From the NCBI GenBank assembly GCA_038087875.1, contig CM075988.1:1984001-2048000 (forward strand): a DNA stretch of 64,000 nucleotides. Direction: 5' to 3'. Of the stretch, positions 1-64,000 are shown piece by piece. Made by a program: the position numbers and the translations under genes. The stretch is from Malacoraja senta. Lineage: Eukaryota. Positions within the stretch are counted from its first letter, which is position 1. Every line of letters begins with the position of its first letter. The notes below the pieces were generated by a model that was not told where the DNA came from, did not search any database, and worked only from the letters and a program-made list of their open reading frames with translations.

Positions 1-589
1 ACCATCCAGCCCTTTTACAGAATGTGTTTCCCAGTCTATGTGTGGAAAATTGAAATCTCCCACAATCACTACCTTGTGCTTACTACTAATATCTGCTATT
101 TCCTTACATATTTGCTCTTCCAATTCTCGCTCCCCATTTGGCGGTCTATAATACACCCCTATAAGTGTTGCTACACCTTTCCCATTTCTCAGTTCCACCC
201 AAATAGCCTCCCTAGACGAGCCCTCTAATCTATCCTGCCAAAGCACTGCTGTAATATCTTCCTTGACAAGCAATGCAACACCCCCGTTACTCCAGCTTTT
301 TGTGTCTATCTTTGGTTTAAACCAGCATCTGCAGTTCCTTCCAACCTCAGTAAATGTGACAATGATTGTCAGATGCACCGACATCAGAATAATTAAATTC
401 TTACCTGCAGCAGCATTACCATGCCTGTAAACACAATACTCATAGATTATGAGAATGAGAATGAGAATGAATACGTTTATTGGCCAAATATGTACACATA
501 CAAGGAATTTGCCTTGGTGCTCCGCTCGCAAATATCAACACGACATACAGTAACAATTAAGAATGACACATGAGACATTAAACATTAAT

Positions 590-860
590 GGACAATAGAC
601 AATAGTGCAGGAGTAGGCCATTCGGCCTTTTGAGCCAGCACCGCTATTCACAGTGATCATGGGTGATCATCCACAATCAGTACCCCGTTCCTGCCTTCTC
701 GCCATATCCCCCGACTCTGCTATTTTTAAGAGCTTGATCTAACTCTATCTTGAAAGCATCCAGAGAATTGGCCTCCACTGCCTTCTGAGGAAGAGAATTC
801 CACAGATTCAAAAAGCTTTTCCACATCTCCGTTCTAAATGGCTTACCCCTTATTCTGATG
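590..860 (-). mobile_element. CR1 3' fragment
   Basis: Encodes NLWNSLPQKAVEA..GYGEKAGTGY*, followed by the CR1 3' UTR. Confidence 0.85.
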
Positions 861-3036
861 CTTGTTGGGAAGAGGCTGTTCCTGAACCTGGTGGTCATGC
901 CTCTTAGACCCCTATACCTTCCTGGTACGAGCAAAGTGAGAACATGGCCAGGGTGGTGTAGGTCTTTGTGATGATGTTGGCAGCATTGTTGAGGCAGTGC
1001 CTCTTACAGACCCCTTCAATGGTGGGGGTTAGTACCTGTGTCCACCACTGTCTGTGATGTTTGTCACCCAGTGGTCTCACTGCCCCCATCCCAGGGACAT
1101 CTCCTGACCACCCAGAGTGAGGGAGGTCCATGGAAGAAGGATCAGGGAAGCCTGACTAAGGCAGCGACTGTAGATGTTGAGACTGGTGTTTGTGAGGGAG
1201 CAGGGACAAGAGCATTGACTGTTATATAGTCCAGGCAAGTCCAAGCAAGGCCCGGATGAGAGCCCGAACATGACATCACTGTGGTCCTCACCACAACATG
1301 ACAGGTCAACTAAGATTACACGCGTGAAGTTTAACATGCAGCCAGCATGAGGGCCCGTGCCTGATGTCTGCCTGAACACTCCCTGTTTGAAAAGATGTTT
1401 TAAGAAATACTAGACTAAGTGGGATTTGTTGGGTCCCTGTCACACGGGAGGCCTGGTCCCCCAACGCAACCCATTCCCCAACGCAATATTCCACCACTCA
1501 CTTGTTCCCCCAATGCAACCAGTTCCACAATGCAATATTCCACCATTCACCCATAGCCCCCAACTGCGCAGGGGCGGCTCATTTCCCCTCATCCCCCAGC
1601 ACTCCCTCCCCCTCCTCTCCACCCTCCCTCTTCATTCCCCTCACATCCTCCCCTCCCCAATCCCTCCCTCACCTCTCCCTCCCTCTCCATTCTCCTATCC
1701 TCAGTCACTCCCTCCCTCCATAACTCCTCTCCCCTCACCTCCTCCCTTCCCCAATCCCTCCCTCACTTCTCCCTCCCTCTCCTTTCTCCTATCCTCAGTC
1801 ACTCCCTCCCTCCATAACTCCTCTCCCCTCCCTACCCTCCTCCTATCCCTCTATCCCCCACCTCCTCTACTCCTCACTTCCCCCGATCCACCCCACAATC
1901 CCTCCCCACCTCCCCCACTGCCCTCCTCTCCCTCTATTCCCCACACCCTACCTCCCCCACTCCCCCTCCCTACCCCCTCCTCTCCCTCAATCCTCCCACT
2001 CTCCATCCTCACCTCCCCCACTTTCCCCCCTCTCCCTCCCTACCCCCTCCTCCCACTCAATCCTCCCACTCTCCCTCCTCTCCTCCCCAGGATCTCGAGG
2101 GTGCCGCTCCTTTCCCTCCTTGTGTGCCCGGAGCAACAGCGACGCCATCCTCAGAGCTAGGCTCAGTACCCAGGCCCCAGATCATCATCCTTGCCTCTCC
2201 CCACCCCCGGAGCCGCAGCCTCAGTAAAGACGCACACGGGAACCCTCCCCAAACTGTGGGGGCGCTGTTTTAAGTTAATATTTTTAAAACGTTAATAATT
2301 TTTAAAATACACCATCAATCTGAACAAAACTTGTTTCATTTACAGCACGGGACAATATTGAGTATGGTGGGGCAAAAAATTTAGTAATATCCTGTACCGT
2401 TTTTGCACAGTTAGAGGTACAACACAAACCTGCAAACAAACAAGATGAGAGTTTTAGTAATATACTAGACCAATTGCAGACCCATTGGATCTGGACCCCG
2501 AACATGCTTCAGACTGGTTCCTGAACGTCCTTCAGCATCTTGACGGCATAGACACAGAGGACGGCGAAAAGCAGAGGGGGAAGAGCCGATGTTTGGCTTG
2601 AGCCAGCATGAGAGAGCCGGCCCGGGGTAGTGGAGGAGAGGCGGGCGGCAGCAGCTAAAATCGCTAGCGAAAGAAAAAAAATGTCACGTTTTTGGAGCAG
2701 AGCCGGGCAGCAGCAGCCGTTATGGTGGCTGGCCAGCAGGAGGTGACAAAATGAGTGTGGGGGGTGGGGGGTGGGGGGGGGGAGGATGGATTTTATTTTA
2801 AAATGTGTACATAAAAATGTCTAAATCTAATAAGGAGTGTGTCAGGGTATGTAAAGTGTAATGTCTAGCGAAATGGAAAAAATCTCGGAGTTTTCGCGTG
2901 TGGTTTTGGCGGAGCAAGGAATCAAAGGCCAAATCTGACACAAACACACACACCCGCACTCCCACACACACACAGAGTTTTAATAGTATATAGATAGATA
3001 CTAGACCAAGTGGGACCCTTTGGGTCCCTGGCACAT

Positions 3037-3245
3037 GGGAGGTCTGGACCCCAACGCAACCTGTTCCCCCAATGTAATATTGGACTACTCACCCACAGCC
3101 CCCACGGGAGGTCTGGACCCCAAAGCAACCTGTTCCCCCAATGTAATATTGGACTACTCACCCACAGCCCCCACGGGAGGTCTGGTCCCCCAACGCAACC
3201 TGTTACCCAACATAAGATTCCACCACTCACCCGTTGCTCCAATGC
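3037..3245. repeat. 69-bp tandem repeat (x3) of the Helitron subterminal module
   Basis: GGGAGGTCTGG starts at 3037, 3106 and 3175. Confidence 0.9.
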
Positions 3246-5349
3246 AACATGTTCCCCAAATGCAATATTCCACTACTCACCCATAGCCCCCAACTGTGCA
3301 GATCGGCTCATGTTTCTCCCTCCCTCATTTTATACTTTATAAAAAATGCAATCGCACAATATTTTTTTATTCTTTAATGTGATATAGGTGCCACTGACAA
3401 GGCCATTAAACTTTGCTGTGGCTTTGCAATCACATATGTGCTGGGTTAGGCTGGCAGATTCTTCCCCTGAAGGACATTTCCTGTCAAGGACTCAATGGCA
3501 TGGGATAGCAACATTGTAGCTCGGGCATTTCTGATAAAACTGCCAGTTCAGATTTTAAGATTCCTTCTCAATGCGGGATTTTGTATATTTTTAAATGTCA
3601 ATAACTTGTGAAATAAAACATCAATCTGAACGAAACTTAACACAAACGACCACAGGACAATGTTGAGTAAGGTGGTGCAAAATCTTTAGCACTACCATGT
3701 GCCGTTTTGGCGTAATTCCGGGATCACATGGATATGCGCCCACGCATAGACAGATAGATAGAAACAAACAAGATGAGAGTCTTAGTAATATACTAGACCA
3801 AGTGCAGACCCGTTGGGTCTGGACACCGAACGTGCTTAAGACCCCGGGGTGTGAGATCCCAAACGTGCTTCAGACCCCGGGGTGAAAATCATTAGCGAAT
3901 AAAAACCAGAACATGTTTCAGACCCCGGGGTGAAAATTCAGAACGTGCTTCAGACCCCTGGGCACTGAATGTGCTTCAGAACCCAGGGTTTTAGAGTCCG
4001 AACGTGATTCATACACCGGGGTGAAAATCGCTAGCGAAAAAAAGATGGCCTCGTTTTCGGAGCAGAGGCGGTCGACAGCAGCCGTTATGGAGGAGACAAA
4101 ATGAGTGAGTGGGGCGGGGGTGGTGATGGATTTTATTTTAAAATGTGTACATAAATACGACGAAATGTAATCAGGATTGGCTAATCGTAAAGTAAAATGA
4201 AATCTCTACCGAAATGGAAAAAATCTCAGCGTTTCTGCGTGCGGTGTTGGCGTAGCGCGGTATCAAAGGGGCTGGCTGGCACAAGTCAAGCAGACATACT
4301 CAGAAAAAATTGTGAGTAGGAGGGTGGAGGGATGGGGAGGGATGGGGGAGGGAGGGGAGGAGGGAGATGGGTTAAGGGAGTGAGGGGGAAGAGTGTGGAG
4401 GGAGGGGGAGAACGGTGGGGAGAGAGGGGAAACAGTGGGGAGGGAGAGTGGAAGGGGGAGGGGTAGGGACAGTCCATCTGTTCCCCATTCCCTATCACCC
4501 CCAATCATCTTTCTCTATTACCACACACGTGACGATGCCCTTCGACACAGGCTGCGGGGGTGGGGGGAGGGGCTGGGGCTGGGGCTGCTGCAAAGGCATA
4601 TGTAAATGGATCCATTCCGATTGGACATCTGTGAGCATTGGGCATTGTGACATCACACAAGGGAACCTTGACTAACATTCTATGGCTGAGAGCTGTTTTT
4701 TTAAACATTTTGAAATGTTGGGGGGGGGGGAGAAGTATTTTATTTCAAAAAGTGTACATAAACACGACGAAATTTAATCAGGGTTGGCTATTCGTAAAGA
4801 AAAATGAAATCTCTTTAGAAATGGAAAAAAATATCGGCGTTTCTGCATGCGGTGTGGGCGTAGGGCGGTATCAAAGGGGCTGGGTGGCACAAGTCAGGCA
4901 GCCGGACGGCAGCCGGTTGGACGGCACCCACAGAGTTTTAATATATTATACTAGTCCAAGTGCAGACCCATTGGGTCTGGACACCGAACGTGCTTAAGAC
5001 CCCGGGGTGTGAGATCCCGAACGTGCTTCAGACCCCGGGGTGAAAATCATTAGCGGAAAAAAACCCAGAACATTTTCAGACCCCTGGGTGAAAATTCAGA
5101 AGGTGCTTCAGACCCCTGGACACTGATGGTGCTTCAGAACCCGGGGTTTTAGAGTCCGAACGTGATTCAAACACCGGGGTGAAAATCGCTAGCGAAAAAA
5201 AGATGGCGTCGTTTTGGACTCTCCCTCGCGATCTTCCAGAGTGACTGACTCATGTCCAGGCATCCGGGGTTTTATTGTCCTGCCCTCCCCCCCCCCCCTG
5301 GAAGGGGCATTACCTTCATCATGGTGAATGACCTGAGGGGGACCAATAT

Positions 5350-8300
5350 CCTGGCGGGGAGATTTGGCGGGGAGATTTGCAAAGGCTACTGGGGAGACTT
5401 TAAACTAGAATGGTCGGGGGGAGGGACTCAAATAGAGAAAGCTATTAGACAGTATGTGAGGCAGGAGGCAGAGAAGGAAAGCACTCAGACCCAACATGTA
5501 GGGGTAAAGAAGAAAACAATAATAAACAGAGAATAAGAGGTGGTGGGGTTCTTAAATGGGTGAGCAGAGAAACAGAGGGGTGTAAAATGCGGACAGAAGC
5601 AATAGGTAGCAAGGTGAAAAGTAAAAGTGGCAGGCAGACAAATCCAGGACAAAAATCAAAAAGGGCCACTTTTCAACATAATTGTAAAAGGGGTAAGAGC
5701 GTTGTAAAAACAAGCCTGAAGGCTTTGTGTCTCAATGCAAGGAGCATTCGTAATAAGGTGGATGAGTTGAACGTGCAGATAGCTATTAATGATTATGATA
5801 TAGTTGGGATCACGGAGACATGGCTCCAGGGTGACCAAGGCTGGGAGCTGAACATCCAGGATATTCAATATTCAAGAGGGATAGAGAGAAAGGAAAAGGA
5901 GGTGGGGTAGCGTTGCTGGTTAGAGAGGAGATTAACGCAGTGGAAAGGAAGGACATTAGCTTGGAGGATGTGGAATCGGTATGGGTAGAGCTGCGAAACA
6001 CTAAGGGGCAGATAACGCTGGTGGGTGTTGTGTACAGGCCACCTAACAGTAGTAGTGAAGTTGGGGATGGCATAAAACAGGAAATTAGAAATGCGTGCAA
6101 CAAAGGCAAAACAGTTATAATGGGTGACTTCAATCTACATATAGATTGGGTGAATCAAATTGGCGTGGGTGCTGAGGAAGAGGATTTCTTGGAATGTATG
6201 CGGAATAGTTATCTAAACCAACATGTAGAGGAACCAACGAGAGAGCAGGCTATTCTAGACTGGGTATTGAGTAATGAGGAAGGGTTAGTTAGCAGTCTTG
6301 TTGTGCGTGCCCCCTTGGGCAAGAGTGACCATAATATGGTTGAGTTCTTCATTAGGATGGAGAGTGACATTGTTAATTCAGAAACAACGGTTCTGAACTT
6401 AAAGAAAGGTAACTTTGAGGGTATGAGACGTGAATTGGCCAAGATTGACTGGCAATTAGTTCTAAAAGGGTTGACGGTGGAAATGCAATGGAAGGCATTT
6501 AAAGACTGCATGGATGAACTACAAAAATTGTTCATCCCAGTTTGGCAAAAGAATAAATCAGGGAAGGTAGTGCATCCGTGGATAACAAGGGAAATCAGGG
6601 ATAGTATCAAAGCAAAAGATGATGCGTACAAATTAGCCAGAAAAAGCAGCATACCAGAGGACTGGGAGAAATTCAGAGACCAGCAGAGGAGGACAAAGGG
6701 CTTAATTAGGAAAGGGAAAATAGATTATGAAAGGAAACTGGCAGGGAACATAAAAACTGACTGCAAAAGTTTTTATAGATATGTGAAGAGAATGAGATTA
6801 GTTAAAACAAATGTAGGTCCAGTTGCAGTCAGAAACAGGTGAATTGATCATGGGGAACAAGGATATGGCGGACCAATTGAATAACTACTTTGGTTCCGTC
6901 TTCACTAAGGAAGATAAATAATCTGCCGGAAATAGCAGGGGACCGCGGGTCAAAGGAGATGGAGGAACTGAGTGAAATCCAGGTTAGTCGGGAAGTGGTG
7001 TTGGGTAAATTGAATGGATTATAGGCCGATAAATCACCAGGGCCAGATAGGCTGCATCCCAGAGTACTTAAGGAAGTAGCTCCAGAAATAGTGGATGCAT
7101 TAGTGATAATTTTTCAAAACTCTTTAGATTCTGGAGTAGTTCCTGAGGATTGGAGGGTAGCAAACGTAACCCCACTTTTTAAGGAGGGAGAGAGAAAACG
7201 GGGAATTACAGACCAGTTAATCTAACATCGGTAGTGGGGAAACTGCTAGAGTCAGTTATTAAAGATGGGATAGCAGCACATTTGGAAAGTGGTGAAATCA
7301 TTGGACAAAGTCAGCATGGATTTACGAAAGGTAAATCATGTCTGACGAATCTTATAGAATTTTTCGAGGATGTAACTAGTAGAGTGGATAGGGGAGAACC
7401 AGTGGATGTGTTGTATCTGGACTTTCAGAAGGCTTTCGACAAGGTCCCACATAAGAGATTAATATACAGTATTGGGGTTCAGTATTGAATAGAGAACTGG
7501 CTGGCAAACAGGAAGCAAGGAGTAGGAGTAAACGGGTCCTTTTCACAATGGCAGGCAGTGACTAGTGGGGTACCACAAGGCTCAGTGCTGGGACCCCAGC
7601 TATTTACAATTTATATTAATGAACTGGATGAGGGAATTGAAGGCAACATCTCCAAGTTTGCGGATGACACTAAGCTGGGGGGGGCAGTGTTAGCTGTGAG
7701 GAGGATGCTAGGGGACTGCAAGGTGACTTGGATAGGCTGGGTGAGTGGGCAAATGTTTGGCAGGTGCAGTATAATGTGGATAAATGTGAGGTTATCCACT
7801 TTGGTGGCAAAAACAGGAAAGCAGACTATTATCTAAATGGTGGCCGATTAGGAAAAGGGGAGATGCAGCGAGACCTGGGTGTCATGGTACACCAGTCATT
7901 GAAAGTAGGCATGCAGGGAATAGTATGTTAGCTTTCATAGCAAAAGGATTTGAGTATAGGAGCAGGGAGGTTCTACTGCAGTTGTACAGGGTCTTGGTGA
8001 GACCACACCTGGAGTATTGCGTACAGTTTTGGTCTCCAAATCTGAGGAAGGACATTATAGCCATAGAGGGAGTGCAGAGAAGGTTCACCAGACTGATTCC
8101 TGGGATGTCAGGACTTTCATATGAAGAAAGACTGGATGGACTCGGCATATACTCGCTAGAATTTAGGAGATTGAGAGGGGATCTTATAGAAACTTACAAG
8201 ATTCTTATGGGAGGTACACAAAAATGCTGGAGAAACTCAGCGGGTGCAGCAGCATCTATGGAGCGAAGGAAATAGGCAACGTTTCGGGCCAAAACCCTTT

Positions 8301-8781
8301 GGGTTGCCTATTTGCTTCGCTCCATAGATGCTGCTGCACCCGCTGAGTTTCTCCAGCATTTTTGTGTACCTTCGATTTTCCAGTATCTGCAGTTCCTTCT
8401 TTAACAAGATTCTTATGGGGTTGGACAGGCTAGATGCAGGAAGATTGTTCCCGATGTTGGGGAATCCAGGACAAGGGGTCACAGCTTAAGGATAAGGGGG
8501 AAATCCTTTAAGACCGAGATGAGAAAAAACTTTTTCACACAGAGAATGGTGAATCTCTGGAACTCTCTGCCACAGAGGGTAGTTGAGGCCAGTTCATTGG
8601 CTATATTTAAGAGGGAGTTAGATGTTGCCCTTGTGGCTAAAGATATCAGGGGGTATGGAGAGAAGGCAGGTACGGGATACTGAGTTGGATGATCAGCCAT
8701 GATCATATTGAATGGCAGTGCAGGCTCGAAGGGCCGAATGGCCTACTCCTACATCTATTTTCTATGTATCTATGTATCTAT
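5350..8781 (+). mobile_element. CR1 LINE, near full-length ORF2 (APE endonuclease + RT) with frameshifts
   Basis: CLNARSIRNK, GITETWL, VYRPP, GDFN, SDH endonuclease motifs, and [36 protein letters not shown] motifs. Ends in a short TATCTATG-type tail. Confidence 0.93.
8212..8403. mobile_element. Inverted (palindromic) Penelope-tail insertion inside CR1
   Basis: Two inverted ~70-bp arms, with a 16-bp TSD ACAAGATTCTTATGGG at 8196-8211 and 8404-8419. Confidence 0.75.
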
Positions 8782-10896
8782 GACAAGCAAGAGGACCAAT
8801 CAGCTGATCTCAAGATTTTTTAAACACTGATAATTGTTTTATTTTTCATCGATCGGAAAAATCCTCAGGGCTGCCTCAGCGTAGGAGGCCAAAAATCATA
8901 GTGATATATGGTAGCGTTTTTTCTAAAATCAATATACAGCGCAGACAGGAAATTGTCACAATGCGACTTTTAGTTATATGGATACTGTAGATAGATAGAT
9001 GTCTTAATCAGTCACTATTATGCTAGAACTGAAAGCTGTTAACATTCTGTAGTCTTGCCTCTGTTGTTGGCAATGTTGTCATCATTGGCTCATGTTTGGC
9101 TTGAGCTGTGAAGGTTTAATTAACTTGTGCTTGTGACATGTTTTGGTTTAGGTTTATTATTGTCACGTGTAGCGAGGTGCAGTGTTATTCAGATAATATT
9201 ACACATGAATAAAATCAAGCCAAACTCAAGTAGGGTCTCGACTCGAAATGTCACCTATCCAGGTTCTTCAGAGAAGATGCCCGACCCTCTGAGTTACTCC
9301 AGAACTTTGTGTCTTTTTGTGTGTTAACTTGCATTTGCAGTTCTTTACACACTCATTACAATAACAGAATGAGGGGGTAGATACAGAGGGCAGAATATAG
9401 AATATAGTTCTCAACTTGTAGCCCACCAATTCCAAAGTCCAGTGCCCATAATGGGGATAGATGTGAATTGGGCAGTACCCGGCTTATGGAAGGACCATTC
9501 AGAAGCTGAGAATGGATGGAAATAAGCTATTGCTTTCAAGCTTTCTTTTTTATGCTTTCAAGCTTCTGTATTTACTGCCAGATGGGAGCAGGGAGAAGGA
9601 ATGGGACAAGTGTTCAGTAAAAGTTGACATCTTTCAATTCCTGATCCCTCAAGTAGATCATTGTTTCTAAGTTTGCGTAAAAGGGATACTTCCTCATTCA
9701 TTAGTATTTTGAATGGTCTGGTTTGAAACAAATTTTGAACTAAAGACTAACAAGTAAAACTTTAATTGATACTGGTATTTTTAACAGGGAACTTTATGGC
9801 AACAGCTAAAAGTGTTTCTGAGGTGAGATGTCGAGGTGAAGGCTGAATTCCAAGTGGTGCCATTTAGGCAATAGCTGGAGACGTTCTCATTTCATCAAGT
9901 TTTAATTACAGGGAATGAGTCAGATGTAATTTTCTCCAGAATGTTCTCACAGTTTGTTCCAACACCTTAAATAACACCACTGTGCCTGCAGGGAGTGGAG
10001 CCACAGGTTGTAATTTGCTGGGTTGTTTACAGGCCCATGCTGGCATGGAAGAGGGGGGGAATTGTACCGGCCCTTGCTAATTCCCTGGTGCCTAGCGCCT
10101 GTGAGGTTGGAGGCAGTAACGACGGACGCGATGAGTGAGGAGCATGGCTGGTAGGAGAGGAGAGGGAACCGGGGTTTGGCCTAACGCACCCTCATGGTCG
10201 GCTGCGGGAGGCTCCCACCCCTCGGGGAATAGTGGGCGGGCGAGGAGAGGGACGTGGTGTCTAAGGAAGGAGACGGCTGGAGACCTGCAACAGCCTGGGA
10301 CTTGCCTGGTACAGGCACCACAAGTAAGAACTGGAGCGCGGATTTTGAAAATGGTGCCAAAACATGGCGCCTCTTGTGAATACAGGTCATTAGCCTATTT
10401 CTATCACTTGCTAATCGGGGATCGGGGGAGTGACAATATTCTATTGGACTGATTGCAAGGAAAATAATTTCACTGTGTGACCACTTTGCAAATGTTACAA
10501 TAAAAGCACCATTGAACCATTGAACGTCATGATAGGAGGAAGGTCGGAGATGAAGCAGCTGAACTCGGTGGTCTGAGGACGCAGTGCCAAGCATCCCCTG
10601 TCGCGATGACCTGAGCTGGGATAATGGACCATCAGCAACCACACCCATCGGCCGTTGTGTGAGCTCTGACTACAAACAATCGCCCCTTTCCCCCTCAACC
10701 TTCCTTTCACTGTGGCTCCTTGAACCCACAGCCAGGCAAGAGCTGTCCTGATATCGAGGGCAGTCACTCTCTCCTCCACCCTGGAATTCACATGGCTGTG
10801 ACGGGGTCTGGATGTGAGAGACTCTGTCAAAATGCCACCTACAAGTGCTACCTGATAGCGCAATAATTAAATCAAAAAACACTGTCCGGAACATTA

Positions 10897-11870
10897 AGTC
10901 ATAGAGTCATAGTGATACAGCGTGGAAACAGGCCCTTTGGCCCAACTTGCCCGCACCAACATGTCCCAGCTACACTAGACCCATTTGCTTACGTTTGGTC
11001 CATATCCCTCCAAATCTGACCTATCTATGTACCTGTCTAACTTAAACGTTGGGATAGTCCCTGCCTCAACTACCTCCTCTGGCAGCTTGTTCCATACACC
11101 CACCACCCTTTGTGTGAAAATGTTACCCCTCAGATTCCTGTCAAACCTTCACCTTAAACCCATGTCCTCTGGTCCTTGATTCACCTGCTCTGGGCAAAAG
11201 ACTCCGTGCATCTAACTGATCTATTCCTCTCATGATTTTATACACCTCTATAAGATCACCCTCATCCTCTTGCGCTCCATGGAATAGAGATCCAGCCTAC
11301 TCAACCGCTCCCTATAGCTCACACCCTCTAGTCCTGGCAACATCCTTGCAAATCTTCTCTGTACCCTTTCCAGTTTGATAACATCTTTCCTATAACATGG
11401 TGCCCAGACCGGAATACAATACTCTAAATGCGGCCTCACCAACATCTTATACAACTGAAACATGACGTCACAACTTCTATACTCAATACTCTGACTGATG
11501 AAGGCCAGTGTGCCAAATGCCTTTTTGTCCACCTTCAAGGAACCATGCACCTGCACTTCTAGATTCCCTCTGCTCTACAACAGTACCCAGAGCCCTACCA
11601 TCCATTGTGTAGGTCCTGCCCATGTTAAACTTCCCCAAATGCAACACCTCACACTTCTCTGTATTACATTCCATCAACCATTCCTCAGCCCACCTGGCCA
11701 ATTGATCCCGATCCTGCTGCAATCTTTCACAACCATCTTCACTATCTGCAAATCCACCAACTTTCGTATCATCATCAGCTTATCTTGCCATGTATGTTCT
11801 CATCAAAATCATTGATATAGATGACAAACAGTAACAGGCCCAACACCGAACCCTGAGGCACACCAGTAGT
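10897..11870 (-). mobile_element. CR1 3' fragment (second subfamily, ATGACTCT-type tail)
   Basis: LVRPHLEYC, LERVQRRF and KCEVLHLG motifs across frameshifts. Confidence 0.85.
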
Positions 11871-12506
11871 CATGAGCAGTAGAGGCCAATTCACTGGATG
11901 AATTTAAAAGATAATTAGATAGAGCTCTCGGGGAGAGCGGAATCAAGGGGTATGGGAAGAAGGTAGGTATGGGTTACTGATTGTGGATGATCAGCCATGA
12001 TCACAATGAAAGGCGGTGCTGGCTCGAAGGGCCAAATGGCCTCCTTCTGCACCTATTTTCTATGTTTCTATGAGCCTGCATTCCTAGAAGCAACCTTCCA
12101 CCATCACCCTCTGCTTCCTTCCATGAAGCCAATTTTCAGCTATATCTCCTTGGATTCCATGCGATCTGACCGACCAGATCATCTTCCATTGTGTGGGTTG
12201 GGTAGATGCCAATGTTGTAACTCTACTTGAATAGTGACGCCTCAGGCACGACTGGTTCTGAGCGCAGCTCTTCATTACTGGAGCTCAGATGTTTGGTCCC
12301 ATAACTTTTGTTGTAGCCAGTGCTCACAGCAGTTTTTGATGTTGCATGAATTAAATAAATGGGTGGAGATGGGCCTCTGTGGTGGTAGCAAGGGGAAGCC
12401 AGGGCAGATCATCTACTCTGCACCTCTGGATGAACATGGTGCAAATGCTCCAGTTTTACCTTCAACACACAAGCTGGAGCCTGCGCCACTAAGGGTGGAG
12501 ATGTTC

Positions 12507-13630
12507 ATAGAAACATAGAAAATAGGTGCAGGAGTAGGCCATTCAGCCCTTTGAGCCTGCACTGCCATTCAATATGATCATGGCTGATCATCCAACTCAG
12601 TATCCTGTACCTGCCTTCTCTCCATACCCCCTGATCCCTTTAGACACAAGGGCCACATCTAACTCCCTCTTAAATATAGCCAATGAACTGGCCTCAACTA
12701 CCTTCTGTGGCAGAGAATTCCAGAGATTCACCACTTTCTGTGTGAAAAATGTTTTTCTCATCTCGGTCCTAAAAGATTTCCCCTTTATCCTTAAACTGTG
12801 ACCCCTTGTCCTGGACTTCCCCAACATCAGGAACAATCTTCCTGCATCTAGCTGGTCCAACCCCTTAAGAATTTTATAAGTTTCTATAAGATCCCCCCTC
12901 AATCTTCTAAATTCTAGCGAGTACAAGCCGAGTCTATCCAGTCTTTCTTCATATGAAAGTCCTGACATCCTAGGAATCAGTCTGGTGAACCTTCTCTGTA
13001 CTCCCTCTATGGCAAGAATGTCTTTCCTCAGATTTGGAGACCAAAACTGTACGCAATACTCCAGGTGTGGTCTCACCAAGACCCTGTACAACTGCAGTAG
13101 AACCTCCCTGCTCCTATACTCAAATCCTTTTGCTATGAATGCTAACATACCATTCGCTTTCTTCACTGCCTGCTGCACCTGCATGCCTACTTTCAATGAC
13201 TGGTGTACCATGACACCCAGGTCTCGTTACATCTCCCCTTTTCCTAATCGGCCACCATTCAGATAATAGTCTACTTTCCTGTTTTAGCCACCAAAGTGGA
13301 TAACCTCACATTTATCCACATTATACTGCATCTGCCATGCATTTGCCCACTAACCTAGCCTATCCAAGTCCCTTGCAGCCTCCTAGCATCCTCCTCACAG
13401 CTAACACTGCCCCCCAGCTTCGTGTCATCCGCTAACTTGGAGATGTTGCATTCAATTCCCTCGTCCAAATCATTAATATATATTGTAAATAGCTGGGGTC
13501 CCAGCACTGAGCGTTGCGGTACCCCACTCGTCACTGCCTGCCATTCTGAAAAGGACCCGTTTACTCCTACTCTTTGCTTCCTGTTTGCCAGACAGTTCTC
13601 TATCCACATCAATACTGAACCCCCAATACC
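12507..13630 (-). mobile_element. CR1 3' portion, little diverged from the 5350-8781 copy
   Basis: 204-aa ORF ending GYGEKAGTGY*, plus a GVPQ.SVLGP/ADD segment and a TTTCTATG tail. Confidence 0.92.
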
Positions 13631-13684
13631 GTTCCTGGAGTTTCTTCCTGCTGTTTCCTGTTGAATTGTCCCCCACCATTTATT

Positions 13685-14310
13685 TTGCGAGGGCTAGAAT
13701 ACAAAAAATGGGGATGTAATGCTAAGGCTCTATAAGGCGTTGGTAAGGACCATTTGGAGTATTGTGAGCAATTATAGGCACCTCATCTGAGGAAGGATGT
13801 GCTGGTTGTGGAAAGGGTCCAGAGGAGGTTTACAAGAATGATCCCAGGAATGAGTGAGTTAACCTATGATGAGCGTTTGGCAGCACAGGGCCTGTACTCG
13901 CTGGAGTTTAGAAGAATGAGAGGGGACCGTATTTAAAGTACAGAATTGTGAAAGGCTTGGATAGAGTGGATGTGGAGAGGATGTTTCCACTAGTGGGAGA
14001 GTCTAGGACTAGAGGTCATAGCCTCTGAATTAAAGGACGTTCTTTTAGGAAGGAGATGAGGAGGAATTTCTTTAGTTTGGAGGGTGGTGAATCTGTAGAA
14101 TTCTTTGCCAGAGAAGGCTGTAGAGGCCGTCAATGGATATTTTTAAGGCAGAGATAGATAGATTCTTGATTAGTACGGGTGTCAGGGGTTAAGGGGAGAA
14201 GGCAGGAGGAAAGGGTTAGGAAGGAGTGATAAGTCAGCCATGATTGAACGGCGGAGTAGACTTGATGGGCCGATTGGCCTAATTCTGCTCTTATCACTTA
14301 TGACCTTATA
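13685..14310 (+). mobile_element. CR1 3' fragment
   Basis: Degenerate RLYKALVR.HLEYC/ERVQRRF coding remnant and CR1 3' UTR. Confidence 0.8.
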
Positions 14311-15609
14311 ACCATGCATGACCAGATGTGATAGGACTGCAGAACTTCAATCTGATGCATGGAGCGTGGGATCACTTAGGTTGATCTGTTGCACGCATAG
14401 GACACATGCTCAGGGGTATGGCATCACTTGGCTGGCACCAGGACATTTTTAGTTAGGCCCATTGCAGTTCATGTCTCACATCTGCATAGTTTTAAAATCC
14501 CAATGTTTTGAAAGAGGTGACTGTAGAGATAATTGCTCTGGTTATCGTCTTCCAAACATTTTATGGATTCTGAAATTATTACTGTGGATTGGAGGATAGT
14601 AAATGTGAACCCACTATTTATAAAAGAAAGGAGACTTAAAACAGAGAACTACTGGCCTATTAGTCTAATGGCCAGCACAGGGAAATACTGGAAAAATGTA
14701 ATGAAATATGCAGAAACAGAACACTTTGAGATGAATTGTTCCGAGTTTGTAGGATAGCGCCAGTGTATGGGGTTATCATTGGTTCAGTGCGGACTCAGTG
14801 GGCCAAAGGGCCTGACTCCACGCTGTATCTCTAAAGTCTAAAATAAAGTGCTTTACTTTGATTTAAGATTCTGATCTTGTATGGAATTAAATCACTTCCA
14901 GTCTTAATGTCAAATTCCCCAATGTTATGATCACTTTCTGTGAAAGGTCCCTTCAATACAAGATTAATAACTAATTATTTTTTTACTTCACACCATCTAT
15001 CTATCTATATAACTAAAAGTCTCATCTTGACCACTTCTTGTCTGCGCTGTATATTGATTTTAGAAAAAACGCTACCATATATCGCTATGATTTTTGGCCA
15101 TCTTACTCACAGTCCTCGTCTGCTGTGGCAGCCCTGAGGATTTTTCCGATTGATGAAAAATAAAAAAGTTATGAGTGTTGAGATCTTGAGATCAGCTGAT
15201 TGGTCCTCTCGCCTGCCAATCACCACGATGAAGGTAACGCCTTTTCCAGGAGGGGGTGGGGGGGGTCTATAAAACCAGGACTATAAAACCCCGGATGCCT
15301 GGACATGAGTCAGTCACTCTGGAAGATCGCGAGGGAGAGTCCACAACTGTGATTCTAATCTGTGAATCAACTGTGAGTCTGCAATGTACTTGCAATAAAT
15401 GATTTGTTAGCCCTTAATGACAATGCAATGAGTTGTTTGGCAATTTGGTGGCATGCACTCTGCTTGAAATGATATGAAATTGAATTTGGTGGCCTGCACT
15501 CTGCCTCGAATGCTATGAAATTGAGTTTGGCGGCCTGCACTCTGCCTGAAATGCTACGAAATTGAGTTTGGCTGCCTGCACTCTGCCTGAAATGGAATTG
15601 CAAGGAATA

Positions 15610-15870
15610 GCCCTGAGGGACTGCCAGCCCACCAGCCCTGAGTGACTGATCTGCCAGCCCACCAGCCCTGAGTGACTGAGCTGCCAGCCCACCAGCCCTG
15701 AGTGACTGAGCTGCCAGCCCACCAGCCCTGAGTGACTGAGCTGCCAGCCCACCTGCCCTGAGTGACTGACTGCCAGCCAACCAGGCCTGAGTGACTGAGC
15801 TGCCAGCCAGCAGGCCTGAGTGAGTGAGCTGCCAGCCCAGCAGGCCTGAGTGACTGAGCTGCCAGCCCAA
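15610..15870. repeat. ~30-bp minisatellite inside a Helitron unit
   Basis: About 8 copies of CTGAGTGACTGAGCTGCCAGCCCACCAGCC, preceded by ~35-bp GAAATTGAGTTTGG..CTGCACTCTGCC repeats. Confidence 0.95.
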
Positions 15871-16818
15871 GAATCCATTTGGCCCACATTGTCCATACAA
15901 GCCCTCTGGAAACCAGTCCCTTCACCCCACAACACCCATACTAGTGCTCCAGAAAGCCCCCAACCCCCCCCCCCCCCACTGGCCACCAATATTGGAATTG
16001 GTGGAGAGGTGGAATATTGTGTTGGGGGACCAGCCCTTCAGTGCGAACATGGGACCCAACGGGTCACACTTAGTCTAGTATACTATTAAACATCTCATCT
16101 TGTATGTATGTATACGTGTGTGTGTGTGTGTGCTTGTTTCCATATGCTCTTCTACCTTCGTCAAAACGCTAAGCGCTACAGTTTACATTTTTACAGATTA
16201 TTACTCACATTATCCCGGTAGACGCAATAAACATGTTCCCTTCACATTTCATGCTATATTTCATGTTATTGACGATTCAAGTTTGAAAAGAAGGGCAAAA
16301 AAGTTTCTCACACACAGCCTTTTTCCAGGACTTTCCACTGATGATGTCACAATGCCTCTCACAGTGCAACAAACACAATAGGCCCTCAAGCTGCCCAGTG
16401 CCAATGACATCACAATGGGACGTTACCAATGGTAACCACAGCTTCTCACAGACATCCTTTTTTCCAGGAGCTTCCAGTGAAGATAATCACAATGGGATCT
16501 TAAGCTGCCGAGTGCCACACCCCCCGCCCCTTCCTCCCCCTGGGTTATTCACACCCCCCACCCCCTCCCCCCTGGGTTATTCACATCCCCCACCCCACCC
16601 CTAGCGTTATTCCTGATTAAAGTTTCAAAAAAAGCCAAAACCACCTTTTAAAACACCAGCTTCCAGTGACGTCACAATGCTCCCCCCCTCCCAACGGTAC
16701 AGTGAAACAGAATATTCCACCACCTTCCAGTGACGTCAGGGGGAGGGCCTCATTTCAAAAACAGCTTCGTCAGCTCCCCAACGCACACCATTGGGGAAGC
16801 AGACCCAACGGGCACTTA

Positions 16819-17648
<830 letters not shown>

Positions 17649-18816
17649 TTAGTCTAATATACCTATAAAAGTCTCATCTTGACTGTCTGTATGTCTGTAT
17701 GTGTGTTGTATGTTTTATATCATCCTCAAAACGTGATGAACTAGCGCTTAAAGATTTACAAATTCTGACACATTTTTTTACCTCCATGCCGTTATCAAGT
17801 TCACTTAACATTTGATGCTATATTTTACGTTACTGATGATCAAAGCTTTCAAAAAAGCCTAATTTAACATTTTTACTGTTAAAATCCTTCCTGCCAGCTT
17901 CCAACACACTTCGATACAAAGTTGCAAGACAGGAACACTGAACTTTTCACCTCAATGGGACATCACAGCTTGAACAGGAGGGGGAGGGCGAATTGGTATT
18001 GCAATTGGAACTGCTGCGGCAGGCAGGTGAAGTGCAATTAGATTTATTTTTAAAGTCCACTGTGCCATCATAGCTCCTGGCAGCACAGAAGGGGGAGGGT
18101 CAATTGATATTGCAATTGGGAAAGTGCAATTGGAATATTTTTTTGAAAGTCCAGTGCCTGGGGAGGCAGGGGAGTGCTAGAATCTTACGTTCGGCAACGG
18201 GTTGAGTTGGGGGCAACGCCTCCCGTGGGAGCTACGGGTTAATGGTGCAATATTGCATTGTGGAACGGGTTGCGTTGGGGGACCAGGCCTCCCATGTGTC
18301 ACGGGTCCCACTTGATCTAGTAAGATCTAAAACTGCCTTTCTCAAGATAGTTCCTCACTTATCAAAAAACCCATCAGCATGCACCACATTAGTACCATTA
18401 ACAGCCAACTTATGCAGTCTACAGATATTTGTGCCATTGATTTTTATGTCTTGTTTAAAGTTCTGTGTGCATTCAAGTAAAGATTCTCCAGTTTCAGTGG
18501 TTCTATGTAATAAGGAGCAGTGCTGCTTGCACTCCTTCCATAGAACCTGCTCCTAGTTCCTACCCCCCCCCCTACACTGCCCCGCTTCTGACATGGACCA
18601 TGACAGCCAGATTCTCCCTCCCCTCCCACATTGTTTCCTCTCCAGCCCCGAGGAGATGACATAAACCCTGGTATTGAACAGAGGCCCCGAACTTCACCAC
18701 GTCCCTTTTCCCTCCTCTAATCTGAATGGCACCCTAGACACAGAACAGCACAGTAAAGACACAAAATGCTGGAGTAACAGCGGGACAGGCAGTATCTATG
18801 GAGAGAAGGAATCGGT

Positions 18817-18844
18817 GACGTTTCGGGTCGAGACCCTTCTTCAG
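18817..18844 (-). ncRNA. Minimal hammerhead-ribozyme-like core in a Penelope tail
   Basis: Minus strand reads CTGAAGA-AGGGT-CTCG-ACCC-GAAA-CGTC: CUGANGA box, stem II, GAAA box and a GUC triplet. Confidence 0.6.
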
Positions 18845-19081
18845 ATCCCTGCCTGGGTGGACAGGGACAAGTACTGACCCTCAACACGGCCCTCTCATTG
18901 CCCAGACCTGCTTCACTCACAGCCACCACCCCCTGCCCCTCCTGACACAACACTGCTGTACACTAGGTCACAACTGAAGGGAAATGAAGCACATATTTAA
19001 TCAAAAATGAAAGAACCGATGATTGCACAGATGAAATCAATAGTACTGGAACAGCGACTTTAGCAGAATAATACACAATAT

Positions 19082-19087
19082 TTTATT
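19082..19087 (-). promoter_or_regulatory. Candidate polyadenylation signal of the BARX2-like gene
   Basis: AATAAA about 180 nt after the TGA, followed by U/GU-rich sequence. An alternative ATTAAA lies at 18996-19001. Confidence 0.55.
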
Positions 19088-19268
19088 TAAATCTCCCTTA
19101 TACACAGAGCATTGGTTCCCAGCTCGCATTAAATTAAGGTCATTATTTACATGCTGTGATATGCGGGCAGCAGGCTGGTACTCCTGCATTCTCTCGCCAC
19201 CACTGCAGCCAGTGCCCACGGTGCCAGGGCACTCGCAGAGTGAAAGAGCGTTGTCTGGTCCTCGTTCC

Positions 19269-19403
19269 TCAGGTTAGGCATGGTTGCTGCTCCTGTGCTG
19301 ACCTGGCCTCTTCCTCAGCCTCCACCTCCTCTGTCGTGGGGATGGAGTTTTTCTTTGGCCTCCCCTTGGGTTTGGTCGGAGCCTCCTGCCCTCCTCTCAG
19401 CAC
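19269..19403 (-). CDS. BARX2: BARX2-like terminal coding exon
   Basis: Acceptor tttctcccatgcag|GTG, phase 0 matching the previous exon. Translates [44 protein letters not shown], containing the Barx basic motif [14 protein letters not shown]. This frame is absent from the ORF track. Confidence 0.92.
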
Positions 19404-20556
19404 CTGCATGGGAGAAATGCGGTCCAACATCAGGCAAGTGATAGAAGGTAATGGGGGGACATGTCAAGCTCATCCATACACTCCCCGGGTGAATATCTAA
19501 TGTGCACAGAGCAGGCAGGCTGGGTGGGGCACACAGTGTCTGTTCATCTGGACTGAGGGGGGACAATACTGCTGTTACTTCCTGATATTGCAGCAAAGAA
19601 ATCCACCCAGTCTCACTTGCCCAGAGCCAAACCTGAGTGTAATTAATGATAAAACTTTAAGAACCAGAACTTTAAAATATTGGAGGAATTGTGGACGCAA
19701 TAATCGGTGAGAAAGTCGGACAGGATTGAGTGGACGCCAAGTGCCCCATTGGTACCAGGAAGTCGGTGGAGGAGGGTGACGAGAAGGAAACTCCAGAGGC
19801 AGCCATCCCACCAGCAGCAGAAGAACATTCAGTGTATACCACTGACGGGCATCATGGACACGGCTGTACTGACAATAAATGTAGTGACTATTGCCCAGTA
19901 TAATCATAGGAACAAACAGCACAGAAGCAGGCCCTTCAGCCCACCTCATCCATGCCGAGCGTGATGTCTGTCTACACTCATCCCAATTGCTTGCATTAAG
20001 CCCATATTCCTTTACCTTGAGTCTGAAGAAGGGTCCCGATCCAAAACTTCGTCTGTCCATGCCCTCCACAGATGCTGCCTGACCTGCTGAATTCTTGCAG
20101 CACATTGTGCCTTGCAAGATCCCAGCATCTGATGTTTCTTGTACCTACTTCCCTACATTTCTTACCAAATACCTGTCCAATGCCTTTTAAACTTTTGTCA
20201 TTTTATCTGCCTCTATCACCTCCTCTGACAGCTCTTGCAAAATAATCACCACCCTCTGTGTGAAAAAACGTACCCCTCAGATCTCCTTTAAATGTTTCCC
20301 CTCTCACCCTAAACCCTGCCCTCTACTAGATTCCCTGCCCTGGGGAATAGGCTCTGATTATCTATCTATGCCCGGCTGATGGCACTGCATGTCACCCACT
20401 CAACCTCACACAGTGAAAGCTGCATTTCACTGACAACTGGCATCTCATCCTTAGCTCTTTCACCCGAGAGCCACGATCTCCAGCACCATTCCCTCACTGG
20501 GGAAGGCCATTCACAGCCCAGGATAATGCCCTGCTGCTGAGAGTGGACAATCACTC

Positions 20557-20835
20557 TTTAGACTTTAGAGATACAGCACAGAAGCAGGCCCTTCTGTCCA
20601 CCGAGACCAGTGATCACCCCATACTCTAGCACTATCATACACACTATTTTACCAAAGCCATTAACCTACAAACCTGTATGTCTTTGGAATGTGGGAGGAA
20701 ACTTGAGATCCCAGAGAAAACCCATGCAGTTACAGGGAGAACGTACAAACTCCGTACAGACAGCACCTGAAGTCAGGATCGAACCTGGATCTCTGACGCT
20801 GTAAGGCAGCAGCTCCACTGCTGTGCCACCGTGCC
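20557..20835 (-). mobile_element. tRNA-derived V-SINE (HE1-like)
   Basis: Minus strand has A-box GGTGGCACAGCAGTGG, B-box GGTTCGATCC, the shared body and a CTAAAG tail. Confidence 0.85.
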
Positions 20836-21382
20836 GTCCCACTCCTGGCCCCAGGCCACTCCTGAAAGGCCTTTTGCTCCTTCAGTGAGGGAGTGCTGTC
20901 TCTGGTGAGCTGGGACTGACTCAAAGCCATGACTGGAGGAGATGCTCATGTTAAGGAGAATGAGGAAAGATTGTGGGACAGCGGGTAACAGGGATAAGAG
21001 CACTGTCTCAGCAGCCACTTCCTCCTTCTCTGCTCTGACTCAATTTGCCCAGTTGTAGCTGCATGAAAAACCAGGATGTATGCACTTCCTGAAGGAATCT
21101 CCAGGATCCTGCACCGATCCTGGACGGGCATATATGCAGGAAGCCAGTCAGTTGGTGGGACATGTCCTTCCCTGACAGAATGTGTGGGTCAAGTGGTGGT
21201 GAGCCCAGTGCTGGGGGTAGAGAGGGAAGGGTGAAGACAGCACAGGAGGACAGGAGTTCCCTGAGGATATCTTAACCGGCATTCAGTTGGGAATACTTGG
21301 GCAGAGCGATGATTCCAGGACAGGATGTCCTCCCTGGTGCCAGGGAGATGTCAGTCAGTGGAGCAGAACCTCCAAAGGCTAA

Positions 21383-21645
21383 AGGGCCTGTCCCACTTGG
21401 GCGTCATTTGCACATCATGCTGGTGGCGCACAAAGATTTTGTGAATCCCAAAATCTTGGGGCGCTGCGCGCGACCGCGCGTCACTGCCCACGCCACCACG
21501 TCTCACCAAGGGCCATGCACGTGTAATGCACGCCATGCGCGCATCATGTGCACGTCACACGTAAATGATGTAGCGTTGTGCGTCATGACGCGTAAAGGAT
21601 GTCGCGTAAATGACGCGCAAATAACGCCCGAGCGGGGCAGGTCCT
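21383..21645. mobile_element. Related Harbinger-type MITE with degenerate right TIR
   Basis: Left end TAA|AGGGCCTGTCCCACTTGGGCGTCATTTGC. The right end reverse-complements to AGGACCTGCCCCGCTCGGGCGTTATTTGC. The interior is CpG-rich. Confidence 0.7.
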
Positions 21646-22421
21646 TTCGGCCTCCTGTGGCCACTCTCAGAATGAGGTCCTGCAGGCACATTATTGGAAG
21701 GGTGGAAAGGGATTACACTGCAGGTTGTCAAAGGTGGCAATTAGCAGATGCTGGCTGGTGCCACAGACCAGTCACCACACAGACCAGGACAGAGTCAGGG
21801 TGGAGCAGTCAGTTGGTGCGGGGGGGAAGCTTCTGATTCCAGGCTCATTGTCACCTCTCTGGGGAAACCCGCGCACTTGTGGACGCATTAATGCTGCGAC
21901 ACGCCAGTGAGCCAGGAGCATGGGCAATGGTGCAGAACTTGCAGTGAGAAACAAAGCTTGTAGAGAACTGGAAGATAGCACCAGAGCAAGAAATAGTGAT
22001 AAGTGCAGTCAATAGTCAAGAGGGCTTTATTATCATATATACTGAAAACAGAACAATGAATTTCTTACTTGCAGCAGCATAGCAGGTCTGTAAACACAGT
22101 ACTCAAAAATAATACAATAAACAAAAGATAGTTAAATAAATGTAAATAAACAATATTAGTGCAAATCAAAAGCCCCTTGTGCAACCAAGACGTTTTGTAG
22201 TTCATCATTTAGTTGGGTCAAGTTGGTGTAAAATACTTTGTACATTGTTCAAATGTAATAAATGTGGTAAATAAGGAAGGTAAATGTAATAAATGGGGTA
22301 AATAATGGAAGGTAAATAAGGAAATAAGGAAGTATGTATCATTGGAAATTGATATAATATTGATATTGATTTCCTTTAAAGAGACAAATTGGATACAAGA
22401 GTCAAGTGTTTTATTGTCATA

Positions 22422-23145
22422 CTAGACAAAGTGGGACCAGTCACGCGGGAGGCCTGGTCCTCCAATGCAAGGGGGTGTGGATGATGGGGGGTGTGGGGGA
22501 GGGGGGACGTGGGGGAGGGGGGGTGTGGGGGAGGAGGTGTGTGGGGAGGGAGGTGTGGGGGAGGGGGTGGTGTGGGGGGAGGGGCTGGGGTGAGGGGAGG
22601 GGCTGGTGTGGGGGGGAGGGGATGGTGTGGAGGGGGAGGGACTCCACTCAGTGGCCACCGGCCGCAGCACCACACAGAACCTCCCGACTCCACACAGCGG
22701 CATACCCAACTCCACACAGCGGCTTTCCCGACTCCACACTGCGGTTTTCCCGATTCCACACAGCGGCTTTCCCGACTCCACACAACGGCTTTCCCGACTT
22801 CACACAACGGCTTTCCCGACTTCACACAGCGGCTTTCCCGACTCCACTCTTGTGGACTCAATCAGCACGGCTTGTTTACTCAGCCCTGCCTCCGGGGTTT
22901 TATTCTTCAGCGGGTGCCGGAAGGGGCGTTACCTTCATGGTGACTGACAGGCGAGAAGACCAATCTGCTGAACTCAGGATTTTTTAAACCTTCATAAGTT
23001 TTCTCATATTTCACCGATCGGAACAAAACTTGGTGGGTTGGAGCAGAGGCGAACAGTGAGTAGGGTGGCAAAAAAATATTGGGTAGCGTTTTTGCGCAAA
23101 TTTAATTACAAGTGGTCAAGATGAAAATTTTAGTAATAGTACAGA
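22422..23145 (-). mobile_element. Solo non-autonomous Helitron-like element
   Basis: Minus strand runs TCTGTACTATTACTAAAA...CTAG. Removing it restores ttttattgtcata|tgtcc, which resembles the LINE-tail repeat at ~25666-25685 (ttttattgtcatgtgtcc). This indicates an A^T insertion without TSD. Confidence 0.82.
22683..22848. repeat. 22-bp minisatellite
   Basis: About 7 copies of CCGACTCCACACAGCGGCTTTC. Confidence 0.92.
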
Positions 23146-23312
23146 TGTCCTGAAACGATGAATTACAGATATGTAAACATAGTAATCTGTAAACACCATA
23201 ATAAATGACAAAAAAAAGCTCAGTAATAAACAAACTAAATATTGCCAATTAAGGGTTCTTGAAGAGAAGTGGGGGAACCAAAAATGAAGGCGTTGAAGAA
23301 AGGCTATGATGG

Positions 23313-23608
23313 TGTTTAGTTTTGAGATACAGCGTGGAAACAGGCCCTTCGGCCCACCGAGTCCGCGCCGACCAGCGATTATCTCGTACACTACCACTAT
23401 CCAAGACACACTCGGGACAATTTACAATTTTACCAAAGCCAATTAACCTACAATCCTATATGTCTTTGAAGCAGAAACTGGAGATTCCAGAGAAACACAG
23501 GTCACGGGGAGAACGCACAAACTCCATACAGACAACACCCATAGTCAGGATCGAACCTGGGTCTCTGGTGCTATAAGGCAGCAACTCTACCACTGTGTCT
23601 CCGTGACA
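23313..23608 (-). mobile_element. tRNA-derived V-SINE (HE1-like)
   Basis: Same head, body and tail as the other copies. Confidence 0.85.
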
Positions 23609-23897
23609 CCCAGTGTTGGTTGAGGAGCACATTGTAGTCTTGTGCAGATGTACGCCCACTTAAGCTCTTTCCTCCTTTCTTTGTATTCCTCAAAGACCAC
23701 GTCTGATTCTATCCGCTTAAAACTTGCATGTGCTTCCTTTTTCTTTTTGACCAAATTTACATCTTTGGTAATTCAAGGTTCCCTTGTTAGTTCTAAACTT
23801 CAATCAACTGGCATTTAAACAACTCCCACACTTTAGATGTGGACTTATCGAATAACAACTGCTCCCAATGTACCCTCCTGAGCTCCTGCCTAATAAC

Positions 23898-25518
23898 TAG
23901 AGCCAGGATGTTTAGGTGCAAAAAATCTCTGAAATAGGCAGGCAAAAAGGCATAATAAAATTACAAAAAAGGCATGAAAAGGCATTTATTTCCACCACCA
24001 AAATATGGTTAAATATGATCATTATAAAGGTCTATTACATTAAATGACCAAAGTTGCCTGGTTGCACATAACTACCAGCATTTTTTTCAAATTATCTGGT
24101 GTTAAACTATGCCGCCTGTCAGACAGAATATGCTACAGCTGTGAAAAACTTATTTCTACCCCAGCTGAGGTCACTGGTGCATACCTGAAACAAGCTACAA
24201 ACTCTACATTCATGTCGATATCTTGTGCATTACAACTACCTTTGAGAACTTTAGTTTTGTATTTCTTCAAGATCTTTGTTAGCTAAAATCACTCTCTCAC
24301 ATTTTCCTTGTATGTCTTCACCTACATCGCCAGGAACTTTAAGTACAAAGTACAGCAAGTGAAGATGTAAACAACTGAGCAATAGTTCAGCTCTTTGACT
24401 TCTCCAATACTTCCGATGTCAAGAAATACTCCTTTGATGGTTGACCTGCCTCCAGTGTACCAATGACCACATTGGCAATAAATCTCCCCACAGCATCAGT
24501 TATCTCGTCTATTGAGATCGATATTTTGTTCCATGCAACTTCATCTCTAATTTTCTGCACAACAATGTTGAAGTTGCTGTCAACATAATTTTTCCATAAT
24601 GATGACTCGCTTGGTATATGTTCCTCTGTGTATTTCCCTAAAAAACCTCTGAGAGATTTGTTTTCCAATTTCCACAGTGGAATTCCAGCATCAATGAATG
24701 CGTTGCACAGATCACTCAAACTCAGATTTGCGATTGGAGCCAGAAGTAAATGTTGTGAGGAGACAAGCTTGCGTATTTCCCACCTTCTGTTTCTCTGCCG
24801 CCAACTTGTGTTTAGCTGTCTGTACATGCATGGAGATGAAATATTTTTTCTCATGATTCACTGCTTTCTCACATGCGTGGCAAAACAGCACACAGTTGTC
24901 TGTAGAGAATATAGCACTCCCGTACACTCTCACCAAATCGTTCTGTTTTTTACAAGGCGTTGACTTGACTTTAGGCATTTTGACGCTTGCAGGGGTAGAT
25001 CCTACAGGAGCGGGGATGCAGACCTCTACAGGCAGGCCAAGTATAAGCTAAGAAGAGGAATCAGAGCTTCCAAGGAAAGGTACTCTGAGAAGTTGAGGAG
25101 CAAGTTCTCAGCAAATGACTCTTCTTCAGTGTGGAAGGGCTTGCAAGAAATCACAAGCTACAAGAGGAAACCCCTCCTTGGACAATCGTCAGCTGACCAA
25201 CGACTGAACGAATTCTACTGCAGTTTCGATAAACAGAAACTTAACCCTGGTAACCCCAACCAACACTTCACGCCTACTCACAGCTTGACTCCAGTTTGCA
25301 AAGACTGGACCCTTTCCCGCGCACCCCTCTCCAATCACCATTTAACACCCACTTACAGCCGGGTTTCACCCCGGTGGTGTAAATTTTCTTGTAAGTTACG
25401 TTAAAACGGCAAAAAAGGCTGATTTAGGCACTCAATCGTAAAAAAGGCATTATCTTCTGAAATCATCAGAAAAAGGCATGAAAAGGCACATGGCATTTAT
25501 GGCTAAATCCTGGCTCTA
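23898..25518 (-). mobile_element. hAT DNA transposon with degenerate CGGBP1-like transposase
   Basis: TIRs TAGAGCCAGGAT(G)TTTAG and a perfect 8-bp TSD CTAATAAC (23890-23897, 25519-25526). Coding remnants are a CHAC..H....H zinc finger (24712-24978), AGIPLWKLEN..ISIDE (24387-24854) and a hAT C-terminal RYAPVTSAGVEISFS..ILSDRRHSL at ~24050-24200. Confidence 0.9.
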
Positions 25519-27274
25519 CTAATAACGTTGTTGTTTGCCTTTCTCCAATTTAGTACCTTCCTGCAAGATCCAGGCTTCTCCCTATTCAAAACAATCATGA
25601 CATTTGGAAACATGCATTAGGAAAAACAGGGATAGTCAAGAGTCAAGAGTCAAGAGTCAAGAGAGTTTTATTGTCATGTGTCCCAGATAGGACGATGACA
25701 TTCTTCCTTGCTGCAGCACAACAGAATATGTAAACATAGTACATAACAGGAGATATTGTTAACAGGGAAATCGTTGAAGCAATTTTTCCCTTGTTTCCCA
25801 CAATGTCCTAGGATACACTTGATCAGGTTTCCAGAATGTATCTTTCTTTACGCATCATAAGACACTAATACCTCCTCTTCTGCACCATTCTCTTGCCACA
25901 ACCATCTTTCCATTAATCCCCCCACTATCTAGAAATGTATTGATCGCTTTCTTGAAGATAATCCACAATGGATTCTCCAGAGCCTGACCTAGTGGAGGTC
26001 TAAGGATTCACCATCTGCTGGAGAAGTGCTGCATCCAAGGTCTCAGCTCCATTATGCTGACCCTGACCCCCCCAACATTAAAGTACACTTCCTTTGATGG
26101 CCACTTCCTGCGGAGTCTCAGTGTCCAGCGTTCCAAGCTCTTGTTCCTGTCCAAACACTGAGTTACTGCCGCTTCTTTCAATGCAATGTGTGGCATTTTC
26201 TGTCTTCCTCAAACTGGGGACACCAAGTACACACAGCTCTGTGAGGCAGTGTCGCTTGGCATTGGCATATTGGATAGATACCTGCATGTGGATGGGACAG
26301 TGCTAGTTGGCCGCGTGCACATCAGTTCAGGCACTCTACTTTCAGAGAGTTTCACCAGCCCAGGCCAGTCCAGATCTCGCTGACCCTCACCCTGTGCTTG
26401 TCTGGGGTCACAGACGGAGCAGATGCTTGGCCATTTGGGGGCCACAAAAGTGGTGACCACTGAAGTCCCAATTGCCCAGTGTAAAGCCAGTGTTGTGATG
26501 CCTTCTATCTGGAGGCATCACAGCTTGGTTTGGCAACTGCTCTGCCCAGGACCACAAGAAATTGCACAGCCCACTCCACTGCACAAACCAGCCTCCCTCC
26601 CACTGACTCCATCTACACCTCACACAGCCACAGGAAAGCAGCTAACATAACCAAGTTCACCCCAGTCATCACCACTTCTCCCCACTCCCATCATCAAAAG
26701 ATCCAAAAGCTTGAAAGTATGCACCACCCGATTTAGTAACAAATTCTTCCCCACTGTTGTCAGATTACTGAATGGAAGTGCCATTAGCTCGTGTGTAGTC
26801 CTGATCTACCTAATCGTGGACCTTGCACTGTTTTTTTAACTTTAATTTCTCTATAACTGTAACGCTACAATGCTGTAACACAATATTCTGCACTCTGGTA
26901 TTTTCTCTTTGCACTACCTGTTGTACTTGAGTATGGCTTGATTGTAATCATGTATGACATGATTTGTCTGGTCTAAAGAAGGGTCCCCACCCAAAACATC
27001 ACCTATCCATGTTCTCCAGGGATGCAGCCTGACCCACTTAGTTACTCCAGCTCTTTGTGACTGTTCATGTAAATCAGCATCCGCAGTTCTTTGTTTCTCT
27101 AGAGTATGATTTGACTGGATAGATAGATAGATAGATAGATAGATTCCTTTATTGTCATTCAGACCTTTCGGTCTGAACGAAATTCAACCCACACAACGAT
27201 ACCACACAAACAAAGTTTTTCACTGTATCTTGGTACATGTGACAATGATAAACAATACATTTACATAAAAATAT

Positions 27275-29565
27275 AAAAATAGAAAATAGGTGCAGGAGGA
27301 GGCCATTCGGCCCTTTGAGCCAGCACCGCCATTCATTGTGATCATGGCTGATCGTCCCCAATCAATAACCCGTGCCTCCCTTCTCCCCATATCCCTTGAT
27401 TCCACTAGCCCCTAGAGCTCTATCTAACTCTCTCTTAAATTCATCCAGTGACTTGGCCTCCACTGCCCTCTGTGACAGGGAATTCCACAAATTCACAACT
27501 CTCTGGGTGAAAATGTTTTTTCTCACCTCAGTCTTAAATGGCCTCCCCTTTATTCTAAGACTCTGGCCCCTGGTTCTGAACTCGCCCAACATTGGGAACA
27601 TTTTTCCCGCATCTAGGTTGTCCAGTCCTTTTATAATTTTATATGTTTCTATAAGATACCCCCTCATCCTTCTAAACTCCAGTGAATACAAGCCTAGTCT
27701 TTTCAATCTTTCCTCATATGACAGTCCCGCCATCCCAGGGATCGATCTCATGAACCTATGCTGCACTGCCTCAATCACAAGGATGTCCTTCCTCAAATTA
27801 GGAGACCAAAACTGTACACAATACTCCAGATGTGGTCTCATCAGAGCCCTATACAACTGCAGAAGGACCTCTTTACTCCTATACTGAAATCCTCTTGTTA
27901 TGAAGGCCAAAATTCCATTAGCTTTCTTCACTGCCTGCTGTACCTGCACGCCAACTTTCAGTGACTGGTGTACAAGGACACCCATGTCTCGCTGTACCTC
28001 CCCCTTACCTAACCTAACCCCATTGAGATAATAATCTGTCCCCTTGTTTTTGCCGCCAAAGTGGATAACCTCACATTTATCTATATTATACTGCATCTGC
28101 CACGCATCTGCCCACTCACTCAACCAATCCAGGTCACCCCGCAACCTCCTAACATCCTCTTCACAGTTCACACTGCTACCCAGCTTTGTATCATCCGCAA
28201 ACTTGCTAGTGTTGCTCCTAATTCCCTCTTCCAAATCATTAATATATATGGTAAACAGTAGCGGCCCCAACACCGAGCCTTGTGGCACTCCACTCGCCAC
28301 TGCCTGCCATTCTGAAACGGACCCGTTCACTCCTACTCTTTGTTTCCTGTCTGCCAACCAATTTTCTATCCATGTCAACACCCTACCCCCAATACCATGT
28401 GCCCTAATTTTAGTCACCAGTCTCCCGTGCGGGACCTTATCAAAGGCTTTATGAAAGTCTAGATACACTACATCCACTGGCTCCCCTTCATCCATTTTAC
28501 TTGTCACATCCTCAAAAAATTCCAGAAGATTAGTCAAGCATGATTTCCCTTTCATAAATCTATGCTGACTTGGACTAATCCTTTTACTGCTATCCAAATG
28601 CCCCATTATTACCTCTTTAATAATTGACTCCAGCATCTTTCCCACCACGAAGGACGGGCAAACTAGTCTGTAATTCCCTGTTTTCTCTCTCACTCCTTTC
28701 TTGAATTGGGATAACATTAGCTATCCTCCAATCCACAGGAACTGATCCTGAATCTATTGAACATTGGAAAATGATCACCAATACATCCACTATTTCTAGA
28801 GCCACCTCTCTGAGGACCCTGGGATGCAGACCATCAGGCCCAGGGGATTTATCATCCTTCAGTCCCATTAGCCTACCCAATACTATTTCTCGCCTAATGA
28901 GAATTTCTTTCAGTTCCTCTACCCCGTTAGATCCTCTGTCCTCCAGTACTTCTGGGAGATTGTTTGTGTCTTCCTTAGTGAAGACAGATCCGAAGTACCT
29001 GTTCAACTCTTCTGCCTTTTCCTTGTTCCCCATAATAATTTCACCCGTGTTTGCCTTCAAGGGACCCACATTTGACTTTGCTATTCTTTTTCCCTTAACA
29101 TATCTAAAGAAACTTTTACTGTCCTTCTTTATATTCCTGGCCAGCTTCCCCTCGCACTTCATCTTTTGTTTTCTGTTGTCCTATGAAAGTTTCCCAATCC
29201 TCTGGCTTCCGGCTACTCTTTGCTGTGTTATACATCTTTTCTTTTAGTTTTATTCTATTCCTAACTTCTCTTGTCAGCCACAGTTGCCTCCTACTCCCCT
29301 TAGAATCTTTCTTCCTTTTTGGAATGAAATGATCCTGCGTCTTCCGCATTATGCCCAGAAATTCCTGTCATTGCTGTTCCACCGTCATTCCTGCTAGGAT
29401 CCCTTTCCAGGCTACCTTGGCCAGCTCCTCCCTCATGTATTCATAGTCCCCTTTGTTCAACTGCATCACTGACACTTCCGATTTAACGTTCTCCTTCTCA
29501 AATTGCAGATTAAAACTAATCATATTATGATCACTACCTCCAAGCGGGTCCTTTACCTCTAGTTC
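27275..29565 (-). mobile_element. CR1 LINE ORF2 (RT and C-terminus open for 451 aa)
   Basis: ORF 27362-28717 has the full set of CR1 RT motifs. Upstream frames carry KSPGPDGLHPRVL and GGSDHN. Confidence 0.93.
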
Positions 29566-29574
29566 TCTAGTTAG

Positions 29575-30280
29575 GACTTTAGGAGGAGAGGAACACCCCT
29601 GTCCCCTGTCTCCATCAAGGGTGTGGATGTGCAGTTTACCAAGGAGTACAAATACCTTGGAGTTTGCCTGGCTGGTAAACTGGTCTGGTCCAGGAACGCT
29701 GAGGCAGTGTATAAGAAGGGACAGAGCCATCTGTACTTTCTGAGGAGGCTCCGCTCTTTCAACATCTGCAGTAAGATGCTGCAGATGTTCTATCAATCGG
29801 TAGTGGCTCATGCCATCTTCTACGCTGCTGTGTGCTGGGGCAGCAGGGCGAAGTCCGCGGATGCCAACAGAATCAACAATCTCATCAGGAAGCCTGGCTC
29901 CGTCCTGGGGCAGGAATTGGATTCATGGGAGGTGGTTTTGGAGGGGAGGATGCTCCTCAAACTGCGGAACATCTTGGACAATACAGCTCACCCCCTCCAT
30001 GACTCACTGGTCAACCTGACGAGTACCTTCAGCAACAGACTGGTTCCACCAAGATGCAGCACAGAACACCACAGGAGATCCTTTTTCCCTGTGGCTATCA
30101 AACTGTACAACTCCCCCCCCCCCTCTCCCCTCCCCACCTCCCCAATCTTTACACATCCACAATCCTGGACTTACCACTCGTCACTTTAATTTCATGTTTC
30201 AAGTATCTGTTGTGTTTTATGACCAATTTCCCTCCTGGGATAAATAAAGTTCTATCATATCATATCATTTCGTATCGTAT
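29575..30280 (+). mobile_element. Rex1/Babar-like LINE 3' end
   Basis: EYKYLGV..L.W..N...KK.Q..LYFLRRLRSF..FYQSVV..RSFFPVAIKLYN, followed by AATAAA and an (ATCAT)-like tail. Confidence 0.78.
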
Positions 30281-31479
30281 TGTAATAATTGATCAGGACT
30301 GCTGTCTGCAGTTGTGACCAGGACTGAGGTGCCAGCCTGCACATGTAACCCACTGGGCTTGGTGCCAACGTCAGCCTCAGCCTCCCAGTCTGGCTTCGAC
30401 CGGCATGGTAGCAGGTTCTGTCTCTGTGCAGAGTCCAAGCTCTGATCCTCGGTAATGTCAGGTAATGAGCCCACTCTACACCCTGGACCCTGAGCTCACC
30501 ACATGGCGGGTGGTCAGACCCCAGACCTGGGAGACTGGTGAAGGAGCCGCCTCCTGTTCCCCAATACTAAAGGTAACAGAGAGTGCTCCACTGCAGCCCT
30601 CCCGTCCAGAGCAAAAGGTCAGTCTGCGGAGAAGGTGCAGGTCTGTGAATGGTGTCACCACTGTAGCTTGGCCCCAAGGTGGCTTCAAACCCAGATTGAA
30701 TGGGAAAGTTGAACGTCCTCATGGGGTGGACTCAAGGACTACTGCTCTTCCTCTGTGACTTGTTGTGAACAAACGAGACGGTGAGTGAGTGGGAGGTGAT
30801 GCTGCCAGTGTGTGAGCAGGTCCATGCGTGTGAGTGCTCTCTTGCCCATCGGTGACCCTGCATGTTGGCAGGTCCATGCAAGGAGTCATGGGAGCAGGGC
30901 TCACCTGAACCGAGCTGGAGAGCTTGTTATTTCCAGGGACCACAATAATAGACAGGACATCCCATAACGTAACCCTGCAAACCACACGATTTCTTCCTTC
31001 TAACCCTCACCCATTCATTGGATTACATTACGCGGATAGGCAAGGGTTAGAGAGATGTGGGCCAAATGCAGACAGGTGGGACTAGTGGTGATGGGGCATC
31101 TTGGTCAGCGTAGACACGTTGGGTTGAGGGGTCTGTTTCCGTGCTGCGTGACTCTGATTCTAGTGCACCATTCTTCCTCGACACCATTTTTCACCTGTCA
31201 GGACCTTTACCAATCTTCTATAAAGGTATGAAAATGCCAGCAACACTCAGCAGATCAATATCTGAGATACATAAACTTCTGTTAACACTTCAGGACACAG
31301 AGCCCTTGCCAGAACTGTGAAAAGGAGAAACCAAGTGACCTAATGTTCTAAGGTGGGTGAGGGAGGGATGTTCGCTGGGAGGGTGGGGCCAGGGGAAGTG
31401 TACTTTGCTTGGGAATTCTCCTCTCATTCTCTAATGAACACAGTCCTCGTCTCCTCAACCTTGGCACGGCAGGGTGGTG

Positions 31480-33250
31480 CATCGATAGAGTTGCAGCCTT
31501 ACATCGATAGAGTTGCAAGAGACCTGGGTTTGATCCTGACTGTGGATGCTGCCTGTACGGAGTTTGTACGTTCCCTTCCGATGTCCTTAATAGGTAGGAT
31601 AAATGCTATAAAAATGATTTTCTTGCCACAAATCCTTTACCTATTTCAATCAATACCTATATATCTCCCAAAAAAGTTTTTCAAAAAACTGGACTCAGAC
31701 ATTACAAATTTTATATGGGATTACAAATCCCACAGAATACAAAGAACACACCTTAACAAACGAAAAGAGTTGGGGGGTCTAGCGCTCCCTAACTTTATGT
31801 ATTATAACTGGGCAGTAAATATTAAAAATATGATTCACCTGCTGGACAATTCTGCCCAGCAGGTGGACTGGATTATAATGGAAAAAGGGGATTGCTCCCC
31901 GAATAATATAGGAGCGATTATTCTCTCTCCAATAAATTTGAATAATAAAAATTATAATAAAAATCCAATTATATATAGCACTATTAGAACATGGAAGCAA
32001 ATAAAACAGAATCTAAAATTAAGAAACCTATCTCTCTTAATACCAATAGTCAATAACCCATCGTTTAAACCTTCAATCATAGATAAAGCATTTATACAAT
32101 GGGAAAGAATGGGAATTAAAACGCTCGAAGATCTGTATGAATTAGAAAAATTACTATCATTCCAACAACTACAACTGAAATATAATTTGAAAAATAATCA
32201 ATATTTTAAATATCTACAAATCTGTGACTATTTGAAAACACACACAAAAGATTATTATAATATGCCTTCCGACTTACTAGATGAAGCAATGAAGACAAAG
32301 GCGGAATCAGTTAATTTAATATCATACTTATATAATATCATCTTAAATATAGAAATACCCACAACAGATGGAATTAGAAGAGATTGGGAACAAGATCTAG
32401 GTATAAAAATTTCAAAAGAGAGTTGGGATAATCATTTATTACAGGTGCATAAATGCTCGATCAACGTACGACATACGCTTATCCAATTTAAAACATTACA
32501 TAGATTATATTATTCAAAAACCAAACTAAATAAAATCTTTCCTAACGTCTCACCAATCTGTGATAAATGTATATGTCAAGAAGCTACCATAGCACATTCT
32601 TTTGTTTTTTGTACAAAAATCCAAAAATTCTGGTTTGAAATATTTGATATTTTTTCAAAATTAATCAAAATAAAACTGGTACCAAAACCAGAATGGATTA
32701 TTTTTGGAATATCGGAAGGTATTCCTGAATTAAACGTGTATCAGAAGAATTTACTCAATTATGGGCTAATAATGGGAAAAAAGCTTATACTTAAATTCTG
32801 GAAAAATGCGCCCACACCAACAATAAAAATGTGGACATCAAATATGTTGGAAACATTACATCTGGAAGAGATGAGATTCCTCCTAGTAGGCAAAGTAGAT
32901 CAATTTCAAAAGACGTGGTCTACGTTTTTGGACCTATTACAAGCATGAGGTGCAATAGTAATTTAGAAAAACAAATAAATAAATAAAAGGTATCTGGACC
33001 TGGTAATGGGAGGTAAAATAAAAACAGACTTGGTTGGTAGTTCCTTCTCTATGAAGTATGGTATAAGAATTATAATAGAGCGATTGTTCCTTCTTTCTTT
33101 CTCTTTTTTTTTCTAGGGTCTATTTTCTAACTTTACTTCCTTCTCTAACTTCTTTTCTAAGGGGCTTTCTTTTCCCAACACTCTTTTGCACTTCACAACC
33201 TTTGTGCACTTTCTTCACTTTTCTTACTTCTTTCTTTTTCTTTCTTAAAG

Positions 33251-33284
<34 letters not shown>

Positions 33285-33508
33285 TTTGTACGTTCCTGCC
33301 GTGACCCTGAGGGTTTTTCTCCAGGTGCTCCAGTTTACTCCCATATTCCAAAGACATACAGGTTTGCAGGTTAATAGGTTTTTGGTAAAGATTGTAAATT
33401 GTCCCTAGTGTGTAGGATAGTGATAGTGTATGAGGATCACCTATAGTGTATAGGCACAGTGGGCTGGAGGGCCTGTTTCCACGCTGTATCTCTAAACTAA
33501 ACCAAACT
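31480..33508 (+). mobile_element. tRNA-derived V-SINE (HE1-like) split by the L1
   Basis: tRNA-like head (B box GGTTTGATCC) before 31574. The V domain and CTAAA tail resume after 33282. Confidence 0.85.
31575..33281 (+). mobile_element. 5'-truncated L1-clade LINE with poly(A), inserted in a SINE
   Basis: Uninterrupted ORF2 C-terminus to 32948 (SLIGRINAIKM..LP..LYLFQ, GGLALPNF..Y, C-x2-C-x8-H-x4-C knuckle). T-rich 3' UTR, ~31-nt poly(A) and a 15-bp TSD GAGTTTGTACGTTCC (31560-31574, 33282-33296). Confidence 0.95.
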
Positions 33509-33544
33509 CTCCTCATATGGCAAAGGTGCCACCCCTGGAACCAG

Positions 33545-35160
33545 TCATAGAGTCATAGTCATAGAGTGATACAGGCCCTTCGGCCCAACTTGGCCACACT
33601 GGCCAATATGTCCCAGCTGCACTAGTCCCACATGCCTGCGCTTAGTCCACATCCCTACAAACCTGACCTATCCATGTACCTGTCTCACTGTTTCTTAAAT
33701 GTTGGGATAGTCCCAGCCTCAACTACCTCCTCTGGCAGCTTGTTCCATACGCCAACCACCGTTTGTGTGAAAAAGTTACCTCTCAGATTCCTATTAAATA
33801 TTTTCCCCTTCACCTTGAACCTATGTCCTCTGGTCCTCGATTCCCCTACTCTCGGCAAGAGACTCTACCCGATTCATTCCTCTCATGATTTTGTACACCT
33901 CGATAAGATCACCCCTCATCCTCCTGCGCTCCAAGAAAATAGAGACCCAGCCTTCTCAACCTCTCCATGTACCTCACACCCTCTAGTCCTGGCAACATCC
34001 TCATAAATCTTCTCTGAATCCTTTCAAGCTTGATAATATTTTTCCTATAACATGGTGCCCAGAACTGAACACAATATTCTAAATGCGGTCTCACCAACGT
34101 CTTATACAACTGCAACATGACCTCCCAACTTCTATACTCTATACTCTGACTGATGAAGGCCAATGTGCCAAATGCCTTTTTGACCATCTTATCTACCTGC
34201 GACTTGACCTTCAAGGAACCATGCACCTGTACTCCTAGAGCCCTCTGCTCTACAACACTCCCCAGAGCCCCACCATTCACTGTGTAGGTCCTGCCCTTGT
34301 TGGACATCCCAAAATACACCTCACACCTCTCTGTATTAAATTCCATCAACCATTCCTCCGCCCACCTAACCAATCCATCCAGATCTTGCTGCAATCTTTC
34401 ACAACCACCTTCACTATCTGCAATACCATTAACTTTTGTATCATCAGCAAACTTACTAATCTTGCCCTGTATGCTCTCATCCAAATCATTGATGTAGATG
34501 ACAAACAGTAACTGGCCCAGCACCGAACCCTGAGGTACACCACTAGTCACAGGCCTCCAGTCTGAGAAGCAATCTTCCACCATCACCCTCTGCTTCCTTC
34601 CATGGAGCCAATTTGCTATCCATTCAGCTATCTCTCATTGGATCCCATGCGATTTAACCTTCCAGAGCAGCCTACCATGTGGAACCTTGTCGAACGCCTT
34701 ACTGAAATCCATGTATACAACATCTACAGCTCTGCCCTCATCGACCTTATTGATCACGTCTTCAAAAAACTCAATCAGATTTGTGAGACACGACCTCCCA
34801 CATACAAAACCATGCTGACTATCCCTAATCAGCCCTTGCCCATCCAAATGGCTGTGTAGCCTATCCCTCAGAATACTCTCTAGTAACTTTCCAGCTACAA
34901 ATGTTACGCTTTCCGGCATTTTCCCTGCAGCCCTTCTTGAAAAGAGGCACAACATTTGCCACCCTCCAGTCTTCCGACACCTCTCCTGTATTTAAGGACG
35001 ACACGTGAATTTCATCCAGGGCTCCCGCAATTTCCTTTCTAGTTTCCCACAATGTCCTTGGATATATCTGATCAGGCCCTGGAGATTTGTCTACCTTCAT
35101 ATGTGATATTACCTTCAGTACTTCTTTGACGGTAACACTGACATCCCGTGTTCCTATAAC
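33545..35160 (-). mobile_element. CR1 ORF2 RT region
   Basis: [41 protein letters not shown] and LVRPHLEYC motifs. Confidence 0.9.
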
Positions 35161-36254
35161 AGTCCCGTGAACCTTCGCTGAACTCCCTCTGTGGCACATA
35201 CGTCCTTCTCTGGGAATCATTCTGTATATCTACACTATCTATACGTATCTATATGTAACTCTATCTGGTCACGCCTCAGCCTCCTTCACTCCAGGGAAAG
35301 CAATCCCAGCAGATCCAATCTCTCCTCTTAGCCAAAGTCCAACATCCGTGTGTCATCCTGGTAAATCTACTCCACATTCCCAGCACAATCACATCCTCCT
35401 GAAAGAGTGGCTATTGGAACAGCGCACAGCACTCAAGGTAAGTCTTACCAGTGTTTTACAAACATTTATATTCTATACCCCAACCCATGAAGGCAAGCAT
35501 TGCAAATGCCTTCTTCAAAACCAGCCTAACTGTGTTGTCACACTCAGGGAACTATCGACTTGAACTCCAAGGTCTCTCTGTTCATCCACATTTCTTGCAT
35601 CCTACCATTTACTGCACATGTCCTTACTGTATGTCATATTCTACTTTTCTACTTGGGTAGTTTATAAGCCAACGGTATGAACATTGAATTCTCCAATTTT
35701 TGATATCTAACCTACTAACGCCCCCCCCCCTCTTATCCCCCTCTCTTCCCTGTGCCCAACCTGAATGTGCACCCATTTTCCCTTCTCCCTGTCCTCTTCC
35801 ACCCATATTCCTTCATCTGGCTTCACAATTTACGCCTCCTCTATCTATTTCTCCTTATCTTGCACTTTTTGTCTTTTCATCTCCGGCCTTTGTCCAATCA
35901 TTTGCCAGTCAATACCCCCTCATCTGTATCCACCTATCACTTGCCAGATATTGTCCTGCCTCTACCTCTCTTCCAGGAGACTGAAGAAGTGCCTCAACGT
36001 GAAATGGTCCACAAGGGTCCACAATTGACCATTGTGGGCTCCATCTTTCCTGAGTCATTGATGCAGGCTCTGCTTCATTCCATACCTTCTCATACATCTA
36101 GTTTCCCTCTCCCTCTCAGTCTGATGAAGGCTCTAATCCCGAAACCTCACCCATTCCTTTTCTCCAATGATGCTACCTGACTCGCTGAGTTACTCCAGCA
36201 TTTTGTGTCTACTCTCGACCCAAAACGTTGCCTATCCATGTTCACATTCACATT

Positions 36255-37380
36255 ATAGGAGTAGAATTAGGCCATTCGGCCCATCAAGCCTATGCCATTC
36301 AATCCTGGCTGATCTCTGCCTCCTAATTGCATTTTCCTGCCTTCTCCCCATAACCCTTGACACCCATTCTAATCAAGAATTTGTTTATCTTTGCCTTAAA
36401 AAATATCGACTGACTTGGCCTCCACAGCCGTCTGTGGCAATGAGTTCCACAGATTAACTACCCTCTGACTAAAGAGGTTCCTCCTCAACTCCTTTCTAAA
36501 AGAGCGCCCTTTAATTCTGATCTATGACTTCTGGTCCTAGACTCTCCCACCAGTGGAAACATCCTTTCCACTTCCACTCTATCTATGCCTTTCATTATTC
36601 TGTAAGCTCCAATGAGGTTCCTCCTCAACAGTCTAAACTCCAGCGAGTAGAGGCCCAGTGCTGTTAAGTGCTCATCATATGCTCACCCACTCATTCCTGG
36701 AATCATTCTTATAAACCTCCTCTGGACCCTCTCCAGAGCCAGCACATCCTTCCTCAGATATGGGGCCCAAATTTGCTCACAGTACTCCAAGTGAGGCCCG
36801 ACCAGCGCCTTATAGAGCCTCACCATTACATTTCTGTTTTTGTATTCCAGTCTTGATCTAAATGCTAGCATGGAATTTGCCTTCCTTACTACCGATTTGA
36901 CTTGCAAATTAACTTTTTGGGAGTCCTGCACCAGAACTCTCAAGTCCCTTTGTGCCTCCGATTTCTGGATTCTCTCTCCATTTAGAAAATAATCTATGCC
37001 TTTATTCTTGTTACCCCAAAATGCATGACTGCGCACTTTGCTACACTGAATTTCATCTGCCACTTCTCTGCCCACTCTCCTAACCTGTCCAAGTTCTTCT
37101 GCAGAGTCCTTGCTTCCTCTACACTGCCTGCCCCTCCATCTATCTGCAAACTTGGCCACAAAGCCCTCAATCCCCTTATCCAAATCATAAATCAACAACA
37201 TGAAGATAAGCAGCCTTAGCACCGACACTTGTGGAACTCCACTAGTCACTGGCAGCCAACCTGAAAAAGCGCCTTTTATTGCATCTCTTTGCCCTCTGCC
37301 CTCCAGCCAACCCGCTATCCATGTTAGTATCTTCCCTAGCAGCCTGACCTGCAACACCTTATCGAAGGCATTCTAAAAAT
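36255..37380 (-). mobile_element. CR1 3' fragment
   Basis: SGVPQ, KFAD and LERVQRRF remnants plus the 3' UTR. Confidence 0.85.
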
Positions 37381-39339
37381 CTCCAGAGATGTTCTCCAGA
37401 GATGCTGCTTGACCCGCTGAGTTACTCCAGCACTTTGTGTCTTTATTTGCTAACCAGCATCTGCAGTTCCGGGTGTCAACATTCTGAAGATGGTTCTCTT
37501 CAAAAATCATAATTAAATCAATGTAGATATTGACAACACTGTAGCCATGGAACCAATGGGTACAAAAATGCTCACAGCAAATCTAAAGATTAAGTTCAGA
37601 AGTACTTCTGGCTAATTTGATAATGGTGTTTTCCTCAAATTACTGTGGAACAATATAATCAACGAATGCATGACCTAGTTTAACACATTCCAGCATCAGT
37701 AATTTTTTGAAGTTATGATTTATTATCACTCAGTAACTTGTATCTTCTTGCCTCTTCTTATGAAAACTGCAACCACAACAAATTCCAGAGAACTTCAGCA
37801 TTGCACCAGTTATCATGGAATGTTACAGCTGACCCTGGTTCCTTCCTCTCCTTTATAATCGTGCAGCACAGAAACAGCTCCCTCAGCCCACCCCTCCATG
37901 ATGCCCATCTATACTAACCCCGTTCGCCTGCGTTAGGCCCGCTCTCTACACCTTTCCTAACCACATACCCGTCCAAATGCTTTTTCAACAGTAATTTTAC
38001 CTGCCTCTATCACCACCTCTGGCAGCTTATACCAAATAACCACCACCAAATGACAGTGATAAATCTTTACCACTCAAATCTCCTTTAAAATGCTCTCTTC
38101 TCACCTTAAACTGCCCTCTATTTCAGACTGAAGGATCTCGACCCAAAACGTCATCTATTCCTTTTTGCCAGAGATGCCGCCTCTCAGCTTTTTGTGTCTA
38201 TCTTTTTGTGTAAACCAGCATCTGCAGTCCCTTCCTACTCCCTCTATTTCAAAGCTCTCTTTGCATGAAGAAAATACCCTGACTATCTATCCTATGTCTG
38301 CCCATCATAATTTTATAAAACTCTTAAGTTCATACAATGGCTGTGTCCCAGGTTATTCTAGGAGCCCTGAAGATCTTTGTATCCTCTCTGGCCACAGGCA
38401 AGGCCCTGGAGGACTGGGGAGCTACTGCAGTTCCTATGCTTAAGAAGGGAAATAGGGAAAATTTCTGGAAATCATAGTCCGGTGATCCGGTGATCCGGTG
38501 ATCCTCACTGCAGTACTAGGGAAGCAGCTTGGAGAGGATTCTAGGAGATAAATTACTTGCATTTTGAATATGGCTGAATTAAGGATAGTCAGCATGGCAT
38601 TGTCCAGGACAGGCCATGTATTATGAACGGTTGTTTTTTGAGGCTGTGAAGGTGGTGATGTTAGGGCAGTGGATGTTGTTTACATGAACATTAGAAAAGC
38701 TTCTAATAAGTTCCCTCATGGAAGACTGATCGAGAAAATGAAGATGGAATCCATGGTGCAAGGGATCAGTGCGGAGACCCATGTTGTCTGTGATATATAT
38801 AAATTAATTTGAGGATGTAGATGTTGGTTTGTAAGTTTGCAGACATCACCATACAGACCTCCACGAGGTTAAGTATAGGAAAACACTGCAGATGCTGGTT
38901 CATTGAATGTAATTGAAATGAATACTTTATTATCACAAGTCACAGTGAAAATCTTTGCTTACATACTCAAGGTATGCAAATAGTAGCCCATAAAGGGAGC
39001 TTACAAAGTTACAAATCAACCCCCGCGTCAGGACTCTTTGTTTTTCCACCCCTCCCTCAGGCGGTCCCCTCACGCCAGGTCCTCCTTTACATCGACGATA
39101 GACACAAAAAGCTGGAGTAACTTAGCGGGTCAGGCACTTTTCTGGGGAGAAGGAATGAGTGACGTTTCGGGTCGAGATCCTGCAGACCCTTGCGTAAGTC
39201 AGATGGTATGTAGGTCAGAAACGGAGGTGTTACTGCGCACATGTAAATTTACTGTTCATACTGTGTAATACCAGTGGGAGGCCACGGGAGGAGCTCCAAC
39301 GTGGAGACGGCGTGGGGAGCTCCAAGGTGAAGACCATGG

Positions 39340-39735
39340 GGGGATCTTATAGAAACGTACAAAATTCTTATGGGGTTGGACAGGCTAGATGCAGGAAGAT
39401 TGTTCCCGATGTTGGGGAAGTCCAGGACAAGGGGTCACAGCTTAAGGATAAGGGGGAAATCCTTTAAGACCGAGATGAGAAAAAACGTTTTCACACAGAG
39501 AGTGGTGAATCTCTGGAACTCTCTGCCACAGAAGGTAGTTGAGGGCAGTTCATTGGCTATATTTAAGAGGGAGTTAGATGTGGCCCTTGTGGCTAAAGGG
39601 ATCAGGGGGTATGGAGAGAAGGCAGGTACGGGATACTGAGTTGGATGATCAGCCATGATCATATTGAATGGCGGTGCAGGCTCGAAGGGCCGAATGGCCT
39701 ATTCCTGTACCTATTTTCTATGTTTCTATGTTTCC
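39340..39735 (+). mobile_element. CR1 3' end
   Basis: Near-identical to 8420-8780, with a TTTCTATG tail. Confidence 0.9.
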
Positions 39736-40219
39736 AGGTTGAAGGAAAACCATTGACCTTAAACATGAACCAATTTGCCTCCTCAAAGAAGCTGCTCGGT
39801 GTTCCTGGTGTTTATTATCCTTATTCCTCATGGTTCAGATTATTGATGGGAAAATACAAGCAGCAGTAAAAAGAAAACTTACTTTGTGCTAATTTTAGAG
39901 GACTGTAAACAGATCTGGTCAGGCAAAACTAGATTGTGTTCAGATGCAATCCATGTATATTCATAGAAACTGGCCCTACAGCCCACCATCCTCATGCTGA
40001 CTATCACATATCTATTTTCCAGCATCTTGCCCAGTGCTTTCAATGCCATGGTGTTTCACGTGCCCAAATGCAGTGTGAGTACACGCCTCCACCACCCCTC
40101 AGACAGTGTACTACTGATTTAAACTGTCCTTGGAGTGAAGAAACTTATTCAAATCCCTTCTAATTCCTTCACCCTTTATTTTAAGCCTGTACCCTTTGTT
40201 GAGGATAAAGGTTTTTCAC

Positions 40220-40940
40220 AAAGGTAGACACTAAATGCTGGAGTAACTGAGCGGGACAGGCAGCATCTCTTGAGAGAAGGAATGGGTGGCATTTCAGGTC
40301 GAGACCCTTCTTCGGACTGATGTCAGGGGAGTGGGCGGTACAGAGATAGAATGTAGTCGGAGACAGTAAGGCTGGTAGGAGAACTGGGAAATGGGAGGGG
40401 ATGGAGAGAGAGGGAAAGCAAGGGCTATTTGAAGTTAGAGAATTCAATGTTCATACCGCTGGGGTGTAAGCTGCCGAAGCGAAATATGAGGTGCTGTTCC
40501 TCCAATTTGCGCTGGGCCTCACTGACAATGGCGGAGGGCCAGGACAAAAAGGTCAGTGTAGGAATGGGAGGGGGATTTAAAGTGTTAAGCAACTGGGAGA
40601 TCAGCCAGGTTTAGGCAGACTGAGCAGAGGTTTTCAGCGAAACGATCGCCGAGCCTGCGTTCGGTCTCGCAGATATACAGGAGTCCACACCTGGAACAGC
40701 GGATACAGTAGATGAGGTTGGAGGAGGTGCAGGGGAATCTCTGCCTCACCTGAAAAGACTGTTGGGGTTCTTGGATGGAGTCAAGGGGGGAGGTATAGGG
40801 ACAGGTGTTGCATTTCCTGCGGTTGCAGGGGAAAGTACCTGGGGAGGGGGTGGGAAGGTACGAGTTGACCAAGGAGTTGCAGAGGAATGGTCTCTGTGGA
40901 AAGCCGAAAGGGGTGGAGATGGGAAGATGTGGCTAGTAGA
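40220..40940 (-). mobile_element. Penelope-like element 3' part (GIY-YIG remnant + tail)
   Basis: FPCNRRKCNTCPY..SSNLIYCIRCSRCGLLYICET, followed by the shared Penelope tail with a hammerhead-like core. Confidence 0.88.
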
Positions 40941-41239
40941 TTTTTCATGATCTATCCATGCCCCTCATCGTTTTCCGTGCCCCGTTTGGATGCCCTCAAC
41001 TTTCTCTGCTCCAAAGGATAATGAACCCAACCTATGCAGTCTCCCCTCAAGACTGAAACCCTCTATCCCACAACAACTTGCTGAATCTCCTCTGCACCTT
41101 CTCCAATACAATCACAACCTTCCTTTAGTGGCAACCAGACTGAACACTGCTCCCGCTGTGGCTAACTAAAAGCACAGATCAGTTTACCATAATCTCCCTG
41201 CTCCTATATTCTACTCAGTGGCTAATCAAGGCAAGTATT

Positions 41240-42420
41240 CAGAATAAACACAAAAAGCTGGACGGGTCAGACAGCATCTCAGGAGGCAAGGATTTGGTGA
41301 CATTTCAGGTTGAGATCCTTCTTCAGACTGAGATACAGGGGAAAGGGAAACGAGAAATATGAACGGTGAAGTAGAGAGATGTAGAACAAATGAATGAAAG
41401 ATGTGCGAAAAAGTAACGATGATAAAGGAAACAGGCCATTGTTAGCTGTTTGCTAGAGGAGAACAAGATGCTGGTGTGACTTGGGTGGGGGCGGGATGGA
41501 GAGAGATGTAGTGCAGGGGTTACTTGAAGTGAGAGAAATCAATATTCATACCACTGGGTTGTAAGCTGGCCAAGCAAAATATGAGATGCTGTTCCACCAA
41601 TTTGCATTTAGCCTCACTCTGACAATGGAGGAAACCTAGGACAGAAAGGTCAGTGTGGGAATGGGAAGGGGAATTAAAGTGTTTGGCAACCGGGAGATCA
41701 GGTATGTTCAGGCGGGCTGAGCGAAGGTGTTCAGCGAAACAATCGCCCAGTCTACATTTGGTCTCGCCGATGTATAAGAATCCACATCTTGAACAGTGGA
41801 TACAGTAGATGAGGTTGGAGGAGGTGGAAGTGAACCTCTGCCTAACCTGAAAGGACTGTCGGAGTCCCTGGACAGAGTCAAGGGAGGAGATATAGGGAGA
41901 GGTGTTGCTTCTCCTGCGGTTGCAGGGGAAGGTACCTGGGGAGGGGGTGGTTTGGGTGGGAAGCGATGAGTTGAACAGGGAGTTGTGGAGGGAACGGTCT
42001 CTCTGGAAGACGGAAAGGGGTGGAGATGGGAAGATGTGACTAGTGGTGGGATTCTGTTGAAGGTGACAAAAATGTTGGAGGATTATGTGTTGAATGCGAC
42101 GGCTGATGGGGTGAAAGGTAAGGACGAGGGGGACTCTCCCTCTGTTGCACCTTGGGGGAGGGGGAGCCAAATCGGAGCTGTGGGGTACCAAGGAGACACG
42201 AGTGAGGGCCTCATCTATGATGGGAGAGGGAAACCCCCGTTCCTTAAAAAATGAGGACATCTCGGATGCCGTGGTATGGAATACCTCATATTGGGCACAG
42301 ATGCGGCGTAGACAGAGGAATTGGGAGTACTGGATAGAATCTTTGCAGGAAGCAGGTGGGAAGAAGTGTAGTTGAGATAGTTGTGGGAGTCTGTGGGTTT
42401 GTAATAGACGCCAGTCGATA
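41240..42420 (-). mobile_element. Penelope-like element (RT thumb + GIY-YIG endonuclease)
   Basis: YYKPTDSHNYL (adjacent frame), LRRIC..FFKERGFP, LIYCIHCSRCGFLYIGET..EHL and LQPSGMN motifs. Confidence 0.92.
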
Positions 42421-42423
42421 CTC

Positions 42424-43032
42424 GAGTTGAGTATAGGAGCAAAGAGGTCCTTCTGCAGTTGCACAGGGCCCTAGTGAGACCACACTTGGAGTATTGTGTG
42501 CTGTTTTGGTCCCCTAATTTGAGGAAGGACATTCTTGCTATTGAGGGAGCGCAGCATAGGTTTACAAGGTTAATTCCCAGGATGGCGGGCCTGTCATATG
42601 CTGAGAGAATGGAGCGGCTGGGCTTGTGTACTCTGGAATTTAGAAGGATGAGAGGGGATCTTATTGAAACATATAAGATTATTAAAGGTTTGGACACGCT
42701 AGAAGCAGGAAACATGTTCCCGATGCCCAGTACCGGGGCCACAGTTTAAGAATAAGGGGTAAGCCATTGAGAACGGAGATGAGGAAACACTTTTTCACAC
42801 AGAGAGTTGTGAGTCTGTGGAATTCTCTGCCTCAGAGGGTGGTGGAGGCCAGTTCTCTGGATACTTTCAAGAGAGAGCTGGATAGGGCTCTTAAAGATAG
42901 CGGAGTCAGGGGATATGCAGAGAAGGCAGGAACGGGGTACTGATTGGGATGATCGGCCATGGTGACATTGAATGGCGGTGCTGGCTCGAAGGGCCGAATG
43001 GCCTACTCCTGCACCTATTGTCTATTGTCTAT
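42424..43032 (+). mobile_element. CR1 3' fragment abutting the Penelope 5' truncation
   Basis: RALVRPHLEYC..LIETYKII, followed by the 3' UTR with a TCTATTG tail. Confidence 0.88.
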
Positions 43033-43672
43033 CTCCTGTGATGGAGACAGTGAAATCAAGAAAGGGGAGTGAGCTGTCAGAGATGAATTTGAGTGTAGGA
43101 TGGAAATTGGTAGTGAAGTTGAAGTCCATGAGTTGTGCATGGTGGTGTAGTTGATGAAGTTGATGAGTTGTGCATGGGTGCAGGAGGTGGCACCAATACG
43201 TTCTACACTAACATGCAATGTCCCATGGTACATCACTGCTCACAGGCATTCAATCACAAACCCCTCAGCCCCCCGCCCCAACCATAATCCTATGCCTCAT
43301 GTTGCCAAGCAAACCTCAGAAATTGCCCTGGATCCCAGGGCCTTAGATCTTTTGAACCAATCTCCAATCTGGGATCTTGTCAAAGACCTTGCTGGTTCAC
43401 ATAGAACATAGGTATTGGTTTATTTTTGTTACGTGCTGAGATACATTAAAAAAAAAAATTGATTCATAAGTGATAGGAGCAGAATTAGGCCATTCGGCTC
43501 AAGTCTACTCCACCATTTAATCATGGCTGATCTATTTTTCCCTCCCAAACCCATTTTACTGCCTCCCCCCCATAACCCCTGACACCCGTACTAATCAAAA
43601 ATCTATCTATCACCGCCTTAAAAATATCCATTGCCAGATTCATCACCCTCTGACTAAAGAAATTCCTCCACA

Positions 43673-46313
43673 TCTATCTATTTTCTATCTATCTATTCTT
43701 TCTATAAATAACTAAAATCTCATCTTGTCCTCTTCCGGTTTGCGTTGTTTTTATATTTGCTCAAAAACGGTACCCGATAAGCACTACAATTTTTTGCCAT
43801 GTCACTTGCCATCTCCTGCGCTGCAAGTGCACCAAGTTTTGTTCCGATCGGTGGAATATTACAAAAGTTGGTAAGGTTTAAATATCGTGAAAACCACGCA
43901 TGCACAGATTGGTCTCCTCTTGTCAGCTAATTGGTATTCTCTCCTGTCATTCGCCGGGACAGCAACACCCCTTCCGGCACCTGCTGTCAATCAGTGACAC
44001 GAGGAGAATAAAGCTGAAGGAGTGGAGTGAGCAGAGTGTGGAGAGCGAGTGGGGGCTGCGTCTGCGGGAACTACCACGATGAGCCAGGAGCCGCTGAAGG
44101 GTGCCGGGAGCCGTTGAGTTGAGCCGGGAGCCACAGAGTGGCCGAGAGCTGGTGAGTGGAGCCGAGAACCGCTGAGTGGAGCCGGGAGCCGTTGAGTGGA
44201 GCCAGAGGTCGCTGAGTGGAGCCGGGGGTCGCTGAATGGAGCGGGGGCCATTGAATGGAGCCGGGACCAGGAGCAGCAAGCCATTGAGTGAGGCCGGGAA
44301 CCACAGAGTGAGGCCGGGAGCCACTGAGTGAGGCCGGAGCCGGGGCTGGGAGCCACTGAGTGAGGCCAGAGCCGGAGCCAGGATCCGCTAAGTGCGGCCA
44401 GTACGGGGCCGGGAGCCATCCTGGTCCCAAGCTGCAGGATGCACCCTACTGGTCCCCGCCTGAAGCTGGTAGGGAATGGCCGTGGTCGGCCATGGCAGCG
44501 ACAGGCCACAGCAGTGGTAGGCCACGATAGTGGCAGGGGTAGGCCACGGCAGCCGTAGGTCACGGCAGAGTTCTCCTCATCCTGACCCCCTGGCTACAGA
44601 ACGCTCCTGCCGGCCCCCGCCTGATGCCGTCCCCAGCTGCAGTCCAGTCGGCCCACAACAGCTGTACTATCCCTCCGTAAACCAGTCCCTTCGGTCCACA
44701 ACACCGTACTAGCCCGCCGGAAACCAGTCCCTTCCACCGACAACAGGACGCTCCCCCCTACAGCCTGAAGCCAGTGAGGATTTGCAGTGACAGGCCACGG
44801 CAGCAACAGGAGTAGGCAGCGGTAGCAGTAGGACAAGGCAGGGGTAGGCCACGGCAGCTCTCCCCACCCCCACCAGCCCCCGACAGGCCCCGCCGGAAGC
44901 TGTCGCCCTCCCTCAGCTGCATAACACTCCCCCCTCCCCCCTCCCCCACCGGCACTCGATAGTCCCCACCTGAAGCCGTCCCCGCCCCTGACTGCAGGAT
45001 GCTCCCCGCCGGCCCCTGCCTGAAGCTGTCCCCGTCCCCTGGCTACAGAACGCTCCCTCCGGCCCCCGCCTGAAGCCACCCCCGTCCCTCAGCTGCTGGA
45101 AGCTCCACGCCGGCCCCCACCTCAAGCCGTCCCCCTCCTCTAGCTGCAGGACGCTCCACCACCCCACTGGCCTCAACCTGAAGCCGTCCCCCTAACCTGG
45201 CTACAGGGTGCTCCCGCCAGCCCCCACCTGAAGCCGTCCCCGTCCCCAGCTGCAGGATACTTCCCCACCCCACTGGCCCCTGACAGCCCCTGCCTAAAGA
45301 CATCTCCCTCCCCCGGTTGCAGGACGCTCTCTCCCCCTGCCCCACCAGCCCCCAACAGCCACCTTCTGATGTCGTCCCCCTCCCCGGCTGTAGGATGCTC
45401 CCTCCCCTCCGGCCTCCAACAGCCCCCTCCTGAAGCCGTCCCCCTCCCCAGCTGCAGGACACTTCCCCCCCACAGGCCCCCGCCTGAATCCGTCCCCAGC
45501 TGCAGGATGCTCCGCACCGGACCCCATCTGAAGCCGGTGGGGAGCAGTAGCGGTAGGCCACAACAGCGATAGGCAGCGGTAGGCCTCAGCATCAGCAGGG
45601 GAAGGCAGCAGTAGGTAGTGGTAGTTGTAGGCAACAGCAGGGGAAGGCAGCGGTAGGCCATGGCAGCAGTAGGCCATGGCAGCACTTCCCCCCTCCCCAC
45701 CGCCCCCTGACAGGCCCTGCCTGAAGCCATCCCCCTCCCCCGGCTGCAGGACACTCCCCCACTGGCCCCCGACAGCCCCCACCTTGTTATGCCCCTCCCC
45801 CGGCTGCAGGACACTGCCCCCGCTGGCCCCTGCCTGAAGCCGTCCCCCTCCCCTGGTTGCAGAATGCAACAAGAGACGCAACAAGAAAGAATGGACAATA
45901 AATGTCATCATTAACATTTAAATTGTTATTATATTTTAAGAGTTATTCACATTTTAAGCTTTAATAAATCCCTTTTCCACTTGCCGTGCCCGTCAGCTGC
46001 GCCTGCACAGTAATACCTGCGTGTTCTATGTCACAATGGGAACCCAATGGGCATGAATGGCTGCGCTGCCGGAGAGCCGCTAAGAGTGGATGTGGGGGAT
46101 GGGGGTTGAGGGAGAATGGAATGAGTCCGTGGGGAGGGAGGGTGGAGGGCAAGGGGCAGATTTGGGGGGGGGGTTGAAGGGAGGACGGGGTTCAGGAGCG
46201 TCACAACGGGAACCCATCAGCCGCACCTGCGCAGTTGAGGGCTATGCGTGAGTGGTGGAATATTGTGTCGGCGGACCAGGCCTTCCGTGTGACAATGGGA
46301 CCCAATGGGTCCC
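43673..46313 (+). mobile_element. Helitron-like element with GC-rich minisatellite cargo, 3' CTAG lost
   Basis: 5' (TCTA)n-like run followed by TAAATAACTAAAATCTCATCTTG. The 3' subterminal module ends in a perfect GGGACCC-AAT-GGGTCCC hairpin at 46297-46313. It interrupts a minus-strand CR1. Confidence 0.72.
44080..45860. repeat. GC-rich minisatellite blocks (~21-bp GAGTGGAGCCGGGAGCC.. units, then ~55-65-bp CCTGAAGCCGTCCCC..CTGCAGGA units)
   Basis: Degenerate tandem units are directly visible and explain the many low-complexity ORFs here. Confidence 0.88.
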
Positions 46314-46757
46314 TACGTACATCCTTTTATTTTTAGGCTGTGCCATCTGGGTCCAATACAGGCCCAGCGCCGTCAATTGCTCATCATATGTTAACCCAAT
46401 CATTCCTGGGATCAGTCTCGTAAACCTCCTCTGGACCCTCTCCAGAGCCAGCACATCCTTCCTCAGATATGGTGCCCTAAACTGCTCACAATACTCCCAT
46501 TGTGTCCTATCCAGTCAAAATCACACAATACATGAGAACAATTAAGCCATACGCAAGTACAACAGGTATAGCAAAGAGAAAGATACCAGAATGCAGAACA
46601 TAGTGTTTACAGCATTATAGTGTGACAGTTACTGAGAAAGAGCAGATTAAGTAAAGTGCAAGGACCACAATGTGGTTGGTTGGTTGGTTAGGATAATTTA
46701 AGAGAGGTTCGTTCATCGTTCTTAACAAAGCTCTTAGTCACCTACTAAAAATATTCA

Positions 46758-46973
46758 AGATGTTTAAGAAAGAACAGCAGATGCTGGAAAAATCGAAGGT
46801 AGACAAAAATGCTGGAGAAACTCAGCGGGTGAGGCAGCATCTATGGATCCAGCGAAGGAATAGGTGACGTTTCGGGTCGAGACAGAAGAAGGGTCTCGAC
46901 CCGAAACGTCACCTATTCCTTTGCTCCATAGATGCTGCCTCACCCGCTGAGTTTCTCCAGCATTTTTGTCTAC
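46758..46973. mobile_element. Inverted (palindromic) Penelope-tail insertion
   Basis: Arms 46799-46883 and 46893-46973 are near-perfect reverse complements. TSD-like TACTAA(A/C)AATATTCA at 46743-46757 and 46971-46985. Confidence 0.75.
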
Positions 46974-47191
46974 TAACAATATTCAGTCATGTTAGTCAGA
47001 CAGGATCTCCCCTTAAAAAGCCAAGGTGACTGTTCCTGTTCAATCCCTGCATCTCCAAACACAGACTCATGCTGTTGCACGGAATATTTTTCAAACATTT
47101 CCCACCACTGATAGTAGACTCAGTGGTCTTATCCCGACTGCACTCTTTGTACTAAAGAACAGGTTACTTTGGTGCACAAAACAGAAACAGT

Positions 47192-47488
47192 ACAGTGGTG
47201 CAACGGTAGAGTTGTTGCCTTACAGCGCCAGAGACACAGATTCGATCCTGACTATGGGTGCTGTCTGTTCGAAGTTTGTACGTTCTCCCTGTGACCTGCA
47301 AGGATTTTCTCTGGGTGCCCCGGTTTCCTCCCACACTCCAAAGATGTACAGGTTTGTTGGCAAATTGGCTTCTGTAAATTGTCCCTAGTGTGTGTGGGAT
47401 AGAGTTAGTGTTCATTGATTGTTGGTCCGCGCGGACTTGGTGAGCTGTAGGGTCGGTTTCCATGCAGTATCTCTAAAACTAAAACTAA
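47192..47488 (+). mobile_element. tRNA-derived V-SINE (HE1-like)
   Basis: GTGGTGCAACGGTAGAG...GATTCGATCCTG...TATCTCTAAAACTAAA. Confidence 0.85.
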
Positions 47489-48889
47489 AGAAAAACAGAG
47501 TATTCTTTAAAATGGTGAGAGACTGAAGAAGATGTAGATGGTGCCCAGAGAAGTAGATGTGCTTGTATATACATCACTGAAAGCCAACATGCAGGTGCAA
47601 CGAGTGATTGCGAAGTGAAATGGCTTGCTGTCTTTACAACAAGTGGATTTGTTTACAGGAGTAAGGATCATTTGCAGCAATTGTATCGGGGATTGGTGAG
47701 ACTGCACACAGAGCAGTGAGTAGAGTTTTGGTCTCTTCACCTGGTACAGTAGCTCAGAGTTCGTGTTCTTGCCTCATTGCTCCAGGTTGGACCCTGATCT
47801 CTGGTGTTGTATGGTGGAATTAGCACATTCTCCCTGTGATGGGATGGCAGTTCCAGGGAGCAGGTGGATTAATTGGTAAAAGGTGACAGATAGATGAGAG
47901 AGAACAAATTGCAGGTCATTTGGAAGCTTTATTTAGACTAATAGAAACATTCTGTTGGGAACTGGCATTGACCAGATGGGCAGAATGGTCTCCATCTATA
48001 GGAAGGGATCATCTTGCAAGGAGTGAGTGCAAGTGCTCCTTGCCTTACAACCGTGTAAGTAATGGAAATTCACACTTAAGGAATTCCCATTCCTAAGGAA
48101 TTCCCAAATCCTACATTCTAGCTTCCTAATTACCTACAATTTATCTCTCTCACATGCCTATCACCAATTAATCTACCAGGTTCTGGGACCTCCCATCCCA
48201 TCGTGGAGAGAATGTGCAAATTCCACAGACAGCACCAGGATCAAAACCTGGTCCCTGGAGCCAAGAGGCTGCAACTACCAAAAACAAATTAACGGATTTG
48301 GAGTTAATATGCCAATTTGTATTAATTTTCAGCTGGCATTTCTGGATAGATGTGCTGATGATGTGGCTTCACCTTGTGAAAATCATGATACGGATGATTT
48401 TAGGGAATGCTACTCCTCCATAACACAGGGGTCCCCTGTACAGTGAAGAGTCACTGGACTGTTCCAGGGATGAGGGGTTAAGAAGAACCAGAGAGGATCT
48501 TATTACAACTCATAATATTCTTGTAGGAGCTTGGCAGGCTGATTGTAGGGCAATGGTTTCTCTGGCTCGGAGAGCTAGGGAGGCTAAATGTTAAATTCAA
48601 TTTAAAATAGTAATTGATGGATTTCTGAAGACTGAAGGAATCAAGAGGTCTGGGGACTGTGCATGAAAACGGCACTGAGGTAAAATGTCTGCCATGATCT
48701 CTTTGCACGTATTGACACAGCGCTCTTCCATGGTAATGAGTTTGGAAAGCCTCTGCACATTACTCAAGTAAGGAGATGATGGCTGTGGCACCTAGTGTAC
48801 ATTCAGCTGTGTAAGGTGCAAGGCAGCTTTACTGATGACACAAATGAAATGACACTAAAACACTAATGAAAAGCAAGGAGTTTGGAACT

Positions 48890-49290
48890 TTGGAATTCTA
48901 GAGTTGATGAGGGGTGATCTATAGAGGTGTATAAAATCATGAGAGGAATAGATTGCGTAGATGCTCAGAGTCTCTTGCCCAGAGTAGGTGAATCGAGGAC
49001 CAGAGGACATAGGTTTAAGGTAAAGGGGGAAAAGATTTTAAAGGAATCTGAGGGGTAACTTTTTCACACAAAGGTGGTGGGTGTGTGGAACAAGCTGCCA
49101 GAGGTGGTAGTTGAGGCTGGGACTATCCCAACATTTAAGAAGCAGTTCAAGAAGCACAAGGATGGGACAGGATTGGAGGGATATGGACAAAATGCTGGCA
49201 GGTGGGACTAGTGTAGCTGGGACATGTTGGCCGGTGTGGGCAAGTTGGGCCGAAGGGCCTGTTTCCACACTGTATCACTCTATGACTCTA
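48890..49290 (+). mobile_element. CR1 3' end
   Basis: DLIEVYKIM..RTRGH..WNKLP remnant with an ATGACTCT tail. Confidence 0.82.
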
Positions 49291-49539
49291 TAACAGAATG
49301 CTTTCCAAAAACATTTACTCTTTTCACATTCATCAAAATCTTGGTAAATGAGAATGTTTCATACATTGATATCTCACAAGGGACTGCAGATAGAGTCATA
49401 GAATCATAGCACGGACACAGGCCCTTTGGCCCATCTCATCTATGCCGACTAGATGCCCCATTTGCAGCATTTGCCTACATTTGGTCCATATCCCTCCAAG
49501 CCTTTCCTATCCATGTATCTGCGCAAAAGTTGTTATTGT

Positions 49540-50010
49540 TCGGCGAACACTTCACTCACTCCACTTAGGCCTACATGATCACCCGGTTGCTAAATACTTT
49601 AACCCCCTCCTATTCCCACACTGACCTGTTTCTCCAGGGCCTCCTCCATTGTCAGAGTTAGGCCAATGCAAATTGGAGGAACATCATCTCATATTTTGCT
49701 TGGGCAGCTTAAAACCCAGCGCTATGAGTTTTGAATTCTCAAGTAAACCTTGTTTCCCTCTCTCTCTCCATCCCTCCCCCATTCTCGCGACTAGTTCTAC
49801 TGTCCCGATTTAATGTTACTGATTGTATACCTCGTTGTCACCTTCCCCTCAGCCACCAATGAACCATTCTACATTTGCTTAGCATCTCGTGTTTTCGCAC
49901 CTTACTCTTCCATATCTCTAGACTCCCTCTCCCCGACTCTCAGTCTGAAGGGTCTCAACCCGAAATGTCACCCATTCCTTCCCTCCAGAGATGCTGCCTG
50001 TTCCGATGAG
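49540..50010 (+). mobile_element. Penelope-like 3' fragment
   Basis: EHFTHST..HPVAKYFN remnant, homologous to 41520-41740 in reverse, followed by the Penelope tail. Confidence 0.7.
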
Positions 50011-50159
50011 TTTATCTTCTTTGTTGTTATTGTTACCCCTTCTTCTAGCGCCCTTAGGTTTAATGATGGAAAGAGGTCAATTGGAAGAGATTTAAGGTCT
50101 GAGAGGTCATGTGTTGCTCAATTCCTCAAGGAGTCTCGTGAACGTAGCACAGATTAATA

Positions 50160-51138
50160 ACCATATAATATTACCATATAACAATTACAGCATGGAAACA
50201 GTCCATCTCGGCCCTTCTAGTCCGTGCCGAACACTTATTCTCCCCTAGACCCATCTACCTGCACTCAGACCATAACCCTCCATTCCTTTCCCGTCCATAT
50301 ACCTATCCAATTTATTTTTAAATGATAAAATCGAACCTGCCTCCACCACTTCCACTGGAAGCTCATTCCACACAGCTACCACTCTCTGAGTAAAGAAGTT
50401 CCCCCTCATGTTACCCCTAAACTTCTGTCCCTTAATTCTCAAATCATGTCCTCTTGTTTGAATCTTCCCTACTCTCAATGGAAAAAGCTTATCCACGCCA
50501 ACTCTGTCTATCCCTCTCATCATTTTAAAGACCTCTATCAAGTCCCCCCTTAACCTTCTGCGCTCCAAAGAATAAAGACCTAACTTGTTCAACCTTTCCC
50601 TGTAACTTAGTTGCTGAAACCCAGGCAACATTCTAGTAAATCTCCTCTGTACACTCTCTATTTTGTTGACATCTTTCCTATAATTTGGTGACCAAAATTG
50701 TACACCATACTCCAGAATAGGCCTCACCAATGCCTTGTTCAATTACATCCCAACTTCTATACTCAATGCTCTGAGTTATAAAGGCCAGCACACCAAAAGC
50801 TTTCTTTACCACCCTATCTACATGAGATTCCACCTCAGGGAACTATGCACAGTTATTCCTAGATCCCTCTGTTCAACTGCATTCCTCAATTCGCTACCAT
50901 TTACCATGTACGTCCTATTTTGATTTGTCCTGCCGAGATGTAGTACCTCACACTTATCAGCATTAAACTCCATCTGCCATCTTTCAGCCCACTCTTCCAA
51001 ATGGCCTAAATCTCTCTGTAGACTTTGAAAATCTACTTCATTATCGACAACACCACCTATCTTAGTATCATCTGCATACTTACCAATCCAATTTTCCACA
51101 CCATCATCCAGATCATTGATGTATATGACAAACAACAA
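50160..51138 (-). mobile_element. CR1 3' portion (third subfamily)
   Basis: FVIYINDLD..YADD, KCEVLHLG and LVRPILEY..GYGLSAGRWV* motifs. Confidence 0.9.
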
Positions 51139-52529
51139 TTAATGCCCCACTGTGTTCTATAGCATTGTTCCCTCTGCAGCAATATTATTTAAAGGGGGCT
51201 CTGAGAGCTGGTCACATCCAAGCCCTGGAAACCAGACCCAGGTAACACCCTCACTGCACCTCCACAACCCACCACTAACCAGTCCACACCTTCTCCCATA
51301 CACCAAGGCTCCACTTTCCAGGCTTAAACTATCAAGTCCCTAATCACAGCTACCATACTCTAGGCTTTGAAATCCAGAGCCAACCTGGGACATCAGAACA
51401 TGGAAGATAAAGGACAGGAGCACAGGAGGAGTACAGTGCAATATCTGTGCTGAACATGATCCGTCCATTCACATCATACCCATGTGCCTACCCACAAGCC
51501 TCTTAAATGCCCACTATAGTATATGCCTTCACCACCACCCCGTGTAGTGTGTTCCAGACATCCACCACTCTCTCTGTAAAAAAAACTCGACTCACACATC
51601 GCCTTGCCGCTCTCACCTTAAAGCTATGCCCTCTCGTCTTAGATATTTCCACCCTGGGTTAAAGGTCCTGACTGTCTTCCCAAACTATGCTACTCATCAT
51701 TTTATATCCCTCTGTGAGGTCTCCTCTCAATATCTAGCATTCCAGAATAATGCAATCCAAGTCTCCTTGTAGCTAATACCCTTGAATGCAGGCAGCATTC
51801 CAGTGAACCTCTTCTGCGTCCTCTCCGAATCTTTCTCCGGGTGCTCCGGTTTCCTCCCACATTCCAAAGATGTACAGGATTGTAGGCTAATTGGCTCGGT
51901 AAAATTATAAATAGTCTCTTGTTTGTGCGGGATAATGTTAGTGTGGGCATCGCTGGTCGGCATGGATTCGGTGGGCCAATGGGCCTGTTACCACGATGTT
52001 TCTCTAAACTAAACTGAACTAAACTTCTTCTTCTTGCGTATGGCGTGCACAGCCTAAAGTTGTAGGACAACTTGTTCTATTTGATCTTATTTGATTGTGC
52101 AAGCCAGGTTGATTGCATTTGTCGAAACAGGGCGCACCACTTGAAGGTTGCAATCTCCCACCCGAACTGAACTAAATTTAAGTTACATCATTCCTTTGCC
52201 CCATGTCTCTAGGCTGTAATGCCTGGTTCCCACATGACCTTCCACCCAGCCCAAATCTCCAGGGATCACTTCCTCACGATTCCATTGATGTCCAGCTCAG
52301 GATCCAAGCTTGGCCACTCCCACCCCCTCACCTCCAGTGACCACCTGGCCCATCAGGCACTCGACCACCAGCCCTCTCTCCTTCCCCAGTGTTCCCCACC
52401 ACGCCTGATCCTGACTGCTCAGGAAGCAGCGCCCGTCCCACCCCTGGCAACATTTACTTTGCAGCTGTGAAGCTTATTTCTGAACAGCTCTTCTTCCGCA
52501 ATGTCCCAATACAAGAGCAGCCGCCCACC

Positions 52530-52842
52530 TGGCTCAGCGGCAGATTTGCTGCCTTACAGCGCTTTCAGCACCAGAGACACGGGTTCGATCCCGACTCGTG
52601 GTGCTCTCTGTATGGATTTTTTGTATGTTCTCCCCGTGACCTGCGTGGGTTTTCTTCGAGATCTTTGGTTTCCTCCCACATTCCAAAGACGGACAGGTTG
52701 TAGGTTAATTGGCTTGGTATAAATGTAAATTGTCCCTAGTGTGTGTTGGATAGTGTTAATGTACGGGGATGACTGGTCGATGCAGACTCGGTGGGATGAA
52801 GGGCCTGCTTCTGCGCTGTATCTCTAAACTAAACTAAACTAA
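52530..52842 (+). mobile_element. tRNA-derived V-SINE (HE1-like)
   Basis: TGGCTCAGCGG A box, GGTTCGATCCC B box and a (CTAAA)n tail. Confidence 0.85.
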
Positions 52843-53209
52843 CATTGATGATCAATGACATAGAAGCAACCTTCATTGATTCAGAAGTTTACTCAAACAT
52901 TTTTTAAAATCATGTAGGCTAGGATTGAAATCATGAGAGAATTCACTAAATTATCAAAGGTTAAAGGCTGATGGAAATAGTTGTTTAGATGATTAAGAAA
53001 GATGGAGAGAACATTCCCTCTAGTGGGGGAGTCCAGAACTAAGAGATTTCTAAATGTTGCCAACCTTTGGTGTCAATTGTGAGTTTTTAAAATTGAGATT
53101 CTTAACCCTGTACATGGTGTGGGTATTGTTAAGGTTGCAGAACCACAGTGTCCGAGACTTGAGTACACAACAGCCATGCTCCATTCAAAGATGTTTGATG
53201 GGCTGAGCA

Positions 53210-53211
<2 letters not shown>

Positions 53212-53251
<40 letters not shown>

Positions 53252-53259
53252 TATATATA
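53212..53259. repeat. (TA)n microsatellite
   Basis: Directly visible. Confidence 0.97.
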
Positions 53260-53574
53260 GTTATCTTTACTAAAAGTGGTGAGAATGAAGTGCTCGCTCC
53301 CACATGGATCAGCTCAGGCAATGATTAACGATGCATTCAGAGATGATGGATTTATACATGAATGAGAAAGAACGAGGAATATGATGAAGGATGCTAGGGA
53401 CACGACTCATGAAACCCACGAGTGCTCCATGTCCTCTAACCGTCTTTACAAATCAGCGCAGCCCTGCTCAGATACCCGCCTGCACTTCCTACCACATCAG
53501 GATTCTGCAAATGTTGCTGCACCTTATTCGGTTCCCATGATCCACTCAGTTATGCAAAGCTTCCACTCACTTCA

Positions 53575-53865
<291 letters not shown>

Positions 53866-54624
53866 TTATATTCTTGGTAAATCCTTCTTCTAATATCATG
53901 TCCATCTTGTTAATCTGTCTGTTAATCATTGAGTCAAAGCACAAACCTCTATTACTTCACTGCAATGTCTATCTTGCACAATCTTTCTATTCCCATAACT
54001 CAGCGGGTCAGGCAGCATTTATGGAGGGAATAGATAGGCGACCGTCTGCAGACTGAACATTGAATTTTTCAATTTAAAGTATCAATCCCCCCCCCCCCCT
54101 CTCTTTCCTGCACTCTTACCCTCCACCCACCCCGATGCTCATAAAGCCCCCCTTTCTTGTACCCATTCCCTTCCCCCAATGTCCCTGCCTCTGGCTTTAC
54201 ATTTCTCTCCTTATCTGATATGTTTTGCTTCCTTTTAATCTCTAACCGTCACTTACTTCACACATCCCAGAATCAAACCCCCCTCACTGTGTCCAACTGC
54301 CACTTGCTAGGCTTTGGCCTGCCCCCACTTCTCTTTTCCTCTTTTGCAGCTTTTTCTTCCCCCACTCTGCTGCAATCAGTCAGAAAAAAAGTTGTCTATC
54401 TACGGCACTTTGTATTTTACTCAAGTTTCCAGGATCTGCAATAACTTGTATCTCCTTCTGTTCCCATCCTATTGTTTCTGTTTGTTGTGAGTTGTGAAAT
54501 AATTCAATATTTATTTTTACACAGATTGACACAAAACGCAGCATCTCAGCTGGACAGGCAGCATCTCTGGAGAGAAGGAATGGGTGACGTTCCAGGTCGT
54601 GACCTTTCTTCAGACTGAGAGTCA

Positions 54625-55010
54625 AATCAAATCAAATCAAAGCAGATGCCGGTCAAGGAAATGCAGAATGGCTCATTGTTCAGTCTTCAGGCTCCTGTAC
54701 CTTCTACCTGAAGGTAGCAGGGAGATGAGTGTGTGGCCAGGATGGTGTGGGTCCTTGATGATGCTGCCAGCCTTTTTGAGGCAGCGACTGTGATAGATCC
54801 CCTCGATGGAAGGGAGGTCAGAGCCGATGATGGACTGGGCAGTGTTTACTACTTTTTGTAGTCTTTTCCGCTCCAGGGTGCTCAAGTTTCTGAATCAAGC
54901 CACGATGCAACCAGTCAGCATGCTCTCTACTGTGCACCTGTAGAAGTTAGAGAGAATCCTCCTTGACAAACCGACTCTCCGTAATCTTCTCAGGAAGTAG
55001 AAGCGCTGAT
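54625..55010 (-). mobile_element. Rex1-like LINE 3' fragment
   Basis: LQKVVNTAQSIIG..KDPHHPGH..LLPSGRRYRS, with a (TTTGA)n tail. Confidence 0.78.
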
Positions 55011-57744
55011 GTTAGAGAAGTCAATGTTCATACCGCTGGGGTGTAAGCTGCCCTAGCAAAATATGAGGTGCTGTTCCTCCAATTTGTGCTGGGCCTCACT
55101 CTGACAGTGGAGGAGGCCCAGGACAGAAAGGTTAGTATGGGAATGGGGGGGGGGGGGGGGGAGTTAAAGTGTTTAGCAACCAGGAGATCGCGTAGGTCTA
55201 GGCAGATTGAGCGGAGGTGTTCAGCCAAGCCTGTACTTGGTCTCGCCGATATATAGGATGCCATTGGGATTTACATTAAGTTGTTACAATCAGATCAGCT
55301 GAAACCTTCTTGTACAGAACACACTTCAGGGGCCAAATGACCTACTCCTGCTGCTGACTCGTATGTTTCCCTTTAGTTTCCGCTTTAGATTCTGTACACT
55401 GTGGATAGTTCGATTGTAATCATGTATTGTTTTTCGGCTTCCTGGTTACAAGCAATAAAAGGTTTTCACTGTACCTTGTACACACGTGTCAATAAACACA
55501 ACACAACTCAGCTCAGACTTGTCGCTTTATTCCATCAGTTACATCTAATTAAGTGGAATGTAACTTCTAAAATATTTATCACTTTTTTCTTGCATTTCCG
55601 TCCCAGTATAGGCAAGTTGGTTTAGACAGAGTGTGGTGGTGCCTAGAACACACTGCCAGGGGTAGTGGTGGAGGCAGATACCATATGGTGTTTAAGAAGC
55701 TTTCAGATAGGCACATGGATATGCAGGGAATGCAGTGGTTTGGATCATGTACAGATGTGATTAGTCTATCTGGTCAGATTGTGGGCTGAAGGGCCTGCTC
55801 CTGTGCTGTACTGTTCTATGTTCACAAACATTTCATTCACTGTGTTGTACTTTTCTATGTTCTTATCTTCCCTGCTTTTATTCTTACCCATGTTTATATT
55901 TTATAAGTCATTGTGATGATCCTAAGAATAAAAATAAATGTAAAAGAGGCCGTTTGGGCATTGAGGCAATCGCTGAAAACCCCCCAGCTCTGAAAGAGTT
56001 TGTGACAAGATACTTCAGAAGGAAATGAACCAACTTCCCCTTTTGTGTCTCCTTCTTTGGAAGAAAGATGCAGAAATAAGCACGAAGAAACACTGCCAAA
56101 ACTCAAGGGAGAAAAGGGTGTTTACTAATGTGTGGGAAGGAACTGCAGATGCTGGTTATACACCAAAGATAGACACAAAATGCTGAAGGATTTCGTCCCA
56201 AAAAGTCACCAATTCCTTCTCTCCAGAGATGCTGCCTGCCTCGCTGAGTTACTCCAGCATTTTGTGTCTGTCTTCGATATTCAGTGATGATCTACTCAGA
56301 AGTCAAGCCTGTTGGTTCATCTCTGTTATATAATTGAAGGCTGTACATTAAGTGCAGAGAAAGCCAGTTCTGCTGTGGCTACACACGCTCCCTCCCCCCC
56401 AGAGATCCTCTTACTGCTTCCCGCATCGAAACTCAACGTGATCTGCTCAACGAAGTCCTAGCTGTACCACGCGGGTCACAGACATACACTGGACAACTGA
56501 AAATGAAAACAAAAACTGTAGATACTGGAAATCTGCAATAAACTGCTGAAATGTTCTGATCGGGCAGTGTTCACAGAGAGGGTAGAGTTTGTTTCGCGCC
56601 TGGCTGCTGAGAACTTCCAGTATTTTCTGCTTGTTCTCCAAGTTGCCCAACCAAACTAGTCCCATTTGCCTGCACCTGACATTTCCATCCAAGTTTTCCT
56701 ATCCATGTACTCGTCCAAGAGTCTATTAAATGTCGCAATTTTACCCGCCTCGACCACTTCTTCAGGCAGTTCCACCGTGTATGTAAACAAACTTGCTCCT
56801 CAAGTTCATCTTAAATTTTCCTCTCATATCTTAAACCTATTCCCTCGAGTTTTACTCTCCCCTGCCCTGGAGAAAAGACTGTGGCTATTCACCTTATTTA
56901 TGCTTCTCATGATTTTATAAACCTCTATAAGATCACCCCTCAGCTTACTACACTCCAGGGGGAAAAGAGAGCCAGACTATCCAGCCTCTCCTTATAACCC
57001 ATTCCTTGAAAACCCAATAACATCTTTGTAAATTGTTGCACCCTTTCCTGTTTCATGTCGTCCTTCCTACAGCAGGCTGAGCCAGACTGTACACAGTAGT
57101 CCAGGTGTGGATGTGCCAATGTTGTGTACAGCACAGGACAACAAACACACTGCTGCCTAGGTATCCAGTCATCAAGAGGCTCCTTAGCCTTATCACAGAA
57201 CAAGCGCTCATGTAGGATCCAGAGAAGAAATCCTTCAATATCCTTTAAACTCATCAGTCTTGAAACACTAGCAGAATTGCAAATAGTAACAAAACAATTA
57301 AGGACCCAAGTTATTTGCAACTAATTTTGAAAGGCACCTGGCATTAAAAATTGGTCAACTTCAAAGACATAACAAAATCTGTGGAAAGTCAGTGGGACAG
57401 AGAGTACATGCAGAGGCAGATGTTTTGCATCAAGATTCTGCATCAGGACACAGACACAACTCATTGGAAGGGAGCCTCATGTACATCACGTACTGTGGGA
57501 ATTGGATGAGAAATCCATGCAATGGTATGTTGGATGATCGAAGGACAACACCAATCTCATGCAGTCTTCTTTAGCCCCATTCCCAACCCATACCGCCATG
57601 TTATGTTTGTGCTTGTGTGTGTGTGTACATGAATCTCTGAATATGTGTACATTCATACAGTGGATCCGGCTCTGGGTGGCAAGGTGAGGATTTACCATCT
57701 TTCAAGGTGCCCTCGGTTGAAAGTGCCCCATCAATGCAGTTGGG

Positions 57745-58047
57745 TTTAGCTTAGTTTAGTTCAGAGATACAGCGTGGAAACAGGCCCTTCAGCCCACTAA
57801 GTCTGCACTGACCAGCGACCCCCGCACATTGACACTATCGACACACACTAGGGATTATTTACGTTTTACACCAAGCCAATCAACCTGCAAACCTGCACTT
57901 CTTTGGAGTGTGGGAGGAAACCGGAACACCCGGAGAAAACCCACGCCAGTCACGGGGAGAACATACAAACTCCGCACAGACAACACCCACTGTCAGGATC
58001 GAACTCGGGTCCGGCGCTGTAAGGCAGCAACTCTACCACTGCGCCAC
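57745..58047 (-). mobile_element. tRNA-derived V-SINE (HE1-like)
   Basis: Full head-to-tail copy on the minus strand. Confidence 0.85.
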
Positions 58048-58212
58048 CCTAGACTTTCAGACTCTAGACTTTCAGCATCTTGACCATAGAGCCTACAACT
58101 TGAATGGATGGGACTGTGAGATGGTAGCAGTTGCATGAACTTACCACATATAGGCTTTGGGTTTGGGAGGTGCTGTCACTGAACCTTTGCGAGTTTTTCA
58201 TGTTTTTTTATT

Positions 58213-58490
58213 TTTAGAGATACAGCCCAGAAAACAGGCCCTTCGGCCCACCGAGTCCGCGACGACCAGCAATCCTCATACATTAGCACTATCCTACACA
58301 CTAGGAGTTATTTACAATTTTACCAAAGCCAATTAACCTCCAAAACTGTACATCTTTGGAATGTGGGAGGAAACCGGAGCGGTCACAAGGAGAATGTGCA
58401 AACTCCATACAGACAGCACCTGAAGTCAGGATTGAACCCGGGACTCTCGTGCTGTAAGGCAGTAACTCTACCATTGCGCCATTGTGCCAC
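58213..58490 (-). mobile_element. tRNA-derived V-SINE (HE1-like)
   Basis: Second adjacent copy with the same architecture. Confidence 0.83.
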
Positions 58491-60354
58491 CTCAGTGCCA
58501 ACACTGTGCTGCAGTGTCGTCTGCATTGGTCACACCCAGCAGATACTATATACCAATGGTGAAGGAAGGGAATACCAATCAAACAGGCAGGTTTGTCCTG
58601 GATGAAGACAAGCTTCATGAGTGTTGGAGCTCACTGAACCAGGCAGTGGAGAGTATTCCAAGCCCTTGTAGACGTTGGAAAGGCTTTAGGGTGTCAGGGG
58701 TGGAGTCCAGCCTCTGACATGATCATGTCACCATGGTATTTTGTGGCAGTTGCAATTACATCTCTGGTCAGTGGTGACCCCAGGTTATTGATGGCGGGGG
58801 AATTTGGTGATGGTAATATAGGAGCGTGTCTGTACATTCCTTACCATTTATCACTGAACCGTGAAGATTCTCCAGGAATTGCTGCATTTATTACCCCTCA
58901 GAAGGTGATGGTGACCTATCTTCTTGAACCAACTATGCCACCAACGTTGGTGCTTCTGTCTTGCTGCTGAGATGGGACATACTCAACGATCATGATGAAG
59001 GAGAATGGAGCCTTCGTTCCGTGCCTATCACTGTATCAGTATGTTGCTTGAATAGTCTGAGAATTAGTTCCCAGCTTAGACATGCCACCATTTAGTTTAG
59101 TTTATTGTCACGTGGACCGAGTTACAGTGAAAAACTTTTGTTGGGTGCTAACCAGACAGCAGAAAGGCAAGACATGATTACTATAGATCCATTCCTGTAT
59201 CTTGGCGTGATTCTGCACATGCCTTTGTGTGTATACTTATCTCCATGTATGAACCTTTCTGTCCATATGTTCTCTGCAAACATTGGTACATACATGTAAT
59301 AAATGCTTCTGTGCCTGATAATGTCTGTGCAATAATCTATACGTGTGTCAGTGTGTGTATGACCAGAAGAGAAAAGAAGAGCCCACTGTTTTAAGGTATA
59401 TCATCCTATTAAATCACCAGAGCGCCAATATTGCAATACACAACTGGTGCGGGAAAGTTGGGCCAAAGGGTCGGATTCCACGCTGTATCACTCTATGACA
59501 CAACCCTTCTGAAAAAAATTGCTCTTCGTCTACACATGAATATATACGAGGACAGGAAAGTGAGGTTGAAAAAGATGCCGAATGTTTCGCTCAGGAATCT
59601 GAACGTGCTTTTACATAAATTTCACAAAAGCCTCAGGAGTGGGTTTCCTGAAGTTAAATATGTCATTCACGTGAGAGAAAGCATTTGCTGCAATACTCTG
59701 AATGGTCCCATTGTATCACTGCCATGAGAGAAAACCACAAAAATGTTCCTTGCCGCAGATTGGGATTAACTGTAATGTCAGGTGAATTAACAAATGCCCA
59801 TCACCATGGAAACAATGGCAACAAACACACACCTACAAGCACCCGCGCAGTCCCATTACCCAGTCAGTCGGCTTCCACCATTGCAACAGCCTACCTCCGC
59901 AGGGCCCTCTGTGATACTCTGAGATGCAGTAGGGAGCACAAACAATGCTTGGCTCCTGAATCCAGTCGCCAACTCCTTACTGTCATAGAGGCATAGAGTT
60001 ATACAGCTTGAAACAGGCCCTTTGGCCCAATTCATCCACACAGACCAGGTTGCCTAACAGGTCCCCACTTGCCTGCACCTAGTCCACATCCATCCACAGC
60101 TATCCTATGCACGTATCCGTCCAAGAGTCTTTAAAATATTGTTATCTATGCAGCTTTGCAGTTTCCTACAGCAGCTGGTTCCATTTACCCACTATTGTCT
60201 GTGTGAAAGAGTTGCCCTCAGGTCCCTTTAAATCTTTCACATCTCACCTTAAACCTATGCCCTGTGGTTTTAGACACCCCTACCCTGGGAAAATGACTAT
60301 GGCTCTGCACCTTAACTCTAGCCCTTATGATTTTATACACCTCTGTAAGGCACT

Positions 60355-60666
60355 CCATGGAAGGTGCGCAGGCAGGTTTGCTAGTGCTACACGAATGGGT
60401 TTAAACTAAAAATTGGGGGGGTGTGGAGTCAACAACGTGGACACGTATACATGCAGCTAACGGGAAAGAGAGTGTTGGAAAGGTCACGTATAAACTAACA
60501 GGGCAGGGGGATGGGAACCAATGCAAGGAGAGAGAGGGCCATAAAAGGAGGACAGAAGCTAAAGGTAGAAGGGAGATAAGAAAAACTAACCTGAAAGCTT
60601 TGTGCCTTAATATGAGGAGCATTCGTAATAAGGTGGATGAATTGAATGCACAGTTAGTAGTTAAAG
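60355..60666 (+). mobile_element. CR1 ORF2 start, interrupted by DIRS
   Basis: LKALCLNMRSIRNKVDELN matches 5716-5775 and stops abruptly at the DIRS terminus. Confidence 0.8.
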
Positions 60667-63600
60667 AATAGTAAGATTAAACGAGAACTTACCAGTTTGA
60701 AGTTTGATCTTTATTTTATGAGGAGTTACGTTGGTGATTACATGAAGAAGACCCGTCAGGGCGCATGCGCGTCAATCTTCAAAGCAGCGGTGTGAAATCA
60801 CAAAACACCAATAACGAAGTAACATAGTAACATAGTAAAAACGAGTAAATTTTAGAACTTCCAGCTGACCTTTATGAAAGAGGGTTGGGCTTGGTGGGCA
60901 CGTAATCACCAACGTAACTCCTCATAAAATAAAGATCAAACTTCAAACTGGTAAGTTCTCGTTTAATCTTACTATTTTACTTTGGAGTCACGTGAGTGAC
61001 TACGTGAAGACTTTAAAGCTTTGTGATTTCATGCCGCAGATTCAAATCCCGGCTTCTCACTGCATTGATTGACTCGGAACGAGAAATAATCAATAATGCA
61101 TTAATGACATTTGCATGAAAAAATGCAGTAATTCATTTATTTGAATAATAGAATTAACAGTATCCCCTTTAACCCAGGGGAATTTAAGCAGAACTTAATA
61201 TAGTATCTGCAAACAGCCCCGTATTGGCAATAGGCCGATGGTAAAAGTGGTGAAACACCAACTTATTAGATCACCTGCGAGAATATGGTCGATGGGACGT
61301 CCTTCACCCTGGCCGCCGATGTTGCTGCTAAATCGAATGGGATGTAAAAACATCACTGTTAACACCTGCAGCAACCAAGACTTGTTTTAACCATCTTGAA
61401 ATAGTCTGAACTGACACCATCTTGTATGGTTTTTCGTGAACGATAAACAATCTTGTTTTCATATTTCATAAGACCTTTGTAGCCTCAATGTATTGCAACA
61501 AATATGTCTTAACACATAGACATGAATCCATGGAATATGCTAATAAAACACTCATGAATCCTGTCACACCTGACCCTACTTCATTTGAGTAGGTCATAAA
61601 TGTAAAACATAACATTATCCTGAGGTAATTCCATCCTGTGTATCTGTAACTTTTGTAATGTCTGCACTCTCTGTGCTTGTTACAAGTGCCATAAGCATGA
61701 CTACCTTCATGCTGAATTTGGCCAAAATCAGAATTGTACCAAGAGTCCATTGATGAAGTAGCTTAAAACCACTCTATATTCCAGATTGCCATACCTAGGT
61801 TTAGAAGGTCTGGAATTAAAATTCCTTTCATTAATCTGGAAACGAAAGAACGAGACACAACAGGATGTCTTTCCGACCCCATCAATAAAAAACGAGGACA
61901 ATGTACTTCTGGCTGAATAAATCGCACTACAACTCAACCCCTCATAATAGAGTGTTGAGAAAACCTAAGACATTTGGGACATGTGCATTACAACATTCAA
62001 TATTCTTTTGTACACAGAAAATTTTCCCATTCTTTACATAATGGGAAAGCAGTATTTACAGAGTCACAACCTCAGATTCTCAAATGTACTGCTTTTGAGT
62101 GCTCTTCCGCCAGACTGCTGTAAGCATGTCCACAGTATGCCCAGACAATCCTCTTTTTAAAACCTGCAAATTAACAGATCCATACAGGCATATAACGGAT
62201 CTTACTCTCCAATTATCGGATACACCAGTAAATCCCTTCTTTTGGGAACCTTTATCAGAAACTGTGTCATTAATTCCAATATCAAAGGGAACCATGGCTG
62301 CGTAGACCAGTCTGGTACCACCAGTACCCCAGAGGCAGCATCCTGCTTCATTTTAAGCAGACACCGGTTTATGAGACAGAATGATGGAAAATGCATATAA
62401 AAACATACCACCCTAATGTAGCGAGAAAGCATCAATCCCTACTGTCTCCCGATGTAGTTCCCATAACACATATCTCTGTAACTGGTGATTGAGTCTGGAT
62501 GGAAACAAGTCGTTTCTGGCTTCCCAAATCTGACTATTATATCATTAAAATCTTAAGATTCAACATCCATTCTTTGTTATCATGGAAATTCCCGTAACCT
62601 GGTGTCTGCTACTATACTGAATCTACCTGGTAGATAAATAGCTGAAACCAAATATTTGTCAACACACCAAGTCCAGATTTGATTAGCCAATTTGTCACAT
62701 GACACCAACTTAATTCCACCCATACGATTAATACATGCCATTGCTGTAGTATTGTAAATTTGAAGCTGAACATGGAGATTAGTTGTATTAACAACAAACT
62801 TGGAGCTCATAAGCCTTCCAACAGCTGTAAAACGTCGATTCTCCATGTCTGCAAAAAATAATGCCTCTTCCATATTCCATCTGTCCACAGATGGATACCA
62901 TTTCAGTGGCACCAATCCTAGTGCACTGACATCAGTCTGTAAGACCATGGAAGGCTGTTCAATCAGTATATTGCTCAAACTTTTGTGAAATTGGAGTGTT
63001 CTGCTAGGAACATGCTGGATGGCAAATCACTATTTGAATCAATTCGAAACCTTTGAATAATACTCAGAATAATGAATCTGAAGTAATTTGCTTCCAATAT
63101 TTGACTGTTTTTGCCTTAATATGTTCCCGTAAGAACCAGGTCCACCTTCCTCCTTTGTCACCTGAGTGACCTGTGGTCCCTGGCTCCTGGCAGGAAAACC
63201 CACTCTTTTTCGTGTTCCTGCCGCAGGACGCCAACTGCGCCTCTGCTTCAATGGTCGACTTGTTCCTGGTGTAGGCCCAGGATTCTGTATGATGTCTGAA
63301 AGGACACCTCCTCTTCACAGACTTGCCGACCATCGATGTTTTGATCAACCTTGCTGTTTTTGCCTCATCATCCAACTCTTTCCCACGTTTCGTGAGTTTT
63401 TTCTCCGAAGAGTAAGTTGAGTGACTGCACATTGCTGGGCTTTACAGAGTTGCTGCAACTTGGGGTTGATGGTGGGCTGAATGGCATACTTCCTGAAACA
63501 ATTCATCTCAAAGTGGGCGCTACATAGCAACCCTAGTGCCTCTTGATGCATTTCCATCCCTGGCCTCCATCCATTGTTCTTGCAAAAATGCAGTTGTTCC

Positions 63601-64000
63601 TCAACCCAGCAGCTTCAATATTCTCTGCAGTTTTATTTCTTAGGCTCACATGCCCTCGCCCATCTGACCCCTTATATCTTGGTTCACTGCTAGTGCTTTC
63701 AGCAATACGCAGTTCCTTGGGGTCTCGTGCTTTTTTGGCATTTTCATCCATCGTAAGCTACTGGAGCTGATGGAAGACAAAATAGTTGATCGTAGAGGCC
63801 ACTTCTTCTCCCAGTGGCTCTCCTGACTCTGACGGGGCAGCAAATCGTACTGCCAGGAGTAGAACATCTGGCAGCTGCCGTCTTCGCTTGTATCGGCCTC
63901 ACCATCAGAGGCAGGGTCAAAACTCTCACAGAGCAGTGAATGGTACTGCCAGAAATAGAACATCTGGCAGCTGCCGTCTTCGCTTGTATCGGAAAACTCT
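60667..64000 (-). mobile_element. DIRS-type tyrosine-recombinase retrotransposon, degenerate, running off the window
   Basis: RNase H (LQTDVS..NTTAMACINRMGG..YLPG...VAD, 62580-62950) and a DIRS methyltransferase-like segment (FPSF.LI..VLVVPDW.TQPWFP). YR remnants include RKSTQKQY, SARSTLS, and TISRWLK..FTSHS..AATS..FY at ~61230-61440. Terminal repeat plus internal complementary region are present. Confidence 0.9.

What the first reader, a model, noticed from the sequence alone, without database searches (positions are those of the whole stretch)
1410..8999. Five-unit heterologous Helitron train with repeated CTAG|TA junctions
Seen: junctions at 2464/5, 3000/1, 3792/3 and 4950/1. On the minus strand, 3' hairpin types run GGGACCC, CAGACCC, GGGACCC, CAGACCC, CAGACCC from 1410 upward. 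Three TCTA-type stubs sit at the 5' end (8983-8999) and a further TA-TCTA sits at 2995-3000. Inference: a second independent self-insertion hotspot within 10 kb, downstream of BARX2. The stub tally fits approximately, not exactly.
Basis: partly seen in the sequence, partly recalled or inferred. Interest (0 to 1): 0.72.

Follow-up and report, generated by a model that had tools for sequence, protein, structure and literature searches.

The report
Helitrons stacked in each other's tips
Five small gene-less rolling-circle transposons (Helitrons) sit head-to-tail downstream of a BARX homeobox gene, most likely because new copies landed four bases inside the start of older copies, which carries the same short motif as their ordinary landing sites; such stacking is known, and the shared motif is a new but thinly supported lead.

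Summary
Five non-autonomous Helitron-type units lie on the minus strand at 1410-8999, with the junctions and hairpin order as stated. The junctions are CTAG|TA, not the CTAG|TC of rolling-circle concatemers: 5 of 6 junction tips in the window lack their first four bases, and TCTA runs sit upstream. The stub count is exact for the neighbouring train (3 of 3) and for the two lowest units here. It is 9 nt over for the top three, and a solo copy carries 32 nt of stubs, so stubs are not a counter. New lead: all 3 directly seen host sites, and 1 inferred, have TAAAA 8-10 nt past the A|T cut (background 40 of 7120), as the elements' own tips do. Best reading: tip-directed nested insertion, built mostly bottom-up. 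U2+U3 resemble U4+U5, so some units may have arrived as a composite. Helitron self-insertion at 5' ends and heterologous head-to-tail pairs are already published.

The parts
8983..8999 (-). Stub run: three TCTA (8999-8988) plus 5 unexplained bases (8987-8983); host A at 9000
8782..8982 (-). U1, 5' part, with its own TC start at 8982; 83% identical to the 5' part of unit A at 15002-15218
5351..8781 (+). LINE retrotransposon (endonuclease ORF; 75% over 1.5 kb to an RT-bearing copy at 27635-29149; short-repeat tail) inserted in U1; 5' limit approximate; the label CR1 is recalled
4951..5350 (-). U1, 3' part: first 140 nt like unit A (82%), last 266 nt like U2 (94%); CAGACCC hairpin and CTAG end. 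U1 is a chimera
3793..4950 (-). U2, 1158 nt; tip lacks TC start; internal duplicate of one module; CAGACCC hairpin and CTAG
3001..3792 (-). U3, 792 nt; tip lacks TC start; GGGACCC hairpin and CTAG
2995..3000 (-). TA plus TCTA spacer: read as 2 host bases plus U5's displaced first four bases (two-block parse), or as stubs imported with U4 (linear parse)
   Evidence: parse is inference
2465..2994 (-). U4, 530 nt; intact TCTA start; decayed CAGACCC hairpin and CTAG; homologous to U2
1410..2464 (-). U5, 1055 nt; tip lacks TC start; most decayed GGGACCC hairpin; CTAG then host T; homologous to U3
1397..1409 (-). Host 3' flank with TAAAAC starting 8 nt after the cut; no homology to any unit beyond the motif
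14996..18320 (+). Neighbouring three-unit train (A 14996-16078, B 16079-17657 with an inverted-repeat element near its 3' end, C 17658-18320); three TCTA for three units; host flank TAAAAC at +8
22422..23145 (-). Solo unit D, starts TCTG, ends CTAG, inserted A|T without duplication in a host repeat whose empty form occurs at 22010-22106 and 25651-25741; TAAAAC at +9
43673..46313 (+). Solo unit E in a LINE 3' region; 32 nt of TCTA-type repeats at its start, no internal junction found, 3' end deleted; the paralogous empty site has TAAAAG at +10
19290..53835 (-). BARX-family homeobox gene, last two coding exons found (about 53755-53835 and 19290-19403); context only

Best explanation
The block is a stack of non-autonomous canonical Helitrons built by tip-directed insertion. 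Shown: each unit has Helitron ends; three of the four lower tips lack their first four bases and TCTA runs lie upstream; host landing sites and element tips share an A|T followed 8-11 nt later by a TAAAA box. Inferred: a RepHel transposase supplied in trans nicks targets at an A|T with that box downstream. An element's own start (TCTA|TA..TAAAA) fits, so a newcomer lands 4 nt inside a resident copy, pushes TCTA upstream and brings a fresh target with it. The stack grew mostly from the bottom (U5 oldest). The simplest parse is two sub-stacks 2 nt apart, U4 in U5 and then U1 in U2 in U3. Some units may have been assembled elsewhere and arrived together. A LINE later entered U1. The stack is probably neutral debris with respect to the BARX gene.
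For: 0 of 6 junctions are CTAG|TC, and 5 of 6 lower tips lack the TC start. Intact relatives (U4, E, D) place the box at +13/+14 from TC and four stripped tips have it at +9 (U2 at +11), so about 4 nt are missing. Stub count is exact for A-B-C (3 of 3) and for U4-U5. Five different end/tip combinations occur among 6 junctions. D sits at an A|T without duplication, with two paralogous empty sites scoring 65 and 64 against 30-39 for 20 shuffles. TAAAA(C/G) lies at +8, +8 and +9 in 3 of 3 seen host flanks and at +10 in E's paralogue; background is 40 of 7120 AT sites for +8..10 and 188 of 7120 for +2..15. Flanks show no element homology beyond the motif. The hairpin folds in U1-U3 (-7.2, -7.2, -8.5 kcal/mol) and fails in U4 and U5 (-3.4, -2.4), which fits bottom-oldest order. 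Helraiser prefers AT-rich DNA, strongest on the 3' flank (PMC4778049).
Against: All evidence is from one 64-kb window that was picked for this feature: 10 units at 4 loci. The offset window was chosen after seeing the sites, and only 2 of 4 host sites are shown to be non-Helitron by paralogues. The top run has 9 nt more than two stubs need. The 3000/1 junction has the box at +19, off the rule. The motif alone does not explain the stacking (chance of 5 of 9 tip hits about 7e-5, of 3 of 7 about 6e-3, if any of 64 motif sites served equally), so a further factor is needed and is not identified. U2~U4 and U3~U5 repeat the same order, and CAGACCC ends are internal in 4 of 4 cases against 2 of 6 for GGGACCC ends (p about 0.07); both favour composites. 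The age order rests on 35-40 nt per unit. No transposase gene lies in the units.
Confidence: 0.66

Rival explanations
1. Composite mobilisation. A dimer (CAGACCC-ended unit plus GGGACCC-ended unit), or the whole train, formed once elsewhere and then moved as one Helitron, the transposase passing the inner ends. The locus then records one to three events, not five, and is not a hotspot.
For: U2~U4 (81% over 455 aligned nt) and U3~U5 (84% over 437 nt) lie in the same order; their junctions are 91% alike over 81 nt. B+C has the same end order. CAGACCC ends are never free (0 of 4). Whole-composite movement also gives exact stub counts. Composite Helitrons with several 5' termini move as units in Fusarium (PMC5148889).
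Against: Interiors differ greatly (530 vs 1158 nt; 1055 vs 792 nt), and U2's 3' end is closer to U1 (94% over 266 nt) than to U4 (88% over 50 nt). The outermost end, which whole-train movement needs, is the most decayed. Five distinct junction types still need five tip-directed events somewhere.
Confidence: 0.2
2. Rolling-circle concatemer or unequal crossing-over. One or two elements were multiplied in tandem in place, and the copies then diverged and recombined.
For: The dimer order repeats; U1's 3' part and U2's are 94% alike and adjacent. Tandem arrays with head-to-tail junctions are described for plant and bat Helitrons (PMC5876387).
Against: Circle junctions are exact CTAG|TC and 0 of 6 here are. 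Displaced TCTA runs are not predicted. The five units carry three different 5' modules and two 3' modules, and U2/U4 tips are unrelated to the U1 tip beyond the box (scores 17-22, shuffle level).
Confidence: 0.07
3. The TCTA runs are ordinary microsatellite growth, or a microsatellite the elements target, and the trains reflect only the general Helitron liking for AT-rich DNA and open chromatin near older Helitrons.
For: TCTA runs occur without Helitrons (27120-27143), and solo E has 32 nt of them. Helraiser prefers AT-rich flanks. Maize Helitrons prefer to insert near other Helitrons (as cited in PMC12477314).
Against: The paralogous empty sites of D and E hold no TCTA run. Five tips are cut at the same register. 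Counts match in 2 of 3 sub-stacks. Hitting tips by chance among about 7100 AT sites is about 7e-15 for 5 of 9.
Confidence: 0.07

Closest known systems
Canonical (Helitron1-type) non-autonomous Helitrons, e.g. bat HelibatN/Helraiser (PMC4778049, passages) and wheat Xuan (PMC13286980, passages)
   Same: 5' TC, 3' CTAG, a 17-nt hairpin ending 10-11 nt before the end, A|T target without duplication, AT-rich 3' flank.
   Different: No RepHel gene here. A spaced TAAAA box shared by target and tip is not stated in the passages I read; the Helraiser logo is a figure I could not see.
Self-inserted Helitrons with multiple 5' termini in Fusarium and Metarhizium (PMC5148889, passages and two sections; PMC13342296, passages)
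   Same: [quoted passage not shown]
   Different: Those are Helitron2-like elements with 31-85-nt repeated termini; here canonical ends, a 4-nt register and several subfamilies in a vertebrate.
Adjacent heterologous head-to-tail Helitrons in the maize r1 region (PMC2267711, passages)
   Same: Unlike units end to end, read as consecutive insertions.
   Different: The maize junction is exact CTAG|TC with two units; here CTAG|TA with displaced TCTA and up to five units.
Tandem TE dimers by double insertion in Drosophila (bioRxiv 10.1101/158386, passages)
   Same: Target preference produces tandems because insertion leaves a usable target.
   Different: There the target survives by target-site duplication; here there is none and the newcomer's own tip would be the new target.

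Membership tests
Canonical Helitron, non-autonomous | 5' TC terminus | tested here: met
   TC at 8999/8982, 2994, 14996, 23145 and 43673; the 5 stripped junction tips lack it
Canonical Helitron, non-autonomous | 3' CTRR terminus | tested here: met
   CTAG in 8 of 10 units, CTAA in B, end lost in E
Canonical Helitron, non-autonomous | 16-20-nt hairpin 10-15 nt from the 3' end (PMC13286980) | tested here: met
   7-bp stem, 3-nt loop in U1-U3 and a weaker one in A; decayed in U4 and U5
Canonical Helitron, non-autonomous | Insertion between A and T without target duplication | tested here: met
   D against two paralogous empty sites; A|...|T flanks for both trains, for which no empty site was found
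Canonical Helitron, non-autonomous | Autonomous RepHel partner with matching ends in the genome | not testable with these tools
   No genome held; no RepHel domain in the 21 ORFs scanned, of 64 listed
Helitron2 / Helentron | TT-type targets and asymmetric terminal inverted repeats (PMC5148889) | tested here: not met
   Targets are A|T and ends are TC/CTAG; short asymmetric inverted repeats were not searched unit by unit
Rolling-circle concatemer array | Exact CTAG|TC junctions between like copies | tested here: not met
   0 of 6 junctions; neighbouring units are mostly of different modules
Composite Helitron moved as one block | Same unit order with shared outer ends at unlinked loci | tested here: inconclusive
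   Not seen at the window's other three loci, but the dimer order repeats inside the train; no genome-wide data

The most novel reading that the evidence does not exclude
These Helitrons choose targets with the same sequence-specific contact they use on their own left end (A|T plus a TAAAA box at a set distance), and a transposase bound to a resident left end draws incoming copies there. Each insertion then renews the landing site and logs itself as a 4-nt stub, which gives an ordered record of subfamily activity and a sequence-level cause for Helitrons clustering near Helitrons.
Probability: 0.33. Interest if true: 0.62.

Novelty: new variant of a known kind. Interest (0 to 1): 0.4.

Why it matters
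Helitron target choice beyond the AT dinucleotide is poorly defined, and the reported tendency to insert near other Helitrons had no sequence-level explanation in the papers I read. A box shared by tip and target is directly testable by a flank logo and by mutating the box in a Helraiser-type assay. Ordered stacks would also date subfamilies relative to each other, and they warn that annotation tools will merge or mis-end such units. If the motif fails genome-wide, this is one more nested Helitron pile.

Tried and rejected
No whole genome is held, so family consensus building and the genome-wide junction census were not possible. Sequencing-run search: 24 of 24 listed runs hold part of 900-9900 (one coded organism at 0.65 and 0.56, six others at 0.25-0.40); none was laid, so this is no evidence, and unit presence/absence stays untested. 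Pattern scans: 0 hits in viral contigs, 0 for the 3' pattern in metagenomes, 8 loci for the 5' pattern, all 8 rejected as chance since none aligned to the window. Rfam: 0 matches. No paralogous empty site for either train. Rejected: a TA target duplication (D's empty sites show none); host flanks as decayed tips (scores within shuffle range for 30 of 30 pairs); a recent exact tandem duplication (81-84% identity, different interiors); the 534-aa ORF at 31344 as a Helitron transposase (LINE-like). Ten paper searches found no paper describing a 4-nt-register tip insertion, a TAAAA target box, or Helitron trains in cartilaginous fish; the library lacks most subscription papers, the Helraiser structure paper was not held, and figures and supplements were not seen. 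Earlier-findings look-ups by place and sequence were empty.
Full report
Observation. The region 1410-8999 carries five units on the minus strand, here U1 (top, 8999-4951) to U5 (2464-1410). Seven of the 8 CTAGTAT words in the window are element ends. A BARX-family gene on the minus strand has its last coding exon near 19.3-19.4 kb, so the train lies about 10 kb downstream. The names BARX2 and CR1, and my guess that the host is a cartilaginous fish, are recalled and come from no call.

Family. The window holds 10 related units at 4 loci: this train, a plus-strand train A-B-C at 14996-18320, and solos D (22422-23145) and E (43673-46313). D gives the cleanest test. Its flanks, brought together, match a host repeat at 22010-22106 and 25651-25741 (scores 65 and 64; 20 shuffles gave 30-39), which fixes its ends as TC...CTAG in an A|T site with no duplication. 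That meets the definition of canonical Helitrons in the passages I read of PMC4778049 and PMC13286980. The units are 0.5-2.6 kb, and none of the 21 ORFs scanned, of 64 listed, has a RepHel domain, so they are non-autonomous.

Junction anatomy. Rolling-circle junctions are exact CTAG|TC (PMC5876387). None of the 6 junctions here is. In 5 of 6 the lower tip starts at TATA; the TAAAA-type box follows at +9 in four of them and at +11 in U2. Intact relatives place the box at +13 (U4, E) or +14 (D) from the TC, so about four bases are missing, and the cut falls at the A|T inside TCTA|TA. A and U1 have a shorter tip (+11), which would imply only two missing bases if they were the model; I preferred U4, E and D because the stripped tips of U3 and U5 share their 5' module with E and D, and those of U2 and B resemble U4's. 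The missing bases appear upstream. A-B-C has three TCTA for three units. U4-U5 has two, preceded by TA. U1-U3 needs two stubs plus U1's own start and has 9 nt more. The tally is not a counter: E has 32 nt of TCTA-type repeats and no inner junction, and a (TCTA)6 run at 27120-27143 has no Helitron. Stubs can be inherited from a donor stack, as modelled for Fusarium (PMC5148889 section 16), or grow by slippage. U1 is a chimera, A-like for about 350 nt (82-83%) and U2-like for its last 266 nt (94%); a sixth unit lost by deletion could account for one surplus stub, which is a guess.

Target motif. The three host 3' flanks seen directly have TAAAAC at +8, +8 and +9 from the cut, and the paralogue of E's site has TAAAAG at +10. 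Of 7120 AT sites outside the elements, 40 have TAAAA at +8..10 and 188 at +2..15, so three of three has a chance of 2e-7 to 2e-5, and the two sites proven to be host DNA 3e-5 to 7e-4. The box was taken from the tips, but the offsets were chosen after seeing the sites, and n is four. The flanks have no element homology past the motif (30 of 30 pairs within shuffle range). Helraiser prefers AT-rich DNA most strongly on this same side; its logo is a figure I could not see, so the box may already be visible there. The 3000/1 junction breaks the rule (+19). The motif cuts the target pool from 7120 to 64 sites, but 5 of 9 tip hits would still have a chance near 7e-5. Something more, such as transposase bound to resident left ends or movement of composites, is required and is not identified.

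Order and number of events. The hairpin folds in U1-U3 and fails in U4 and U5, which fits growth from the bottom and speaks against the whole train moving last, since that needs U5's end. This rests on 40 nt per unit. Against five separate arrivals: U2 resembles U4 and U3 resembles U5 (81% over 455 nt and 84% over 437 nt), their junctions are 91% alike over 81 nt, and CAGACCC ends are internal in 4 of 4 cases against 2 of 6 for GGGACCC ends (p about 0.07). Even so, five distinct end/tip combinations among six junctions need at least five tip-directed events somewhere in the genome's history (inference).

Comparison. Insertion at another copy's 5' end, a three-copy tandem and inherited multiple 5' termini are described in fungi (PMC5148889, passages and sections 10 and 16; PMC13342296, passages). 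Unlike Helitrons end to end by consecutive insertion are described in maize (PMC2267711, passages). Preference for sites near other Helitrons is cited in PMC12477314 (passages; the primary paper was not read). Tandems from target preference are described for Drosophila elements with target duplications (bioRxiv 10.1101/158386, passages). Helraiser showed no local hopping, so nearness to a donor is not an evident cause. Ten searches returned no paper on a fixed 4-nt register or a shared tip/target box; supplements and figures of these papers were not seen and may bear on that. Unchecked notes from this scan report similar piles in other genomes, one present or absent as a single block; these are leads only, but they raised my weight on the composite rival and suggest such stacks are common.

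Verdict. A real stack of non-autonomous canonical Helitrons, most likely built by insertion into older copies' tips (0.66), with composite movement the main rival (0.20). The arrangement is a variant of a known kind. The shared A|T..TAAAA motif is the part worth a genome-wide test. Interest 0.40.

Noticed in passing
window 8196-8419: Inside the LINE, a palindromic insert (74-nt arms, 96% complementary, 8207-8376) is flanked by a 16-nt direct repeat at 8196-8211 and 8404-8419; its arms have many copies in the window.
   Followed up: partly
window 16815-17650: An inverted-repeat element with a long TG run sits in the last 20 nt of unit B, between hairpin and end, at a TAA/TTA-like site; it resembles a PIF/Harbinger-type MITE (label recalled).
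   Followed up: partly
window 14996-18320: The three-unit train ends about 1 kb past the last BARX coding exon, so it may lie in or near the gene's 3' untranslated region; not tested.
   Followed up: no
window 43673-43704: Solo unit E begins with 32 nt of TCTA-type repeats, either stubs carried from a tall donor stack or slippage; its 3' end and about 14 nt of flank are deleted.
   Followed up: partly
window 22422-22460 and 18286-18320: Units D and C lack the left arm of the usual terminal hairpin, but by eye their GGTCCC arm could pair with an upstream GGGACC/GGACC, possibly a subfamily variant; not folded.
   Followed up: no
window 31344-32948: A 534-codon open frame in AT-rich DNA looks like the C-terminal part of a LINE ORF2 (weak zf-RVT hit below the curated cut-off).
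   Followed up: partly
window 19403-53755: The last two BARX coding exons found are separated by about 34 kb rich in LINE fragments and holding solos D and E.
   Followed up: no
window 27120-27143: A (TCTA)6 run on the minus strand with no Helitron tip after it, probably a retroelement tail.
   Followed up: partly
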